Of a stretch of DNA of 64,000 bases, positions 1 to 64,000 are shown piece by piece (the stretch's first letter is position 1; each line of letters opens with the position of its first letter). The stretch is taken from NCBI GenBank assembly GCA_963719505.1, contig CAVRCF010000002.1:224001-288000 (forward strand), given 5' to 3'. This DNA is from Halobacteriovoraceae bacterium. Its GTDB lineage: Bacteria; Bdellovibrionota; Bacteriovoracia; Bacteriovoracales; Bacteriovoracaceae. Position numbers and translations under genes: made by a program. Under the pieces are notes generated by a model. That model did no database searches. It saw nothing but the letters and a program-made list of their open reading frames with translations, and had not been told where the DNA came from.

Positions 1-1
1 T

Positions 2-1180
2 GTTGAAAAAGTACCCATGAAGATGAGACCAAGTCCATATGGTATGGGAGATATGGATCATGGTGGTGGAATGGGCGACGGCGGAGGTCACGGTGGTGGA
101 CACGATGGCCATGCAATGAAAGTTTCTCAAGAAGAGATTGAGCAGATGCCAATGACTAAAAGATTAAACTACAAAGACATTAAATCTCCAAAAATGACAA
201 TGTTTGATATGTCTCTTCCTAGAAGAGATTATACTTTAGAATTAAATGGAGATATGGATAGATACAATTGGACGATTAACGGAAAGTCTTTCTCTGAAGA
301 TAAGTTTCTTATGGTTAAATACAATGAAGTTGTAAGAATAAAATACGTAAACAAAACAATGATGCATCACCCGATGCACCTCCATGGTCATTTCTTTAGA
401 GTTCTAAATGGACAAGGCCACTTTGCTCCAAAGTTTCACACTGTTGATGTTCCTCCAATGGGAGAAATAACAATTGAGTTTCATGCAAATGAGCCAGGGA
501 TTTGGTTTTTACACTGTCACAACCTCTACCATATGAAGATGGGAATGGCGAGATTGGTTAAGTACGAGGGCTTTGAAAGGCCGGATGTTTTAGTTGAGAA
601 CGAAAGAAGATGGACTCGGTATATGACTCATGATGATACTTCATTCACTAGCGCAGAACTTGGAGTTGCCTCTAATGCTTCCGAACTTGAAGTGAAAATT
701 TCTAAAGGAAAATATCAAGTTGATATCAATTTAGAGATGGATCAATATGATGTGAATAATCTTGATGGAGAAGTATTATTTAAAAGATATATTGATCGTT
801 TTTTAAATATCTATGCTGGGGTTGAATATGATGATGGTCAAATGCATAGCGTACTTGGAGCAGCTTATACAGTACCGCTTAGAGTTGAGGTTAAAACACA
901 TCTGAGATCTGATGGTAAGTTGATTGTATCGTTGAGTAAAATGTTTCCTATTACTAAAAGAGTAAGTATTGATTTTTCTGGAAGAGGAGCGTTTGGAATC
1001 AATGATGCTCCTGAATGGGAGTTTAACTCCGGTCTTTATTATCAGATGTCTCCAAGAACTAGCGTAGGAGTTAACTATAGATATGATACAAATATTGGAC
1101 CAACAGTAGGGGTAGGTCTGAGAGTAAACCTAAATCGAAGTCGGACAAAGAAAAAGAAGAGAAAGAAGCCACTGTTTTAA
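2..1180 (+). CDS. Multicopper oxidase (CopA/PcoA-like), 5'-truncated by the window edge, with a C-terminal beta-rich extension
   Basis: HPMHLHGH and FLHCHNLYHMKMGM copper motifs; Met/His/Gly-rich linker; frame open to window start. Confidence 0.9.
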   Translation, partial: VEKVPMKMRPSPYGMGDMDHGGGMGDGGGHGGGHDGHAMKVSQEEIEQMPMTKRLNYKDIKSPKMTMFDMSLPRRDYTLELNGDMDRYNWTINGKSFSEDKFLMVKYNEVVRIKYVNKTMMHHPMHLHGHFFRVLNGQGHFAPKFHTVDVPPMGEITIEFHANEPGIWFLHCHNLYHMKMGMARLVKYEGFERPDVLVENERRWTRYMTHDDTSFTSAELGVASNASELEVKISKGKYQVDINLEMDQYDVNNLDGEVLFKRYIDRFLNIYAGVEYDDGQMHSVLGAAYTVPLRVEVKTHLRSDGKLIVSLSKMFPITKRVSIDFSGRGAFGINDAPEWEFNSGLYYQMSPRTSVGVNYRYDTNIGPTVGVGLRVNLNRSRTKKKKRKKPLF

Positions 1181-1299
1181 ATGATATTAGGAGCTACTTC
1201 GATTAACTAAGTCGTTTGTGAAGTTTCTAGGCAGTAAAGAGAGTTCTTTTTTTAGACTTAGTTAAAGCTAATATATTTTCATTTACTGATGGATAAATT

Positions 1300-2520
1300 A
1301 TGAATATAGAGTCAAGATTTTTTAACTTATGGGCTGAGTCAGCTTTTACTTCACTTGGACTCTTTTGGATGGCTTTTTGGGCTTTTGGATTAGGCTACTT
1401 GATAAGTTCAATGATTCAAATATTCATTACCAAAAATAAGATGAAACAAGTAATGGGAGAATCAGGATTTAAATCCATCTCTTTTGCAACATTCTTCGGC
1501 TTTATATCTAGTTCTTGCTCCTTTGCAGCCCTATCTACCACAAGGGCTTTATTTGCAAAAGGGGCGGGTATGGTACCCTCTTTAGCATTTCTACTTGCTT
1601 CTACAAATTTAGTTGTCGAACTTGGAATTGCAATTTCATTGTTTCTTAGTTGGCAATTTGTTTTAGGGGAATATCTCGGTGGGCTATTAATGATTTTATT
1701 GATGACTGTGTTAGTTAAGTTAACGCTGAGTAGTGAACTTGAAAAATCAGCTAGAGATAAAGCAAAAAAAATTGAAAATTCAAGCAATTCAGATTCTGCA
1801 CATGAATGGAAGGAAATAATCTCAGAGATTTCTGTTTGGAAACTAATTGGAAATAAATATTTAATGGAATGGAAAATGGTTTGGAAAGATGTACTCGTCG
1901 GCTTCACCGTTGCTGGGATAATAGCAGTCTATATTCCTAAAGAGTTTTTCCAGAATCTTTTTATCGGCAGTGGCTCTGAGTCGCTTGAGATATGGCAAGT
2001 GATTTTACACTCATTAATTGGGCCTATTGCTGCATTTATAACATTTATTGGATCGATGGGAAATATTCCATTAGCAGCCGTTCTTTTTAGTAATGGAGTG
2101 AGCTTTGCCGGAGTGATGGCGTTTCTTTTTAGCGACTTAGTTGTTTTTCCTGTAATGAGAATTCAAATAAAATACTATGGTATTAAGATGGCAATATATA
2201 TTGGAGCAATATTCCTAAGTATTCTAAGTTTGACATCTGTTATAATGCATTATGGATTTATGTATTTTGATATACTTCCAAGCTCATCAAATTCAAGTCA
2301 CATATCTAGTAGAGAGTTCTTTCAAGTTGATTACTCGTTTTACTTGAATTTATTCTTTTTTTTACTTTCATTCACTTTTCTTTTTATTAATTTCAAAAGA
2401 ACTGATAGTCTGTTTAAGTTCAACTGGCCTAAAAGAATAAGTGAAAAGGTATTACTTAGTTTTACCTTTATTTCATTCACTTGGGTTAGTATTGGTTTCG
2501 CTATTCATTTATTTGTCTAG
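1300..2520 (+). CDS. Permease (ArsP_1/DUF318-like), metal-associated
   Basis: Multiple TM helices, SSCSFAA and FIGSMGNIPLAA motifs typical of this family. Confidence 0.8.
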   Translation: MNIESRFFNLWAESAFTSLGLFWMAFWAFGLGYLISSMIQIFITKNKMKQVMGESGFKSISFATFFGFISSSCSFAALSTTRALFAKGAGMVPSLAFLLASTNLVVELGIAISLFLSWQFVLGEYLGGLLMILLMTVLVKLTLSSELEKSARDKAKKIENSSNSDSAHEWKEIISEISVWKLIGNKYLMEWKMVWKDVLVGFTVAGIIAVYIPKEFFQNLFIGSGSESLEIWQVILHSLIGPIAAFITFIGSMGNIPLAAVLFSNGVSFAGVMAFLFSDLVVFPVMRIQIKYYGIKMAIYIGAIFLSILSLTSVIMHYGFMYFDILPSSSNSSHISSREFFQVDYSFYLNLFFFLLSFTFLFINFKRTDSLFKFNWPKRISEKVLLSFTFISFTWVSIGFAIHLFV

Positions 2521-2618
2521 GTATGTGTTCTAAAACTTAATATGCAGTTTATATTGTGAAATAACCTTACTTATATGTTAAATATTGAATTTATATGTTT
2601 TTCTAGTATTATTGACAC

Positions 2619-2984
2619 ATGAAGATTTTGCTATTTATATTTTCTTTTTTAATCATTGTAAGTGTATCAATTCAAAGTCCTCAAGTCTCAGACATGAGTA
2701 TCGTTGATATTCATATAAGTTACATTATGAACAATACTGTAACTCATCATGATAATATCGATGATTCAGTACATACTCATACTCACAAGCACTCGGAAGA
2801 TGGTGAAGAGCACGAACATAATCACGATCACAATAGCACGACCCAACTCAATCTAAAGCTTTTTAGTAAATATTCAATTCTGTTTATCGATTCATTAAAA
2901 GATGAGGGAAGAATAAAATTTCCATTTAAATCGATGACACTTTCCGAATACCAGCTCTCTATCTATCGTCCTCCAATTTCTTAG
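2619..2984 (+). CDS. Small exported His-rich metal-binding protein
   Basis: Signal peptide, HTHTHKHSEDGEEHEHNHDH, C-terminal IYRPPIS. Confidence 0.7.
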   Translation: MKILLFIFSFLIIVSVSIQSPQVSDMSIVDIHISYIMNNTVTHHDNIDDSVHTHTHKHSEDGEEHEHNHDHNSTTQLNLKLFSKYSILFIDSLKDEGRIKFPFKSMTLSEYQLSIYRPPIS

Positions 2985-3023
2985 TTTAATTAAAAAATTT
3001 TAATATTTAACTAGGAGAACGAA

Positions 3024-3806
3024 ATGTTTAAACTTTTTATAAGTTTCATTCCACTATTGTGGTCTGTAAACTCATTCGCCCATGGAATTAGTCCAGAAGC
3101 ACGTCAGGCAATGATCGATGGTGGATATCTAAAATATGTAATGCTAGGAGCAGAACATATGATTACTGGATATGACCATTTACTATTTTTATTTGGAGTC
3201 ATTTTCTTTTTAACGAGCTTTAAAAGTATCGTTAAATTTATAAGTATCTTTACACTCGGGCACAGTGTTACTCTTATAGGTGCAACATTTTTAGGAATAA
3301 CAGCAAATTATTGGTTGATAGATGCAGTAATCGCCTTGAGTGTTTGTTATAAAGGATTTGATAACAACAATGGATTCAAAGACTATCTAGGCTTTAAGAA
3401 GGCTCCAAATCTTTTGTGGATGGTTTTTATTTTTGGACTGATTCATGGCTTTGGACTATCGACAAGACTACAACAGTTACCTCTAGGGGATAAGGGACTT
3501 GAGATGCTTGGTCGAATCTTGTCTTTTAATGTTGGTGTAGAGCTTGGCCAAGTTTTCGCACTTTTTATTATGTTACTCATTTTGAACAATATAAGGACTC
3601 TTGGTTTTTTTCAAAGATTCTCCAAAGTGGCTAATCACGGACTGATACTTGCTGGGTTTATGTTGTTACTAATGCAGCTACATGGATATCAACATACATC
3701 CAGTCCTGATGATTTCGGCTTCTCAGAAGATAGTCATTACCATCACCACTTGAAAATGGACGAAACTGAAAAATCTAAACCTGCAACTATTCACGATAAT
3801 CTATAA
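3024..3806 (+). CDS. HupE/UreJ family metal (Ni) transporter
   Basis: GAEHMITGYDHLLF, FTLGHSVTL, FGLIHGFG, FNVGVELGQ. Confidence 0.9.
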   Translation: MFKLFISFIPLLWSVNSFAHGISPEARQAMIDGGYLKYVMLGAEHMITGYDHLLFLFGVIFFLTSFKSIVKFISIFTLGHSVTLIGATFLGITANYWLIDAVIALSVCYKGFDNNNGFKDYLGFKKAPNLLWMVFIFGLIHGFGLSTRLQQLPLGDKGLEMLGRILSFNVGVELGQVFALFIMLLILNNIRTLGFFQRFSKVANHGLILAGFMLLLMQLHGYQHTSSPDDFGFSEDSHYHHHLKMDETEKSKPATIHDNL

Positions 3807-3815
3807 GGAGAATAA

Positions 3816-4175
3816 ATGAAAATTTTAATAATCTTGTTGAGTATGATACTAAGTACTTTTACATTTGCTGGAATTGGTGGGGGGCACTCTCACGGACATG
3901 GTCACAGTCATGAAAAGAAAGTGGCGGTTAAATTGATTGATGCTAAAAAAGCTGAAAAGTTAGCTAGAAATAAAGTAAGAGTTTTGGCTTTCCAAGAAAA
4001 GATTGATTTAACTTGGAATAGTGCGAAGTTGGCATCAGCAATCATTAAAGAGTTTAAAGGTAAAAAAGAGTGGCTCGTAACTTTTTCTAATGAAAAAGGA
4101 AAAAAAGGTAAAACTCTCTATATCTTTTTAAAGCCTGATGGTGAATTTGTAGCCGCAAACTTTACTGGTAAATAA
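3816..4175 (+). CDS. Exported His-rich protein (DUF6488-like)
   Basis: Signal peptide, GHSHGHGHSH, C-terminal LYIFLKPDGEFVAANFTGK. Confidence 0.7.
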   Translation: MKILIILLSMILSTFTFAGIGGGHSHGHGHSHEKKVAVKLIDAKKAEKLARNKVRVLAFQEKIDLTWNSAKLASAIIKEFKGKKEWLVTFSNEKGKKGKTLYIFLKPDGEFVAANFTGK

Positions 4176-4176
4176 T

Positions 4177-4515
4177 ATGTGGTTAACAATAAGTAAGACT
4201 ATTGTTGCTGCAATACTTATTAGTTATGTTTCCTGGCTTTCAGGAAAAAAAACAGGTTTGGCAGGGTTTTTAACAGCCCTGCCTCTTACTACATTACTGG
4301 CATTAGCCTTCTCACACATGGAATGGGGAGATAATAACCAGTCTGTTGAATATGCTAAGAGTGTTTTTGTTGCGATACCAGTATCTTTATTATTTTTCAT
4401 ACCATTTTTATTGGCCGAGAAGCTAAATTTAAGCTTTTGGACTTGCTATGGAAGTGGAGTGGCTCTCTTAGGAGTTGGATACTTTATCCATTCTCAGATC
4501 ACTAAATTTATCTAA
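4177..4515 (+). CDS. Small membrane protein (DUF3147-like), copy 1
   Basis: 4 TM helices, LAGFLTALPL; paralog at 48351. Confidence 0.7.
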   Translation: MWLTISKTIVAAILISYVSWLSGKKTGLAGFLTALPLTTLLALAFSHMEWGDNNQSVEYAKSVFVAIPVSLLFFIPFLLAEKLNLSFWTCYGSGVALLGVGYFIHSQITKFI

Positions 4516-4548
4516 TTCATATTTACTATCCTCGGTTGTTCATATAAT

Positions 4549-4565
4549 ATACTGGGGTATAGTAT
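4549..4565. promoter_or_regulatory. RcnR/DmeR/FrmR-type operator
   Basis: ATACT-GGGGTAT-AGTAT inverted repeat around a G-tract, just upstream of the repressor start. Confidence 0.65.
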
Positions 4566-4576
4566 GTGGAGGTGGA

Positions 4577-4855
4577 ATGGCTCATATTTCTGAAGACAGA
4601 ACAAAGATTAAATCGAGAATAAAAAAAATTAAGGGCCAACTCGAAGCGGTTGAGCGTGCTTTAGATAATGGTAAGGAGTGCTTCACCGTTTTACAGACTC
4701 TTTCTGCTTGTAGAGGTGGGCTTAATGGACTTATGGGGGAATTAATTGAAGGGCATGTTAAAGAACATGTTATGAAAAATCCTACAGCTCCTAAAACACC
4801 ACAGGATAAATCTGCACTAGAGTTAATTAAATTAATGAAAACATATTGGAAGTAA
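4577..4855 (+). CDS. dmeR: CsoR/RcnR-family metal-sensing repressor (DmeR-like)
   Basis: MAH start after GGAGG; RIKKIKGQLEAVERAL..C..VLQ...GLMGELIEGHVKEH. Confidence 0.8.
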   Translation: MAHISEDRTKIKSRIKKIKGQLEAVERALDNGKECFTVLQTLSACRGGLNGLMGELIEGHVKEHVMKNPTAPKTPQDKSALELIKLMKTYWK

Positions 4856-4867
4856 GGATAAGCAATT

Positions 4868-5806
4868 ATGTCACATGCAAGCCACGAACATAATCACGAT
4901 TATGTAATTAAAGATAGTAAGATTGGAGCCAACGAGAAAAAAACAATGTTTGTCGTGGGACTAACTTTTGTAACAATGGTAGTTGAAGTTACCTATGGTT
5001 ATATCACAGGATCTATGGCTCTCCTTGCAGATGGCTGGCATATGGCAAGTCACGTTGGTGCACTCGGTATATCATTGATTGCATATAGGCTTGCAAGGTC
5101 CCATAAGCTTAATCAAAAATTCTCTTTTGGAGCAGGTAAGCTAATTCCCCTTGGAGGCTATACAAGTGCTTTGATGCTAGGTATGGTCGCTATTTTTATG
5201 GGTGTAGAGTCAATTGAAAGGTTTCTTAATCCCACCATTATTGATTTTTCTGTCGCCATTTGGGTTTCAGTAGTCGGTTTGATCGTAAATCTTTTAAGCG
5301 CTCTTTTATTAAAAGATTCTCATGATCATCATCACGAGCACGATGATCACCATCATCATCAAAATGAAGGAGAGCATGTACACGATCATAATCATCAAAG
5401 TGCACTTGTTCATGTTATTGCTGATGCGTTTACTTCAGTTCTTGCAATAGTTGCTTTAATTCTTGGAAAATACTTTGGGTGGTACTGGGCAGACCCTATA
5501 ATGGGAATTGTGGGCTCTGTAGTAATATTAAAATGGGCATATGGGCTTTGCAAAGGAACTGTTTGGGAACTACTAGATGGAAATTCTAAGTTGATCAAAA
5601 AAGATGAAATAAAAAAACTTTTTGCTCAAGATAAAAATGTAGAGATAACGGATTTACATATTTGGAGAATTGCACCAAACGCTCATGCATGTGAAGTTAT
5701 GATTTATAATAACGACTTGATAGGGAGCGAATTCTATCGAGATAAAATATTGAAAAATTTTGATATTGAACATTTGATTATTGAAGAGAGATCATGCGTT
5801 CATTAA
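4868..5806 (+). CDS. dmeF: CDF family Co(II)/Ni(II) efflux transporter
   Basis: GSMALLADGWHMASH, His-rich loop, HVIADA, DLHIW. Confidence 0.88.
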   Translation: MSHASHEHNHDYVIKDSKIGANEKKTMFVVGLTFVTMVVEVTYGYITGSMALLADGWHMASHVGALGISLIAYRLARSHKLNQKFSFGAGKLIPLGGYTSALMLGMVAIFMGVESIERFLNPTIIDFSVAIWVSVVGLIVNLLSALLLKDSHDHHHEHDDHHHHQNEGEHVHDHNHQSALVHVIADAFTSVLAIVALILGKYFGWYWADPIMGIVGSVVILKWAYGLCKGTVWELLDGNSKLIKKDEIKKLFAQDKNVEITDLHIWRIAPNAHACEVMIYNNDLIGSEFYRDKILKNFDIEHLIIEERSCVH

Positions 5807-6111
5807 TGTTTTTTTAGAGAAAAAAATTGAATGAAATTAATAGTATAAATTAAAGATATTGCTTAGGTGGCTCTTTTCATTGCTTGGACAACTTTAACTC
5901 GATAAATTGCTGTTATGAAAAATCTGATTAATGTACAAAACCGACCGGAGTAAATATGGCTAAACTTGAGTGTGGATTAAATGAGTTTTATAATAATTAA
6001 TACGGATCATTATTCTTAATAAACGATTTATATAGCATGCTCAAAATTGAAAATTAACAAGTAATTGTTAGGAAAGTAAAGAGAAGCGAATTTCAATTTT
6101 AGCCATGCTTA

Positions 6112-6420
6112 TCAACCTCCGCCACCATCTTGTCCGCCAGAAAATGCTCTTACTGTTGATAAATCTAAATTTATACCATTGCTAAACTCAACATTTAATA
6201 AGTTAAGATTGCCTGGTATTTCAATAAATCCATTTCGAAGCTGAACAGAAGGTTCTTTTACTAATTCAGCCAAACTCAGTATTTCTCTGCTTGATGTTTC
6301 AACAGATTGAATTTTTCCTGCCTCTAGTAAAAGCTTTGTCGGTTTTTTGATACTCTCTAAGCTTTGTCCGAAACTAACTGAATAAGAGATAACTGATATT
6401 AATACTAATAATTTTTTCAT
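6112..6420 (-). CDS. Small secreted protein with C-terminal GGQDGGGG tail
   Basis: Signal peptide; start overlaps stop of the upstream HTH gene. Confidence 0.65.
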   Translation of the reverse strand: MKKLLVLISVISYSVSFGQSLESIKKPTKLLLEAGKIQSVETSSREILSLAELVKEPSVQLRNGFIEIPGNLNLLNVEFSNGINLDLSTVRAFSGGQDGGGG

Positions 6421-7241
6421 TGTAATACCCTCCTATCATCTTCAAAGCTTTTAAAGTCATCTAGCAGAATAGAGTAAAATATTGGCTCTGTTCTCTGAGT
6501 TGTTTTATCAATATTTACGTCCCTAAGTAAAGAATTTAGTTGGTCTAATGCATTCAAATTTACCATGTCATTATGAAGAATGGCGCTGATAATCTCTTTG
6601 AAATATCTTGTAGCATGATGAATTAATGTTCTTTTTTCTTTGGATATTAATTGTGTACCAAAATATATAAAATTCTTAAGTTTTCCACAGTTTTTATCTT
6701 TATGGTAATTAGAAGAATTTGAAATTTGTTTTCTTAATACATTGAAATTAGGCTTCAACTTTTCAAATTTACTTTTAATATTACCGTTTGTATCAATAGA
6801 TACAATAGACAAAGATTCCATATCAAGAAGAGTTGTAACGCCAGAGTAGCCCATTGACTCTTTAACCTGCTCTACTGTTTTGAAGTATCCAAGTTCAATC
6901 ATATTTGCCAATGCAAAGGTATTGGGATCAGTGAATAATCTTTCTTGATCTTGGTTAATTCTATCTTTAGTAGAAGTGTCTGATAGTAAGTTTAATAGTG
7001 TTGTATTATTTGGCTCGTGCTGATTTATAAGACTAAGGCTAGCTTCTTTTTCAAATAAGAAGTTCATTATTTCTGCAAGTTCTAGTGGTTGAAAATCACG
7101 TTTTTCATTAAATGATCTATTCAAAGTTGAATAGCTTAGAGAAGTATTTCTCTCTATATCCTTTAAGCTTATGGAGTGATCTCTAACATGATTAGAAATC
7201 ATTTCAAAAATAGATGTATTTTCTTGGTTAGATAAATTCAA
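6417..7241 (-). CDS. HTH transcriptional regulator (TIGR02147/DUF4423-like architecture)
   Basis: N-terminal XRE-like HTH (SLKDIERNTSLSYSTLNR), central winged-helix-like segment, ~270 aa. Confidence 0.55.
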   Translation of the reverse strand: MNLSNQENTSIFEMISNHVRDHSISLKDIERNTSLSYSTLNRSFNEKRDFQPLELAEIMNFLFEKEASLSLINQHEPNNTTLLNLLSDTSTKDRINQDQERLFTDPNTFALANMIELGYFKTVEQVKESMGYSGVTTLLDMESLSIVSIDTNGNIKSKFEKLKPNFNVLRKQISNSSNYHKDKNCGKLKNFIYFGTQLISKEKRTLIHHATRYFKEIISAILHNDMVNLNALDQLNSLLRDVNIDKTTQRTEPIFYSILLDDFKSFEDDRRVLQ

Positions 7242-7311
7242 ATGTTTCCCCTAATTGTGTGATGTGTAAATATATTAAGTCTGAATTTGAGTCAAATGGT
7301 GTGGGTAATTT

Positions 7312-7390
7312 TTATTCAATTTGAATAAGGGCAATGACATTTTAGATGTTTAGAACCTTAAAAATAATTAATTTAACCAATTTGGTTAAA
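7312..7390. promoter_or_regulatory. Two perfect palindromes sharing a CAA-T-TTG core in the divergent intergenic region
   Basis: TTATTCAA-T-TTGAATAA (7312-7328) and TTTAACCAA-T-TTGGTTAAA (7372-7390). Confidence 0.5.
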
Positions 7391-7476
7391 CTCACTAGAT
7401 TCTATTCCAAAAAATTGAACTTCATTTACTTATCCTCCATAACAAATAAATCAAATTCTTCAAAGGAGAGAGAAGT

Positions 7477-7803
7477 ATGAAAGCAAATTTATTTTTAACA
7501 ATTTTTTTAGTGCAAGTAACAAGTGCATTTAGTTGCTCTTTAGATGAGTGGAGTCAGTTAGCCACATCAATAGAGAATTCATCTGTACTTAACTCAGAGG
7601 ATGTAATTGCGACTGGTACGCTTAGTTATGATCTTAACGAGTTAAAGAGAGTTGTTGGAGAATGCAACAAGCTTAAGAGCAACGTTGGTTGCTACAGAGG
7701 AATCTTACAAAGCAGATCAAGAGAAATATCTAGACTAGAGTTCACAAACCTTCAGTGTGAATCATTAAATGAAATACATAATATATTAACAGGGAGAGAG
7801 TAA
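7477..7803 (+). CDS. Secreted Cys-containing hypothetical protein
   Basis: AAGGAG RBS, signal peptide, 4 Cys. Confidence 0.65.
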   Translation: MKANLFLTIFLVQVTSAFSCSLDEWSQLATSIENSSVLNSEDVIATGTLSYDLNELKRVVGECNKLKSNVGCYRGILQSRSREISRLEFTNLQCESLNEIHNILTGRE

Positions 7804-8219
7804 TGGAAAAAATGATTATGAGTATTATATTTTTAAGTAGCTTTAACACATTTGCATATTCAGATGGTGTGTACTTTTCAAAAAAAGATCCAAAAATAAA
7901 AGTTAAGATTGATGGAGATATTGTAGAGGGATACACGACTCGTGGGTTTAGATTTTCTGGTGATAAATGTTATCTATACTCAGTGAGTAGAATTGTTGAT
8001 TTTAGAGGCAATCAGCTTCAATTAGAACATGTAATAAGTCGTTTAGTTAATTCTTCTTCAAATACTTCTGGCTGTGTTCAGAGAATTGAAGAGGTAAACA
8101 ACAGATCATATTTCAATCCTGAAAATGGACATACGTATAGATATAAAGGCTCATCACTCGATCTTAGTGGATATTCTAAAACTAATGAACCTTTTAATGG
8201 ACTACATATACTTTATTAA
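7803..8219 (+). CDS. Secreted hypothetical protein
   Basis: Coupled start/stop, signal peptide. Confidence 0.65.
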   Translation: MEKMIMSIIFLSSFNTFAYSDGVYFSKKDPKIKVKIDGDIVEGYTTRGFRFSGDKCYLYSVSRIVDFRGNQLQLEHVISRLVNSSSNTSGCVQRIEEVNNRSYFNPENGHTYRYKGSSLDLSGYSKTNEPFNGLHILY

Positions 8220-8243
8220 TAAAGACTTATTTGGGAGAGGGAA

Positions 8244-8399
8244 ATGAATGAATTTTATTCAAAGATTAAAGAGGATTTTTTAGAGCTTTGCGGTGCAATT
8301 AGTGTTGAAGAGCTTGTCGATAATCATAGAGCAATTGAACTTATTAAAGAAATTGATAACGTTTTGAAGGATGTTTCAATTACAAGTTTATATTTATAA
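8244..8399 (+). CDS. Small hypothetical protein (51 aa, not in ORF track)
   Basis: GAGAGGG RBS; MNEFYSKIKEDFLELCGAISVEEL... Confidence 0.4.
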   Translation: MNEFYSKIKEDFLELCGAISVEELVDNHRAIELIKEIDNVLKDVSITSLYL

Positions 8400-8411
8400 G
8401 AGGAGAGAATA

Positions 8412-8558
8412 ATGACAACAAATATAGAAGAGTTGAGACTGAAGATAGATATATTAGAACAACTACTTTCGAAGAAAGAACTTAAAAGAATATCTGTTTC
8501 TAAAAGATTTAAAAGAATCAGGCGAAAGATTTCAAAATATTTAATGATGAGCTTATAG
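8412..8558 (+). CDS. Small basic hypothetical protein (48 aa, not in ORF track)
   Basis: AGGAG RBS; MTTNIEELRLKIDILEQLL...; stop overlaps RBS of the next gene. Confidence 0.4.
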   Translation: MTTNIEELRLKIDILEQLLSKKELKRISVSKRFKRIRRKISKYLMMSL

Positions 8559-8566
8559 GAGCCAAG

Positions 8567-10457
8567 ATGAAAGTAATTTTAAATTTAATATTAATAATAA
8601 TTGTTTGCTCGTGCTCTTTTAAGTCAAACGATAACGACAAGAAGAATGCCAAAGTAGAGCTGATTACAAGTGATTTTGGCGGAGATGACTTTGATGGAGA
8701 TAGAATTAACAATAATGATGAGGTTTTGTTAGGACTTGATCCGTATGTGGCAGATATTCCTAAGGTTAAAGCAAATTTTCTGCAAAATTATAGAGTAAAA
8801 GCAATATTTGAAGATGAGAGTGAATTCTTAATTGATACTAAGGTTGCCAGAGATAATCCAGACTTTAAGTATAGAGTTGGAGAGCTTTTTATTAAGCGAG
8901 ATAGTTTGAAAAGTGCTGCTCGTATTGGTCGCTTTTCTGGTGTCTCATGGGGCGAAATTAAACAAAGAGATATTAGTTGGATTCAATTCCCTGATATCTC
9001 ACCTGAGTATTATTTTTCTAAAGTTAGAGAATACACCTCAAATCATAAAAAAACGAAGTCAGTCTCTATAACAATTGAAAATAATCTCAAGCTCCTAGAC
9101 TCTCAATTATATGATGAGATAAGAGACTTGCAAATTAATTATTATTATTACAGCTATAGCAAAGAAGACTATGTTCTTCTCAAAACACAAGTCGTAGATC
9201 AAGTATTTCAATCAGGTGTCAACGAGAAACTTCCAACTAGATTTAGAAAATGTACCACAAGAACTTCTACAAGATACATTTTTGAGGCACGGTGAGTTCA
9301 TCGTTTCTGAAGTGAAAGATTTCTATATACCTAATCTCAACCTAAAATATAGTGAACTACTAAAATCTGTTAAGGCCAAAACTGTTTCAGTGTACAAATC
9401 TAATCCAATTGAACATGAACTAGACTATGTCGCTGTTAAAGATATTGGCAGTTCATTTTTAGAAATCACGAAGAGACTTTATGGAAAAAATATAAATATC
9501 TCTGATGGACGACTTGAATCAATCGAGCAGTTTAGAAATAACTTAGAAGAGTTTAACAACTTAAGTGAATTAAAAGGAATGAATAAGACTGGAAAGTGGT
9601 TTGTAATGACCAAACAGTTAAAAACTCATTACTTATCTCATCTATATCAAAGTGGAGAAACCATATCTTTATCTTATATTACTGGGAGTGAATTAGCATC
9701 ACAAAGAGCTGAGAAAATCTTTTCTAAAACAGATTCCGTTTATACTGGAGAAAAAGGGATTGTCCATCCTTTGGGGAATATAAATAAAAATTCACAAATT
9801 GAGTTCAGTATTTATCTTAATAGGGAAAGAGGTAAAAAACTTATTCAAGAACATAAGAAATTTTCATTTCGACCTCCAAGTTGCAGAAACTGTACAGGAA
9901 CTAACTGGAGTGTTTGGGCAGAATATAGTGTAAATAGCTTTATTCAATACTACAGAGATTCAGAGGTAGAAAACCTTGATGAAGCTAACAGTATAGTTAA
10001 GGTATTAATTAATAATACTGTGCTCAACCTAGCTGAGTTAGAAAAAGAAAATTTATTACGAAGAGAGTTTAAAGAAGATCAAACTGGCAGTTACATTCAT
10101 TACAGCCTTCATGGTCTCGAGAAATTGGATGCATTCGTTGTCGGAGCTGAAAATATTGTTCAACTTAAATTATCTCCATTGAGTAAAGGTGAGGCCGCTG
10201 AAGGTGTTCAGATTACTAAAATTGGAGGACATAAAGTGAATATTCCTGAGCAAGCGGGATATATCACGTACCAAATGGCTAGAGATAACAGAACTAAGTT
10301 AGCAGAGACTGGATTACATTTTGATCATTGGAACCGACTAGTTGGGTGGGATACGAAAGATCCACAGGGATTCACACCTCAATTGGGAAAAATTCAAAAG
10401 TACTGGAGAGGCATAGTCGTAGATATTATTGGGACAATTAACAACAATTATAACTAG
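8567..10457 (+). CDS. Large lipoprotein with DxDGD Ca-binding motif, possibly binary-toxin-B/PA-like (one frameshift near 9230)
   Basis: Lipobox-like VCSC; DFDGDRINNNDE...GLDPYVADIP; ORFs 8567-9295 and 9216-10457 overlap and read as one gene. Confidence 0.6.
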
Positions 10458-10466
10458 GAGATAGAT

Positions 10467-10724
10467 TTGAATCTACTTATTACACTTTATTTATTTATGA
10501 ATGAAAACGTATGGGCCAGAAGCATAAAGGCAACAGCGGATAGGCTTGGAAGTGAAGCAAAAAACATCGGTCTGTCCGTGGGGTTATTTGGTCTCGCTGT
10601 GGCAGGAATCTACTTAACTCTAGGTAAGCAGGATGCCAGTACTAAAATTACTCAGGCAGGGCTTGGATTATTAGTAATCGTAATGTCTCCAAGTATTGTT
10701 AGTTTCATAAAGGGAGTAGCATAA
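10467..10724 (+). CDS. VirB2/TrbC-like conjugative pilin
   Basis: 85 aa, leader plus two hydrophobic helices, first gene before VirB3/VirB4. Confidence 0.7.
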   Translation: MNLLITLYLFMNENVWARSIKATADRLGSEAKNIGLSVGLFGLAVAGIYLTLGKQDASTKITQAGLGLLVIVMSPSIVSFIKGVA

Positions 10725-10981
10725 TGCAAAAATATCCTAAATTTCTAAATCAAGGCCCTAAATTTTTTGGGCTTAGTTTCCTAGATATAGTTATCTTTTG
10801 CTTAATGACATATCTGGGAGCTTTCTTAGACCTTAATCCAATTGTAACTCTTATTTTAAGTGCATCAACAATCTTTGTGATTCAAGCCTCTAAGAAGTAT
10901 TTTGATTTTATAGGATATTTGAATTCATCAAGGACGAAAACTCTTTCATGGATGAAAGATCTTGAAGGGAGGGAGCTATGA
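10724..10981 (+). CDS. VirB3/TraL-like membrane protein
   Basis: YPKFLNQGPKFFGL plus 2 TM; position between pilin and VirB4. Confidence 0.65.
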   Translation: MQKYPKFLNQGPKFFGLSFLDIVIFCLMTYLGAFLDLNPIVTLILSASTIFVIQASKKYFDFIGYLNSSRTKTLSWMKDLEGREL

Positions 10982-12841
10982 AGTTCCCTCTCTTTGAGAC
11001 AATTGATAATAAGCTAGTATCTCTAACAGGTGAAACTAGTTATCTTTGGAAGCTTACTCCTCCTGATTTAGAGCAAGTTGAAGATAAGAACTCTTATTAC
11101 AGCTCTATAGAAGAGAGTATCATCTTAAATAAGACTGAATGGGCCAAGTTTTATCATATAGACGGACAGCATTGGTTTAACTCAAAAGAAGAACTTAAAA
11201 ACCCTAATATAAGCTCAGAAGTAGAACTCAATCCATTATCTATTCTTTTTAAAGAAGCTAACTCGGAAATAGAGCTATTTGATAATTACTTTGTTTTAAA
11301 TAACAGGTTCTACCAATTGTTATCTGTTGAAACCTTTATGGATCAGATTAGTATTACTGATCTTGAAAATTGTAACTTTTGTTTGATGTTTGAAAAAATC
11401 AAAGCTAATACGGCAAAAAATAAACTGCAACTCAATAGACGTATGCACTTTTCATCAACTTTAAAGAACATAAGAGATATCGAATCCGAAAAGTCATACC
11501 AAGAGTCAGAGGACTTACTTGAAAGTGTAATTACTGGTGAAACAGAAGTTTATAAATCAGAGATGTTCTTTATTGTTGATGGAGTAACGAAGAAAGACTT
11601 AGATGATCAAATCAAAAGAACTAATCGAATATATTACCTCTTTAAATGGAAAACTAAGAATAGAAGGAAGAGGACTTAGTTTCTTTTTAAATTCGATTAT
11701 TCCTGGTGTAAGGCCAAGTCTAAAGAGACATAAGCTTATGCCTTCGACTTATATGAGTGAATTAATTCCCTTAAGTTGTGAAGAGGTAGCTAGTAAAGGA
11801 ATGAAGCTAACTTCAAGAAAAGGGAATCCAGTAGCTTTTAACTTATTTGATAATAAAGCCACTAACTACAATATTCTTATCACTGGAACCTCTGGACAAG
11901 GAAAGTCCATGATCGCTAACAAGCTAATCAAAGAAGAGTTAGAAAGTGGATCTAAAGGAATAATTCTAGATTTAGGAAACTCATTTAAAAAGAATACGCT
12001 TTTTCATCGTGGAGCCGTCTTTAGTGAAAAGTTTAATCCTTTTCAGTTCAAAAATCCAGTGTATCTAAAAGAGTTTATCATTTCTGTGACAGGTTATGTT
12101 TGGGATAGAAAAGAAGCAGGTAAGCTTTATGAGTCTATCAAAGAGAATATCGATAAAGCAGGTAACTTCAACGAACTTATTGCTCTTCTAGATAATGAGA
12201 TAGGAGATATAAAGTACTACTTCTCTGAAATAGAACAGTTCTTCACAGATGAGGATATCAAACTGAATGATCTAACTTACTGTGACTTAACTATTTATCC
12301 AGAAATAATAAAATCACCTTTGATGGTCTATTTGGTTGAGTACTTTAAGCAGTTAGAAGGTAAGAAGATCTTTGTCTTTGATGAATGCTGGGGACTTCTT
12401 AAAAATAATGCAGATTACATCGCTGAGTGCTTTAGAACCTTTAGAAAGCATAATGCCAGTGCTATTGCGATTTCTCAAAACCTTGATGATTTCAGCGAAA
12501 CTCAGCTAGGCCGAGTAATAATTCAAAATACATACTATAAGTTTTTGTTTAAGCAAAATATTGGAAAGACTCCATTTGTTTCAGATTTTCAACTCGACCT
12601 TCTTGATACTGTTAAATCTAATAGAGGGGAGTATTCAGAGTTTCTTATGCTCAGTGAAGAGATTCAAAAAATAATTCGATATTACTCGTCTGCACTTGAA
12701 TATGAACTCTTCACTTCAAGTAAAAGAGATAATGATCAAATTGAAAAGTACTTTGAAGAGAAGGGGAAGTATTTAGACTTTGATATGGCATTTAGGAACT
12801 ATACAAAAATTAAATACCCACATTTTATGGAGGAGCTATGA
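10978..12841 (+). CDS. virB4: VirB4/TraC-family ATPase (frameshift near 11620)
   Basis: Walker A GTSGQGKS, ILDLGNS, Walker B VFDECW, FRTFRKH, ISQ. Confidence 0.85.
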
Positions 12842-13494
12842 AGAAAGAACTTACAGTTTGTTTATTGGCCTCAATACTTAATAAACCAGTATCCGCTTCT
12901 ATGTTTGGTGAAGAAACAGCAGTACTTATTGAAATAGCTACAACAACAGCGACTCAACTTAATGAGCTTGAAAAGTTAGTTTCTAATGCTGAAAAGTACA
13001 CTAAACAGATGCAAAAATATAATGAGTTGTTTCAGGATCAATACTTCAGGGCAGAAAGAATTCTATTTGTAGCTGAGTCTTTAGCTGCAAAAAAAGAAGC
13101 TGCCAACTTAGGAGAGCTTAACTGGGCGATTAGAGAACTTAAATACTCAATGAGTGAGCTTAAAAGTCTTATGAATGAGTATAAAGATATCAAAAATAAT
13201 GAAGATAAGACTAAGTATCAGGTTAAAGAACTTAAGAAGATTAATGAAAAGAAATCAAAACTTGCAATTCATCAGATCAAAAGTTCAGCGGGTGCAAAAA
13301 CAACAGGAAGAGCAACACAGTTAACAGCTAGAAATACAGCTCTTATTTATGAGCAGAATATTGAAATGCATAATACTCAACTTGAGATTTTAGAAAAGAT
13401 GTCTACGAGTAATAGATTATTAGCTGAACAATTAGAGACCGAAAGATTTAAACAGATACAAAAAGAGAAATCTTATGGAGTAGTCAAAAAATGA
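12838..13494 (+). CDS. VirB5/TrbJ-like coiled-coil T4SS protein
   Basis: Signal peptide, helical coiled-coil, position between VirB4 and VirB6. Confidence 0.55.
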   Translation: MKKELTVCLLASILNKPVSASMFGEETAVLIEIATTTATQLNELEKLVSNAEKYTKQMQKYNELFQDQYFRAERILFVAESLAAKKEAANLGELNWAIRELKYSMSELKSLMNEYKDIKNNEDKTKYQVKELKKINEKKSKLAIHQIKSSAGAKTTGRATQLTARNTALIYEQNIEMHNTQLEILEKMSTSNRLLAEQLETERFKQIQKEKSYGVVKK

Positions 13495-14753
13495 ATATTC
13501 TAAAAGATATGCTTTTGATCTCAGATCCATCAGTCTTAAAGCTTTATAAAGAGTTGATTGCTATATCAGGATACTTTATAGCACCTGTATTCACTGTTGC
13601 ACTAGTTATTGAGTACCTTGGAGAGATGAACTTTGCAGGTGTACTTAAGAAGCTATTGATAATTGTTGTTTTTATGGGAGCTTTTTATAACGTTCACACT
13701 AAAGCAGTTGATATCTCTCTTATAACAGCTTCAAAGACATTAAAACGAATTAGTCCAAGAAATCTATTTGTTAAGAAATGGTTTAAAGTAAAAGTTAAAA
13801 CGAAAAAGAAAAGCTCTTGGAGTTCGTTAGAAGCATTTGCTATTCCAAATTTGAATGATCTTGTAGCAACTTTATTTTTTGTTCTCTCAAAAGTCTTTAT
13901 TTGGCTTTTAAAGCTTATTTATTCAAGCGTATATCACTTAACTTATATATTCGCTGGATTTACGGCAATCATGTACTTCTTAGGTTGGACTAAAGATGCG
14001 CTCAAGGGAACTATCCAAGCGAGTCTTTGGTGCATGATCTTGCCTTTTGTAATTGTCGCTATTTTAGGTCTAGTAGGGAACTCAATGGATAATAGTGCAG
14101 CAGTTGGTGAAGTCGCATTTGCAAGTATCAATAACCTTGTGTGGCTCTTTGGAGTGACACTACTTCTACTCATTTCTCCATTAATTACTTATGGGATGAT
14201 TAAAGGTGATGGAATTCATAGCGCTGGAGCTAAAATGGGATCAATGATGGTTAGTTCAGGTACTCATGCCTTATCAATGCTTCCAATGGTTACTCGTTTT
14301 GGACAATCTAGTAAGAAAACATTTAAAAAAGGTAAGAACGGACTCAATAAAGCGACTAGAAGTATTAGTCAGCTAAGAGATAGTAAATCTCAATCCTCTT
14401 CAAAGCTCTCTAACTTAAAGAGCAATAGATTTGCTTCAAGTAATCAAAAATCGAGACTAAGCAGCAAGGACAGTACTTTAAAAAGTGACAAGACTCAAAC
14501 TAATAAAGCTTCTAAATATAGTACTCAAAAAGACAGCAGTAGGTTTGAAATTAAATCCAATAAATCGGATCAAAGATCTAATACTGCTAAGAGTAGCAAA
14601 GAAAAGCTAACAGATAAGAGGATGGATTCAAAAGTTAAAAACTCTAGTCGAGACATCAGTAAGAATACTGTGGATAAAAGAACAATAAAAAGTAAGTCCA
14701 CTAAAGAGATAAGTAATAGAAGAGATCGAGGAGGTAAGCGTGAGTTACGATGA
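13491..14753 (+). CDS. VirB6/TrbL-like polytopic membrane protein with Ser/Lys-rich tail
   Basis: Several TM helices followed by a low-complexity basic tail; synteny. Confidence 0.65.
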   Translation: MNILKDMLLISDPSVLKLYKELIAISGYFIAPVFTVALVIEYLGEMNFAGVLKKLLIIVVFMGAFYNVHTKAVDISLITASKTLKRISPRNLFVKKWFKVKVKTKKKSSWSSLEAFAIPNLNDLVATLFFVLSKVFIWLLKLIYSSVYHLTYIFAGFTAIMYFLGWTKDALKGTIQASLWCMILPFVIVAILGLVGNSMDNSAAVGEVAFASINNLVWLFGVTLLLLISPLITYGMIKGDGIHSAGAKMGSMMVSSGTHALSMLPMVTRFGQSSKKTFKKGKNGLNKATRSISQLRDSKSQSSSKLSNLKSNRFASSNQKSRLSSKDSTLKSDKTQTNKASKYSTQKDSSRFEIKSNKSDQRSNTAKSSKEKLTDKRMDSKVKNSSRDISKNTVDKRTIKSKSTKEISNRRDRGGKRELR

Positions 14754-15186
14754 TTTTCAAGCAACTTTCATGAAAGAGAATAAAAAACTAAGAATAATGA
14801 TGGCAGTTTCATCTTTGATATTTGTAGCGATACTAGTTTTGTTGATTTTTGAGAAAAAGTACTTTGTATATCAGGGGCATCCAGTTTTTGAAGAAAGGAT
14901 ATTGTCTGAGAGTGTTTGTCTTGAGGGTTTTAAGAGCATTGTTAGCGGTGAACCTGATGATACTACAGTGAGTTCTGGAATTTTGGGTATTCTAAAGAAA
15001 GATCCATTTGAATTAGAGATCTCAAAAGTTCTAGGCCTTAAGTCATTAGAGCAAGGATTTTGTAAAATTATAATAAATTCAAAAGATAAGCTTATGGCCT
15101 TTAAAGTTGGACTTGAAGGAAGTGATGAGAATCCATTTTATTACAAAGTGCTATCAATTGATGAATTAGCATACAAGGGGGAGTAA
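14740..15186 (+). CDS. VirB8/TraE-like bitopic protein
   Basis: Single N-terminal TM, small periplasmic domain ending ENPFYYKVLSI (cf. NPxG of VirB8). Confidence 0.5.
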   Translation: MSYDDFQATFMKENKKLRIMMAVSSLIFVAILVLLIFEKKYFVYQGHPVFEERILSESVCLEGFKSIVSGEPDDTTVSSGILGILKKDPFELEISKVLGLKSLEQGFCKIIINSKDKLMAFKVGLEGSDENPFYYKVLSIDELAYKGE

Positions 15187-15655
15187 ATGACATTTTATAT
15201 ATTAATGAATCAAGTAACGACATTGTTTCTAAGTTTAAACTTACTTACAACGCTTTCGTTTGAATCTGAGGTTATTAGCTTCATGTATGGAGGCAGCGAG
15301 CAGGACGTGTATTTTAAGGTAACCAATAATAGAAAGACTTTAGCGATCAAACCTAAGATTGAAGGAACGCTATCCAATCTTATTAGTTATAACTAAGCAG
15401 AGAAAATATTATTTTGATTTGTCACATAGTGCAAAGAATCCTCATCAATTTGTTGAGGTTAAGCATGGGGTTATAAATCATGCGATGAAAAAGCTAGTCA
15501 CAAAGCCAGATTATGAAATCTTACAAGGAGACTCTTCAATTCTTTATATCAATAGAGGCCGGCCTAAGGTCATAAATGGAAAGCAGGTCAAAACTAAGGA
15601 GTACTTCTCTAAGGGAGTACCACTAATTGTTAATGGCAACAGAGCTTTAAACTAA
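15187..15655 (+). CDS. Short VirB9/TraK-like protein (frameshift near 15380)
   Basis: KTLAIKP..SN/LLVITKQRKYYFDL motif; precedes VirB10. Confidence 0.55.
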
Positions 15656-15672
15656 TTAACTAGGACATCTAA

Positions 15673-16434
15673 ATGAATAAGTATTTTGCAATTATTTTTG
15701 TAATGGGGATTCCTGCGCTTCTTTTTGCAAATGAAGCAAGGATCACTAGATTAAAGAAAAACAAAGTAACTAAAACTACTACCAATAATGGAAGTAACTC
15801 AAGGAGAAGAGAGAATGACATTCTTAAAAAAATGTACGAGCAAAACAAAAAGATTAACGCCCTTCTTAAAAGAAAAAGTGAAGTCCCATATATTTGGGAA
15901 GGACGGTCTAAAATCCTTACTGGACGAGTATTCAAGGGTACTCTTTTAAACTCTATTAATTCAACGAACCTATCTAGTCCTGTTCTTGTTAAAGCGCATC
16001 CAGACCAAGGCTTGGATGTCGGATCTAAGTTCGCATGCTTTGGAACAACTGCTCATAAGAGAGTTCAAGTCATTTGTAATAAGCTTGTTACAAGAAGCAA
16101 TGAACAGTTAATCAATGCTCAAGTTTTAAACATGGATGGATCATCAGGGTTAGTTGGGGAATACGATGACGGTAAAGAAGATTTAATTACAGGCGCGATC
16201 ATTTCTGATTTCACTCAAGGAGTATTATCGGCATCTAAGAGTAGAGTCGTGACAGGTATTGGAGAGCTAGAAGATGCAAGTGTAAAAAACAAAGTATTTC
16301 AAGGTCTTATAAATTCAGGACAAACAACATCAGACATTCTTTTAGAAGATATGAAAAATAAAGAGCCTGTTGTTACTGTCGAAGCTGGAACTCAAGTCTT
16401 GATTTACTTTCAGGAGGCGATAAATGAGATTTAG
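15673..16434 (+). CDS. virB10: VirB10/TrbI-like core-complex protein
   Basis: GTLLNSINS..SPVLV, DGSSGLVG, PVVTVEAGTQVLIYF. Confidence 0.75.
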   Translation: MNKYFAIIFVMGIPALLFANEARITRLKKNKVTKTTTNNGSNSRRRENDILKKMYEQNKKINALLKRKSEVPYIWEGRSKILTGRVFKGTLLNSINSTNLSSPVLVKAHPDQGLDVGSKFACFGTTAHKRVQVICNKLVTRSNEQLINAQVLNMDGSSGLVGEYDDGKEDLITGAIISDFTQGVLSASKSRVVTGIGELEDASVKNKVFQGLINSGQTTSDILLEDMKNKEPVVTVEAGTQVLIYFQEAINEI

Positions 16435-16936
16435 CTTAATTGTATTACTAATAGCATTAACTTCTTGTTCAAGCTTTAAAAGAACTGTTGTTACAGCTGC
16501 ACTGACTGGAGCAATAGTTGGAGCAGCTGGAGGCGCTGCATTTTCACCTGATGAGGAATCTAGAGATAGAAATACCTATTTATTTGGAGTTGCTGGAGCA
16601 TTAGCCGGAGCTGGAGCTGCTTTTCTTTTTAGAGATGAGCCCATGAATAAGAATCTACAAACTCCAATGCTGTTAGATGAAGATAAACAAACACATAGGG
16701 AGGTTCCGTTATTTGATTTTTCACCACAGTTAAAAAATATAAAACCAGAAGTAACATTTAAGCCTGTTAAGAAGTTTGAAGTACCACTTGAAAAACTACC
16801 TAAGTCGCTTGAGGGAAAAGTTAAGAAGCAATACATCATTGAATACGAGGCAGAGGCAAGGACTTTAAATATTGGATCAAGAACGATCCAAATTAGTCCA
16901 TTCAAAGCGTGGGAGCATGTATATGAAGAACAATAA
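16424..16936 (+). CDS. Glycine-zipper lipoprotein of the T4SS operon
   Basis: LTSC lipobox, GAIVGAAGGAA and GALAGAGAA zippers. Confidence 0.65.
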   Translation: MRFSLIVLLIALTSCSSFKRTVVTAALTGAIVGAAGGAAFSPDEESRDRNTYLFGVAGALAGAGAAFLFRDEPMNKNLQTPMLLDEDKQTHREVPLFDFSPQLKNIKPEVTFKPVKKFEVPLEKLPKSLEGKVKKQYIIEYEAEARTLNIGSRTIQISPFKAWEHVYEEQ

Positions 16937-18317
16937 TAAAAGTAACGATCTCGATCTATTTACACCAATAGTTGAGATCTTTCATGAACTTTGCATGATG
17001 GTTGTAGGAATTATAACTGAACTTGCTAAGTATCTATGGAGAAGAATTACTAAGTCACCAGCAGAAGTTAAAAAGATTGAGAGGAAGAGCTTTAAGTAGT
17101 AAAAAATCGACAAAAAGCCTGAGGCCTTAGGAGTAGATACGAGATCTAAGAAAGATATCTTATTAAAAGATATAGACTTCACTAAGCATAGCTTCATTGT
17201 AGGAGCATCAGGTTACGGTAAGACAAATCTTATTAGTATGCTCCAAGAGAATAACTTAAAACAAGATAAACCGATTATCTTTATTGATCCTAAAGGCGAT
17301 ATGGATGCACTTAAGACCTTTAAAAGGCTTTGCGAAAAAAATGGTAAGCCTTGTTATATTTTCTCTGAGCATTATGAAGATTCAATTAGTCTTAACCCAG
17401 TATTAGAGGGATCAGTTAGTCTTGTTAAAAAGAGGATTATGGACTCTCTTGATTGGTCAGAGCCTTATTATAAGAATCAGTGCAAGATAACTCTTTCAAA
17501 AGCTCTTAATAAAATAAAAGAGTGATGGACACAAGTTTACTCTTAAAAGAATCTACGATTATGTATGTGAGCTACAAACTAAAGATAACTTAGGCTTAAT
17601 TGTTCAGCTGCAAGAGATTCTAGAAAGTGATTTTGGTAAAATTTTATCAAGTGATGATGGAATGACATTTTCTCAGATTAGAAAAGAGAGAGCTTGTCTT
17701 TATATTGGACTATCAACTCAAGGCTATGGTGAGATGGCTGTCGGTATAGGAAAGCTATTCTTAAATGAACTTTTCTATAATTCTTACTGCTCTCTTATAG
17801 ATAAGAATTCAAAAGCAAATGCTTTATCTAATCCTATTAGTGTTTATTTTGATGAATTTGGTGCTGTTGTAACCCCTGAGTTCATTGAATTACAAAACAA
17901 ATGTAGAGGTGCTGGTATTGAACTCACGATGGCAGTTCAGACATGCAGCAGACATTAATAGAATCAGATCCTGAGCTTACTCAGCAAGTTGTGGAGAATG
18001 CAAATAATTATTTATCCTAAAGCAAAGATTGGATGAAGGTTCCTCATTTTTCTCATAGTCATATCGGTACAGTTATAACCAAGAAACTTACTTCTCAAAC
18101 AGAGAACGGTGAAGAACAAAGTGCAGGAACTGTAAGAGAAGTTAATGAGCTTATAGTTCATCCAGATATCATAAAGAATTTAAGAATAGGTCAATGTGTA
18201 CTTTTAAGGCAGTCGCCAACGCAAGTTAACTTAATCAACATTAGAAATAGACAGATGGAGGCGATTCAAAAAGTGAATAAGCTTGTTGAAGAAGGAAAGA
18301 TAACTTTAAACTTTTAG
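16923..18317 (+). CDS. virD4: VirD4/TraD-like type IV coupling protein (several frameshifts)
   Basis: Across fragments: HSFIVGASGYGKT, FIDPKGD, YFDEFGA, KCRGAG..MAVQ, VHPDIIKNLRIGQCV. Confidence 0.8.
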
Positions 18318-18324
18318 GGGGAGC

Positions 18325-19052
18325 ATGGAAGTAATTTATCCAACATCAGGGATGCAATTAAATTATTTAGAGCCATTAAAGAAATGGAGGATCTTAGATC
18401 TAAAGAGTTTAATGAGAGAATCAAGATATGAAGCAACTTACAAAGGATTTTGTAAAATGTTGTTAAGGCTTGAACAGAAAAATATTATTGGCTCATTTAG
18501 AGAGCCTTTTTCAGGGAGGAAATATTTGTATTTAACCAAAGAGGGAAATCATTCTCTGGGAGGAAATGCGAATCCTCCATCAATAAGTAGAACTACACTT
18601 GTTCATGATGCAAAAGTTGTTGAGTTAGTTTTAGAGCTTATGAAACTCGAATCTATTTACGGGTTTGAATTAGAGCATCAAATCAGAGATATGAAATCTT
18701 TTGGATCAACTTATCAGATTTGTCCTGATGCAGTGATGTTAGGTCAAAAAGGTAAAAACTAAATTTAAACTAGCAATTGAACTTGAGTTAACTAGAAAGA
18801 CAAAAGAGAAGTACTTAGCAAAAATTGGTCAGTACTTAAGTTCAAGTTATTACGACTTTGTCGTTTATTACTTTCAGAGTCGAGGTGTTATGAATTCTTA
18901 TATGAAGCATATAAAAGAGAAGTACGGTGATGAGTCAGATCGAAAAATACTTATATGTCTTAAATGAAAAACTACTGACCAATAAATTCAAATTTGATGA
19001 ATCAATTGCATTTCATAAAAATAAGGAGGGAAAACTTGAAAACGTATTTTAA
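18325..19052 (+). CDS. Replic_Relax (MOB-L-like) relaxase (frameshifts near 18755 and 18962)
   Basis: wHTH ending YLYLTKEG, TLVHD, ICPDA; shifted frame continues LAIELELTRKTKEKY (PD-ExE nuclease pattern). Confidence 0.7.
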
Positions 19053-19117
19053 AGTAAATAATAGTGTCACCTTGATGGCGACAGCTTGTCTCTTATTAGT
19101 ATCATTGGTGAACAACG

Positions 19118-19264
19118 ATTTTTCCATGCCCTCTAATGTATTGATTTCATAGATCTTTCTCACACTCCGAAAGTGACTCCCTCCCTCTCACGTAAATGTG
19201 GATGGATGGAGTCACTTTCTACGTGCGAGAAGATAATAATATGAAATAGAGGGCATGGAAAAAT
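19118..19264. repeat. ~147-bp nested imperfect inverted repeat (candidate oriT / ssDNA promoter / sso)
   Basis: Perfect 18-bp arms ATTTTTCCATGCCCTCTA / TAGAGGGCATGGAAAAAT enclosing GAAAGTGACTCC / GGAGTCACTTTC. Confidence 0.85.
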
Positions 19265-19294
19265 AGTAAATAATAGGTAATGGAAGGAGAATTA

Positions 19295-19652
19295 ATGGTG
19301 GAAGAAAAGAATAAAAAAAGAGGAAGAAGACCAAAAAATGAGAAGAAGGAGTATGTATTAAATAGAGATCAAACTAAGTTTTTTATAGATTACGGAGATA
19401 ATAAAAAAGAATTAGAGGTCGTATTTGATTTGTTGAGTAAGGCCAATAAAAAAAGTTTAGGGCGAGATATAACATTTAAAGACTTAGCCTTATTCGGACT
19501 TTCTAAGATCAACGAAAGAGACATTGAAAAATTCAAGAGTCATCACTAGGCGAGATGGAGAAGGTTCAAAGGGCTTTAGATGAATATAACCTAAAGAGCG
19601 ATAAGAAGCTAAGCCTTGGTGATTCTTTATAAAGAAGCTAAATATTAATTAA
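19295..19652 (+). CDS. Small basic putative DNA-binding protein (frameshifted)
   Basis: KKRGRRPK AT-hook-like start after AGGAG; continuation LGEMEKVQRALDEYN in a shifted frame. Confidence 0.5.
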
Positions 19653-19667
19653 ATTTAAGGAGTCATT

Positions 19668-19977
19668 ATGGAAAATTCATTTGAGCGCTTATTTGTTGGA
19701 CGATTAGGTAAAAATCCAGATCTTAGATACACGAAAAATCAAAAAGCTGTTTGTTATTTATCCGTTGCAACAACTAATGAAGTTGATAAGAAGAACTGAT
19801 TGGCATAGAGTTGTTGTATGGGGAAAGCAAGCAGAGCTTTGTAATCTATATCTTGAAAAAGGAAGAGAAGTCTTTGTTAAAGGAAAAAAAGAACTCAAAG
19901 AGTTTATGACTGGTGAAGGAGATCTCAAAAGGTATAAAGAAATTAATGCTAGTTTAATTGGTTTTCCAAATTTGTAA
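19668..19977 (+). CDS. ssb: Single-stranded DNA-binding protein lacking acidic tail (frameshift near 19795)
   Basis: MENSFERLFVGRLGKNPDLRYT...SVATT joined to TDWHRVVVWGKQAELC..YLEKGREVFVKG. Confidence 0.85.
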
Positions 19978-19988
19978 ATGGAGGTTAA

Positions 19989-20159
19989 ATGGATTCTAAA
20001 TGGCTAAGTACCTCAGAGGCAGAAGCCTATTTAGGTAGAACGAGAAATGCAATTTGGATAATGGTCAGTCGAGGATATATAGAAAAGCGTAAGTGGCATG
20101 GTCGGCTTTATTTTAAAAAGTCTGAGCTTGATAGTTTGATTGAAAACGGTATGTATTAA
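19989..20159 (+). CDS. xis: Excisionase / HTH_17 protein (56 aa, not in ORF track)
   Basis: MDSKWLSTSEAEAYLGRTRNAIWIMVSRG...GRLYFKKSELDSLIE; GGAGG RBS; directly before integrase. Confidence 0.8.
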   Translation: MDSKWLSTSEAEAYLGRTRNAIWIMVSRGYIEKRKWHGRLYFKKSELDSLIENGMY

Positions 20160-20171
20160 TTAAGGAGAGGC

Positions 20172-21260
20172 ATGGCAATAACTGAGAGTTTTAGAAACGG
20201 AAATAAAACATTTAATGTTTATGTGAATTTAAGAAGTAAGACCATGCCTCATATCCGACTTCAAAGAAGACTAAAAGGAATTACGACTAAAACAGAAGCA
20301 GTTAGAAAGGAAAGACTTATAGTAAGAGATTTGAGCTCACAAATTTCAATAAAAGAGGGACATGGGCTAACTTGGAGAATGATCATTAACCGCTGGAGAA
20401 TTTATGCAAGTGATTCAAACTTTATTGAACGTCCATATAATCCAGCAACAATTAAAGACTATTGTTCAATGATGCGTAATTGGACTAGAGAGTGGTTAGA
20501 TAGACCAGCATCTGAATTAACCAAAGGTGAGGGGCGAGCTGTTTTGAAAGAAGTTATTGTTCAAGGAAAAAGTAAAGCCTTTCAAAAAAGACTTAAAAAT
20601 ACTATTAACATGATTTTTAATTGGGCAATTGAAGAGAGACTTGTTCGAGGTTTACATCATAGCCCTGTCTACGGGCTTAAGATAACGGTTAAACAAGATA
20701 AACGACCAGAAATTTTAAAGAAGTTTGAAATAATTTTACTTTTAGAAAAGGCAAAAGAGTTTGAAAATGAGTGCTATCCAGTATGGGTAATTGCTCTGTT
20801 AACTGGAATGAGAAATGGAGAGCTTTACGCTCTTAAGTGGAGTGATGTTGATTTTGCCAATAAACAAATTACAGTTCAAAGATCATTTAACAGAAGAACG
20901 GGGGAGATGAAGTCGACGAAAGCAGGGTATTGGAGAAATGTACCAATATCGAAAGATTTGGAGAGAATATTAAGAAATCTTAATGCTAAAAATAGTGAGT
21001 TTGTTTTACCAAGACTTGTAAATTGGCGTAAAGGTAATCAAGCGAAAATTCTTAAGCTCCATTGCAGAACTATCGGTATACCAGCTGTGAAGTTTCACAC
21101 TTTAAGAGCCTGTTTTGCTACTCAACTTATTGGCTCAGGGGTTGAGCCTATTAAAGTTATGAAGATTTGTGGGTGGCGAGATCTTAAGACTATGGCTTAT
21201 TACATGAGATTGTCTGGGATTGAAGAGAAGGGAGCGACCGAGAACTTGAAGTTTCTTTGA
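20172..21260 (+). CDS. int: Tyrosine recombinase/integrase
   Basis: TGMRNGEL, K, FHTLRA, GW and AYY catalytic motifs. Confidence 0.95.
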   Translation: MAITESFRNGNKTFNVYVNLRSKTMPHIRLQRRLKGITTKTEAVRKERLIVRDLSSQISIKEGHGLTWRMIINRWRIYASDSNFIERPYNPATIKDYCSMMRNWTREWLDRPASELTKGEGRAVLKEVIVQGKSKAFQKRLKNTINMIFNWAIEERLVRGLHHSPVYGLKITVKQDKRPEILKKFEIILLLEKAKEFENECYPVWVIALLTGMRNGELYALKWSDVDFANKQITVQRSFNRRTGEMKSTKAGYWRNVPISKDLERILRNLNAKNSEFVLPRLVNWRKGNQAKILKLHCRTIGIPAVKFHTLRACFATQLIGSGVEPIKVMKICGWRDLKTMAYYMRLSGIEEKGATENLKFL

Positions 21261-21336
21261 ATATTTAGTTCTCTGTAATGTAGTTAACTTCTTTATAGAA
21301 AACAAATTTTTCAATCAAGTGATGTGATAGGTTTAA

Positions 21337-21972
21337 TTACAAGTATATGTGATAATCTAGTTCGGCAGCACTTAATCTAACTGTTATTGCTGGTTTGGTT
21401 ACATCAAAGATCTTTGCAAGGTCATGGTAAATAATGTCGATATCCTCATCGTCAAATTCATCTATTGAATTATACTTAGACTTTCTTTCTTCAATTAACT
21501 CTAACAATTTTGGTTCAAGAATACTTTTGGGAGCTAACAAAGCTCCTCCAAAATAGTCTGCCTGCCATTCAGCACTTCTATATTGCGTATTGGGTAAGAA
21601 ATTAATTATAGATGCATAATCATCTGTTTTTTGTGCTTCTATGAGAGCTTCGACCATCATTTCAATTAATTCCTTGTGGAGTACTAAATGGCCAACTTCA
21701 TGTGCAATTGAAAACCTAGCTCTTTTAGGTTGCTTTTCATATATCGATTCATCAATTCTAAGGATTTTTTTACATGCAACTAAAGCTGTATCAATTTTAC
21801 ATCCAGCCTCCAACCTAGGACAGGGCATAACTCTGTATTTAAATTCATTGTAGAGAAATAGCTCAACTTCAAAAGGATAATCTTTGATACTTTTTCCTTT
21901 ATGAATTTGATCTACGATCGCCTCAATTTCATCTTTTTCTAAGTACTTAACAGTTAGTTTCTCTTTATTCAT
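21337..21972 (-). CDS. ImmA/IrrE family metallo-endopeptidase
   Basis: RFSIAHEVGH, EWQADYF, C-terminal HTH LAKIFDVT. Confidence 0.9.
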   Translation of the reverse strand: MNKEKLTVKYLEKDEIEAIVDQIHKGKSIKDYPFEVELFLYNEFKYRVMPCPRLEAGCKIDTALVACKKILRIDESIYEKQPKRARFSIAHEVGHLVLHKELIEMMVEALIEAQKTDDYASIINFLPNTQYRSAEWQADYFGGALLAPKSILEPKLLELIEERKSKYNSIDEFDDEDIDIIYHDLAKIFDVTKPAITVRLSAAELDYHIYL

Positions 21973-22342
21973 TTTCTTTTGTTACCGTATTTTTGATCCA
22001 TTTAACTAAGTTATCTATTTCATCCTCTTTCAACTGTTGCCCATTAATTTTTCTTAGCATTACAGGCATGTGTTCCATTAGCTCTGAGTCATGAAGATCT
22101 TTGGGAAGAATTTTTACAGCATTTGCTAATGAAACTAACTCGTTTTTTACTTCTTCAGTCCCATCAAATAGTTTAACAGCTTTGTCATAAAACTCTTTAT
22201 CAGTGGGGGGATTAGATACTCCAGTCTCGACTCGACTCCAATTACCCGCATCTAAAGTCATTTCTTTGCAAAACTTTCTTAACGAAAAGCCTGCAGCAAT
22301 TCTTAATTCTGTAAATCTGTCTCCAAACTTGTTATTTGTCAT
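21965..22342 (-). CDS. XRE-family HTH repressor
   Basis: FGDRFTELRIAAGFSLRKFC..GNWSRVETG; ATG at 22342 with GGAG RBS. Confidence 0.85.
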   Translation of the reverse strand: MTNNKFGDRFTELRIAAGFSLRKFCKEMTLDAGNWSRVETGVSNPPTDKEFYDKAVKLFDGTEEVKNELVSLANAVKILPKDLHDSELMEHMPVMLRKINGQQLKEDEIDNLVKWIKNTVTKENE

Positions 22343-22409
22343 AAAACTCCTTTGACGCGATCGCCAATGCGAAGCGTTGGCCACCGCGCGTACTTAATTA
22401 TACATTGGG

Positions 22410-22574
22410 TGTTGTCTTTTGTCTACAACACTTTATCGGCTTCAGTTGAAAATAATTAAAATTAAATCTATAAAGTATTAAAATTATTGATTATTACGAA
22501 TTTTGTTGTATAAACTTTACAACACAAACAGGTGTTGTGTTAAGCTTACATCATGTTGTAGTTAAAGTACAACA
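22410..22574. promoter_or_regulatory. Four 21-bp operators, consensus TGTTGTA-N7-TACAACA
   Basis: 22410-22430, 22504-22524 (perfect), 22533-22553, 22554-22574 (perfect). Confidence 0.85.
22433..22459 (-). promoter_or_regulatory. Possible sigma28 (FliA)-like promoter for xre-immA
   Basis: Minus strand TTAA-N15-GCCGATAA. Confidence 0.4.
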
Positions 22575-22611
22575 ACTGAAAATTTCTGCAATATTTTTAA
22601 GGTGGTAAAAC

Positions 22612-22797
22612 ATGAAATTTGATAAAAAACTTGTTACGGCTAATAAGGAAAATATAAGTCTTATGTTTAGTGTTGAAATGTTAAGAGAAACTCAGTTTAT
22701 GCAATCTATAGTTAACACTCTGAAGTTAGCTTACTTTCAGCAGATATTTGGTAAAGATGATTCTGAATATTATTATATTGGTAGGGCGGAGAAATGA
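22612..22797 (+). CDS. Small hypothetical protein
   Basis: AAGGTGG RBS; stop overlaps nuclease start. Confidence 0.45.
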   Translation: MKFDKKLVTANKENISLMFSVEMLRETQFMQSIVNTLKLAYFQQIFGKDDSEYYYIGRAEK

Positions 22798-23435
22798 GAG
22801 TTTTGAGCCTCTTTTATGTGGGACTTCTACCTTATTTCGCTTATTCAGATGTTTTGTCTTTCGGTACTGCTAAAAAGAAATTAGTAAGCGTTTACGCTGA
22901 CTACGATAGAACAATATATTGCGATTGCAAGTTTATTCCTACTACTAAAGAGATCCGTTATGATTCCTGCGGATTTGAGAGTAAGTTATACAGAGGGCAA
23001 AGAAGGAAAATTGAATGGGAACATCTTATGCCTAAATCTTGGTACACTACAAAGCAAGATAGAACTGGCGAAGGTGATATGCATAATTTATATCCAAGTA
23101 TCGGTGTTATAAACGCCGTTAGATCTAATAAGATTTTCAAATATATCGATGGTGAAAAACGCGAGTTTGGAAAATGTGACTTTGAATCTAATTCAGATTT
23201 TGCAGAACCCAGATTTGAGATTAGGGGAGCGATCGCAAGAACTTACCTTTATATGGTTTGGAAATATCCTGTTAAAAAAGATGTTTTGAAGCAGCTGCCA
23301 GATCTTGAAAAATGGTCAATTGGCTCACCCCCAACTAGCTGGGAGTGTAAGAGAAATATGAAAATCAAAAAGGTTCAGGGAAATGATAATCCGTTTGTTA
23401 CATCTCTCTGTCGACGAGGAGTAATACAGATTTGA
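22794..23435 (+). CDS. endA: Endonuclease I (EndA/Dns) family secreted nuclease
   Basis: IYCDC, IEWEH, DMHNLYPSIGVINAVRSN, RGAIARTYLYM, QGNDNPF. Confidence 0.9.
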   Translation: MRVLSLFYVGLLPYFAYSDVLSFGTAKKKLVSVYADYDRTIYCDCKFIPTTKEIRYDSCGFESKLYRGQRRKIEWEHLMPKSWYTTKQDRTGEGDMHNLYPSIGVINAVRSNKIFKYIDGEKREFGKCDFESNSDFAEPRFEIRGAIARTYLYMVWKYPVKKDVLKQLPDLEKWSIGSPPTSWECKRNMKIKKVQGNDNPFVTSLCRRGVIQI

Positions 23436-23613
23436 ATTGTTTTACAACGGGTCTTAACATAATTATTAAGTAGAAGAAGAGCCATGGAAAAAGAGCTCTT
23501 CAAAATAAACACCTAGATGTTGGTCATTTAAAGAGCTCTGAATTATTTGTGAGAACTTAATTCTGCATGAACTCTACTCGATGGTCAATACCTGCAATGA
23601 AAAGGAGTTCAAT

Positions 23614-24972
23614 ATGAGCGCAAAGTCTTCACCCAAAGTTCAGGAGTCAAATCCTCAAGCGGAACAAAATCCATCTGAAAATTACGTGTATATGAGGGCT
23701 AACCATGTCCTAGGGACGCAATTTGAATCCGATGATGATATGTTTAAAATTCATTTTAAGTTCTCTGATGATAAAGTCATAAGCTCCGATGTTCACGCTC
23801 TATACCGTGAAGCTAAGCTTTTAAAATATATACCTTATGATGACTTTATGGAAACAAATCAAATTGAGTTGATCGAAGCTCTAAAAGAAGAGGGTATTCT
23901 TATAGCTGTTAAGAATCATGTAATCAAACCGGAACAAGATTTCAAAGAACAAATGAAACTTCATTGTAGTCACATTCAAATCCTTACCCTTACTGAAATC
24001 AATGGCAAGCTTGGTGCTATGACTATTAATAATCCACAAGCATATCAAAATGGTTTATTTGGTGAACCTGACTACCCAATGACTTTTATAAGATTAAAGT
24101 TTCCAGGAGGATTAAAAGAAGAAGATAGAAAAGGTTTCATTAAAAATATTAAAACTTGGCTTTTGATTTTGAACACCTTTACTGTTTTCCCCGAAGATTA
24201 TAATGGTGGAGACCCTCTGAGTGCACTTACTCACGATGAGATTTTAGAGTATGGTGATCATCTCCTAAGAGGACTCTGTGGTTATTTAGATTCGATAAAT
24301 TGGTTAAAAAAGGCTGAGAACCACTTGTATTGTGCAGAGTTAGCATATATGGCTCTAAATCTTGGTTTAAAATATCCTCTAAACTCCAAGTACATCCCTG
24401 AAAACTTAATAGAGAAAATCTGTGAAGAAATTCAAACTAAAAAATTCTTAGATCAAAACGAAAACTCTTATATTAAAGGTGTTTCAATTGAACTTTCTTC
24501 TGAAAGTTTGGAACCAATTGGTGAAGACATCAACGCTATAGAACCATTTTATATGTCTGATATGATTGAAAGTTTTATCAAACATACTGTTCCACGCTTC
24601 AAAAACGGGGAAGATTGCAAAAAATATCAAGCCATTCTATATGAACAGAGCATCGGCGCTCTAAAATCAATGGCTCCAGATGTTTTCAACTCGAAGATGT
24701 CACATAAGATTGATAACATCTTGGCCGAAATCACAGAACTTCTACTTGCTGAATATCCTTCATATGAAAGTTTTCGTATGGCGCTCGATAAAAAGCTATT
24801 GACTTTGAATACGACTGTTAGAGAGATTTCAGGCAAAGACAAAATTTATATACCACCTCACGCATTCCTCATTAGAATGCTTGAAAACGAGCTAGAGAAT
24901 AAAATAAAAGGTGTCTTGGGCTTTGAATATTTTGCACATGGGATGCATAAGTCAATCCTGGTTCAGGAGTAG
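23614..24972 (+). CDS. Hypothetical protein, possible permuted papain-like (NlpC/P60) enzyme
   Basis: His (CSHIQI) precedes LYCAEL; AAGGAG RBS at MSAKS. Confidence 0.45.
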   Translation: MSAKSSPKVQESNPQAEQNPSENYVYMRANHVLGTQFESDDDMFKIHFKFSDDKVISSDVHALYREAKLLKYIPYDDFMETNQIELIEALKEEGILIAVKNHVIKPEQDFKEQMKLHCSHIQILTLTEINGKLGAMTINNPQAYQNGLFGEPDYPMTFIRLKFPGGLKEEDRKGFIKNIKTWLLILNTFTVFPEDYNGGDPLSALTHDEILEYGDHLLRGLCGYLDSINWLKKAENHLYCAELAYMALNLGLKYPLNSKYIPENLIEKICEEIQTKKFLDQNENSYIKGVSIELSSESLEPIGEDINAIEPFYMSDMIESFIKHTVPRFKNGEDCKKYQAILYEQSIGALKSMAPDVFNSKMSHKIDNILAEITELLLAEYPSYESFRMALDKKLLTLNTTVREISGKDKIYIPPHAFLIRMLENELENKIKGVLGFEYFAHGMHKSILVQE

Positions 24973-24983
24973 GAGAAATTACG

Positions 24984-25878
24984 ATGAGAAATATTGACCT
25001 TAGGCAGGCATTACAATGCGCTAAGCTTTCTAAATTAGCTTATGAAAAATTTGATATAACTCTCGAACCCTTTAAAAAAAATTTGAAATCAGAAGGGTTT
25101 GAGTTGGTGAGAGTCATAATCGATAAGGAGTCAGGCACCAAAGGTTATTTAGCAAAAATTGAAGATGATTATTTTTTGGTATTTACTGGAACTGAAGCTA
25201 ATTACCTGGATATTTTAACAGATTTGAATGCTCCTTTGGTAAACGGGCACCTTGGAAGCAAGCATAGTGGATTCTATGAGAGCTATATGACAGTGAAAGA
25301 AAAAATTGAAAGGTGTTTACCTAAGAAAAAAAAATCTTTATATCTCAGGGCATTCTCTCGGCGGAGCACTAGCATACTTGGCATATGAGGATTTTAAGTC
25401 AACTAACAATGTATTAGGCTGCTATACTTTTGGAGCTCCGCCTGTAGGCATTGATGAAATCATTACAGAAGAGGGCAAATTACCGATATTTAGGCTTGTG
25501 AATGATTCTGATATCATTCCTCGAATCATGTTTGCGGGAGCTTTCATTATTGTATTCTTGAGATTGGTAGTTCTGCTTCCTAAGACTATTCGCTCAAGGT
25601 CCAAGTGGGTAAGAGACCAAGTTGCTAAAGCTGAAAAATGGCTAACAATTGTAAATGATGATATGTTGAAGTATAAACATCCGAGTGCTGGAGTTTATTT
25701 CGATAAAAAGGGTAGGTACAGACATCACTTTGATGAAGCTTTGAGCAAAACTACTTTTCTTAAAATTTTCTTTGAAGTTGGTTATAAAGCGACATTTCTC
25801 GACCATAAAATCGATGGTTACATCGAAATGATAGAGAAAAATCTTGAATCGTCGAATTATGTCGAACGCTTAAATTAG
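24984..25878 (+). CDS. Class 3 lipase (frameshift in poly-A near 25330)
   Basis: LVFTGTE, HSGF, GHSLGG, YTFGAP, VNDSDIIP, DH. Confidence 0.85.
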
Positions 25879-26210
25879 TCAGAAAACAGAAAGAACTTTT
25901 TTTGATATTTAAATGCTCTCGTTAATTTAGCCACCAGAGAGATCACCAGATATTTGGAAGTGGACTTTTACGAAGGATACATTGAAAATATTATTTATGG
26001 CATTAGAGTGCGTACACACTGATCTTATAGGGTGATAATAACGGAAGGAAAAAAGATGACTATGATGTGCAATATAATCAATGTGATATTCTTAATTTAG
26101 CTTTGATAGTGATGAAGGAAATAGACTACCTAGCAATTGATGGGGCTTACAGTACGGCTCATAAAAAGGTTAGCTGAACCAAATATGTAAGCATATGGAT
26201 AAGTGATTCT

Positions 26211-26840
26211 ATGGCTGTAGAGGTTAATATGTTTGAAAATTTACTAGAGACGATTGGTTTTAAGAGGAATAAATTATCTAATATATTTAGCTTATTAATT
26301 ACGATTGTAATTATGTTCGCATTTGACAAGAATCAGATAATTGAAACAACACATGTCTTATTCTATTTCTTGTTTGTTGCATTTTACTGTGCGATAAACT
26401 ATGTGTTCGTTCTTTTGAGTAGACTCTTGAGCCATATCGTATTAGGCATAAATTCAGTTTTTTATGGGAGGACACTAAAGAAGAAAGTAAATAACCTACA
26501 TCCTAAAGCATTTTTGATTTTATCTAGCTTTTTTGAAAGTAATACAAGGTTTGGAACATTTTCTAGCAAAGATTATGACTTAGATTACATGCAAGAATTG
26601 TTAGATTTGGATCTTTTAAAAACTTATGAAAGTATTTTGCCTGCTGACAGTCAATTGGCATTACGAAATGCGCTAGGAGAAACTTTTGTAAAAGCTGAAA
26701 TTAACAAAGAGGTTTTTGACTATCTTAGTGAAAATTATTGCGAAAAAGCAATTCGATTTGGGTTCATACTGTATCGAGCAGATGTTCGGGAGAAACACAG
26801 AGATCTAATTTTAAAATGCAATAAAGAATATGGGTATTGA
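26211..26840 (+). CDS. Membrane protein, possibly SieB-like
   Basis: Two N-terminal TM helices plus cytoplasmic helical domain. Confidence 0.4.
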   Translation: MAVEVNMFENLLETIGFKRNKLSNIFSLLITIVIMFAFDKNQIIETTHVLFYFLFVAFYCAINYVFVLLSRLLSHIVLGINSVFYGRTLKKKVNNLHPKAFLILSSFFESNTRFGTFSSKDYDLDYMQELLDLDLLKTYESILPADSQLALRNALGETFVKAEINKEVFDYLSENYCEKAIRFGFILYRADVREKHRDLILKCNKEYGY

Positions 26841-26932
26841 GCCAAGTTTAATAACGTTGTAGTTTAATGTAGTAATTCATAGATTGTAAGTTAAGAATTT
26901 CGATATGTTATAATAGCTTCACCTTCACCTTT

Positions 26933-27106
26933 ACCTCCATCACCGTCGAAGTGCTTGATATTATTGATTTTTGGGTCTGTTTTATGTGGCTACTTTGCGG
27001 TAAATGGTAATCTCCCAAGATAATTTTGGACTACTTAGTCGAGTAGTCTTTCCTTAATTAAACTTAATCATTTATTTCATAAAATACTCCTGCAGCGGAG
27101 TATAAT
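26933..27106 (+). repeat. att-like repeat copy A
   Basis: ACCTCCATCACCGTCGAAGTGCTTGATATTATTGA...GTGGCTACTTTGCGGTAA...TATAAT; aligns with 30567-30739. Confidence 0.85.
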
Positions 27107-27196
27107 GTTAGTTATTGTCATTTAACCTAAAGAACTTCGTGGAGCTAGTAGCACTATCGGATATCTAGTTTTACAAATATAAATAATAGGGTCCTT

Positions 27197-28150
27197 TTGA
27201 AAAGAAATAGTTTTAATACCATTTTTAAGGTGAAAGAAAACGCCTATAAATTTGATGAAGATATAATTCTCGTTAGAGATCATATTGGAATTTTGAGTGG
27301 AAAAGAAGAGGTCTTTCTTAATGAAAAAAAGATTGCTTCACACTTAAGTCCTTTCATAGATCTGAAAAAATATGACCATATTTTAATTGATGAAGAAGTA
27401 AGAGGGAAACATGGTCGCAAATTTCACTTAAAAGTTGTTTGTGGCATGCACTTATACTTTTTTCCTCGAGCGCATATATACATAAATGATAAATTGGTCT
27501 CAGGAGATATCTCCAAGCCTATATATATTCCACCAGTTCATTGGTTTTTAGTAGTATATATGTCAGCCTTACTAGGCTTTTGTGACTTGATTGTAGACAA
27601 TAGTTTTGAGATCTATTCGGAATACTCCATTAACAGAGAGTCAAAAGTGAAAGTAGAATTAGACTCTGAGGATCTATGGCAAACAGATATTTACAGAGTT
27701 TTTGATAAGAGTAATAAGAAATTGAAAAAAATCAAGAAAGCTGAATGGTTGAAAAAATGTGAGGAGCTTAGTAATCACCAATGCAGGTTGGTATCTTATA
27801 TATTTGCAATAGATGGACAAACTGAAAAAAAGCTAAAGTACGCTCTAAGATCATGTCTAAATGGTTTTCCATTGAGTTGTTACCATGCTTATCTGACTAG
27901 GACTTTTACGGTCTCTCACCCTAGATACAAAGAAACAACTGACAGATTAGTTGAATTCTGTTCAAAAATTGGAAAATTTAATTATAGAGAAAAAACTGTC
28001 TGTCGTAACTTTGCAAAATATTACTATAAAGAGTCAGGCAATATCATCTTTTATAAAAATGTGTCAGGAAAGCTTTGTGACCAAGGAGTCGATCGAAGTT
28101 GTTACAATTTACAAGCAGTAATGGGAGAAGTAATTAGATATAAAGATTGA
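27197..28150 (+). CDS. Membrane-anchored protein with Cys-rich Sel1-like repeats
   Basis: Central TM; repeated CxxxxxxxC motifs (SCLNGFPLSC, LCDQGVDRSC). Confidence 0.5.
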   Translation: MKRNSFNTIFKVKENAYKFDEDIILVRDHIGILSGKEEVFLNEKKIASHLSPFIDLKKYDHILIDEEVRGKHGRKFHLKVVCGMHLYFFPRAHIYINDKLVSGDISKPIYIPPVHWFLVVYMSALLGFCDLIVDNSFEIYSEYSINRESKVKVELDSEDLWQTDIYRVFDKSNKKLKKIKKAEWLKKCEELSNHQCRLVSYIFAIDGQTEKKLKYALRSCLNGFPLSCYHAYLTRTFTVSHPRYKETTDRLVEFCSKIGKFNYREKTVCRNFAKYYYKESGNIIFYKNVSGKLCDQGVDRSCYNLQAVMGEVIRYKD

Positions 28151-28349
28151 TTTGATATGTAGTGAGCTTTTAAAAGGACTAAATAGACTATGCCTCAATC
28201 GATAGTCGGGACGATTGTTGCAAGATTAATATTCGGAATGATGATTTTTACGGGACTAATCGCTACATTCGAAAATTGAAAGAGCATAGTTGAAAATGGT
28301 ATATTGAAATATGATAATCAAAATTGATAATCTATTGAAATAGGATTTT

Positions 28350-29255
28350 ATGTACGTACTTAAATTTAGAAAGTTCAAAGCACCAAAGGCTCACAGATTT
28401 GGACCAGATTATTTGTCCCTTTCAAATGACGACGTGGCTCATATTATAGATATAATTCAATCTGATGTAGAAGATTCTTCTGCTATTGAAAGAGAGGAGT
28501 ATAAGTCAGATCTTGAAAATAAATTTATAAGTATTTACTTCGATCCCTTAGTATTTGGAAGTGAAAAAGAGGTTGCATGCTTACTTTCCCCCTTTTTTAG
28601 AGTTAATAAGAATAGTAAAGATATTGATCCTGCTTTACTGGATTTTGAGACAGAAACAGAAATAATAACCTGGGCGGAAATCTCTAATCTAACAGGTCAT
28701 ACCTATCAAGAAATTTGGAAGTTACTTCACCAAGGCACTGACGCGTTCAGAGATGAAGAACTTTTTGATGTTCAAGAGTACAATAAATTTTATGATTTAC
28801 TCCAAAAAGAAAATATATTTGTACCATATGAACGAAAATTTCATCCACTTCTTGTTAATAGTATTAAAGAGTCTTTCAAAGAAAATAACGTTTTGAGGTT
28901 GATAACTTGTGAAGAGATGGGTGAGGATGTATTCATTGATAAAGTAGATGAAGTTGACTCACATGATCTTGTTCATACATCATCAATTTTATCTGAGGAT
29001 AAATCTATTTGTTATATTAATCGATTTGAAGAGTATCATTTCTACTTAGTCGCTACTGAAGAAATTATTGGTAGGATTATTGAGAAATACGGATTTGAAC
29101 AAATAAGCCTGATAAAGGTGAAAGACGATTTATCTGAAAGAGGTCTTAGAAAAGAGTTTTCCAAAAAAGAAAAATTAAATAATCTTCTCTTTCTTGGGGC
29201 TGTAATATTCTTTCTGGTCCTAGTTGGAATCTCTTATTATAGAGGCCATAGTTGA
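28350..29255 (+). CDS. Acidic hypothetical protein with C-terminal TM anchor
   Basis: 301-aa ORF. Confidence 0.6.
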   Translation: MYVLKFRKFKAPKAHRFGPDYLSLSNDDVAHIIDIIQSDVEDSSAIEREEYKSDLENKFISIYFDPLVFGSEKEVACLLSPFFRVNKNSKDIDPALLDFETETEIITWAEISNLTGHTYQEIWKLLHQGTDAFRDEELFDVQEYNKFYDLLQKENIFVPYERKFHPLLVNSIKESFKENNVLRLITCEEMGEDVFIDKVDEVDSHDLVHTSSILSEDKSICYINRFEEYHFYLVATEEIIGRIIEKYGFEQISLIKVKDDLSERGLRKEFSKKEKLNNLLFLGAVIFFLVLVGISYYRGHS

Positions 29256-29519
29256 GTCAACAAAAGACTTTATTCACGGCTTAGGGAGCGATTTTAGATC
29301 TAAAACTAAAGAAGTCATACATATATGTCCCATGCAGTATACGATACTTACAGAACAGAGATTGATGCTGATGAACGTGGCATCATTCCTTAAATATTAT
29401 TAAGGATAGTAACGTCTGCTAATCCCAATAGGCTTCAAACCTCCTATAGGTAATCTTGAAAGAACCTCTTTTGAGTTGGATCCAATTTCAGGTATAGTAA
29501 ATCAATAAGGAGAACAAAA

Positions 29520-30357
29520 GTGAACATTCTATTCATAATACTTACTTTTTTTTCTTTCTTTGCAATCGGCGAAGAAGGGAGCAAGTTGCACTGCAACGTG
29601 GCTTTGAGGTTCGAAGGAAAAACATTTTCAAGGTTTCCCCATATTTGGACCTCTAGCAAGTCAGATAAGATTAAATATAAAGCAACTTTGTCCTCAGCTT
29701 CTGGCGATGAAGTTGAGAATTGCTCTTTAAATCTTCAAACTAATATCGATGAAAAGATTATAGTAAATGAAACCTACTCATGTGGTGGTGAATTTGAGAA
29801 CGAAAAGTTTTTTAGTTTCGGCTATGGTTCTAGTTACAAAGACATTCCTAGTTTTGGAGGGGAAATTTTTTGTCTTTATTCTTCAAGCCAAATAGAAAGT
29901 CCTTCTGAGATAATCAAGTTAACAAGTAAAAGATTATCTGACCTTGCAAAATCTAGCCTTGAAAACATTGAAGTAACCAAACAACTCGAACATACTGTAT
30001 CATCGAAGAAACTTTTCAATATCAAAGACTGTGAATTACTTCAATCCGGAAGAAAGAATAAAAGACAAGTTTGAAAAGCGAATTATTAATCATAGTGGAT
30101 TTGTGTATAGTCCAGGTCAAGTTGTGCATCAGGCAGAAGGGTTGTATGAGTTTCGCAGTGAAGCTGAGATTATTCACTCCTTTCCTCTGGGAGAGGGAAG
30201 GAATAGATATGGGTTAAGCAGTGAGAGATTTATAAACTGTAGCTTGAATAAACCTTCGTCTATGAAAAGTGAATTTATTTTTCCTTCTAAGGATGGGGCA
30301 GATGAAGTTCGCATAAATTCTGATTACATCTGTAGGGTAGATATTAAAAAGAAGTAA
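29520..30357 (+). CDS. Secreted hypothetical protein (probably one gene, frameshift near 30030)
   Basis: AAGGAG RBS, signal peptide; overlapping ORFs 29520-30074 and 30031-30357. Confidence 0.5.
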
Positions 30358-30500
30358 CATAAACTTTTATTTAACTCTAAAAAAGAACTTGTAACTATCG
30401 GGAAGGGGGCACTATCATTCAAGTGGACTAAACCCTTGAATCGGTTTATGGTTGGTTTGTTACACTTAGGTTTTATTTTCTTAAAGTGAAAAGAAGATTG

Positions 30501-30739
30501 GTGGCTATTTTGGCTACACTTGGTACGGTAACCTTAATAATATTATAGGGTTGCAACGATACCGGCACCTCCACCACCGTCAAAGTGCTTGATATTATTG
30601 ACTTTTTAGTCAGTTTTATGTGGCTACTTTGCGGTAAGCGGTTATGTCCCAGATAATTTATGGACTATTGTCCGTAGTTTTTTTCCTTAATTTAAATTAA
30701 CTATTTATTTCTAATTTTATTGTGGGTGTATCGTATAAT
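30501..30739 (+). repeat. att-like repeat copy B with tmRNA/tRNA-Ala-like 3' core and flanking arm motifs
   Basis: GTGGCTATTTTGGCTAC...CGATACCGGCACCTCCACCA (ends 30576)...AAGTGCTTGATATTATTGA...GTGGCTACTTTGCGGTAA...TATAAT. Confidence 0.85.
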
Positions 30740-30776
30740 AAAAATATGGAACAAATATAATGGTCTTTAACTATCA

Positions 30777-31313
30777 ATGAACTCCTCAGAGTTTAAGCCA
30801 CGAACCTTCAAAGCTAAAAATCAAAGACTCTTCAGAGTCTTTTTTAGCACATGTTTGCTTTGCCTAATGTTAACTATGGCAATCAATATGGAGGCAATAG
30901 CTGAAGGAGAGAATGGAAGCTATCTAAAATTCGGACTCGTTGTGGTTGTCTTATCAGCAGTATTTCTTTTTTATGTCGAGAGACTCTCAACGACTTTAAT
31001 TTTTCGCATCCAAAGAAGAAGGCTAAAGTTTGAAATAATTGATCTTTCCAAAAGGTTTCATCCTAAAAAGAAAGGTACTTTATTGTTAGAAGATATCATT
31101 GGTTTGGATTATGAGGATGATGAAATTTTTATTGAAACGAATCGGAAAGTTTATCGATTCAATACCCTCGGGCTTCGAGAACTGGGTAGTAGCTATAAGT
31201 CTGATATTCATAGTCGCTATATATACGACTTACTGAAGGAGAGGCTAGGTGTAATTGGGAAAGTAAACCGAGATCGTATTCCTCTTGTGGATCGGCATAT
31301 ATTTAAAGGTTAG
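30777..31313 (+). CDS. Membrane protein (2 TM plus possible PH-like domain)
   Basis: ORF hydropathy pattern. Confidence 0.55.
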   Translation: MNSSEFKPRTFKAKNQRLFRVFFSTCLLCLMLTMAINMEAIAEGENGSYLKFGLVVVVLSAVFLFYVERLSTTLIFRIQRRRLKFEIIDLSKRFHPKKKGTLLLEDIIGLDYEDDEIFIETNRKVYRFNTLGLRELGSSYKSDIHSRYIYDLLKERLGVIGKVNRDRIPLVDRHIFKG

Positions 31314-31349
31314 TTCTCAACAACAGTATACATCTAAACAGGTAAGTTA

Positions 31350-31637
31350 ATGAAAGATGAAACAAAGAAGATTGAATTTATTTATAATTTGAGAAAGGTT
31401 AGATGGCTCGGTATAACTCTTTTTGTCATATTTATTAATTATTTTGAAGATTATTTTTGGATTGATTGGGGGATATTGTTGCCAGTAATAATTGTTTTAT
31501 TACTGACTTTCGAGATCGTTATAAATTATCAATCTGGAAAGTTGATGTGCCCGAAATGCGGTAAGCAATTTCACGCAGCCACTATAGCGACATTTAAGCT
31601 AGAGTGCATGAACTGTGGAAAAAAATTAGAAGATTAG
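31350..31637 (+). CDS. Small membrane protein with zinc ribbon
   Basis: 2 TM, CPKCG...CMNCG. Confidence 0.65.
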   Translation: MKDETKKIEFIYNLRKVRWLGITLFVIFINYFEDYFWIDWGILLPVIIVLLLTFEIVINYQSGKLMCPKCGKQFHAATIATFKLECMNCGKKLED

Positions 31638-31720
31638 CAATTAAAGGATATTAAATGTCATTTGTTAAAAAAATCACATATTCAGATTTAACTTTATTCA
31701 GCCATGCTTAGTTAATTAAA

Positions 31721-32143
31721 TTATTCCCGATCTCGATAACCAACGCCACCGTAAGTCGTATCAACCATTGATACTAATTTACTTATAAGTTTGTCTTTAA
31801 AGAAAGCAATCGGAGTTAGTAATAGTAATATTATAAAAACCGCCACTTTAAGTTTCCCTTTTATTGCGTAATTCTTTGCATCTTTAAAGTCAAACGAGCA
31901 ATCCTTTAACAAAACTCTTCCATCAGTTCTTTGATAAACCTTTAAGCAGAAACTTAGATGGTTAGGATTCGTTGAAAATAATTGTTGAACATCATCTTCA
32001 CTCATCTCTTTTATATCATAGACCAGGTTTTCACATTGACTACAGTGTCGACAACTATTATTAATCTTCTTCATTTGCTCCCACTTTTCATTACAAGGAG
32101 AAGCTATTTCATATTGAATGTCTTTAATATTAAACTTTGTCAT
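31721..32143 (-). CDS. Cys-rich hypothetical protein with C-terminal TM
   Basis: IASPCNEKWEQM..RHCSQC..VYD..C...YQRTDG motif. Confidence 0.65.
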   Translation of the reverse strand: MTKFNIKDIQYEIASPCNEKWEQMKKINNSCRHCSQCENLVYDIKEMSEDDVQQLFSTNPNHLSFCLKVYQRTDGRVLLKDCSFDFKDAKNYAIKGKLKVAVFIILLLLTPIAFFKDKLISKLVSMVDTTYGGVGYRDRE

Positions 32144-32453
32144 AGGATATATTGTAGCTCAAGTATAGCTGGAGAGGATTAATTTAAATTAAGGTGATTG
32201 TTGTATTTACGAATCTTCCTCATTATTAAGAACTTACATTGTTACTTCTGTTTTGGAGGTAATTCGCTCAATTCTGTTGGTGCCATTTAATGTACGCATA
32301 GTTGGTCCTAGTTTTTTTATCTAGACCTTAACTAAATTCGTATAAATTTTTGACACTGTAATTATTAAAGTCAATTTTATCTCTCATCAAGATATCTTAA
32401 TGCAATCTCTTAAGTACTATCGGGCACTTATTGTTCTCCATCACTATAGACTT

Positions 32454-32469
32454 TGGCATCACTTGTGCA
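32454..32469 (+). promoter_or_regulatory. Sigma54 -24/-12 promoter candidate
   Basis: TGGCAT-CACTT-GTGCA ~30 bp before ATG 32501. Confidence 0.55.
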
Positions 32470-32500
32470 AATTAAGAGTTAGAACTAACAGGGGAGATTT

Positions 32501-32770
32501 ATGAAACTATTTACTGCATTTATTCTATTAACGTTATCTTTTAACTCTTTTTCATATAGTGTTGTTGATTCGATGTATGAATCAAAACTAGCGGATAACT
32601 CATATCGACTTCCTGCTTCTGGTGTTGATCAATTTTGTCTTATGACTGATCAGAATAAACTCTTTGCTAATTCTTGTTACAGCGACGTTGATCTTTGCCA
32701 AAAGAGATTGAACTTTTGGAAAAATCTACCAGGTGTAAAAAAACACACATGTGTTAAAATACAAAAATAA
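32501..32770 (+). CDS. Small secreted Cys protein
   Basis: Signal peptide, RLPAS motif, 4 Cys. Confidence 0.65.
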   Translation: MKLFTAFILLTLSFNSFSYSVVDSMYESKLADNSYRLPASGVDQFCLMTDQNKLFANSCYSDVDLCQKRLNFWKNLPGVKKHTCVKIQK

Positions 32771-32792
32771 ATTTTAAAAGCTAGGAAGGCTT

Positions 32793-33659
32793 ATGATTAA
32801 ATTTCTACTCTTTTGTAGTGTGCTGTTTGTTTCTGCTGCAATTGCTCAAAACAATGAAAACTCTGATGATGTCAAAAAAGAATCAGTCGACCTGAAAGTC
32901 GATGAAATAGATCTTTTGAAAAAACGAATCCAATATTTAGAGGACGTTCAGAATGAAAGCTCTGAGATCCTGAAAATGCAATTGGCTGATCAACACTTCG
33001 ATCAAAACAGCCGAGGATATTTTGAAGTCAAAATCGGTCAGTCTATGTTTTCTCCCGAAGAGATTGAGGATGAGAATGATGAATTTTACAGTAGCCTAGA
33101 CGGAGAGACAAATTGGGGCAAGTTTAGATCTGCAACAATCTTTGAATTTGAAATCGGAAAATCCTTTTTAGATCGAAATATCAATGGAAGTACCATCAAA
33201 CATGAAATTGGTATCGGTTATCAACTTTTTAAAGCTGAACAAGAAGCCAAATATAAACCTGACTCCGGTCAAACCATTAAAATTTACGAGACCGTAGATA
33301 TACATACTCTTTTTGCTCGATATGCAATGCTCTTTAGTCTTAGAGAAAATGGTAAGACGTTTTTTGGGCCAGGAGTAACGCTTGGTTATTCTCCGAAAAG
33401 TGATATCTCAATTGATTTTCGAAGTGAAGATGAAGGAGTTAAAGTTACCGGAGAGAGTACTTCATTTTTATTTGAAATCTTTGGTAAATTTAAAATGGAG
33501 CTTTCTCGCTATTCATTTTTTGTCATGAATGTTGGGTATCGGTCTCAACAGGCAGACGACTTGAGGCTTAGTGCCGCGGATATCGTAAGTATTTCGACAC
33601 AGACTGACTTAGATGCCTCAGGGCTATTTGGGACTTTAGGACTTGCGATTGCTTTTTAA
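32793..33659 (+). CDS. Outer-membrane beta-barrel protein with N-terminal coiled coil
   Basis: Signal peptide, amphipathic strands, terminal Phe (LGLAIAF). Confidence 0.7.
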   Translation: MIKFLLFCSVLFVSAAIAQNNENSDDVKKESVDLKVDEIDLLKKRIQYLEDVQNESSEILKMQLADQHFDQNSRGYFEVKIGQSMFSPEEIEDENDEFYSSLDGETNWGKFRSATIFEFEIGKSFLDRNINGSTIKHEIGIGYQLFKAEQEAKYKPDSGQTIKIYETVDIHTLFARYAMLFSLRENGKTFFGPGVTLGYSPKSDISIDFRSEDEGVKVTGESTSFLFEIFGKFKMELSRYSFFVMNVGYRSQQADDLRLSAADIVSISTQTDLDASGLFGTLGLAIAF

Positions 33660-33731
33660 CTGAGTTTGTTCTAGAAAATACCTTGAGAATAATCCAAAAC
33701 TAACATGCATCTAAAGAGATTCCTTTTTGTG

Positions 33732-33792
33732 GTCTTTCCTTAATTTAAATTAACTATTTATTTCGAAATTTGCCTCTGTCGTGTCGTATAAT
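33732..33792 (+). repeat. Partial copy C (3' third) of the att-like repeat
   Basis: GTCTTTCCTTAATTTAAATTAACTATTTATTTC...TCGTATAAT matches copies A/B. Confidence 0.75.
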
Positions 33793-33952
33793 TAAAGAAT
33801 GATTTATAAAATAAACAGCAAACTTATTAATATTTCTTTTTTGAGAAACTATTTGAATAGATACAAAACCGACTCAGATCAGATGTATATTGATTTGTCA
33901 GGGGCTGAGTTTACTTGGGAAATCAAGATTAACTATAAATGGAGATAATATT

Positions 33953-34333
33953 ATGAAAAATTATTTAGTATCTGTTATGGCATTTTGCTCAATGTGCATG
34001 GCCATAAGTATCTTTACATTTGCATCAGGACTGCTATCCGTCCTGTCACCTGAGGCATCCTTGAGTTCCTCAGTATTCTCTAAATATAATGATATTAAAT
34101 ACTATACCCAGGTGACAGAAGAAAATAAGTACGAAAAAGACGATGAAAAAGTTGAGAAACGCTCTGATGAAGAAATTAAAGAAGAGTGGAAAACATATAA
34201 AAGAGCTAAAATCTCAGCGGAAAAGCATGATGGAATGAGTTCTATAACAAGTTCAATAGTTTCGTTGCTTGTATTCGGATCTATATTTTTATTTAAATGG
34301 TTCCTATACAGAAAAATGAAGAAAGTAAATTGA
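33953..34333 (+). CDS. Two-TM hypothetical protein
   Basis: GGAG RBS at MKNYL; TM at both ends. Confidence 0.6.
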   Translation: MKNYLVSVMAFCSMCMAISIFTFASGLLSVLSPEASLSSSVFSKYNDIKYYTQVTEENKYEKDDEKVEKRSDEEIKEEWKTYKRAKISAEKHDGMSSITSSIVSLLVFGSIFLFKWFLYRKMKKVN

Positions 34334-34905
34334 TATAAAACAATAATATAGAGAAGTTTATTGAAAGTATCAGGAGTTGTGTCGAACAATTAATAATTGA
34401 AAATACCGCTAATCTTTTAATCACCTGATGAATTTTCTTCAGAAGGGTATCGATTATGGTTGTTTGAAATTCTTTATCTTGTTTCTACTGCGATTGCTTT
34501 GTTTTCAATAGTCCACTTATAATCCATAATTTTCTTACATCCTTTATGTAAAAGAATAAGGAGTATTAGAATTAGCAGTATTGAAGTAGTTAAATTCTCA
34601 TTAAACTTCTTATTAAATTTTTTGATAATCTTTTTAAAAAAACATCTCATTGTATAGTCTCATTCTAGGTTCTCTCTCATGACTCTTGTCTTATAACCTC
34701 GATCTTGTGTTAAGTGAATATTTGAAATATTAACTATGTAATACTGAAAACATCTCTTTCTCCGTCAAAGATTCTTAATTATATTTAAGGTTTGGCTCCT
34801 TATATAAGCAAATCAAACGTTTTGCAGCGGCATTGAGGAGCATTAAGATTTATTAACTAATTCTTGATCGTTTAGATGCCGAAGGGATTAAAGATAGGAG
34901 AATTA

Positions 34906-37618
34906 ATGAGATTATTTTTAACATTTTTATATATAGGACTTCTGCCACAATGCTTTGCTAGGTGGGCGACCTTTGACGATCTTAGTTATGAAATCACAAA
35001 TAATGAAACCTTCGTTGAAGTCAATAAAGACGGAAGCTATACCGAGAAAAATGAAATCTCATACAAGATACTAAAAAAAGAGGGTATTGAAGCTTTAAAA
35101 TTTCGCCAAGTGACTTTTGATGAAAATATATCAAAAGTTGTCATTACAAAAGCTGAGACAGTTAATAATGGAGTCATCTCTCCTATAGATATCACGAAAC
35201 TAACTTCTAAGTCTTTAAGTGAAAAAGATCAGGGATTTAACTCATACAAGGCCTTTAAAATAGGCTTTCATAATTTAAGTATTGGGACAACGGTACGGTA
35301 TGGGTATACAAGAACCACCAATAAGCCATCAGTTTTAGGGCATTACTCACAAAGACATGTTTTTGGTCTTTATGAATTTGAGAAATCCAGCCGGACAGTT
35401 GTGAAGTCAAAAATACCTATTAACTATTTTCTTAATGATAATAAAAAGGTCTTAGATGTTAAGAAGTATGAAAAAGATGGTCACTACTTTATTGAGTTGG
35501 CACTTAAAAAGCCAGTTCTGCGCCTACCTGTTGGGGAGTACTTCTCAAGTCTTGTAAAAGAAGAGGTCGCATTTATTGATATCTCAACAGATGATAATTG
35601 GGACTTTTTAACAAAAAGAATTGAACCTCAGTACAGATCAGTTTATGAACAGAAGATTCCTGAAGAATTCCAATATATTTTATCTAATGCATCAAAGATT
35701 ACATCTCATAAAGATAAAGTTACTTATACGTTGTCTGAAATTATAAAAAAGATTACCTATATTGGTTACTGGAATACTTCAAAGGGAAAGCTTATCCCAA
35801 GAGACCTAAGTGAAATCGCAAAAACCATGACGGGTGATTGTAAGGATTTTACGAGTCTTACTGTGTCCCTTTTGAAAGCTCAAGGAATTGTCTCGTATCC
35901 TTCCCCTAGTTTATAGAGGAATGAAGGGGAGTGGCTATTTTCCCCAGTCCTTGGCGCCATCTATGAGTGCGTTTAATCATGTGGTTGTGGCCGTGGACGC
36001 TGATGAAGGTACCTATTGGGTGGATCCTACTAATAAAGTCTCTTTTGGAGGGGCCATGGAAGATATCTCTGATAGAGAAACTTTTGTGTTAAAGCCGAAT
36101 AATAAAGATCTTGATAGAATTATTGATGGGATGACTTCTAGCATGCTCGTTAAGCAAGCTTTCGATTTTGAAGGAGATCTTGTAAAAGCTCGGGGGATAT
36201 TGAAGTACGATGGAATTTTTGCCAAAGCGTTTCATTCTGGTTCTAAGGACGAAAATGAACATGATAAATCACTACTAAAGTCATCAAACGAGAGACTGTC
36301 TCCTTTTGACTGGAAAATTTCAGGACTCAAAAGAAATTCGAATATAATTAAAAATGAGAAGGTTAATTTTACATATAGCGCAAAGAATAATTTGTTAAAA
36401 GAAGATGAATGGTTTCTTTACGAGTTTGAAAATAAGATCACTAAAGTTTATGCCCTTGCAAATAAAAAGAGAGTAACTGACTTTTATATCTCCTCTAAGC
36501 TAAAGCATAAAGAGATGACTTTTCTAAAAGGTGCAAAGATTGTCGATTCATCTTTTGCAAATTGCAATGTCAAATCGAAGTGGATTGATGTTTCGAGAAA
36601 AATTACCGAGAACAAGAAAGGCATTAAGGTTATCTCTAAATTCGAAATAAAGAAAAAAACTCTTAAGCATGAAGACTTTATTAAAGATGAATGGGAAATT
36701 TTAGTCGATAGAATTGACAGCTGTGCCAATACTAATTTTTCATTCACATTAGATAAAAATTTTATCAAAGAGGATCCATTGAAAGAGCTTTTTGCTGGCG
36801 GAAAGTTAAATTTGTCAGTACTAGAGGATCTTTCAGATAATAGGAGTAATAGAAAACTTCTTCAGGTCTCTAATAGTCTCATAAAGAAACTGCCGGATAA
36901 TCCTTATGGTTATTATTTTGCAAGCAAGGCGACAAGAATGCTTGGCTATCATAGCTATGGAACCTTTGAGGGAGACTCTCTTTCAAAAGCTCTCTCCTTA
37001 GCGGATAAAATGATAAAACTTGATCCCCGAAATGTACTTTTTATCGACTATTATTCTCAATTAAATTCAAATGCCGATAATGATGAAGTTGCTAAAAAGT
37101 ATCAAAAGATTTTGGAAAATGATTTTCCTAATCATCCGCTTACTCAATATAGAATTGCATCGATGTATACCCAAGGCTCGGAGGCCAAGGAGCGTGTCCT
37201 ACTCGACTTTGTTTTAAAAAACATTGATCAGTTAACGAGAGAGCATAAAATTGATTTTTATAGTTTTTTTGGAGACCAATTAATTAAAAAGTTGAGGCTA
37301 AAAAAAATGTTTTAAGTGGCCAATCCAGGGGGGGAAGGGAAAACAAAGGGTGGGGGAGAAGGGGAAAAAAAAAAAAGGAGAGAAATGAAAGGGGAAAATA
37401 AAAAAAAAAAAATAAAATCAGAGTCGTTTTTTAGGATAAAGGCTGAATACTTTGCTGGCAGGTTAGAATTCTTTCATGGCAAAAAGTCGAGAGAACCCGC
37501 AAGTTTGGCCAAGGCCAAAAAGCACTTTGATAGAGTTGGTGAGATTTCTCCAAAAGATAAGCACTTTGTTGAGCAGTACCTTTTAGATATTGAAAAAATG
37601 AATAAAGAATCAAAATAG
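34906..37618 (+). CDS. DUF3857 + transglutaminase-like + TPR protein (frameshift near 35890; corrupted sequence near 37300-37420)
   Basis: VEVNKDGSY, GDCKD, FNHVV, WVDPT catalytic triad; helical TPR-like C-terminus. Confidence 0.75.
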
Positions 37619-37820
37619 CTTTGTCATAGTAAGTTTAGGGATCCTCCCTCGTGGGTTGTCTCACGATTGTCAAAGCTTTGTAGCATCTTATGTGTTTCCA
37701 CGCATTTAAAGTTCATATCCTCTTATTCTAAAAGGATCGAGACAAATACCTGAAAATTTGTTAGTATAGATGTCTTAAATTAAGTTTCTCACCATAATTA
37801 GAGTCACAATGAGCTAAGAA

Positions 37821-39173
37821 TTGCCTATGACACAAAAATTCAAAATTGTATATGCAGAGGACAATGTCATCTTAAGAGATCTTCTTGGATCGACGATTGA
37901 AGGCGAGCTGGAATGTGAGCTGGTGGAATTTGATTCTGGCAATGAGCTCATTTCATATATGAAAGAGAATGACGATGTAAAACTGGTTTTAACCGATTAC
38001 AATATGCCAGATGGTAATGGCGGCGATGTCTATGGCTATTTAAAAGAAAATGGAAACAAAGTCCCTTGTCTGTTGATTAGCTCTGATTTCCCAGAGGATC
38101 ACGCTGAATTTAGTGATTTCTACCAAACCAACAGTTATAATCATTATTTCGAAAAACCTTTTGATATTGAAAAAGTGTTGAATTTTATCAAAAAACTTGT
38201 TCCCTCTGATAGTGATCGCGAATACAAGCCAGTTAAAATTGAAAGGTTCTTTAATCACAACCCAGTAAGTGTTGACGTGTATATCCGTCTGTCTGAGCAA
38301 AAGTATGTAAAATTAATTAAAGAAGGTGATGTCTTTATTAAAGGTCAGTTACAAAGATATATTGATGATGAGAAAATTAAGTTTTTTTATGTGAAGGCGG
38401 CGGAATTTAAACACTTTATAGATTCTTTTTCTGAGCAATTGGAGTCAATCTTAAGTCAAAAAGATCTAAAATTTGAAAATAGATTTGAGACTGAACTTGT
38501 CGGTGCAGCCTTTATTCATGATATTTGTAATGATCTTGGAATTAATGAAGTCACTATTGATACAGTGAACGCAATAACGAAATCGACAGTTTCAACGATT
38601 AAAAAAAGTAACCCTAAAGTTTTTAAAATGCTTTTAGAGATGATGACTAATGACGGATTTCTCTATTCTCACAGCTTAATGACCTCTTATATTAGTTGTG
38701 AAATCGCTCAAAAAATGGAGTGGAGTACATCTTCAATTTATAAAAAATTTAGTATTGCGTCTCTTTTGCATGATATAGGTCTTAGCGAAGCTTCCTCAAG
38801 GGTCAATATACTGACGAATGAGAGTTTAAGCGATAGTTTGAGCGCGGCTGAGCTTAACTTTTTAAAGGAGCATCCTCAGCTCAATTATGAACTCGTCCAC
38901 GAGATAGAAAGTTTTCCCTCTGATGTTGGTACGTTAATCCTCACGCACCATGAAAGACCTGATGGATCTGGCTTTCCTAGAGGTTTGGGGTCTTTAAAAA
39001 CGTCTCCACTGAGTTGTACTTTTAATTTGGCCCACGAATTTGTTCATCATTTTTTTGAACACAATTGTGATAGTTCTAAAGTAGAAGATATCTTGCAGAT
39101 TTTAAAAACCGAGTTCAATGTTGGAAATTATAAGAAACCTTTTGAGGCGCTTGTTCAAATTGTCGGTAAATAA
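37821..39173 (+). CDS. Response regulator with HD-GYP-like domain
   Basis: REC (AED, TDYNMPDGNG, KPF); HS, LLHDIG, EHP, HHERPDGSGFPRGL. Confidence 0.88.
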   Translation: MPMTQKFKIVYAEDNVILRDLLGSTIEGELECELVEFDSGNELISYMKENDDVKLVLTDYNMPDGNGGDVYGYLKENGNKVPCLLISSDFPEDHAEFSDFYQTNSYNHYFEKPFDIEKVLNFIKKLVPSDSDREYKPVKIERFFNHNPVSVDVYIRLSEQKYVKLIKEGDVFIKGQLQRYIDDEKIKFFYVKAAEFKHFIDSFSEQLESILSQKDLKFENRFETELVGAAFIHDICNDLGINEVTIDTVNAITKSTVSTIKKSNPKVFKMLLEMMTNDGFLYSHSLMTSYISCEIAQKMEWSTSSIYKKFSIASLLHDIGLSEASSRVNILTNESLSDSLSAAELNFLKEHPQLNYELVHEIESFPSDVGTLILTHHERPDGSGFPRGLGSLKTSPLSCTFNLAHEFVHHFFEHNCDSSKVEDILQILKTEFNVGNYKKPFEALVQIVGK

Positions 39174-39350
39174 ATTTCATATTTCACGAGCTCAATTATT
39201 TCTCAGTAGTTCTCCCGTCTTAAATTTTTCAATTCATTTTGGCTTCCATTTTGAGACCGCCATCCAATAATCTCTACTAAAGAGTCAAAGTGGGACTGTC
39301 ACTGCGCACCTTGCGGCGCGGCAAGGGCCTGAATTTTTGTTCTTTATCAC

Positions 39351-39366
39351 TGGCTTTTAAATTGCA
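39351..39366 (+). promoter_or_regulatory. Sigma54 promoter candidate
   Basis: TGGCTT-TTAAA-TTGCA ~40 bp before ATG 39409. Confidence 0.55.
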
Positions 39367-39408
39367 GACTGAAATACACAAGTATTTAAAGAATTTAAAA
39401 GGAGTGCA

Positions 39409-39825
39409 ATGAAAAGTTTAATCTGTATGGTTTTTATGTTTTCCCTGACAAGCTCTTTTGCCAGTTGTCTCTCTGATCTCAGTGGTTATTTTGGATCGAG
39501 TGAAGCGCAAAGAAGATGTCGTGGTGTAAGAGATTTTTGTTTTGATGACGCTAGAAGATCAATGGGACCTGGAAATAGTGCAAGCCACTGTCAGAGTGTT
39601 CATTCTGAATCTTGCTACGACGCTATGAGAAGATACTACGGACCTGGTCAATCGGCTAAAACGTGTAAACGTGTCTACAGCTCAGAGTGCTTTGAGACTT
39701 TAAATCGATACAAGGGACCAGTTGAGTCAGCTCAAACCTGTCAAAATGTAAGAGCGAGTTGCTTTAGTGAGCAGCGCCAAAGAGGCAAAGGCCCGGTAAC
39801 TTCAGCAAATAATTGTAAACGATAA
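39409..39825 (+). CDS. Secreted protein made of five ~25-aa Cys-pair repeats
   Basis: Signal peptide; C-x8-G(P)xx(S)AxxC repeated. Confidence 0.75.
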   Translation: MKSLICMVFMFSLTSSFASCLSDLSGYFGSSEAQRRCRGVRDFCFDDARRSMGPGNSASHCQSVHSESCYDAMRRYYGPGQSAKTCKRVYSSECFETLNRYKGPVESAQTCQNVRASCFSEQRQRGKGPVTSANNCKR

Positions 39826-39838
39826 TTTAGGAGAGAAA

Positions 39839-40387
39839 ATGAAATATTTAATTATAGGTCTCGTATCCCTTATGAGTTTCGCAAGCTTCGCAGCTCGTGA
39901 CTTTAATATTATAAATGGAGGGATTAATATCTCTCGAGTGCATGCCTTTGAAGGGAAGGAGCTGATGTTGTCAGAAATTCCAGCTGTTTTTTCTTATTCA
40001 AAAGACTTCACTTATTGTGGGCTTAAAGTGAATAAGACAATTCTCAAGTGTAGCTTTATTGATATGGCTTACATAATGCCAGGAATCCCTTTTATTAAGT
40101 TTGAAAAAGACGTAGCTTCAAACATCCTAAAACTGCAGGGTCTTATTGACTACCTTGATGATATCGTTGAAATCATGGCACCTCTTCCGGTAGATCCAAA
40201 TGCGTCTATGCAGCGAGTGGGCTATCCCTTTCCTTCACCAGGAAGAGATACTGATGCAGGCTTTTTTTACTATAACGACCAAAGGGGAAGCTCTGTAAGA
40301 GAAAGCGGTGAATACTACTATCCGCTAAGATTGCAAACTTATGTGCCTGAAGAGTCTTTTCATATTGAGTTTGTACCGAGCAAGTAA
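39839..40387 (+). CDS. Secreted hypothetical protein
   Basis: AGGAG RBS, signal peptide. Confidence 0.65.
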   Translation: MKYLIIGLVSLMSFASFAARDFNIINGGINISRVHAFEGKELMLSEIPAVFSYSKDFTYCGLKVNKTILKCSFIDMAYIMPGIPFIKFEKDVASNILKLQGLIDYLDDIVEIMAPLPVDPNASMQRVGYPFPSPGRDTDAGFFYYNDQRGSSVRESGEYYYPLRLQTYVPEESFHIEFVPSK

Positions 40388-40642
40388 AGGTTTATTGGCG
40401 GTCTTAAAATAGAAAATTGATGACTTGCATGACTAAATGTGAAGCTTAATACATATTCTGTTCAAGCTTTTAAGAGGTGTTACTCTTTTTGATATGTCAT
40501 GTTGAAGTATGAAAAATAAGCAACTCTATTTTAAAATTTTTGTTTTTATACTTATTATCTTGGGTCTTGTGGTTACTTTTAATTCAAATCAGCAAAGTAA
40601 TATTTCTCCTGAAAGTAACCCGCCAACCTTTTCTCAATAGAT

Positions 40643-40671
40643 AAAAAAACCCTCGTCTATAAAAGACGAGG
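40643..40671 (-). terminator. Intrinsic terminator of the BON gene
   Basis: CCTCGTCT/AGACGAGG stem with T-run on the minus strand. Confidence 0.7.
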
Positions 40672-40696
40672 CTTAAAGCTTTTTTCGAATAGTTAT

Positions 40697-41017
40697 CTAT
40701 TCTGCCATTTCATCTTTGATATCTTTTCTTACGAAGATTGCATCCTTGACTTCGGTCACGCCCTTAGTCTCATTTGCGATCTCAAGTGCTCTGTCTTTTT
40801 GCTCTTGAGTCTTAACAAAACCTGCAAGAATTACGGTTCCCTTGTAAGACTCGACATCAATATTAGTAGCAGCTGTTAGGCTCGATGCAACTAATTTTGA
40901 TTTAATCTTACCTGAAATCGCTGAATTACTTAAGTACTGAGATGTTGATTCTCTGTCTTGAGTACTACTACATGCTGCAATCCCTAGCATTAACATCATT
41001 GTCATAAAAATTTTCAT
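40697..41017 (-). CDS. BON domain lipoprotein
   Basis: IAAC lipobox; IDVESYKGTVILAGFV..A...KGVTEVKD. Confidence 0.9.
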   Translation of the reverse strand: MKIFMTMMLMLGIAACSSTQDRESTSQYLSNSAISGKIKSKLVASSLTAATNIDVESYKGTVILAGFVKTQEQKDRALEIANETKGVTEVKDAIFVRKDIKDEMAE

Positions 41018-41201
41018 ATTAACTCCTTTGTTTGTTACGAAGAAGATTACGCTTGATCAAATTAAAATTCTTTTAAGTTATTTAGCTTAAATGTGTAGCT
41101 TTATATAAATAGAATCAAAGTCGTTTGGGCAATCTTTGAATTTGTTAAAGCTGTTCTTCCTTGCTATGTTGAGAAATTAACTTTTATCTAAAGGCAGGGG
41201 T

Positions 41202-41699
41202 ATGGAGAATTCAGAATATATTAGAATTATTGCTACAGCGATAATTATTGTCGTCTACTTGATCATTCTTGTTCGAATTTGCGGTCTTAGAAGTTTTAGT
41301 AAAATGACGGGATTTGATTTTGCCATCACAATTGCAACAGGGACTTTAATGGCAAGTCCCATAATAAATTCTAAAATTTCTTTATTGCATGGCCTCGTTT
41401 CAGTGACAGCTCTTTTTGTCATACAGTGGACGGTAAGTAAGCTTAGAAAAAGAATCAAGTTTTTCTCTAAACTTATAGATAATGAACCTAAGCTTCTCTT
41501 TAAAAATGGAAAGTTTTTAGATGATAATCTGTCTAAATCAAGAGTCACAAAGGCTGACATCGTTGCCAAGATGAGAGAGGCCAATGCAACTGATCTTAGT
41601 AAGATCACTGCTGTAGTACTTGAATCGACTGGGGACATTAGTGTTTTACACGGTGATAAAGAGGTCGATAGTCTAATGCTTGAGGGTGTCAAATCCTAG
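41202..41699 (+). CDS. DUF421/YetF family membrane protein
   Basis: GLRSFSKMTGFDF, LESTGDISV. Confidence 0.88.
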   Translation: MENSEYIRIIATAIIIVVYLIILVRICGLRSFSKMTGFDFAITIATGTLMASPIINSKISLLHGLVSVTALFVIQWTVSKLRKRIKFFSKLIDNEPKLLFKNGKFLDDNLSKSRVTKADIVAKMREANATDLSKITAVVLESTGDISVLHGDKEVDSLMLEGVKS

Positions 41700-41835
41700 T
41701 CTTTATTAGGAAGTGAGCTAGCGTGTCAAAGAATCACATCAATATCAAGGCGTGGAGTCCTTTTACTGTTTTGAGACAAAAACGAATCAAGTTTTACCAA
41801 TATTTCCCATGACTCATTTTCTTTTAGCTGATACC

Positions 41836-41867
41836 TTGACTCTGTACCATAGTACGGAGTGTATAGT
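41836..41867 (+). promoter_or_regulatory. MerR-type promoter/operator
   Basis: TTGACT-20 bp-TATAGT enclosing dyad ACTCTGTAC-CATA-GTACGGAGT, similar to mer operators. Confidence 0.8.
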
Positions 41868-41873
41868 ATGAGC

Positions 41874-42278
41874 ATGAACGAAAAACTTACCATTGGAAAA
41901 CTGGCCGAAGCCTCTGAAGTGGAGTGGAAACGATTCGTTTTTATGAACGAAAAGGATTTATCAAACAACCCAAGAAACAGGGATCATTTCGGTATTATTC
42001 CCCAGAATTAATTGATCGGATCAGGTTTATTAAAAGCTCACAGGAACTTGGATTTACTCTAAAAGAGGTAAAAGAGCTTTTAGATCTTAAAATTAAAAAT
42101 CAGTCCAGGTGCAGTGATGTCCTAGAAAAAACCAATAAAAATTATTGAAATAAATGAAAAAATTAAAGACTTAAAGAAAATGAAAAAATCTCTTGAAGGT
42201 CTTGCTAAGTGTTGCAGATCTAGTGAAATGCCTTTAAGTGATTGTCCGATTCTTGAGTGTTTTTTGGAGAATAGATGA
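41874..42278 (+). CDS. MerR-family heavy-metal regulator (two frameshifts)
   Basis: [40 protein letters not shown]...DCPIL. Confidence 0.85.
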
Positions 42279-42699
42279 AAAATGTTTTATTTTTATGCAC
42301 AGGAAATTCATGTCGATCTCAGATGGCGGAAGGTTGGGGAAAGAATCTCATGGGGAATAAGTTTAATTTCTATTCCGCTGGAACCAAAAAACATGGTCTA
42401 AATGAAAGAGCTGTAAAGGTTATGACGGAAGCAGACGTTGATATCTCAAGCATGAATCAAACACCACTAGTGAGCTACCAGAGTCACATATGGATTTTGT
42501 ATTTACTGTTTGTTCTGATGCTCATGAGAATTGTCCCTTTTTTCCAGGAGGAAAAGTTATTCACGTTGGGTTTGATGATCCACCAAGACTTACAAAAGAG
42601 ATGAGCGATGAAGAAGAAATTCTGAATGTTTACCGCAGAGTTCGAGATGAAATTAAAGAGGTTGTCACAAATATAGAAACATATATGGAGAAAAAATAA
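42275..42699 (+). CDS. arsC: Arsenate reductase, LMW-PTP type (frameshift near 42450)
   Basis: [40 protein letters not shown]. Confidence 0.9.
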
Positions 42700-43690
42700 T
42701 GGGCTTGTTTGAGCGTTATCTAAGTATTTGGGTTGCTCTGTGTATTGTCGGAGGGATCATTCTCGGGAAAATACTGGGAAGCTCTATTACTGTTTTAAGT
42801 GAGATGAATATTGCGACAGTAAATATTCCTGTAGCGATTTTAGTATGGCTTATGATTTTTCCTATGATGGTTCAGATTGACTTTAGCTCAATTAAAGATG
42901 TTGGGAGAAATCCCAAAGGCTTGCTTTAACACTAATTATAAATTGGATTATTAAACCATTTACAATGGCTTTTTTTGCATGGATCTTTTTTGATAAAATA
43001 TTTTCGGCTTATCTAACACCAGAACTTGCGAGTGAGTATATAGCTGGAGCAATACTCTTAGGAGCAGCTCCATGTACGGCAATGGTTTTTGTATGGTCAT
43101 ACCTTACAAAAGGAGATCCAGAGTATACACTGGTTCAAGTCGCTATAAATGACTTAGTTCTTCTGATGGCATTTATTCCCATCGTTAAATTTCTACTAGG
43201 AGTAACAAATATTGTGATTCCTTATGACACTCTAATCACTCAGTTGTCATTTTTGTCGTTGTACCACTAGTTGCTGGATATATTTGCAATAAAGTTCTGA
43301 TTAAATCATTCGGAGAAATGTGGTTTAAGACTGTTTTTATGGCAAAATTTAAACCTGTTTCAATTTTGGCGCTTTTATCAACTTTGTATTACTGTTTGCT
43401 TTTCAAGGCGAGAAAATTATTGCGACTCCATTTAATATTTTACTAATTGCGATTCCTTTAACTATTCAGACTTATTTTATCTTTTTTGTTGCTTGGGGAA
43501 TTGGAAAGAAAATGAAACTTCCTCACTGTGTGCTCTCTCCAGGATCGATGATTGGAGCAAGTAACTTTTTTGAACTCGCAGTTGCTGTTGCGATTGCGCT
43601 ATTTGGACTAAATTCTGGAGCGGCCTTGTTACTGTTGTAGGTGTTCTTATCGAAGTTCCTGTAATGTTAAGCTTGGTAAATTTCAAATAA
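42699..43690 (+). CDS. acr3: ACR3-family arsenite efflux transporter (multiple frameshifts)
   Basis: FERYLSIWV, NWIIKPF, GAAPCTAMVFVWS, GASNFFELAVAVAI, VGVLIEVPVML. Confidence 0.88.
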
Positions 43691-44322
43691 GTGGAGATAC
43701 TAGTGGAGTATTTAAAGAATGAACAATTTAACTTAATCCCTCATGGAATTGATGTCAGTGAACACAAACCTAGAATTTTAATTCTCTATGGCTCTCTTCG
43801 AGAAAGATCCTACTCAAAACTTCTTGCACAAGAAGCGGGAAGAATTCTAGAATTTATGGGAGCGAAGTTAAATTTTTTAATCCTGAAGGTCTGCCTCTCT
43901 TCGATAATGGTAAGTCGGATGATCATCCAAAAGTTCAAGAACTTAGAGAACTGAGCTTATGGTCTGAAGGGCAAGTTTGGTCATCTCCTGAGCTTCATGG
44001 AAACATATCAGGACTTATGAAAACGCAAATCGATTGGATTCCACTTACATTGGGGCTGTTAGACCAACTCAGGGAAGAACACTTAGCTGTTATGCAAGTA
44101 AGCGGAGGGTCTCAAAGTTTTAATGCTGTAAACAGATGAGACTTCTTGGACGATGGATGCGGATGATTACTATTCCCAACCAATCATCTGTGGCCAAGGC
44201 TTACTCAAGAATTTAATGAAGACGGTACAATGAAAGACTCGGCTTTTAGAGATAGAGTGGTTGATGTCATGGAAGAGCTTATTGCAGCTTTGATTCTTTT
44301 GTTAAAACCTACACATTTTTAA
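43691..44322 (+). CDS. arsH: Arsenical resistance protein ArsH (frameshifts; C-terminus looks short)
   Basis: [65 protein letters not shown]. Confidence 0.85.
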
Positions 44323-44398
44323 GAAGGGATGTTTATGTTTATCTTCTTAAATTCCTCTACATTTGAAGGTCAGAATACTTAATATAGAGGAGAGTTAT

Positions 44399-45076
44399 AT
44401 GAGTGATAAAGTTTTATTAATTACAGGTGCATCGAGTGGAATTGGTCGAGCAACGGCTTTTATGGCCGCTAAAAATGGATATAAACTCGCTTTGCTTGCC
44501 AGAAGAGAAGATAAATTAAACGAAATCGTAAGTGAAGTTGGTGAAGATAACGCCATCGCAATTGCCACTGATGTCACTAATATGCAACAGCTAGGGACAG
44601 CGATTCACAAAACGGTTGATAAATTTGGAAGAATCGATGCAGTCTTTGCTAATGCAGGTAAAGGTCTTAATAAAGCTGGAACAGAAAATGGCGATCCAGG
44701 AGAGTGGGATGAGATGATTGATCTAAATGTAAAATCTCTTCTATGGACGGCGAAGATGACATTGCCACATTTGAGAAAGACCAAAGGACATTTTCTTATA
44801 ACGAGTTCGGTGGCCGGAAAGATTCATATGGCGGGCTCTGTTTACGGCGCTTCTAAATGGTTTGCTTCAGGCTTTGGGCATAATTTAGCAAGAGAGATGA
44901 AAGAGTGGGGTGGCAGGTGCACAACTATCTGTCCAGGAATGGTAGATACTGAATTCTTTGATGAACCAAAGTCAGATAAGTTAAAACCAAATGATATTGC
45001 AGACGCTGTGGTTTTTGCCTTAAATTCTCCTCCTCATACGACGATAAGAGAGATTGAAGTCATGCCAACTAATTAA
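44399..45076 (+). CDS. SDR family oxidoreductase
   Basis: TGASSGIG, NAG, YGASK. Confidence 0.92.
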   Translation: MSDKVLLITGASSGIGRATAFMAAKNGYKLALLARREDKLNEIVSEVGEDNAIAIATDVTNMQQLGTAIHKTVDKFGRIDAVFANAGKGLNKAGTENGDPGEWDEMIDLNVKSLLWTAKMTLPHLRKTKGHFLITSSVAGKIHMAGSVYGASKWFASGFGHNLAREMKEWGGRCTTICPGMVDTEFFDEPKSDKLKPNDIADAVVFALNSPPHTTIREIEVMPTN

Positions 45077-45135
45077 ACTTAAAGTTAACAGGTGAAGAGT
45101 TTTACTTATTAACGCTTTAGGCCTTAAAATAGTTC

Positions 45136-46058
45136 ATGAATAAATTCCTCATCGCGCTTATCCTTCTCATTCCTTTGGCCCAAGCTGAGTTTAATATAAA
45201 TTACGACTTAGATATCCAAAAGGTTTCAGGTGGAATAAAAGAAGGAATTGCAGCTCAAGGTAACTTATTTTTAATTTATGATCACGACGAGAAAAATCAT
45301 AGGTGGAGAGGGTCAATAATTGGAACTCACGGAAATTCACCCGCCGATCTCGTAGGGGATTTGCAGACAACCTCTAATTTAGATATTGGTGGTATAAATA
45401 CTCTAAAGGTTTTTGAGCTTTTTTATGATTTTAATGTCAATAAGCTAAAAGTTTTAGGTGGAATGTTTGATCTGGCCAGTGAGTTTAATGTGACTGATCC
45501 AGCATCTCTTTTTATTCATTCCTCTCCTGGTACTTCTGCCGGTCTGGCCAGTGCTGGAGAATTTGGAACTGCCTTTAATCCATTTTCAGCTTTAAGTGTG
45601 AGAGCGCATTACGATCTTTCTAGTAAATCATATTTAAAAAGTGCCACGACTGATGCAACTCCTTTTCATCCAGATAATCCTTTTGGAACTCAATTTTCAG
45701 TTAATGAAGATGAGGGGTACTTCTTTATTCATGAGTTTGGTTTTTTTAGTGAGGATAAATATAAATTTGCCATGGGCCTTTGGCACTTCTCTAAAAACGC
45801 AGAAAGAGGATACTATCTAAATCTAGACTATAAAGTCTCAAATGCCTTTCACCCTTTTTTACGGTATGGAAAAGTTAATGAGGATGCACAGGTCTTTGAA
45901 TCCAATAGTGTTATCGGCTTTACCTCTATGAACTGGGGAGTGATGTATTCTAGTGTGAATTTAGCACCTGCGGTTAATTCCTCAAAAGTAGAAGAGGCAC
46001 TGGAGATTAGTTCAAAAACTACCCGTTGAGACAGGGAATTTCTCTATATCCTTATATG
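45136..46058 (+). CDS. OprB-like carbohydrate porin, C-terminally truncated
   Basis: GDLQTTSNL, GMFDLASEF, LFIHSS; last strands missing. Confidence 0.65.
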
Positions 46059-46250
46059 CACAGCGAGTTCCTAGAAGTTCAGGAAGAGGCGCTTGCGCTT
46101 TTTAAAAGTCTGATGGGGATGAGAAGACGTTAAATTTTGAAAAAGCTCACCGTGATATTATTGAACGATTTGGAAGATACCCTCATCGCAATAAAATTCT
46201 TGGGCGAGTATCGTCCCAACAGGAATTAGACTTCTTAGCTCAACCGGGCG
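46050..46250 (+). pseudogene. 3' fragment of a DUF924-family gene
   Basis: PYMHSE...HRDIIERFGRYPHRNKILGRVSSQQELDFLAQPG. Confidence 0.75.
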
Positions 46251-46316
46251 ATCTTTTAGGCCAATTCGCTAAATACTACAGGGTCCTTTATTTTCCAAAG
46301 CCTTCGTGTTACTTGC

Positions 46317-46703
46317 ATGCCCATGAAAACATTATCATTTTTATTTCTTCTGACTTTTAGTGCCTTTGGGCAAGCTTCTACTTTGGCCGATGATTTTTCC
46401 TCCTCAGAAATTGAGGTTATGGGGGGAAATTATATGAGTGAGCTGTATTTGTTTCTAGATGACGTTTACTGCGATAGTAGTGAAGTTCGTTTTGCTATTA
46501 CTCGCGACTACTGCATTCAATCTTATCTAAAAGAGCTTCTTTTAATTAAGAAAAATAACTGGGCGGGCTACTTTATCAAAGAAGCCCCTGGGATTTACTC
46601 AAAGCTTGATATTATGCTGGAAGGGTCACCCATCTCGTGTGAAGTGACTCTTGAAGTTTTTGATTCAAAAAAACACCAGTTTAATATTTACTGCGATCAC
46701 TAA
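46317..46703 (+). CDS. Secreted hypothetical protein
   Basis: Signal peptide, 4 Cys. Confidence 0.6.
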   Translation: MPMKTLSFLFLLTFSAFGQASTLADDFSSSEIEVMGGNYMSELYLFLDDVYCDSSEVRFAITRDYCIQSYLKELLLIKKNNWAGYFIKEAPGIYSKLDIMLEGSPISCEVTLEVFDSKKHQFNIYCDH

Positions 46704-46798
46704 GCCCATTCATCAGTATAATATTTACACCTTGCACTAGATAAGAGTCCTCATTTAGGGTACTTGATAGGGAAACTTCTTATTAAAGGTGCCTTTTT

Positions 46799-47230
46799 AT
46801 GAAAATCTTTCTCGCAAGCTTATTGGTGATCTCTTTTGCTTTTGCTCAAGATAACTACCACGCCGAGCCGGCTCCATTTACTTGTTCTTTAGATGCTTGT
46901 TTAGTTGATTCTGAGGGATCTCAAATTGGCTTTTACCAAGTTGAAGATAGAGATGGATCCCCTTATCTAAAACTGAGCACAGAAAGCTCGATCTTTGATA
47001 TCGATACTAATAGTTTATGTTTTACAGGAAACCCTTTGAAGGCTTCCAATATTTTAGATGGACTTATTGGTAATACAAATGCTGATTTTTATAATGGCGG
47101 TCATATCAATGTTCTATCGAGTACAGATGTTAAAGTGGACGCTCAAGTTGTGCAAAAACTTTTGGTCTTTGCTGATGACTATGAAACAGGTGATCAAGAA
47201 GAACTTGTCTCTGTTAAAAAATGTAAATAA
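46799..47230 (+). CDS. Secreted hypothetical protein
   Basis: Signal peptide. Confidence 0.6.
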   Translation: MKIFLASLLVISFAFAQDNYHAEPAPFTCSLDACLVDSEGSQIGFYQVEDRDGSPYLKLSTESSIFDIDTNSLCFTGNPLKASNILDGLIGNTNADFYNGGHINVLSSTDVKVDAQVVQKLLVFADDYETGDQEELVSVKKCK

Positions 47231-47242
47231 TTGGAGAATAGT

Positions 47243-47680
47243 ATGAATAAAAAAGCCTTAACTTCTTTACTCGCACTTAGTTCTTTAAGCTCGTTTTCTG
47301 CGGACATTCAATCTCTTCAAAATAGAGAAAGAGATAGTTTTTTTAGCTATGCTGAAGTTTATGACTGCAGCGCTGTAACGACATCATTTTTTGGAACCGT
47401 AAGAGAGTATAGAGCTTCTCTAGATCTAGATGCAAAGAGCTTACTTGTGACTTATATAAAAGATGGCGTCGCAAAGAGAAAGAGCTTTGATGTTCAGATG
47501 GATATGACAACGAGTGATAACAAAGTTGCTATCGTAACAAAAATTGCAGGAACCAGTCTCTCAAACATCTCTTCAGTTGTTATGGGGGTCTTTAATAAAA
47601 GAGAAAATAAAATAGAGAAGCTAAACCTCACTCTTATTAATGGTAAGTACGCCACTATCGACCTTGATTGTAGAGACTAG
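47243..47680 (+). CDS. Secreted hypothetical protein
   Basis: GGAG RBS, signal peptide. Confidence 0.6.
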   Translation: MNKKALTSLLALSSLSSFSADIQSLQNRERDSFFSYAEVYDCSAVTTSFFGTVREYRASLDLDAKSLLVTYIKDGVAKRKSFDVQMDMTTSDNKVAIVTKIAGTSLSNISSVVMGVFNKRENKIEKLNLTLINGKYATIDLDCRD

Positions 47681-47796
47681 ATCTGAAAATATCCGACTTT
47701 CTTCCAAGTCATAGTCAAAAAGAGCAGTTCCTTTTAGAAGAAATAAAAGGGCTGCAAAAGAAAATCAAAAAAGACTTTTCTGATCAAGACCAACTT

Positions 47797-48315
47797 GTGC
47801 TTCTAAAATTAAAAGTTGGGTCTTCTCAAACACTCCTTCATGATAAAGAGGCACGGGCCTGTTGGATAAAAGCGGCTTCTTTTATAGAGGAGTCGGAAAA
47901 TATCTTTAGAATCGATGAGATTTTAAAACTTCATTTGCTTTTAAATCAAGAAGCAGGATTTAGGCAGGTCGATGTAGAAGCTGGTTTTTCTCAGTTTCCA
48001 ACTCCAGATAAGATTGAGCCTCTGTTTTCACAGTTTCTTGAACACTTAAAGACGATTGAATCAGATATATCTAAAGCCGCTTTTATTTATCAAGTCATCT
48101 GCAGTATTCATCCATTTGTAGATGCCAATGCGAGGATTGCTAGGTTAATGGCCAACTCGGTTTTGATAAAGACGGGAAATCTAGCGGTCATCTTTCCTGA
48201 TCAAGCTTCAGGATTTGTTATTCCAAAAGATCATCATCAGGACTATCATGCAATGGCATTAAAAAGAGTCTTACAAAGCGCGAATTGGATTTATCAATTG
48301 TTTTCAAGACAGTAG
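47797..48315 (+). CDS. Fic/Doc family protein (start uncertain)
   Basis: ILKLH..L, GFRQVDV, IHPFVDANARIAR. Confidence 0.8.
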   Translation: MLLKLKVGSSQTLLHDKEARACWIKAASFIEESENIFRIDEILKLHLLLNQEAGFRQVDVEAGFSQFPTPDKIEPLFSQFLEHLKTIESDISKAAFIYQVICSIHPFVDANARIARLMANSVLIKTGNLAVIFPDQASGFVIPKDHHQDYHAMALKRVLQSANWIYQLFSRQ

Positions 48316-48350
48316 TATAAAAATGGGTACAAATTTTACGGGGAAATAAT

Positions 48351-48692
48351 ATGTGGTTAACAATAGGAAAGACGGTCGTGGCAGCGCTACTTATTAGTTA
48401 TGTTTCTTGGCTATCAGGAAAGAAAACGGGGTTAGCGGGTTTTCTCACAGCTTTACCACTAACAACCTTACTTGCTTTGGCGTTTTCTCAAATGGAGTGG
48501 GGTGATGGCAAGCAATCTGTTGAGTATGCCAAAAGTGTTTTTGTTGCCATACCGGTATCGTTATTATTTTTTATTCCATTTTTATTCGCACAGAAGCTCA
48601 ATTTAGGCTTTTGGTCTTGTTATATCTCTGGTGTTGTTCTTTTGGGTGTTGGATATTTTATCCATTCTCAGATTACTAAGTTTATTGTCTGA
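48351..48692 (+). CDS. Small membrane protein (DUF3147-like), copy 2
   Basis: 12 aa differences from 4177-4515. Confidence 0.7.
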   Translation: MWLTIGKTVVAALLISYVSWLSGKKTGLAGFLTALPLTTLLALAFSQMEWGDGKQSVEYAKSVFVAIPVSLLFFIPFLFAQKLNLGFWSCYISGVVLLGVGYFIHSQITKFIV

Positions 48693-48755
48693 GAGAAAGA
48701 AATGGATTCTTAATCGAAATATGTTCTCCGGTGGGAAGTTAAAGATAGGGTTAAT

Positions 48756-49724
48756 ATGTTATTATTTTTTGTCTCCATCGTAGCGGGTCTCATTCTTCTG
48801 GTGTGGAGCGCTGATAAGTTTGTAGATGGGGCATCAAATGTGGCCCGGCACTATGGAATGCCTCCACTGCTTGTGGGAATGGTCATTATTGGTTTTGGAA
48901 CTTCTGCTCCGGAGATGGTTGTTTCAGCTTTGGCTTCTTTTCAAGGAAATCCTGGTATCGCTTTAGGTAATGCCTATGGATCAAATATTGCCAATATCGC
49001 TTTAATACTTGGGATTACAGCGCTTTTAAAACCTATATCAGTTCATTCTCAAGTCCTTAAAAAAGAACTTCCCATTTTAACGCTCATCACTTTTTTAACG
49101 GTCTTTCTTCTATGGGACTTAAGTCTTTCTGTCCTGGATGCTGGTCTCCTTCTCATCGTTTTTCTTGGCTTTATGGTATGGACGATAAAAACAGGTTTGA
49201 AAAATAAAGATGATGCTTTTGCACAGGGAGTGGAGTTAGAGACAAAGAACGAAGATATCTCGATGAAAAAGTCTTATGTTTTTCTGACCTTTGGCTTTTT
49301 ACTTTTAATAGGAAGTTCTCGGTTACTTGTTTATGGAGCTGTTGGGGTTGCTTCGACGCTTGGAGTTTCAGATATTATTATAGGGTTAACTGTGGTTGCT
49401 GTTGGAACATCTCTTCCTGAACTTGCCTCATCTGTCATCGCCGCGCGAAAAGGTGAGTCAGATATTGCTTTAGGAAATATTCTTGGATCAAATTTATTCA
49501 ATACCCTCGCGGTGGTTGGGATTGCGGGCGTTGTGAATCCAATCTCGATTGATAAAGAGATTTATTACCGCGACCTAACAACGATGACTGTTTTAACTCT
49601 TACTCTTTTTATCTTCGGTTACGGTTTTAAAAAACAAGGGCGGATCAATAGGCTTGAAGGAGGACTTCTCTTGACGGCTTATATTACTTATACTGGCTAC
49701 CTGATTTTAAAAACCTTGCCATAG
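48756..49724 (+). CDS. Calcium/sodium antiporter (YrbG-like)
   Basis: GTSAPE/GSN and GTSLPE/GSN alpha repeats. Confidence 0.92.
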   Translation: MLLFFVSIVAGLILLVWSADKFVDGASNVARHYGMPPLLVGMVIIGFGTSAPEMVVSALASFQGNPGIALGNAYGSNIANIALILGITALLKPISVHSQVLKKELPILTLITFLTVFLLWDLSLSVLDAGLLLIVFLGFMVWTIKTGLKNKDDAFAQGVELETKNEDISMKKSYVFLTFGFLLLIGSSRLLVYGAVGVASTLGVSDIIIGLTVVAVGTSLPELASSVIAARKGESDIALGNILGSNLFNTLAVVGIAGVVNPISIDKEIYYRDLTTMTVLTLTLFIFGYGFKKQGRINRLEGGLLLTAYITYTGYLILKTLP

Positions 49725-49753
49725 AAATTTTTTAATACGTATGCTTTAAACCC

Positions 49754-50416
49754 TTACTCAACTACCACGTCTAAATAAACTTTCTTATTTGGCTCATCGA
49801 CTAAGGTGTAATGCCACCATTCTTTCGAGTAGTTTTTAAAACCAGCTAAGGCCATAATATCGACCAGGGTTTTTCTATTGTTAAGAGCTTCCTGAGAGAT
49901 ACTAGGATTAAGAGTATTAGATAAAGGGTCCAGATAATCATAAATCGTTCCCATATCTAGTGGGGATTTTTCTTTCTTATCATACAAAGTTAGATCCACA
50001 GTGCTTCCACGACTATGACCCGATTTAGTCGCTATATAGCCAAGTTTAAAGAGCTTATTCTTTTTTATATTGGGATAGTACTTTGACTTAGTTTTGAGAT
50101 CTTTTGCTTTTTTAGACCAGGCGATAAAGTGATCAACTCCTCTTTGTGGACGATAACAGTCGTGAACAAGGAGGCTTAAGTTCTTCGCCTCTGCAAGTTT
50201 TTGAGCTTTCCCCAAGGCCATGGCTGCAGATCTTGTGAGAAGACATTTATTAGCTTTATAGCCGTTAACCACACTTCCAACAAAATTATCAGTTGTGAAG
50301 TATTTCATCTGCACTTTAATATTTGAATCAACTGACTTCACATCAATAAGCTTTATGTTCGGCTCTTTAGCAAAAAGGGAGAAGCAAAACAGACAGAGGA
50401 CAAGTATTTTTGGCAT
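49754..50416 (-). CDS. ddpX: D-alanyl-D-alanine dipeptidase (M15D)
   Basis: DCYRP, SGHSRGSTVD, EWWHY. Confidence 0.9.
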   Translation of the reverse strand: MPKILVLCLFCFSLFAKEPNIKLIDVKSVDSNIKVQMKYFTTDNFVGSVVNGYKANKCLLTRSAAMALGKAQKLAEAKNLSLLVHDCYRPQRGVDHFIAWSKKAKDLKTKSKYYPNIKKNKLFKLGYIATKSGHSRGSTVDLTLYDKKEKSPLDMGTIYDYLDPLSNTLNPSISQEALNNRKTLVDIMALAGFKNYSKEWWHYTLVDEPNKKVYLDVVVE

Positions 50417-50873
50417 GGGTGAATCCTAAGAGTGATGAAAGTTTAAAATCAAACCAATCATTATCATTTTGTTCAAGCTCACAGTCAAAGAAGGTGATTT
50501 TATTACTTTCGGTTAGCTTTATAATGAGCTCACCTCTTTTTATTTTTCTAAGCTCCACAGATAAAGCTGACGTTTGAAAGCTAAAGGTTTTTGAATCGAT
50601 TTGCTCTAAAACGAGTTGATCGAGTTTATGGGCGGCTAAATTGAGTTTTACTTTGTTGGATCTTCTTAAATACTTCTTTATGCGCAGAGAGTTTTTAAGC
50701 TCGATTTGAGATAAAAGCCCAACTTGTTCACATTCATAGTTATCATTTGTAATGAACTTTCTACTGGTGTTGATCGCTTGGTTTTCGAACTTATCTTCTA
50801 GTTCATAATAGTCGCCAGAGGCAAGTACTGATCCCGATAGAACGAGAGCACAGAGAAGAATATTAAATTTCAT
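50367..50873 (-). CDS. Secreted hypothetical protein
   Basis: Signal peptide, RBS. Confidence 0.55.
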   Translation of the reverse strand: MKFNILLCALVLSGSVLASGDYYELEDKFENQAINTSRKFITNDNYECEQVGLLSQIELKNSLRIKKYLRRSNKVKLNLAAHKLDQLVLEQIDSKTFSFQTSALSVELRKIKRGELIIKLTESNKITFFDCELEQNDNDWFDFKLSSLLGFTHAKNTCPLSVLLLPFC

Positions 50874-51012
50874 GTTAATCCTTTGGTATTTCTATAGAAG
50901 CAGGATTTAACAAGTAAAGAGGGGGAATTCAAGGAAAAAGGTTGAGAGTGTGAAGGGATGACCCATGATTTATGCATGATGAGAGATATCCTCACCATGC
51001 ATAATCTTAGAG

Positions 51013-51258
51013 CTATTTGTTAAAAGTTGAAGGTGAACCCATGATGGCATGTCTTGGTACTTCGAATCCCACTTCTGGAGATTCTACAACACTTGCAGTT
51101 GATCTCTCTGATGGCTTCGGTGACACTTTTTCACTGTGCTTTTCGCACTTTTGTCCGCTTTTTTTCATTTTACAAGCCTCTTTCTTAACACCAGAGCTAA
51201 AAGCAAAGGCACCTGTTGAGAAACTTGCGACAATCATAAAGGTTAAAAGACGTTTCAT
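51013..51258 (-). CDS. Small secreted protein
   Basis: AAGGAG RBS at MKRLL, signal peptide, RSTAS motif; hairpin downstream near 50970-51003. Confidence 0.6.
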   Translation of the reverse strand: MKRLLTFMIVASFSTGAFAFSSGVKKEACKMKKSGQKCEKHSEKVSPKPSERSTASVVESPEVGFEVPRHAIMGSPSTFNK

Positions 51259-51468
51259 TAAATCTCCTTGGGTTATCATCGAAGTGTTATCACCCGGCAA
51301 ACACACTGATTGATTTCTCAGCCATTGCCCTATCGATAGAAGACTTCTCGGATATATTTAAAATTTAGTTTAATAATTCTTTTGAAAGAGCCTAAGGCCA
51401 TGTCTTTGAAATCTGGTTAAAAAAGTGAACTGTCTAATTGATGTGAAAAGGTTTAAAGCCTTGGGGAG

Positions 51469-52164
51469 CTACTTTCTGAATCTTAGCTTAAGCAAATCGA
51501 GAATCATTTGCATTCCGTCGCGAATAATACTTACGCGACTTCCGTCTTTTTGAACCCATTGGACGGGCATCTGCTTAATCTTATATTTGGGCTCAGCTTT
51601 TAATAGAATTTCCAAATCAAAACTAAAACCAAGAAAATGGAGATTGGAAAATAAATCTATCGCCACTTTTGTTTTAAAAAGCTTAAAGCCACACTGCGTG
51701 TCTTGTGTTTTAAAATTTACGATGGAGTGGACGATCGTATAGAAGACTTTTGAACTTAATCTTCTTTTTAAAGAACTGGTAACTTGGCTTTGAGAGTGAA
51801 AGCGATTGGCCACAACGAGATCGACATCTGTTTGAGTCATTTCTTCATAAAAATGATTAATACATTTCAAAGAAGTAGAAAGATCGAGGTCCATGATGAG
51901 AACCTGGTCAGTTTCAACTTGTTTTATACCTGCGGCAATGGCGCCACCTTTACCTGAATTCTGTGTTAAGGATATAACCTGAATATCGATGGGAAAGTCT
52001 TGCGCGAGGGCTTTGGTCTCATCTGTCGACCCATCATCGACGATGATGAATTTTACAGGAATGGATGAATTTGTCTCAGTCCAAGCTTTAAGTTGCAAAA
52101 GTGAACTAGGAAGTCGCTTCGCTTCATTGTAGCAAGGAATAAGCAAGGTAAGCGTTGGCTTCAA
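51469..52164 (-). CDS. GT2 polyprenyl-phosphate glycosyltransferase
   Basis: IPCYNE, VDDGSTD, GKGGA, MDLD, DTQCGFKLF. Confidence 0.9.
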   Translation of the reverse strand: MKPTLTLLIPCYNEAKRLPSSLLQLKAWTETNSSIPVKFIIVDDGSTDETKALAQDFPIDIQVISLTQNSGKGGAIAAGIKQVETDQVLIMDLDLSTSLKCINHFYEEMTQTDVDLVVANRFHSQSQVTSSLKRRLSSKVFYTIVHSIVNFKTQDTQCGFKLFKTKVAIDLFSNLHFLGFSFDLEILLKAEPKYKIKQMPVQWVQKDGSRVSIIRDGMQMILDLLKLRFRK

Positions 52165-52234
52165 TATGAGTCCTTTAAATCATTAATTATACACTTTTTA
52201 TTTAAAGCAGCAAAACTTTGTTCTATAATGGGTT

Positions 52235-53647
52235 ATGACCTTTAAAGAAATACTGCACAGAGACTGGTGCTATTTTTTATTTATCCCTCTTCTGATAGCG
52301 GCTTTTTCCTTCAAAGTTGGTAGTGGGTGGTACTTCCATAATGATGGAGTCTCTTTGGCTTGTTCAATGGAGTCATTTTCAGATTTAATACATCCAGGGA
52401 AATGGGCCGTAAAAGGTTGCACGTATGATCATCAACCTCTTTATTCTCTCTTTGTTAAAGTCGTAACTTTCGTTTTTGGATCAGATCTCAAGATCTTTCA
52501 GTGGATAAATGTCCTTTTTCATCTACTGGCTTGGTTCACTTTGACTAAAACTTTGGCCAAGAAATCAAATATCCTTTTTGCTGGTGCAGTCGTCTTTTTT
52601 TTCATGAGCTCTTTTTCCATTTTATACTGGATTCAAGAACTAAGAATGTACAGTCTGTATTTGTTGGGGTGTTTTTTTGTCGTGGCCGAGATTGAAAAAG
52701 TTGATCTCTCTCAAAGAATTTCGACAAAGAAAAAGGTACTTCATCTTTTAAGTTATTTTAATTTCTTTCTCTATTTGATCCCTTTGGGAGCTTACATCTT
52801 TACTCATATACGTCTTTATAAAAAGGCTGTCTCTCGCTCTTTTCTTTTTTTTGTAGGAGTTCTGTGCCTTTTTGTTTTTATTAAGCTGCCCTCAATGTAT
52901 TGGTGGCGAGTCATTATGAGAAGCGGAGGGCAAAATGCGGCCTTTGAGGATGTCGTCAGTATTTTTGACAAGGGATTCTTTCAAGGGGGAAGTCTCTATA
53001 TCATCTGTGCTTGTATCCTTACTCTCTTTAGTCTTTTATGGAGTCTTTTAAAAGATCGAAAAAATATTAAAACTCAAACTTACTATCTTTTGATTCTCGC
53101 CACTTTTACTGTGGCCTTTGTTACTTCAGTAGGACTTCAAATGCACGAGATAGAGCTGAGATATTTTCTCTACTTGTATCCCATTGTTATCGTTTTTTCT
53201 TTTAAAGCTTTGAGTCATATACTTTCAAATAAAGGGGCAAAGATATTTGTCTCAGTAGCATTAATGGCAATGGGGTTTTTCAACTCAACTCAGATGCATC
53301 GGAGAGGGGAGCTTAACGGCGGAGAGATAAAAGCCAGTGCACAGTTTGTCTCAAACCTTCTTGTGAACCAAGATGAAGTTTGGACAAATGATCCGTATTT
53401 TTATTTTAATTATTTAGGTGTTTATGCTGGCTTGATAAATAAAAAAACAACTCAAGTCAAAGATATAAAGAACTTAAAAAAAGTGGATAAAAAGTCTTAT
53501 TTTATTACGGTTCTTTTAAATAAAAAAGAGCATATTAAAAGACTAGAGGATAAGAAAATTAATTATAAAATGATCTATCACAAAGAAAACTTTCTTGGAT
53601 TCATGAGTATAGTGAGTGAAATTACTGGGGACAAGACTCAACAGTAA
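52235..53647 (+). CDS. GT-C-like polytopic glycosyltransferase
   Basis: DHQPLY and QELRMYSL motifs, many TM helices. Confidence 0.65.
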   Translation: MTFKEILHRDWCYFLFIPLLIAAFSFKVGSGWYFHNDGVSLACSMESFSDLIHPGKWAVKGCTYDHQPLYSLFVKVVTFVFGSDLKIFQWINVLFHLLAWFTLTKTLAKKSNILFAGAVVFFFMSSFSILYWIQELRMYSLYLLGCFFVVAEIEKVDLSQRISTKKKVLHLLSYFNFFLYLIPLGAYIFTHIRLYKKAVSRSFLFFVGVLCLFVFIKLPSMYWWRVIMRSGGQNAAFEDVVSIFDKGFFQGGSLYIICACILTLFSLLWSLLKDRKNIKTQTYYLLILATFTVAFVTSVGLQMHEIELRYFLYLYPIVIVFSFKALSHILSNKGAKIFVSVALMAMGFFNSTQMHRRGELNGGEIKASAQFVSNLLVNQDEVWTNDPYFYFNYLGVYAGLINKKTTQVKDIKNLKKVDKKSYFITVLLNKKEHIKRLEDKKINYKMIYHKENFLGFMSIVSEITGDKTQQ

Positions 53648-55202
53648 CTTTCTCTACGTTGATCCCACTATTAGAACTCGACTTTGCTGTTACTATTACT
53701 TCCTTGAGCTTTTTTCGAAGTGAGAGAATAAGTTTGAGTTCAGAGTCAATCTTATCTTCAATTCGGCTTTCGTTATCGATTTCAATCATAAATTCTGAAG
53801 GTTCATTAGAATAGTTTTGAAGGTTAATGGTCACGCATTGACCTGGGACAAATTTTTGATTTATCTTTGTGAATTTAAGTGCAGCCCCTTTAGGTAATAC
53901 AATCTCTTTTTTTAAATCACTATAGGGAATAGAGAATTGAGCTTGAGGAATATTTTTGAGAGAATTGCTGGCATCGATTTTCAAGTCAAACCCAATTAAA
54001 TGGTATTGAAGCCCCTTTGCAAGAAGGAGGTGGTCTCCAAATCTTGTGCATTTTCCTTCTTCACCTAAACTAGTAGAAGCCCAAATATGGTCGGGCTTGT
54101 AGGTGTGCTGTTTTAGAATCGAGAGCATAGGAATCGTCCATCTGGGAGGAGACCATTTGTTTTCTTGTGAGGGCAAAATTCGACATCCGATAAAAGAGGT
54201 GTCGGGGATAGAGAAACTGGACCATATGACGAAAGCTTTTAAACTTAGAAGGACCAAGATAACGGGGCAAAAAAGCAGGTAGCCTTTTGGAATAATGAAT
54301 GATGGTAAAAATCGAAAGAGGGCAAAGATGATGATCACTGTCGGCACGAGAAAGAGTCTGATGGAGAAGATATTTAAATAATAAGCCTCTGGCGTTCTCT
54401 TTAGCATCGCGATCGAAAGATAAAAAAGGACTGTTGCGGCAAGAATCTTCGCAAGCTTTGATTTTGAAGACAGCAGTAAGATTCCTGATACGAGAACGAC
54501 ACTCAATGAGAAACGACTAAAGAGATCATTTGAAAGACTTAAACTCGATATATAGGATTGATTGGCGACGAATAATTTATATTTGAAGGCGATAAATAAA
54601 AGGAGAAAGAAAAATTCAAACCCAAGAAACTTACGCATGGGAGAGTCTTTAACCTTTAATAAATAATGTCCAATAAGGCACAAAATAAAAAGGATGCCCA
54701 GGTCATGGCCAAAAAGAATAACGAGATGACAAAGGAGAAAGAGGACGATCTCCCAACTTTTGAGTCGATCTTTTAAAGCCAATCCTAAGGTCATGGTACC
54801 AAAGGTTACCGAGAGGTTTATAGTACCTATTGGGAACATTAAACCAAAAGGAATGACTAAAAAGAGCACGGCCCAGGCAAATTTCTTTGTGCGTGGCTCT
54901 TGAGATTTACTACTTGCAAAAAGGCCTAAAGAAATTAGCGGGATAAAGTATAAAGTTGCTTTAAAAACCCAATAAGAAAAGGGGCTTGGTCCAAAAACCT
55001 TTAAAGATAGGATGGTTGGGATTTGGAAGATAAAATCACTATAGCGATTCCATAAATGATCAATAAAGAAGCCCTTATTGACCAATTGATAGAGAAAATG
55101 AGTTCCATCATTCCAAAGAGCGGCATCGGTAAAGGTGAGAAGAAAAAAGAAGAGTAAATAGATTAAAAAGACTCGTCTTTCTTTGACATTTATAAGTTCC
55201 AC
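53622..55202 (-). CDS. Polytopic membrane protein, possibly GT-C-like
   Basis: ~10 TM helices, acidic first loop (WNDG), periplasmic C-domain. Confidence 0.5.
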   Translation of the reverse strand: MELINVKERRVFLIYLLFFFLLTFTDAALWNDGTHFLYQLVNKGFFIDHLWNRYSDFIFQIPTILSLKVFGPSPFSYWVFKATLYFIPLISLGLFASSKSQEPRTKKFAWAVLFLVIPFGLMFPIGTINLSVTFGTMTLGLALKDRLKSWEIVLFLLCHLVILFGHDLGILFILCLIGHYLLKVKDSPMRKFLGFEFFFLLLFIAFKYKLFVANQSYISSLSLSNDLFSRFSLSVVLVSGILLLSSKSKLAKILAATVLFYLSIAMLKRTPEAYYLNIFSIRLFLVPTVIIIFALFRFLPSFIIPKGYLLFCPVILVLLSLKAFVIWSSFSIPDTSFIGCRILPSQENKWSPPRWTIPMLSILKQHTYKPDHIWASTSLGEEGKCTRFGDHLLLAKGLQYHLIGFDLKIDASNSLKNIPQAQFSIPYSDLKKEIVLPKGAALKFTKINQKFVPGQCVTINLQNYSNEPSEFMIEIDNESRIEDKIDSELKLILSLRKKLKEVIVTAKSSSNSGINVEKVTVESCPQ

Positions 55203-55217
55203 GATTCTAATATAACA

Positions 55218-56315
55218 ATGGAATCAAAAAAAGAATACTTTAAAGTTTTAGATGTCTTAAGGGTCTGGGCAATTGTTGAAATTGTTCTTCATCACGCTAG
55301 ACTAGGAGACTTTTTTCATCTTAGAGCTTATATCTTTGCTGATTTCTTTTTTATTCTAAGTGGTTTTATTCTTTTTAAAAACGATTTTATAAAAGAAACG
55401 TTCTCTTTTGATGGCTTTGTTATAAAGCGCTTAATGAGACTTTATCCTCTTCACCTTGCAGCGACAATAGCTCTGTGTATCCACTTTCTGCTTTTGTCTC
55501 AAGGTATACCCGTTTTCAAAGATGGATCTCTTTACACTTTCTTTAACTATGTCTTTTTTTTACAGGGGCTAGGATTTAGAAAAATTTCAGATGGTGATTG
55601 GAATTATCCTTCCTGGGCCATCAGTGTAGAGTTTTGGTCAAATGTCATCTTTGCCTTGTTCTTAAGATATAAAAACAAAATAACATATTTGCTATTGGCC
55701 ATGCTGGGCTACTTGGTCATTTATTCAATAGAGGGACATCTCAATACTTTTACTTACAACTACTTTGGCTTTTTAAATTCAGGTATGGTGCGAGGGCTTT
55801 CAGGGATGTGCCTTGGGGCATTTTTGGCCACACTCAATTTTCATAAAGAGAAAGAGGCGTCAGTCTATATATGGACTTTGGCTGAAGTTCTGTCCGTTGC
55901 TGGGATCGTTTTATTATTAAAGTCTTCTCAGGACGAAACTTCACTCTATTTTGATTTTTTGGCCATGCCAGTTTTTGCTCTTATGATTCTTTATTTCTCA
56001 CAAGCTCAGGGACTTGTCTCTAAGCTTGTATTAAAGCTAAGAATTAATAAATTATCTATTTATGTTTTTGCTGCTTATCTTTTTCATATTCCAGCGTTGA
56101 AGATTATGTACGAAGGATTAAGGATTGGTGAAAAATACCAGGTTCCAACCTATATTGGACTGGTGGCCCTTTTAGCTGTGCTCTCTCATCACTTTGTTGA
56201 GAAGCCCTTTCGAAGGCTTGATCCAAATCAAGGAAAATTGAACTCATTCTGGGTTTTTAGTATTTTTGTTTTGCTCCTTATGGTTGTGGGGCTTATCGTA
56301 AAATTGATTGCTTAA
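55218..56315 (+). CDS. Acyltransferase 3 family O-acyltransferase
   Basis: LDVLR, FFFILSGF, KRLMRLYP, WNYPSWAISVEF, YLFH, VEKP. Confidence 0.9.
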   Translation: MESKKEYFKVLDVLRVWAIVEIVLHHARLGDFFHLRAYIFADFFFILSGFILFKNDFIKETFSFDGFVIKRLMRLYPLHLAATIALCIHFLLLSQGIPVFKDGSLYTFFNYVFFLQGLGFRKISDGDWNYPSWAISVEFWSNVIFALFLRYKNKITYLLLAMLGYLVIYSIEGHLNTFTYNYFGFLNSGMVRGLSGMCLGAFLATLNFHKEKEASVYIWTLAEVLSVAGIVLLLKSSQDETSLYFDFLAMPVFALMILYFSQAQGLVSKLVLKLRINKLSIYVFAAYLFHIPALKIMYEGLRIGEKYQVPTYIGLVALLAVLSHHFVEKPFRRLDPNQGKLNSFWVFSIFVLLLMVVGLIVKLIA

Positions 56316-56366
56316 AATAGTTTATGTTTTTAGACAACGAAGTCTTTTTGTAATACGGTTGTACTC

Positions 56367-57749
56367 ATGATGCGCATCTTCCTTTTTCTATTACTCTTAA
56401 GCACTGTGTGCTTTTCCAAAGTAAAAATGTCTAAAAATGATTATAGCTATGCTCTTCTTGACCTAAGCACCAATAAGCTCAAAGTAAAACACAACCAAGA
56501 TAAGCCTATGGTTCTAGCTTCAGTGAGTAAGCTCTTCACGATGCACTACGCTTTATCTCAGTTGGGTGGTGATTTTCAGTTCACCACAAATGTTTATTTC
56601 GATGGGAAAATTGATGGTGGAGTAGGCAGGGGAAAGTTGTATCTCGTGGGCTCTGGTGATCCCTATTTAGTAGTGCCAAATTTAATTTTCTTAATTCAAC
56701 AATTAAAAAAAGCTGGAATAAAAAAGCTCGATGGTGAGTTCTTCTATGATGACAGCCAGTTGGCATTTACCAAGAGACTTTCAAGCTTAGGCTTAGAGGA
56801 CCAGCCGGATAATCCATCAATGGGGGCTCTCAATATTGAATTTAATCGTTTTAAAATTTGGGGCAAAGGGGCATTGATTCACCCTCCACTTGAAAGCATA
56901 GAGCTTCAAAGTGCAGACAAAAGCTCCCATGGTCTAAAATTTGATTTTTTAGAAGATAAAAAAGTCGAGACGTGGCAAGTTCATAAAAAAGAAGACCTTC
57001 GCTATATTGAAGATCTTCCCATTCGAGATAGCTCTATTTTTACGGCGGAGTTTTTTCGCTTCCTGGGGAATCGTCATGGGCTAGAACTTCCTAAAGCTAA
57101 AACCGGGCTATGGGATAATAAAGGAGACCTCTTAGCTGTCCATTCAAGCTTGCCCTTGAGTAGACTTGCTTATTTAGGTCTGGAATACAGTAATAATCTC
57201 ATCGCTGAAACACTGTTAAAAAGGGCCGCTAAAGAGCAGTCTAAAAAAACTCTCAATAGTGAAGAAGCCTCAAAGGTTATGTATAAATGGCTTAAAGAGA
57301 ATTTTGGCAAAGTAGCTTGGAAGAATTCAAGTTTTAAAAATGGCTCTGGGTTAACGATTGATAATCAAGTAAGTGCCAAGACGATGGTGGAATATCTAAG
57401 AGACTTAGCAAATCACCAGTATGAGAAACAATCCTTTATGTCTCTTTTATCTATCAATTCTCATAGCGGAGGTTTGGCCAAAAGACTGCGCCATCCAAAG
57501 CATGCCTATAGAGTTTTTGGAAAAACAGGCTCTCTTTATTATGTTAGTAATTTAGCTGGCTATGTTATTGCTGACTCTGGTAAAAAGTACGCTTTTGCAA
57601 TTATGATGACTGATAAAGATAAAAGAGATCAATTAAATACTAAAAATTCATCTCAAAATAATGAGCTTAGACAAAAAAATAAAAGCTGGTTCTCTTCTTC
57701 AATTGGTCGACAGGATAAATTACTACAAAGTTGGATAAGCAATTTTTAG
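56367..57749 (+). CDS. dacB: D-Ala-D-Ala carboxypeptidase/endopeptidase PBP4 (S13)
   Basis: ASVSK, GSGDP, SNN, NGSGL, KTG. Confidence 0.9.
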   Translation: MMRIFLFLLLLSTVCFSKVKMSKNDYSYALLDLSTNKLKVKHNQDKPMVLASVSKLFTMHYALSQLGGDFQFTTNVYFDGKIDGGVGRGKLYLVGSGDPYLVVPNLIFLIQQLKKAGIKKLDGEFFYDDSQLAFTKRLSSLGLEDQPDNPSMGALNIEFNRFKIWGKGALIHPPLESIELQSADKSSHGLKFDFLEDKKVETWQVHKKEDLRYIEDLPIRDSSIFTAEFFRFLGNRHGLELPKAKTGLWDNKGDLLAVHSSLPLSRLAYLGLEYSNNLIAETLLKRAAKEQSKKTLNSEEASKVMYKWLKENFGKVAWKNSSFKNGSGLTIDNQVSAKTMVEYLRDLANHQYEKQSFMSLLSINSHSGGLAKRLRHPKHAYRVFGKTGSLYYVSNLAGYVIADSGKKYAFAIMMTDKDKRDQLNTKNSSQNNELRQKNKSWFSSSIGRQDKLLQSWISNF

Positions 57750-57778
57750 GTCGTTTTTATTTTTACGTGAGGGATAGA

Positions 57779-57806
57779 TGTCAGCCCTATATTGCAAGGG
57801 CTGACA
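57779..57806. terminator. Hairpin between convergent genes
   Basis: TGTCAGCCCT/AGGGCTGACA 10-bp stem. Confidence 0.6.
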
Positions 57807-57815
57807 GTGGTATTT

Positions 57816-58166
57816 TTAAATTTGTGTTTCAACTAAAATTTCATTTGGACTTTTGTGATTCGTGAGCTTTCCAGCCGTTTTGTCTAGAGACTTTAAAAGC
57901 TTCTGTCTCGCAGAGGTGATAGCTTTATGGATAGTATCAGACTCTGCACTTACACTTAGTGGCTTGTGGTTAGAAAGTCTTGCCTCTAAAAGGCATCTTT
58001 TGTCGTTTGGACCAGATTTGGCCGCATTCTCATCGCTTAGGTGAACTTCAATGCGAGTGAGGGCATTTTCGTATCTTTCAAAGGTAGAAGAAAAGCTCTC
58101 ATTGATAAACTCGTTAAGTTCAGCGCTTCCTTTGATATTGTGTCCTGTGTTAACTTGAATCTTCAT
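57816..58166 (-). CDS. HPF/RaiA family ribosome-associated protein
   Basis: MKIQVNT, TRIEVHLSDEN..KSG..DKRCLLEAR. Confidence 0.85.
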   Translation of the reverse strand: MKIQVNTGHNIKGSAELNEFINESFSSTFERYENALTRIEVHLSDENAAKSGPNDKRCLLEARLSNHKPLSVSAESDTIHKAITSARQKLLKSLDKTAGKLTNHKSPNEILVETQI

Positions 58167-58376
58167 GCTATCTCCTTGTTGTTATTCATCCAGACTATTA
58201 TAGCACCTTGATCGGGGCAATTAAGTGTGTAGATAATCTAGTTTATGAATAGAAATCGTAACATTTAGGCTCTAGGCCTGATACAGCTTGGACATAAAAG
58301 AGTCGTTTGTAATAATTTACACAGCTTCTGTTAGTCTCTTTAAAGTTATCGAGCTTTAAATTGGATAAAATTCACT

Positions 58377-58748
58377 ATGATGACGTTTAACTATTTTATT
58401 TATTCACATCTTTTAAGCTCTTTTTTAGTCGTTGCTTTCTTTGGCTTTACTTTGAGATTTTGGCGTCCTGAATTAGATCGGGCCCAAAAACGCAGAGTCT
58501 TTCGCATTTCAACTTTTATCTATATTCCAGTGGCACTGCTTATCGCTTATCAAAAATCGGCTCATCTAAGCTATGATATTAATTTGATAACTGCTTTGCT
58601 GATCAGTTTAGCCTTTGGTGGTGCAATGACGTTAAAAAATAAAGACTGGGCTTTTTGTTCAACTTTAATAGGTATGTTTTTAGGGATGCATTTTATTTGG
58701 GTCAAATATGTCGGAGAGGTCCTTTTGAGCTTTAGTATCTTGAGATAG
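58377..58748 (+). CDS. Membrane hypothetical protein
   Basis: 4 TM helices. Confidence 0.55.
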   Translation: MMTFNYFIYSHLLSSFLVVAFFGFTLRFWRPELDRAQKRRVFRISTFIYIPVALLIAYQKSAHLSYDINLITALLISLAFGGAMTLKNKDWAFCSTLIGMFLGMHFIWVKYVGEVLLSFSILR

Positions 58749-58810
58749 TCTCATGCTAAAAAGCTTGGCATCAACCAAGGAGATGTTAAGATCTATCAAG
58801 GAGAAATTGT

Positions 58811-59143
58811 ATGCCCCATATAGTCATTCAACATGATAAAAAAATAAAAGATGAAGTTAATCTTCCTAGGTTAGCTCAAGACCTTCACGATAAACTCGCA
58901 GACCAAGAGACGATTAGTCTTGAAGCGATTAAGACGCGAACGATTCAGATCGAAAATGTTATCATCGCTGATGGGTCAAATAATAAAATGATCCATATTG
59001 AGGTTCAGCTTCTGGCCGGAAGATCTCATGATCTTAAAGAGCATATGGCCTTAGAGCTGTTTACTACGGCCCAAAAGTCCCTGGAAAATAATGATTGTGC
59101 TCTAACAGTGAATATTTCAGAACTTGGAGTTTATAAAAAGTAG
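58811..59143 (+). CDS. Tautomerase / CHM isomerase-like protein
   Basis: N-terminal MPH, IKTR, IHIEVQLLAGRS. Confidence 0.8.
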   Translation: MPHIVIQHDKKIKDEVNLPRLAQDLHDKLADQETISLEAIKTRTIQIENVIIADGSNNKMIHIEVQLLAGRSHDLKEHMALELFTTAQKSLENNDCALTVNISELGVYKK

Positions 59144-59147
59144 ATTT

Positions 59148-60608
59148 CTATTTCGTATAAACCCTTCTGTGAGCAATGATAAGTAAGACAAGAGCTGTTA
59201 AACCCACAGCGAATCCAATGGGTTTACTGACAGACTCAGAGAGCCCAAATCCAATTCCTGCGGTCATAATATATGAAGCTGTCACAGCTGTTCCAATAAT
59301 GGCAGGGATGCTTGCAATCCAGTGAAATGTCTTTTTCACAAAGAGATACTTTACCGCAAGCCAAAGAACACTTGTCGATAAAAGCATATTTGAAAAAGCA
59401 AAGTAGCGCCAAATAAGAGAGAAATCAATCTTAGTCATAAAGTAGGCGATAATTAAAATAGGGATGGAGACAAGAAGTCTATTTTTTAAACTTTGAGAGA
59501 TATTAAAAGCATCAATGATGGTAAGGCGTAAAGATCTAAAGGCGGTATCTCCAGAAGTAATAGGAAAAATCGCAACAGATAATATGGCCATCACTCCTCC
59601 AAAAACACCTAAATATGAAGTGGCCACTTGTTTGACAACGAGACCAGGTCCACCCAGATCGAGAACACTTTTTAATTCAGCATAGCCATCTGGAAAAGCT
59701 GCAATACCAGCAAGGGCCCAAACACAAGCGACGACACCTTCAGCGAGCATCGCTCCATAATAGACCGGACGAACATATTTCTCATTGGTCAGACAGCGCG
59801 CGATTATAGGAGCTTGAGTAGAGTGAAATCCACTGATGGCACCACAGGTGATGGTGACAAAAAGAAGAGGCCAAATTGGTGGTCCATCGGGAGCTCTGGT
59901 TAAAAGATCACTCGTGAGATGATTGTGGTCAAGGAAGCTAAAGATATTTTTTATCTCTGGAAGCGCAGGCGCATTGATTAATAAAGAGATTGCAATAGAG
60001 ACTGTCATCAGCACCATGAGAAGTCCAAATGCGGGATAAAATTTAGTGATGATTTTATCAATAGGAAGAAGTGTAGCCAAAAAGTAGTAGGCCAAAATAA
60101 GGAGAACCCAAAAAGTATTATTTGAGAACATGGTATTACTAAAAATATCGAGATTACTAATCAGCCCTGCTGGAGACATGATAAAAACAACACCAACAAA
60201 AAATAAAAGCATCGCTGTAAAAAGCAGCATAATCGCTTTGAAATAGATATTAAAATAGTGCCCCGCAATTTCAGGTAAACTCTTACCGTCCTCTTTAATA
60301 CTTAAGACACCGGAGAAAAAATCGTGAACCGACCCTCCAATAATATTTCCAAGAACAATCCACACAAGGGCCACTGGACCGTAGAGGGCTCCGAGAATCG
60401 GACCAAAGATTGGTCCGACACCTGCGATATTTAAAAATTGAATAAGAAAGGCTTTTAGGGGAGAGACGGGAACATAATCAACTCCATCTTCAAAACGAGA
60501 AAGGGGAGTCTGGGCTTTGGGATCAATTTTCGCCTGCTTTTCCACAAAGGGACTGTAGAACTTGTAGGCCAAGGCCAAAAGAGTAAGGCAGAGTATAAAG
60601 ATCAGCAT
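59148..60608 (-). CDS. cstA: Carbon starvation protein CstA family transporter
   Basis: DGVDYVP, IAGVGPIFGP, TITCGAISGFH, TSGDTAFR. Confidence 0.92.
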   Translation of the reverse strand: MLIFILCLTLLALAYKFYSPFVEKQAKIDPKAQTPLSRFEDGVDYVPVSPLKAFLIQFLNIAGVGPIFGPILGALYGPVALVWIVLGNIIGGSVHDFFSGVLSIKEDGKSLPEIAGHYFNIYFKAIMLLFTAMLLFFVGVVFIMSPAGLISNLDIFSNTMFSNNTFWVLLILAYYFLATLLPIDKIITKFYPAFGLLMVLMTVSIAISLLINAPALPEIKNIFSFLDHNHLTSDLLTRAPDGPPIWPLLFVTITCGAISGFHSTQAPIIARCLTNEKYVRPVYYGAMLAEGVVACVWALAGIAAFPDGYAELKSVLDLGGPGLVVKQVATSYLGVFGGVMAILSVAIFPITSGDTAFRSLRLTIIDAFNISQSLKNRLLVSIPILIIAYFMTKIDFSLIWRYFAFSNMLLSTSVLWLAVKYLFVKKTFHWIASIPAIIGTAVTASYIMTAGIGFGLSESVSKPIGFAVGLTALVLLIIAHRRVYTK

Positions 60609-60706
60609 TATTTACATCCGTTATCAAAAGTTTTACTTTATTATAACGATAACAGAGTCGATTGTTCAAATGAAAGCTCAGGTTAAGAAAGTTTTAAAAG
60701 AGGACA

Positions 60707-61426
60707 ATGATGTGTATCGCCTTCATTAAAAAATCTAAATTAAAAACCATTGTTCTTTTCAATAGGGATGAATCTTACCTTCGCCAAACAAGTCCTATGA
60801 CCGTGGAGTCTTGTTATATTGCCGGAAGAGATATAAAAGCGGGGGGAACTTGGCTTGCTGTTGATAAGAAAAGCGGTAACTTTTCATTTGTAACAAATAT
60901 AAGAGACAAGTCTTTGGTAAAAGATGATAAGAAATCCAGAGGAGAGATCCCTTTGTCTTTACTCTCAAAGGAAAATGTCTACGGAGAAGATTACAATCCT
61001 TTTAATGCTATTGTTGGAGATAAAGATTCCTTTTTTTATCAAAACTATCTGATGAATAAACCTGTCCCCTTAGTTATTGAAAAAGGGGGCTTTGGTATCT
61101 CCAATGAAATTCTTCCAAGTTTGTGGCCCAAGATAGAACTTGGAAAAAAGAAATTAGATGAACTTGATGAATATGACTCTAATGAAAACCTTATCCCAAA
61201 GCTTCTCGATTTAATGGGCAACTCTTTAACTTTTGATTTTACTCCTATAGGAACTGGCTTTTCAAAGGAGCAGGAGCATCTTTTATCTTCTATCTTTATC
61301 AAGTCTAGAGATTATGGAACGGTTTCTACGACTATTCTTATCTATGAAAAGAAAACTGTAGCAATTTTTGAGAAAGACTATATAAACAAGGTCGAGTTCT
61401 ATCATCAGCTAAGACTTGAAGATTAG
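60707..61426 (+). CDS. NRDE/TANGO2 family protein
   Basis: MC start, NRDE, GGTWL, SRG, YGTVS. Confidence 0.88.
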   Translation: MMCIAFIKKSKLKTIVLFNRDESYLRQTSPMTVESCYIAGRDIKAGGTWLAVDKKSGNFSFVTNIRDKSLVKDDKKSRGEIPLSLLSKENVYGEDYNPFNAIVGDKDSFFYQNYLMNKPVPLVIEKGGFGISNEILPSLWPKIELGKKKLDELDEYDSNENLIPKLLDLMGNSLTFDFTPIGTGFSKEQEHLLSSIFIKSRDYGTVSTTILIYEKKTVAIFEKDYINKVEFYHQLRLED

Positions 61427-61437
61427 AAGTATTTTTC

Positions 61438-62457
61438 TTAACGCCTATTCTTGTTCCAAGAAATTCCTAATGTGAGAAGCTTTGAGATAAGCTCTTTGTA
61501 TTTGAGTCCATGGGCTTCTGCCGCTTCAGGAAACTCATCTCCACATTGAATTCCAGGATTTGGATTGGCCTCTAGAAAATAGGGTTTCCCATTTTCGTGA
61601 AATCTAAAATCTAGTCTTGCATAACCGGACAGTCCCAGTGCTTTATAGACTTTTTTTGTGAGTTTCATTAATTGATCAATTTCTTCAGGAGTTAAGTTGG
61701 AAGCCTCAACGGATTGGATTCCATACTTTTCCCGGTAGTCATCATCCCACTTGACTTTTTCTGTCGCGAACTTCTTTGTGCCTTTAGGAAGTTTGGAAAA
61801 TTCAAGTTCCCACACAGGAAAGGTCGTGACTCTTTGATTGCCCATGATTCCCACATAGAGCTCTCGTCCTTTAATATATTGCTCCGCTATCGCATCTGTT
61901 TCCACACTTTCATGAATAAAGGAGACTCGCTCTTTAAGAGCTTCAAAATTATTAACCACAGAAGCCTGTGCAATTCCTGTTGATGATTCGGCCGTGGTGG
62001 ACTTTACAATAAGAGGATAGATGAGCTTTTTTGTGTCTCTTATTTTTTGGTTTTTAGGAAAAACAAAAAACTTAGGAACGGGAATCTTATGATAGGCCAA
62101 AATCTTTTTACTGAGCGCTTTATCTCTAGCAAGGGTAAGCCCACGAGGATTGCATCCTGTATAGGCTTGTTTTTTAAGTTCTAGGTAAGAGACTATATGC
62201 TGGTCGAAAGTGGGCTCACTATCAAATTCTTCCAGAAGATTGAAAACAATATGAGGCTTAAAGTCATTGAGTGCATTTCTTAGAAGCTCTAAATTTCCGA
62301 TAAGACCCAAAGGCTCGACGGTATGACCTAACTCTGTAAGGGTCTGCATGACATCGTATTCTGTTTTCCAATCTGCACTAATATACTCTTTTTGCGTAAA
62401 TTCTTTGGGAGGAATTAAATCTGTATGCATTAAAACCAAGACTTTTAACTTCGCCAT
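61438..62457 (-). CDS. D-Ala-D-Ala-ligase-like ATP-grasp enzyme
   Basis: FNLLE, YTG, DKAL, PLIVK, EQYIKGRE, YARLDFR, LEANPNP. Confidence 0.85.
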   Translation of the reverse strand: MAKLKVLVLMHTDLIPPKEFTQKEYISADWKTEYDVMQTLTELGHTVEPLGLIGNLELLRNALNDFKPHIVFNLLEEFDSEPTFDQHIVSYLELKKQAYTGCNPRGLTLARDKALSKKILAYHKIPVPKFFVFPKNQKIRDTKKLIYPLIVKSTTAESSTGIAQASVVNNFEALKERVSFIHESVETDAIAEQYIKGRELYVGIMGNQRVTTFPVWELEFSKLPKGTKKFATEKVKWDDDYREKYGIQSVEASNLTPEEIDQLMKLTKKVYKALGLSGYARLDFRFHENGKPYFLEANPNPGIQCGDEFPEAAEAHGLKYKELISKLLTLGISWNKNRR

Positions 62458-62460
62458 TTC

Positions 62461-63504
62461 TTATCTCGCTATTCGGTGACTACCGTTGTGGATATATTCA
62501 ATTGTAACGACTGATAACATTGATATAAATTGGTTTTTAGATTCCTCAGCAGGAAATCTTAATTTTAATCCAAGCTTGTCACATCTTGCGATAATTTGTT
62601 GGAGTATCTCGTTGATGGTGTACTGATAAGCACCCGTCCAAGGTGAGACACTTTTTCTAACATCTTTTTTAATTTTTCGAATAAATGTCGACGCTTTTGT
62701 CTTGAGACAAAGCTCCGGGTTATTGGTGAAAAGTTTTAAAAGGTGAACATCGTACACATCCTGGTAATCAAGTCCGTAGTGTTTCACCTTTTGGGCAAAG
62801 TGATCTTCCAGTTTAATTTTTAACGAAGACTGTGGGTCGATCTTTCTTTTGGTGCTGATAGCAGGTTTGACTTCAATCAGCTCGCTCATAAGCTCATCCA
62901 TATAAAGGAGCTTTTGATAAGCTCCCTTCCAGTCTTTGTATTTTTTTTGCCACGCTGACCTTGGATTGAGCCATACCGCAAAAGTTTCAGCAAAGTCCTC
63001 ATCGGGGTGACTTTGAGCGTACCAACCGTTGACGTGAGTCACATACTTTTTACTAAAAGGTTTTGGTGCATACGAGTCTTCATATTTATCGGTCGACTTT
63101 CCAAAAATTTGTTGGCGTTTTCTCTTTCTTCTTAACTTGAAAGCGTTATCTATAGCGTGACCACATTCGTGACGAAGAAGTTTCATAAAGGTTGCCGGAG
63201 ATCCACCTTCGACATCAAAGAGAAATTTCTCTTGCAGTTTTGCTATTTTTTTATGGGAGAGATAAAAAGGGATCGCAATACCTGTATGTCCATCGGGAGT
63301 AAACCACTCATCTGAAAACCAAAAATAGGGTTTAAATTTATGAAGCCCTTTTGCATCGAGCTCTTCTTGAAGCTTCTCTAAATAGGGGGCAAGGCCTGTT
63401 TTTTCGACCGGGATATAGATGTCTTTTAAGCGAAGGCTTAGCAGTTCGCTACTGCTTTTCTTTGTCCAGGCCGGACTATTTTCAAGTTTCTTAAATAGAC
63501 TCAT
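62461..63504 (-). CDS. Putative zinc-binding metallopeptidase (Peptidase_Mx-like)
   Basis: LRHECGH, YAQSHPDEDFAETFAVWL. Confidence 0.85.
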   Translation of the reverse strand: MSLFKKLENSPAWTKKSSSELLSLRLKDIYIPVEKTGLAPYLEKLQEELDAKGLHKFKPYFWFSDEWFTPDGHTGIAIPFYLSHKKIAKLQEKFLFDVEGGSPATFMKLLRHECGHAIDNAFKLRRKRKRQQIFGKSTDKYEDSYAPKPFSKKYVTHVNGWYAQSHPDEDFAETFAVWLNPRSAWQKKYKDWKGAYQKLLYMDELMSELIEVKPAISTKRKIDPQSSLKIKLEDHFAQKVKHYGLDYQDVYDVHLLKLFTNNPELCLKTKASTFIRKIKKDVRKSVSPWTGAYQYTINEILQQIIARCDKLGLKLRFPAEESKNQFISMLSVVTIEYIHNGSHRIAR

Positions 63505-63637
63505 AGTATTCCCCCGGCTGCGAAAGTTTATCAATTTAGTAGACCATAAATATTTAAGTCATTCAAGGAATTGGACTTTTGGGATCTTTGATTCATTAAA
63601 AAGAGCACAGATTTAAAATATTGGTTTAAACTTTATT

Positions 63638-63847
63638 ATGGATCAAAATCAATTGATGAAACTGGCCAATACAACGATGCCTTTTGGAAAACATAAAGGG
63701 GAGATTCTCATTGATCTTCCTGAAAACTATATCGTTTGGTTCTACTCTCAAGGGCTTCCAGATGGGGAAATAGGTCAGCTTCTGGGGCTTTTGTACGAGA
63801 TAAAGCTCAACGGCCTTGAGTATCTAGTGAAGCCTCTTAAGAGGTAG
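63638..63847 (+). CDS. DUF3820 family protein
   Basis: MPFGKHKG..LIDLPE.Y..WF..EIKLNGLE. Confidence 0.88.
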   Translation: MDQNQLMKLANTTMPFGKHKGEILIDLPENYIVWFYSQGLPDGEIGQLLGLLYEIKLNGLEYLVKPLKR

Positions 63848-63946
63848 AAGGGATTTCTTTGTTGCGCTGCTTTAGAAAATAGACTGAATGAGTGATTAGT
63901 ACTATAGTATAGTTTATTAGTTACGAAAAAGAGACGAAGGATAGAG

Positions 63947-64000
63947 ATGAAAGATTTAGCCTCAAATTATAAAAAACATATTGAAACAAAGATGGCCAAT
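63947..64000 (+). CDS. pepQ: 5' end of a probable Xaa-Pro dipeptidase (runs off the window)
   Basis: MKDLASNYKKHI resembles the PepQ N-terminus; only 18 codons visible. Confidence 0.35.
   Translation, partial: MKDLASNYKKHIETKMAN

Follow-up and report, generated by a model that had tools for sequence, protein, structure and literature searches.

A very compact family of putative integrative conjugative elements with a size-reduced, VirB-ordered type IV secretion system in Bacteriovorax-like bacteria

Introduction

Conjugative type IV secretion systems (T4SSs) of the MPF_T class, such as those of R388 (NC_028464) and the virB region of pTiC58, are encoded in the order pilin, VirB3 to VirB6, VirB8 to VirB10, followed by the coupling protein and the relaxase. 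MOB_C relaxases, which include TraX of pAD1 and MobC of CloDF13, are enzymes of a nuclease type for which the evidence of single-strand nicking is less firm than for HUH relaxases. The MobC relaxases of CONJscan correspond to PF13814 (PMC5357655, Table 1). For integrative conjugative elements (ICEs) of the F-type, PMC5587801 gives a median of 99 kb; it also quotes the smallest known ICEs, ICESa1 (~13 kb) and an 11.5-kb S. aureus ICE.

The locus described here lies in a stretch of 64,000 nucleotides from a Halobacteriovoraceae bacterium, hereafter the window. It has the MPF_T gene order, and its VirB8, VirB9 and VirB10 are recognisably homologous to those of R388 and pTiC58. However, it lacks VirB11 and a VirB1-type transglycosylase, its VirB4 falls outside the TrwK/VirB4 clade, its relaxase is of the MOB_C and not the MOB_F or MOB_Q type, and it encodes an extra 630-aa lipoprotein. 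The absence of VirB11 is shared with F-type (MPF_F) systems, but none of the F-specific assembly genes is found and the element measures only ~13–15 kb. It thus falls in the size class of the two small ICEs quoted in PMC5587801, which, as given there, likewise hold almost no cargo within the backbone. Those elements are monoderm (MPF_FA), whereas the one described here has the envelope-spanning VirB9 and VirB10 and the outer-membrane lipoproteins of a diderm. We consider it highly probable that the window carries one copy of a widespread, very compact ICE family of Bacteriovorax-like predatory bacteria, and that its broken reading frames stem from assembly errors and not from decay. As read from its genes, the backbone is a VirB-ordered, size-reduced T4SS joined to a coupling protein, a MOB_C/Replic_Relax nuclease and Xis/Int.

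Results

Gene organization and extent of the element

The gene row at 8567–21260 is real, and its order and strand are those described in the initial annotation (Table 1). The row constitutes a backbone of 16 genes and ~13 kb. The proposed element start at 8567 holds for the row itself but not for the left boundary, which reaches the divergent regulator at 6417–7241. In 27 loci a member of the regulator cluster precedes the lipoprotein gene, and the window protein has blastp matches to those of L082 (1.2e-12) and L066 (5.3e-6). Some members contain an HTH_3 (XRE/Cro) domain (3.5e-9, 1.6e-7), while a Pfam search with the window's own protein gave no match. Judged by its position and these similarities, the regulator probably controls the element from its left end. 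The two small ORFs that follow have relatives at the equivalent place in 10 and 3 loci, from clusters of 21 and 6 loci, respectively. On the right, the peptidase/HTH pair has no relative beside any other locus of the family, and its membership in the element is uncertain. A search for att repeats and exact ends of the window copy found no repeat of 12 nt or longer; in two related loci, L053 and L059, a tRNA-Met lies ~100–125 nt beyond int. Metal-resistance genes adjoin both copies of the element in the window's genome.

Table 1 Features of the element and its flanks in the window.
Feature	Position (strand)	Size	Basis and characteristics
Divergently transcribed regulator	6417–7241 (−)	274 aa	blastp to cluster upstream of lipoprotein gene
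Two small conserved ORFs	8244–8558 (+)	51 aa (8244–8399), 48 aa (8412–8558)	Just 5′ of lipoprotein gene
Large lipoprotein	8567–10457 (+)	~630 aa	N-terminal TSP3 calcium-binding repeat; variable module
VirB2/TrbC-type pilin	10467–10724 (+)	85 aa	PF04956; two hydrophobic segments
VirB3-like small membrane protein	10724–10981 (+)	85 aa	Position and topology only; one TM-like segment
Short VirB4 ATPase	10978–12841 (+)	~625–635 aa intact	Family matches, tree
Secreted helical protein in VirB5/TrbJ position	12838–13494 (+)	218 aa	Atlas lead only
Polytopic membrane protein in VirB6 position	13491–14753 (+)	420 aa	Position and topology only; Ser/Lys-rich tail
VirB8-like protein	14740–15186 (+)	148 aa	By fold; N-terminal TM helix, NTF2-like domain
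VirB9-like protein	15187–15655 (+)	156 aa intact	CagX, TIGR02781 on L015 homologue
VirB10/TrbI	15673–16434 (+)	253 aa	PF03743 TrbI 6.3e-13; N-terminal TM segment
Glycine-zipper lipoprotein	16424–16936 (+)	170 aa	Lipobox LTSC read from sequence
VirD4/TraD-type coupling protein	16917–18317 (+)	471–495 aa intact	TIGR03743, TraG-D_C, TrwB_AAD_bind
MOB_C/Replic_Relax protein, putative relaxase	18325–18990 (+)	~245 aa intact	Winged helix and PD-(D/E)xK nuclease
Conserved inverted repeat/hairpin	19159–19229 (+)		Candidate oriT
Small basic protein	19280–19632 (+)	~126 aa intact	N-terminal KKRGRRPK motif
Short SSB	19668–19977 (+)	~102 aa	PF00436; OB fold only
Excisionase-type HTH_17 protein	19989–20159 (+)	56 aa	PF12728 1.5e-9
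Tyrosine integrase	20172–21260 (+)	362 aa, intact	PF00589 2e-20; exchangeable module
ImmA-like M78 peptidase and XRE HTH pair	21337–22384 (−)		Adjoins int; Peptidase_M78 5.9e-10, HTH_31 1.9e-5

Components of the predicted transfer machine

The VirB4 ATPase matches P-loop_TraG (4.7e-23) and TIGR02746 (4.8e-43), and PF04956 (TrbC/VirB2) is matched by the window pilin with an E-value of 2.3e-4 and by that of L015, an intact relative, with 9.5e-8. The VirB9 assignment comes from the L015 homologue (CagX 2.8e-7, TIGR02781 9.1e-9). The coupling protein is recognised by TIGR03743 (SXT_TraD, 9.7e-36), TraG-D_C (2.8e-9) and TrwB_AAD_bind; a crude hydropathy scan shows no TM segment in it. Family searches gave no match for the VirB3-like and VirB6-like proteins. 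The former is conserved and sits between pilin and VirB4, and the latter is conserved in 69 loci and has five TM-like segments in its L020 homologue. For the protein in the VirB5 position, Pfam and PDB sequence searches were without match; its nearest Atlas clusters (0.95–0.96) include one auto-named TrbJ family, and PF07996 is present in 10% of a cluster at 0.90.

Sequence-level searches with the VirB8-like protein were likewise negative, and its assignment comes from an AF2 model (pLDDT 87.8). In VIA-align comparisons, VirB8-family proteins fill most of the top 20 rows with Z scores of 8.0–9.3, including TraM of pIP501 (9.3), Brucella VirB8 (9.1) and TrwG (8.6); Foldseek E-values are weak (0.035 or higher). 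The model contains the features of VirB8, an N-terminal TM helix and a predicted periplasmic NTF2-like domain. The 170-aa lipoprotein, which has Gly-zipper and TagQ-like matches and is conserved in 65 loci, is a candidate outer-membrane anchor with a VirB7-like role. In the large lipoprotein, TSP3_bac is matched (2.9e-6), and beyond TSP3 no family or Atlas match was obtained.

Several of these proteins are small. Median sizes among the family loci are 635 aa for VirB4, 150 for VirB8, 156 for VirB9, 254 for VirB10 and 495 for the coupling protein; the R388 counterparts of the first four have 823, 231, 266 and 395 aa. The lengths quoted in the initial annotation correspond to intact homologues (VirB4 ~630 aa). 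The coupling protein, with ~470–495 aa against 507 for TrwB of R388, is not unusually short. None of the ORFs in the row, in the window or in L015, matches the VirB11/T2SSE or transglycosylase families, as had been claimed from the letters alone, and genome-wide nothing exceeds the TIGR02788 cut-off for VirB11 in the window's genome.

Relaxase, hairpin and processing genes

The relaxase had been noted without a type. It is of the MOB_C/Replic_Relax type and not an HUH enzyme. PF13814 is matched by 22 of 53 homologues (E of 1 or below, best 3.8e-8), and database relatives are annotated with PF13814 and named "replication-relaxation family protein" by NCBI. An AF2 model (pLDDT 91.1) has FokI, VC1899, Cdn1 and MarR as top Foldseek matches, and the invariant residues are H93 D94, P133 D134 and E151 E153 K157. 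The profile match together with a PD-(D/E)xK core behind a winged helix, bearing the conserved PD...ExE..K residues of PF13814 proteins, places the family in MOB_C/Replic_Relax. Moreover, the gene adjoins that of a VirD4-type coupling protein, as described for MOB_C relaxases in PMC5357655. The window's own fragment gave no match in the family search because the gene is too broken. A PF13814 search of the whole genome was also negative, as was the same search in control genomes. In the literature searched, we found no Bdellovibrionota ICE that pairs a MOB_C relaxase with a VirB-like system of the diderm kind.

The hairpin that had been noted downstream of the relaxase gene is real. It consists of an inner stem (19169–19180/19208–19219) and an outer stem (19159–19165/19223–19229) around a pyrimidine-rich loop, and as single-stranded DNA it folds with −20.6 kcal/mol (z −6.59), a value equalled by none of 200 shuffles. 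A pattern search located it between the equivalent two genes in 44 of 51 loci. Across loci the inner helix is 98% paired and eight of its 12 pairs have changed on both sides, giving a covariation of 0.518 compared to 0.187 after shuffling (0 of 500 shuffles). The small basic protein encoded next to it is conserved in 51 loci and gave no match in family searches; it is a candidate DNA-binding accessory protein. PF00436 is matched by the window SSB (2.7e-12) and, more strongly, by that of L015 (6.7e-22).

A family of loci with a fixed gene set

Our search patterns matched 142 stretches, of which 90 could be confirmed, and the final set comprises 77 loci. These share the 16 genes in one order, with identical order and spacing wherever a locus is of sufficient length, and nearly all come from Bacteriovoracaceae, Halobacteriovoraceae and Bdellovibrionales records. 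In the 35 complete loci the span from lipoprotein to integrase is 12,531–13,376 bp, which leaves no room for VirB11, and neither VirB11 nor a lytic transglycosylase occurs in the row of any locus surveyed. The gene set of the window is therefore not that of a decayed remnant; the initial annotation had named homologous loci that regularly carry the missing genes as counter-evidence, and the 35 complete loci instead have the same 16 genes. Since Bacteriovoracaceae, Halobacteriovorax and Bdellovibrio appear in the titles of the records that hold related loci, its description of the host as a probable predatory bacterium is reasonable. Cultured carriers are Halobacteriovorax sp. CON-3 and Peredibacter starrii.

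The element was present in seven of 25 genomes sampled from the family, and several genomes hold 4–5 copies. A second, largely open copy lies on contig C5 of the window's genome. Apart from the regulator and the small ORFs, nothing in the flanks of the window copy recurs next to other loci. Where the T4SS proteins of two elements are 91–98% identical, int is only 38–47% identical, and the large lipoprotein is 27–30% identical between elements with T4SS proteins that are 93–100% identical. L075 and L083 resemble each other up to the stop codon of int and no further. These patterns of identity indicate that the large lipoprotein and the xis/int modules are swapped between near-identical elements (backbones 91–100% identical). 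This exchange, the unrelated flanks, the multiple copies per genome and the tRNA-Met near int in L053 and L059 all speak for mobility.

Frame breaks in the window copy

Seven of the 16 genes are frame-broken in the window. In VirB4 a single surplus letter at 11607, absent in the contigs of three runs, shifts the frame (change at 11609), and the VirB9-like gene is split by one such letter at 15379–15382 when compared to the 86%-identical L097 and to contigs of three runs. The coupling protein gene is broken at 17087, 17523, 17944 and 17965, the relaxase gene at 18708, 18756 and 18949, the gene of the small basic protein near 19535 and that of the SSB near 19781. In the large lipoprotein, which is covered by tblastn of an intact 629-aa homologue at 8603–9232 (frame 2) and 9243–10454 (frame 3), there is one break near 9232–9243. 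Every break covered by independent short-read contigs (93–97% alike) is a single extra letter in the window, although these contigs come from relatives and not from the window's strain and thus cannot alone separate errors from real mutations. The indels that the initial annotation had wished corrected are present and most likely assembly noise.

Phylogeny of VirB4

In our VirB4 tree the family forms its own clade (SH-aLRT 100) on a stem of 1.3 changes per column, outside the MPF_T, MPF_F, MPF_I and FATA references; the tree came from a "quick" search without MPF_G, B, C and FA references, and its deep branches are without resolution. PrgJ of pCF10 falls elsewhere in this tree, which holds no G, B or FA reference. 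The best plasmid relatives are only 21–28% identical. Among curated models TIGR02746 (TraC-F-type) scores best, with 123–147 bits against a cut-off of 567, and the match begins near model position 175, leaving the element protein short of ~170–200 N-terminal residues relative to TraC. TIGR00929 gave 59.6–67.9 bits against a cut-off of 643, and the models for MPF_G, B, FA and FATA also stayed far below their cut-offs (TIGR03744 15.9, TIGR03783 27.8–46.3 and NF045971 36–59 bits). Nesting of VirB4 in a described MPF class, which the initial annotation had named as the finding against a minimal, possibly unclassified MPF type, is thus not seen among the T, F, I and FATA references, and such a type is supported by the separate clade together with the fixed 16-gene set.

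Discussion

Four hallmarks of an ICE are present in the row: a VirB4-family ATPase with further mating-pair-formation genes, a type IV coupling protein, a relaxase recognised through its homologues and database relatives and, at the end of the element, an integrase at which similarity between related elements stops. One may ask whether the window copy is a decaying, non-functional remnant with frameshifts that are real mutations. At least 12 single-base frame disturbances between 11607 and 19202, with further breaks near 9235, 19535 and 19781, would fit such decay, as would the paralogous C5 copy of the same assembly, which has far fewer breaks and keeps almost all frames open. However, the essential rpoB and rpoC are fragmented likewise in this assembly, into at least four and at least six pieces, respectively. 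The breaks are concentrated where errors abound, in a 30-kb stretch with low open-frame cover that begins at ~16–17 kb and continues far past the element, ending near 46,000 in the window; this stretch is among 19 of 369 ten-kb bins of this kind, and another such patch holds rpoBC. Furthermore, all listed differences are one extra letter, with no loss, large deletion or missing gene, and the integrase and eight other genes are open. Decay is thus improbable, and the breaks are most likely assembly artefacts. Even less probable is a T4SS that serves protein delivery or predation-linked DNA release, with an integrase that merely marks a genomic island. The hosts are predators, the surface lipoprotein is hypervariable and self-transfer is a prediction from the genes, but the system is invariably accompanied by Xis and Int, the SSB, the coupling protein, the MOB_C nuclease and the conserved inverted repeat. 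It is multicopy, found in varied contexts and far from universal in the sampled genomes.

Classification of the machine is more evenly contested. That the row is a reduced MPF_F or MPF_T system, an extreme variant rather than a new type, appears rather unlikely to us, although the best-scoring curated models are TraC-F-type for VirB4 and SXT_TraD for the coupling protein, the top plasmid VirB4 matches are almost all TraC, VirB2 to VirB10 are ordered as in R388 and pTi, and VirB8, VirB9 and VirB10 are recognisable. Against this, the model scores lie far below the cut-offs, the F references (support 99, four TraC proteins) and the T references (support 100, VirB4/TrwK/TrbE) form clades apart from the element VirB4, and neither VirB11 nor TraH, TraN, TraU, TraW, TraF or TrbC was found among the 16 ORFs by Pfam and NCBIfam. 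A further, unnamed MPF class is plausible, though in our view somewhat less likely than not; among the self-sufficient conjugation machines known from double-membrane cells, it would then be the smallest. Such a machine might comprise ~10 structural genes, with VirB4 as the sole channel ATPase and neither VirB11 nor a cell-wall hydrolase, a relaxase of restriction-endonuclease fold (MOB_C) acting on a covarying hairpin oriT, and a 630-aa lipoprotein, hypervariable and at the surface, which would determine the specificity for mating partners or their exclusion. Its cargo-free element of ~13 kb might then stand at the lower size limit for ICEs generally.

For the ICE family as such, whatever its class, we propose that the regulator at 6417–7241 would hold the long operon off and that, upon induction, Xis and Int would excise a circle. 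The wHTH-PD-(D/E)xK protein, possibly assisted by the small basic protein, would recognise the TGAC...GTCA inverted repeat and cut at or near it, and the coupling protein would deliver the DNA to a channel powered by VirB4 alone. SSB would coat the strand and Int insert the element in the recipient, while the large lipoprotein may recognise or exclude partners at the cell surface.

If the elements truly self-transfer, they would represent a naturally minimised apparatus for conjugation in diderm cells and a test of the dispensability of T4SS parts, namely VirB11, VirB1 and the greater part of the VirB4 N-terminus, VirB8, VirB9 and VirB10. So small a machine would suit structural work, and for predatory bacteria, in which genetic manipulation is difficult, it would offer a native tool. 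It would also add a lineage that is probably missed by current MPF typing, and the conjugative elements of Bdellovibrionota would therefore be under-counted.

A conserved sixteen-gene, putatively conjugative element

The initial annotation described one tight row of co-directional ORFs on the window's + strand as a compact ICE with a reduced VirB-like T4SS. ORFs and profile matches confirmed the row, the profile searches naming a TrbC/VirB2 pilin, a VirB4-family ATPase, a TrbI/VirB10 protein, a TraD/VirD4-type coupling protein, an SSB, an HTH_17 excisionase and a tyrosine integrase. A promoter and terminator scan returned counts at the level of shuffled sequence. A second copy of the element, with a VirB4 open frame of 628 aa, lies on contig C5 of the same genome. 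In a sample of 40 relatives, strong VirB4 matches with open frames of 626–667 aa were present in the window's own genome and in six of the 24 further genomes sampled from its family, and in none of 16 genomes from other families, where there were only weak matches to VirB4 genes of ~775–815 aa. Scanning a single genome of each prokaryote species by pattern then gave 142 candidate stretches, of which 90 were confirmed and 77 loci kept. The record titles of nearly all 77 read Bacteriovoracaceae, Halobacteriovoraceae, Bacteriovorax, Bdellovibrio, Bdellovibrionales or Oligoflexia; the isolate Halobacteriovorax sp. CON-3 is among the carriers, and several MAGs hold four or five copies.

Every locus of sufficient length has the same 16 genes at identical spacing, and the distance from lipoprotein start to integrase stop is 12,531–13,376 bp (median 13,037) in the 35 loci with both ends. 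Median sizes, in gene order, are 635 aa for the lipoprotein, 87 for the pilin, 88 for the VirB3-like protein, 635 for VirB4, 224, 455, 150 and 156 for the VirB5-, VirB6-, VirB8- and VirB9-like proteins, 254 for VirB10, 174 for the second lipoprotein, 495 for the T4CP, 243 for the relaxase, 126 for the small basic protein, 102 for the SSB, 88 for Xis and 381 for Int. The structural proteins have ~40–75% of the lengths of their R388 counterparts, which bears out the claim that the components are short, whereas the coupling protein, which had been included in that claim, is not unusually short beside the 507 aa of R388 TrwB.

The reported absence of VirB11 and VirB1 also stands. The 16 ORFs of an intact copy gave no match to VirB11/T2SSE, transglycosylase or F-specific families, and the span fixed in 35 loci leaves no room for such genes. 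A whole-genome search with the VirB11 model found nothing above its cut-off, the best matches being ordinary secretion or pilus ATPases far from both copies. Homologous loci thus do not carry the missing genes and, judged by sequence and synteny, the element is a conserved family and not a remnant. We infer that it is a putative self-transmissible element.

Coordinates of the element and of neighbouring or related features (window positions unless a locus or contig is named)
Feature	Position	Strand	Remark
Metal-handling genes	1-5806		directly left of the element
Member of upstream regulator family	6417-7241	opposite to row	
Small conserved ORF	8244-8399		
Small conserved ORF	8412-8558		
Element gene row	8567-21260	+	lipoprotein to integrase
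Hairpin, inner stem of inverted repeat	19169-19180 / 19208-19219		between relaxase and small basic protein genes
ImmA-like M78 peptidase and XRE repressor	21337-22384	-	right of integrase
Endonuclease I and weak SieB-like protein (ORFs)	22794-23435, 26211-26840		further right
Metal-gene paralogues on contig C5	C5:1052550-1053728, C5:1073972-1075245		beside the second copy
tRNA-Met in related locus L053	L053:16522-16598		
tRNA-Met in related locus L059	L059:20741-20817		
Examples of two-component genes in related locus L051	L051:5651-7015, L051:2785-4263		similar genes in 14 and 8 loci

The VirB4 lineage fits none of the classes tested

Among 72,556 plasmids the best VirB4 matches were only 21–28% identical and almost all F-type TraC, and against PDB sequences the VirB4 profile reached only 9e-11 (4ag5) and 8.5e-7 (TrwK). 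Searched against 1.84 billion cluster representatives, the profile gave 5,420 matches. The first ~100 representatives (at least 212.9 bits) are mostly 585–680-aa members of the element's own short-VirB4 family, together with fragments, and are followed by VirB4 proteins of ~790–925 aa. These longer proteins also fall under every curated cut-off, with best scores of 206–336 bits on the F-type TraC model and one protein scoring best on VirB4_CagE.

To place the lineage we built a tree of 66 rows, comprising the window copy, 19 family loci, 34 representatives, four other Bdellovibrionota VirB4 proteins and eight references (TrwK, Ti VirB4, R64 TraU, pCF10 PrgJ and the TraC proteins of IncF, IncC, a Pseudomonas plasmid and a Campylobacter plasmid). 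The short-VirB4 family forms a single clade (SH-aLRT 100) whose stem measures 1.3 changes per column. The T pair (100), the F references (99 for all four), a second short group of ~690–705 aa (100) and a large group of ~800 aa (96) are separate from it; the tree is a quick search with long branches and is drawn without MPF_G, B, C and FA references, and the branching order among the VirB4 groups is ambiguous in it. The suggestion of a possibly unclassified MPF type is therefore upheld in that the lineage suits no class tested. The second short group, with the 684–705-aa proteins P0125, P0126, P0128 and P0141 of the tree, is a strongly supported clade of its own, apart from the element's family, and may represent another reduced T4SS lineage.

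Several further components were named from models, relatives or position. The 148-aa VirB8-like protein gave a model with a pLDDT of 87.8, in which the periplasmic portion can be aligned to TraM of pIP501 (Z 9.3), Brucella VirB8 (9.1), TrwG (8.6) and many more VirB8-family structures; Foldseek E-values for this model are weak, and the VirB5-like and VirB8-like profiles found only chance or coiled-coil matches among PDB sequences. The 218-aa helical protein is a candidate TrbJ/VirB5-like component, a lead that comes from its nearest clusters in the Atlas protein cluster database, which lie in Bdellovibrionota and include one auto-named TrbJ family, and from a more distant cluster with PF07996 in 10%. 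The VirB3-like and VirB6-like labels follow from gene position and from hydrophobic segments, of which the former protein has one and the latter five. The large lipoprotein matched one TSP3 repeat and nothing else in Pfam, NCBIfam and Atlas.

A putative MOB_C-type relaxase and a covarying hairpin

The window's putative relaxase ORF has no Pfam match, and 22 of 53 intact homologues match PF13814 Replic_Relax, the best at 3.8e-8. Its database relatives, one of them from Peredibacter starrii, carry precomputed PF13814 assignments and the NCBI name 'replication-relaxation family protein'. An AlphaFold model built from the 53-sequence alignment (pLDDT 91.1) has a MarR-like winged helix with a nuclease domain behind it, and its top Foldseek matches are FokI (4.9e-4), VC1899, Cdn1 and YaeQ, which we take to be PD-(D/E)xK-type nucleases. 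In particular, H93 and D94, P133 and D134, E151, E153 and K157 are invariant among the homologues, consistent with a PD...ExK signature. PMC5357655 equates PF13814 with the MobC relaxase superfamily of CONJscan and describes it next to coupling proteins of the VirD4 type.

The intergenic region downstream of the relaxase gene holds a perfect inverted repeat of 8–24 bp with a loop of 18–41 nt in 41 of 51 loci, and a TGAC...GTCA core in 44 of the 51. In an alignment of 41 sequences, 98% of the cells of the 12-bp inner helix are paired; TGAC/GTCA makes up four invariant pairs, and the other eight are changed on both sides. Covariation of this helix is 0.518 compared to 0.187 in shuffles, a value reached by none of 500 shuffles, and pairing falls to 36–47% when the partner strand is slid by 1–3 columns. 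Folded as single-stranded DNA, the window hairpin has an energy of -20.6 kcal/mol (z -6.59), and the loop has a conserved pyrimidine tract. The hairpin fits a candidate origin of transfer and a dimer-binding operator equally well.

Ends, exchanged modules and neighbourhood

At the right end, the similarity of the close pair L075/L083 (two related loci) halts at the integrase stop codon. On the left, four pairs lose similarity ~10–470 nt before the lipoprotein gene; in the case of other close pairs, either similarity is first seen within or past that gene or the contig does not reach the left end. A gene family on the opposite strand, some members of which have an XRE/Cro HTH domain, is found 0.4–1.7 kb upstream in 27 loci and in the window, where two small ORFs are also conserved. 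Because this regulator family and the small ORFs are conserved, the window element probably starts at or left of ~6.1–6.4 kb.

Sequence comparison of close relatives indicates that the lipoprotein and xis/int modules are exchanged between elements. The large lipoprotein is just 27–30% identical where the T4SS proteins are 93–100% identical (L075/L083, L018/L083, L018/L075), and Int is 38–47% identical in L018/L083, L018/L075, L061/L062 and L045/L054, the T4SS proteins of the module-exchange elements being 91–100% identical. Metagenomic relatives of the window copy in Logan contigs diverge across the lipoprotein gene; xis and int lie outside their cover.

The 64-kb window has no tRNA gene; in two related loci a tRNA-Met gene lies ~100–125 nt past the integrase stop, and short tandem repeats resembling arm-type sites directly follow int. 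Searches for att direct repeats in the window copy and 36 related loci found only chance-level 12–15-mers, and tRNA-fragment searches in L053 and L059 found none above chance; a short att repeat may be hidden by assembly errors. No adjacent flank pair marking an empty site was found when both flanks were searched as DNA in 12 relatives, and in none of 12 related genomes did the right flank have a relative at the DNA level. Beyond the integrase on this side are a peptidase and repressor pair and further ORFs, and this region may be a second mobile island. The genes to the left encode a multicopper oxidase, an ArsP-type permease, HupE/UreJ, a CsoR-like repressor and a CDF transporter; paralogues with 73–85% nucleotide identity, rearranged, lie next to the C5 copy. 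The metal-handling genes could be cargo, or they could have accreted repeatedly at these elements. Some loci have, upstream of the element, a gene for a sigma-54-dependent response regulator, in many cases accompanied by one for a histidine kinase.

Frame breaks in the window copy

Comparison with intact homologues by tblastn placed frame changes in the large lipoprotein (~9235), VirB4 (11609), VirB9 (~15370), the coupling protein (three places), the putative relaxase, the small basic protein (~19535) and the SSB (~19781). These breaks are most likely assembly errors. The assembly, in five contigs, has a marker completeness of only 83.5%, and its rpoB and rpoC are broken into four or more and six or more frame pieces, respectively. 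Logan contigs from four runs of one study (labelled macroalgae metagenomes), 93–97% alike to the window, span ~10.4–19.3 kb and give almost no cover of ~19,675–22,000. They lack one letter at 11607, 15379/15382, 17087, 17523, 17944, 17965, 18708, 18756, 18949, 19182 and 19202 and at nine further such sites, and among the differences listed all are an extra letter in the window. Likewise, an 86%-identical fragment from a same-genus genome is without the extra A in VirB9, and there the gene is open.

The alternative, that the window copy is decayed and its breaks are real mutations, gains from two points: the Logan contigs come from relatives and not from the same strain, so real mutations are formally possible, and the C5 copy in the same assembly is much cleaner. 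The density of the breaks is high from ~16 kb on, with one gap in the contig over 11690–15626 and 16 gaps in the next (15627–19326), and these dense breaks coincide with a 30-kb stretch of low open-frame content at 240–270 kb of the window's contig, C2 (window ~16–46 kb), which runs far past the element. Across the genome, open frames of at least 200 aa cover less than 50% of the sequence in just 19 of 369 ten-kb bins, and another cluster of such bins, at 200–230 kb of contig C1, holds rpoBC. We regard decay as quite unlikely and retain assembly error as the most likely explanation. Single-base insertions are concentrated in local patches of the assembly (C1:200–230 kb and C2:240–270 kb), and pseudogene calls in the window need caution.

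Discussion

Our analysis adds to the initial annotation a MOB_C-type relaxase, a covarying hairpin, a left-hand regulator, the swapping of lipoprotein and integrase modules, and the ascription of the frame breaks to assembly noise. Full-text searches on conjugative elements and T4SS of Bacteriovorax, Halobacteriovorax and Bdellovibrionota, and on Replic_Relax relaxases, unclassified VirB4/MPF and CONJScan, found no description of the element, nor did passage searches of PMC12642874 and PMC12102498. According to PMC5587801, the smallest ICEs, of ~13 kb and 11.5 kb, are both from Staphylococcus, and ICEs of type F have a median size of 99 kb and those of type G one of 80 kb. On these figures the family lies at the lower size limit of ICEs, and the element would be unusually small for a diderm host.
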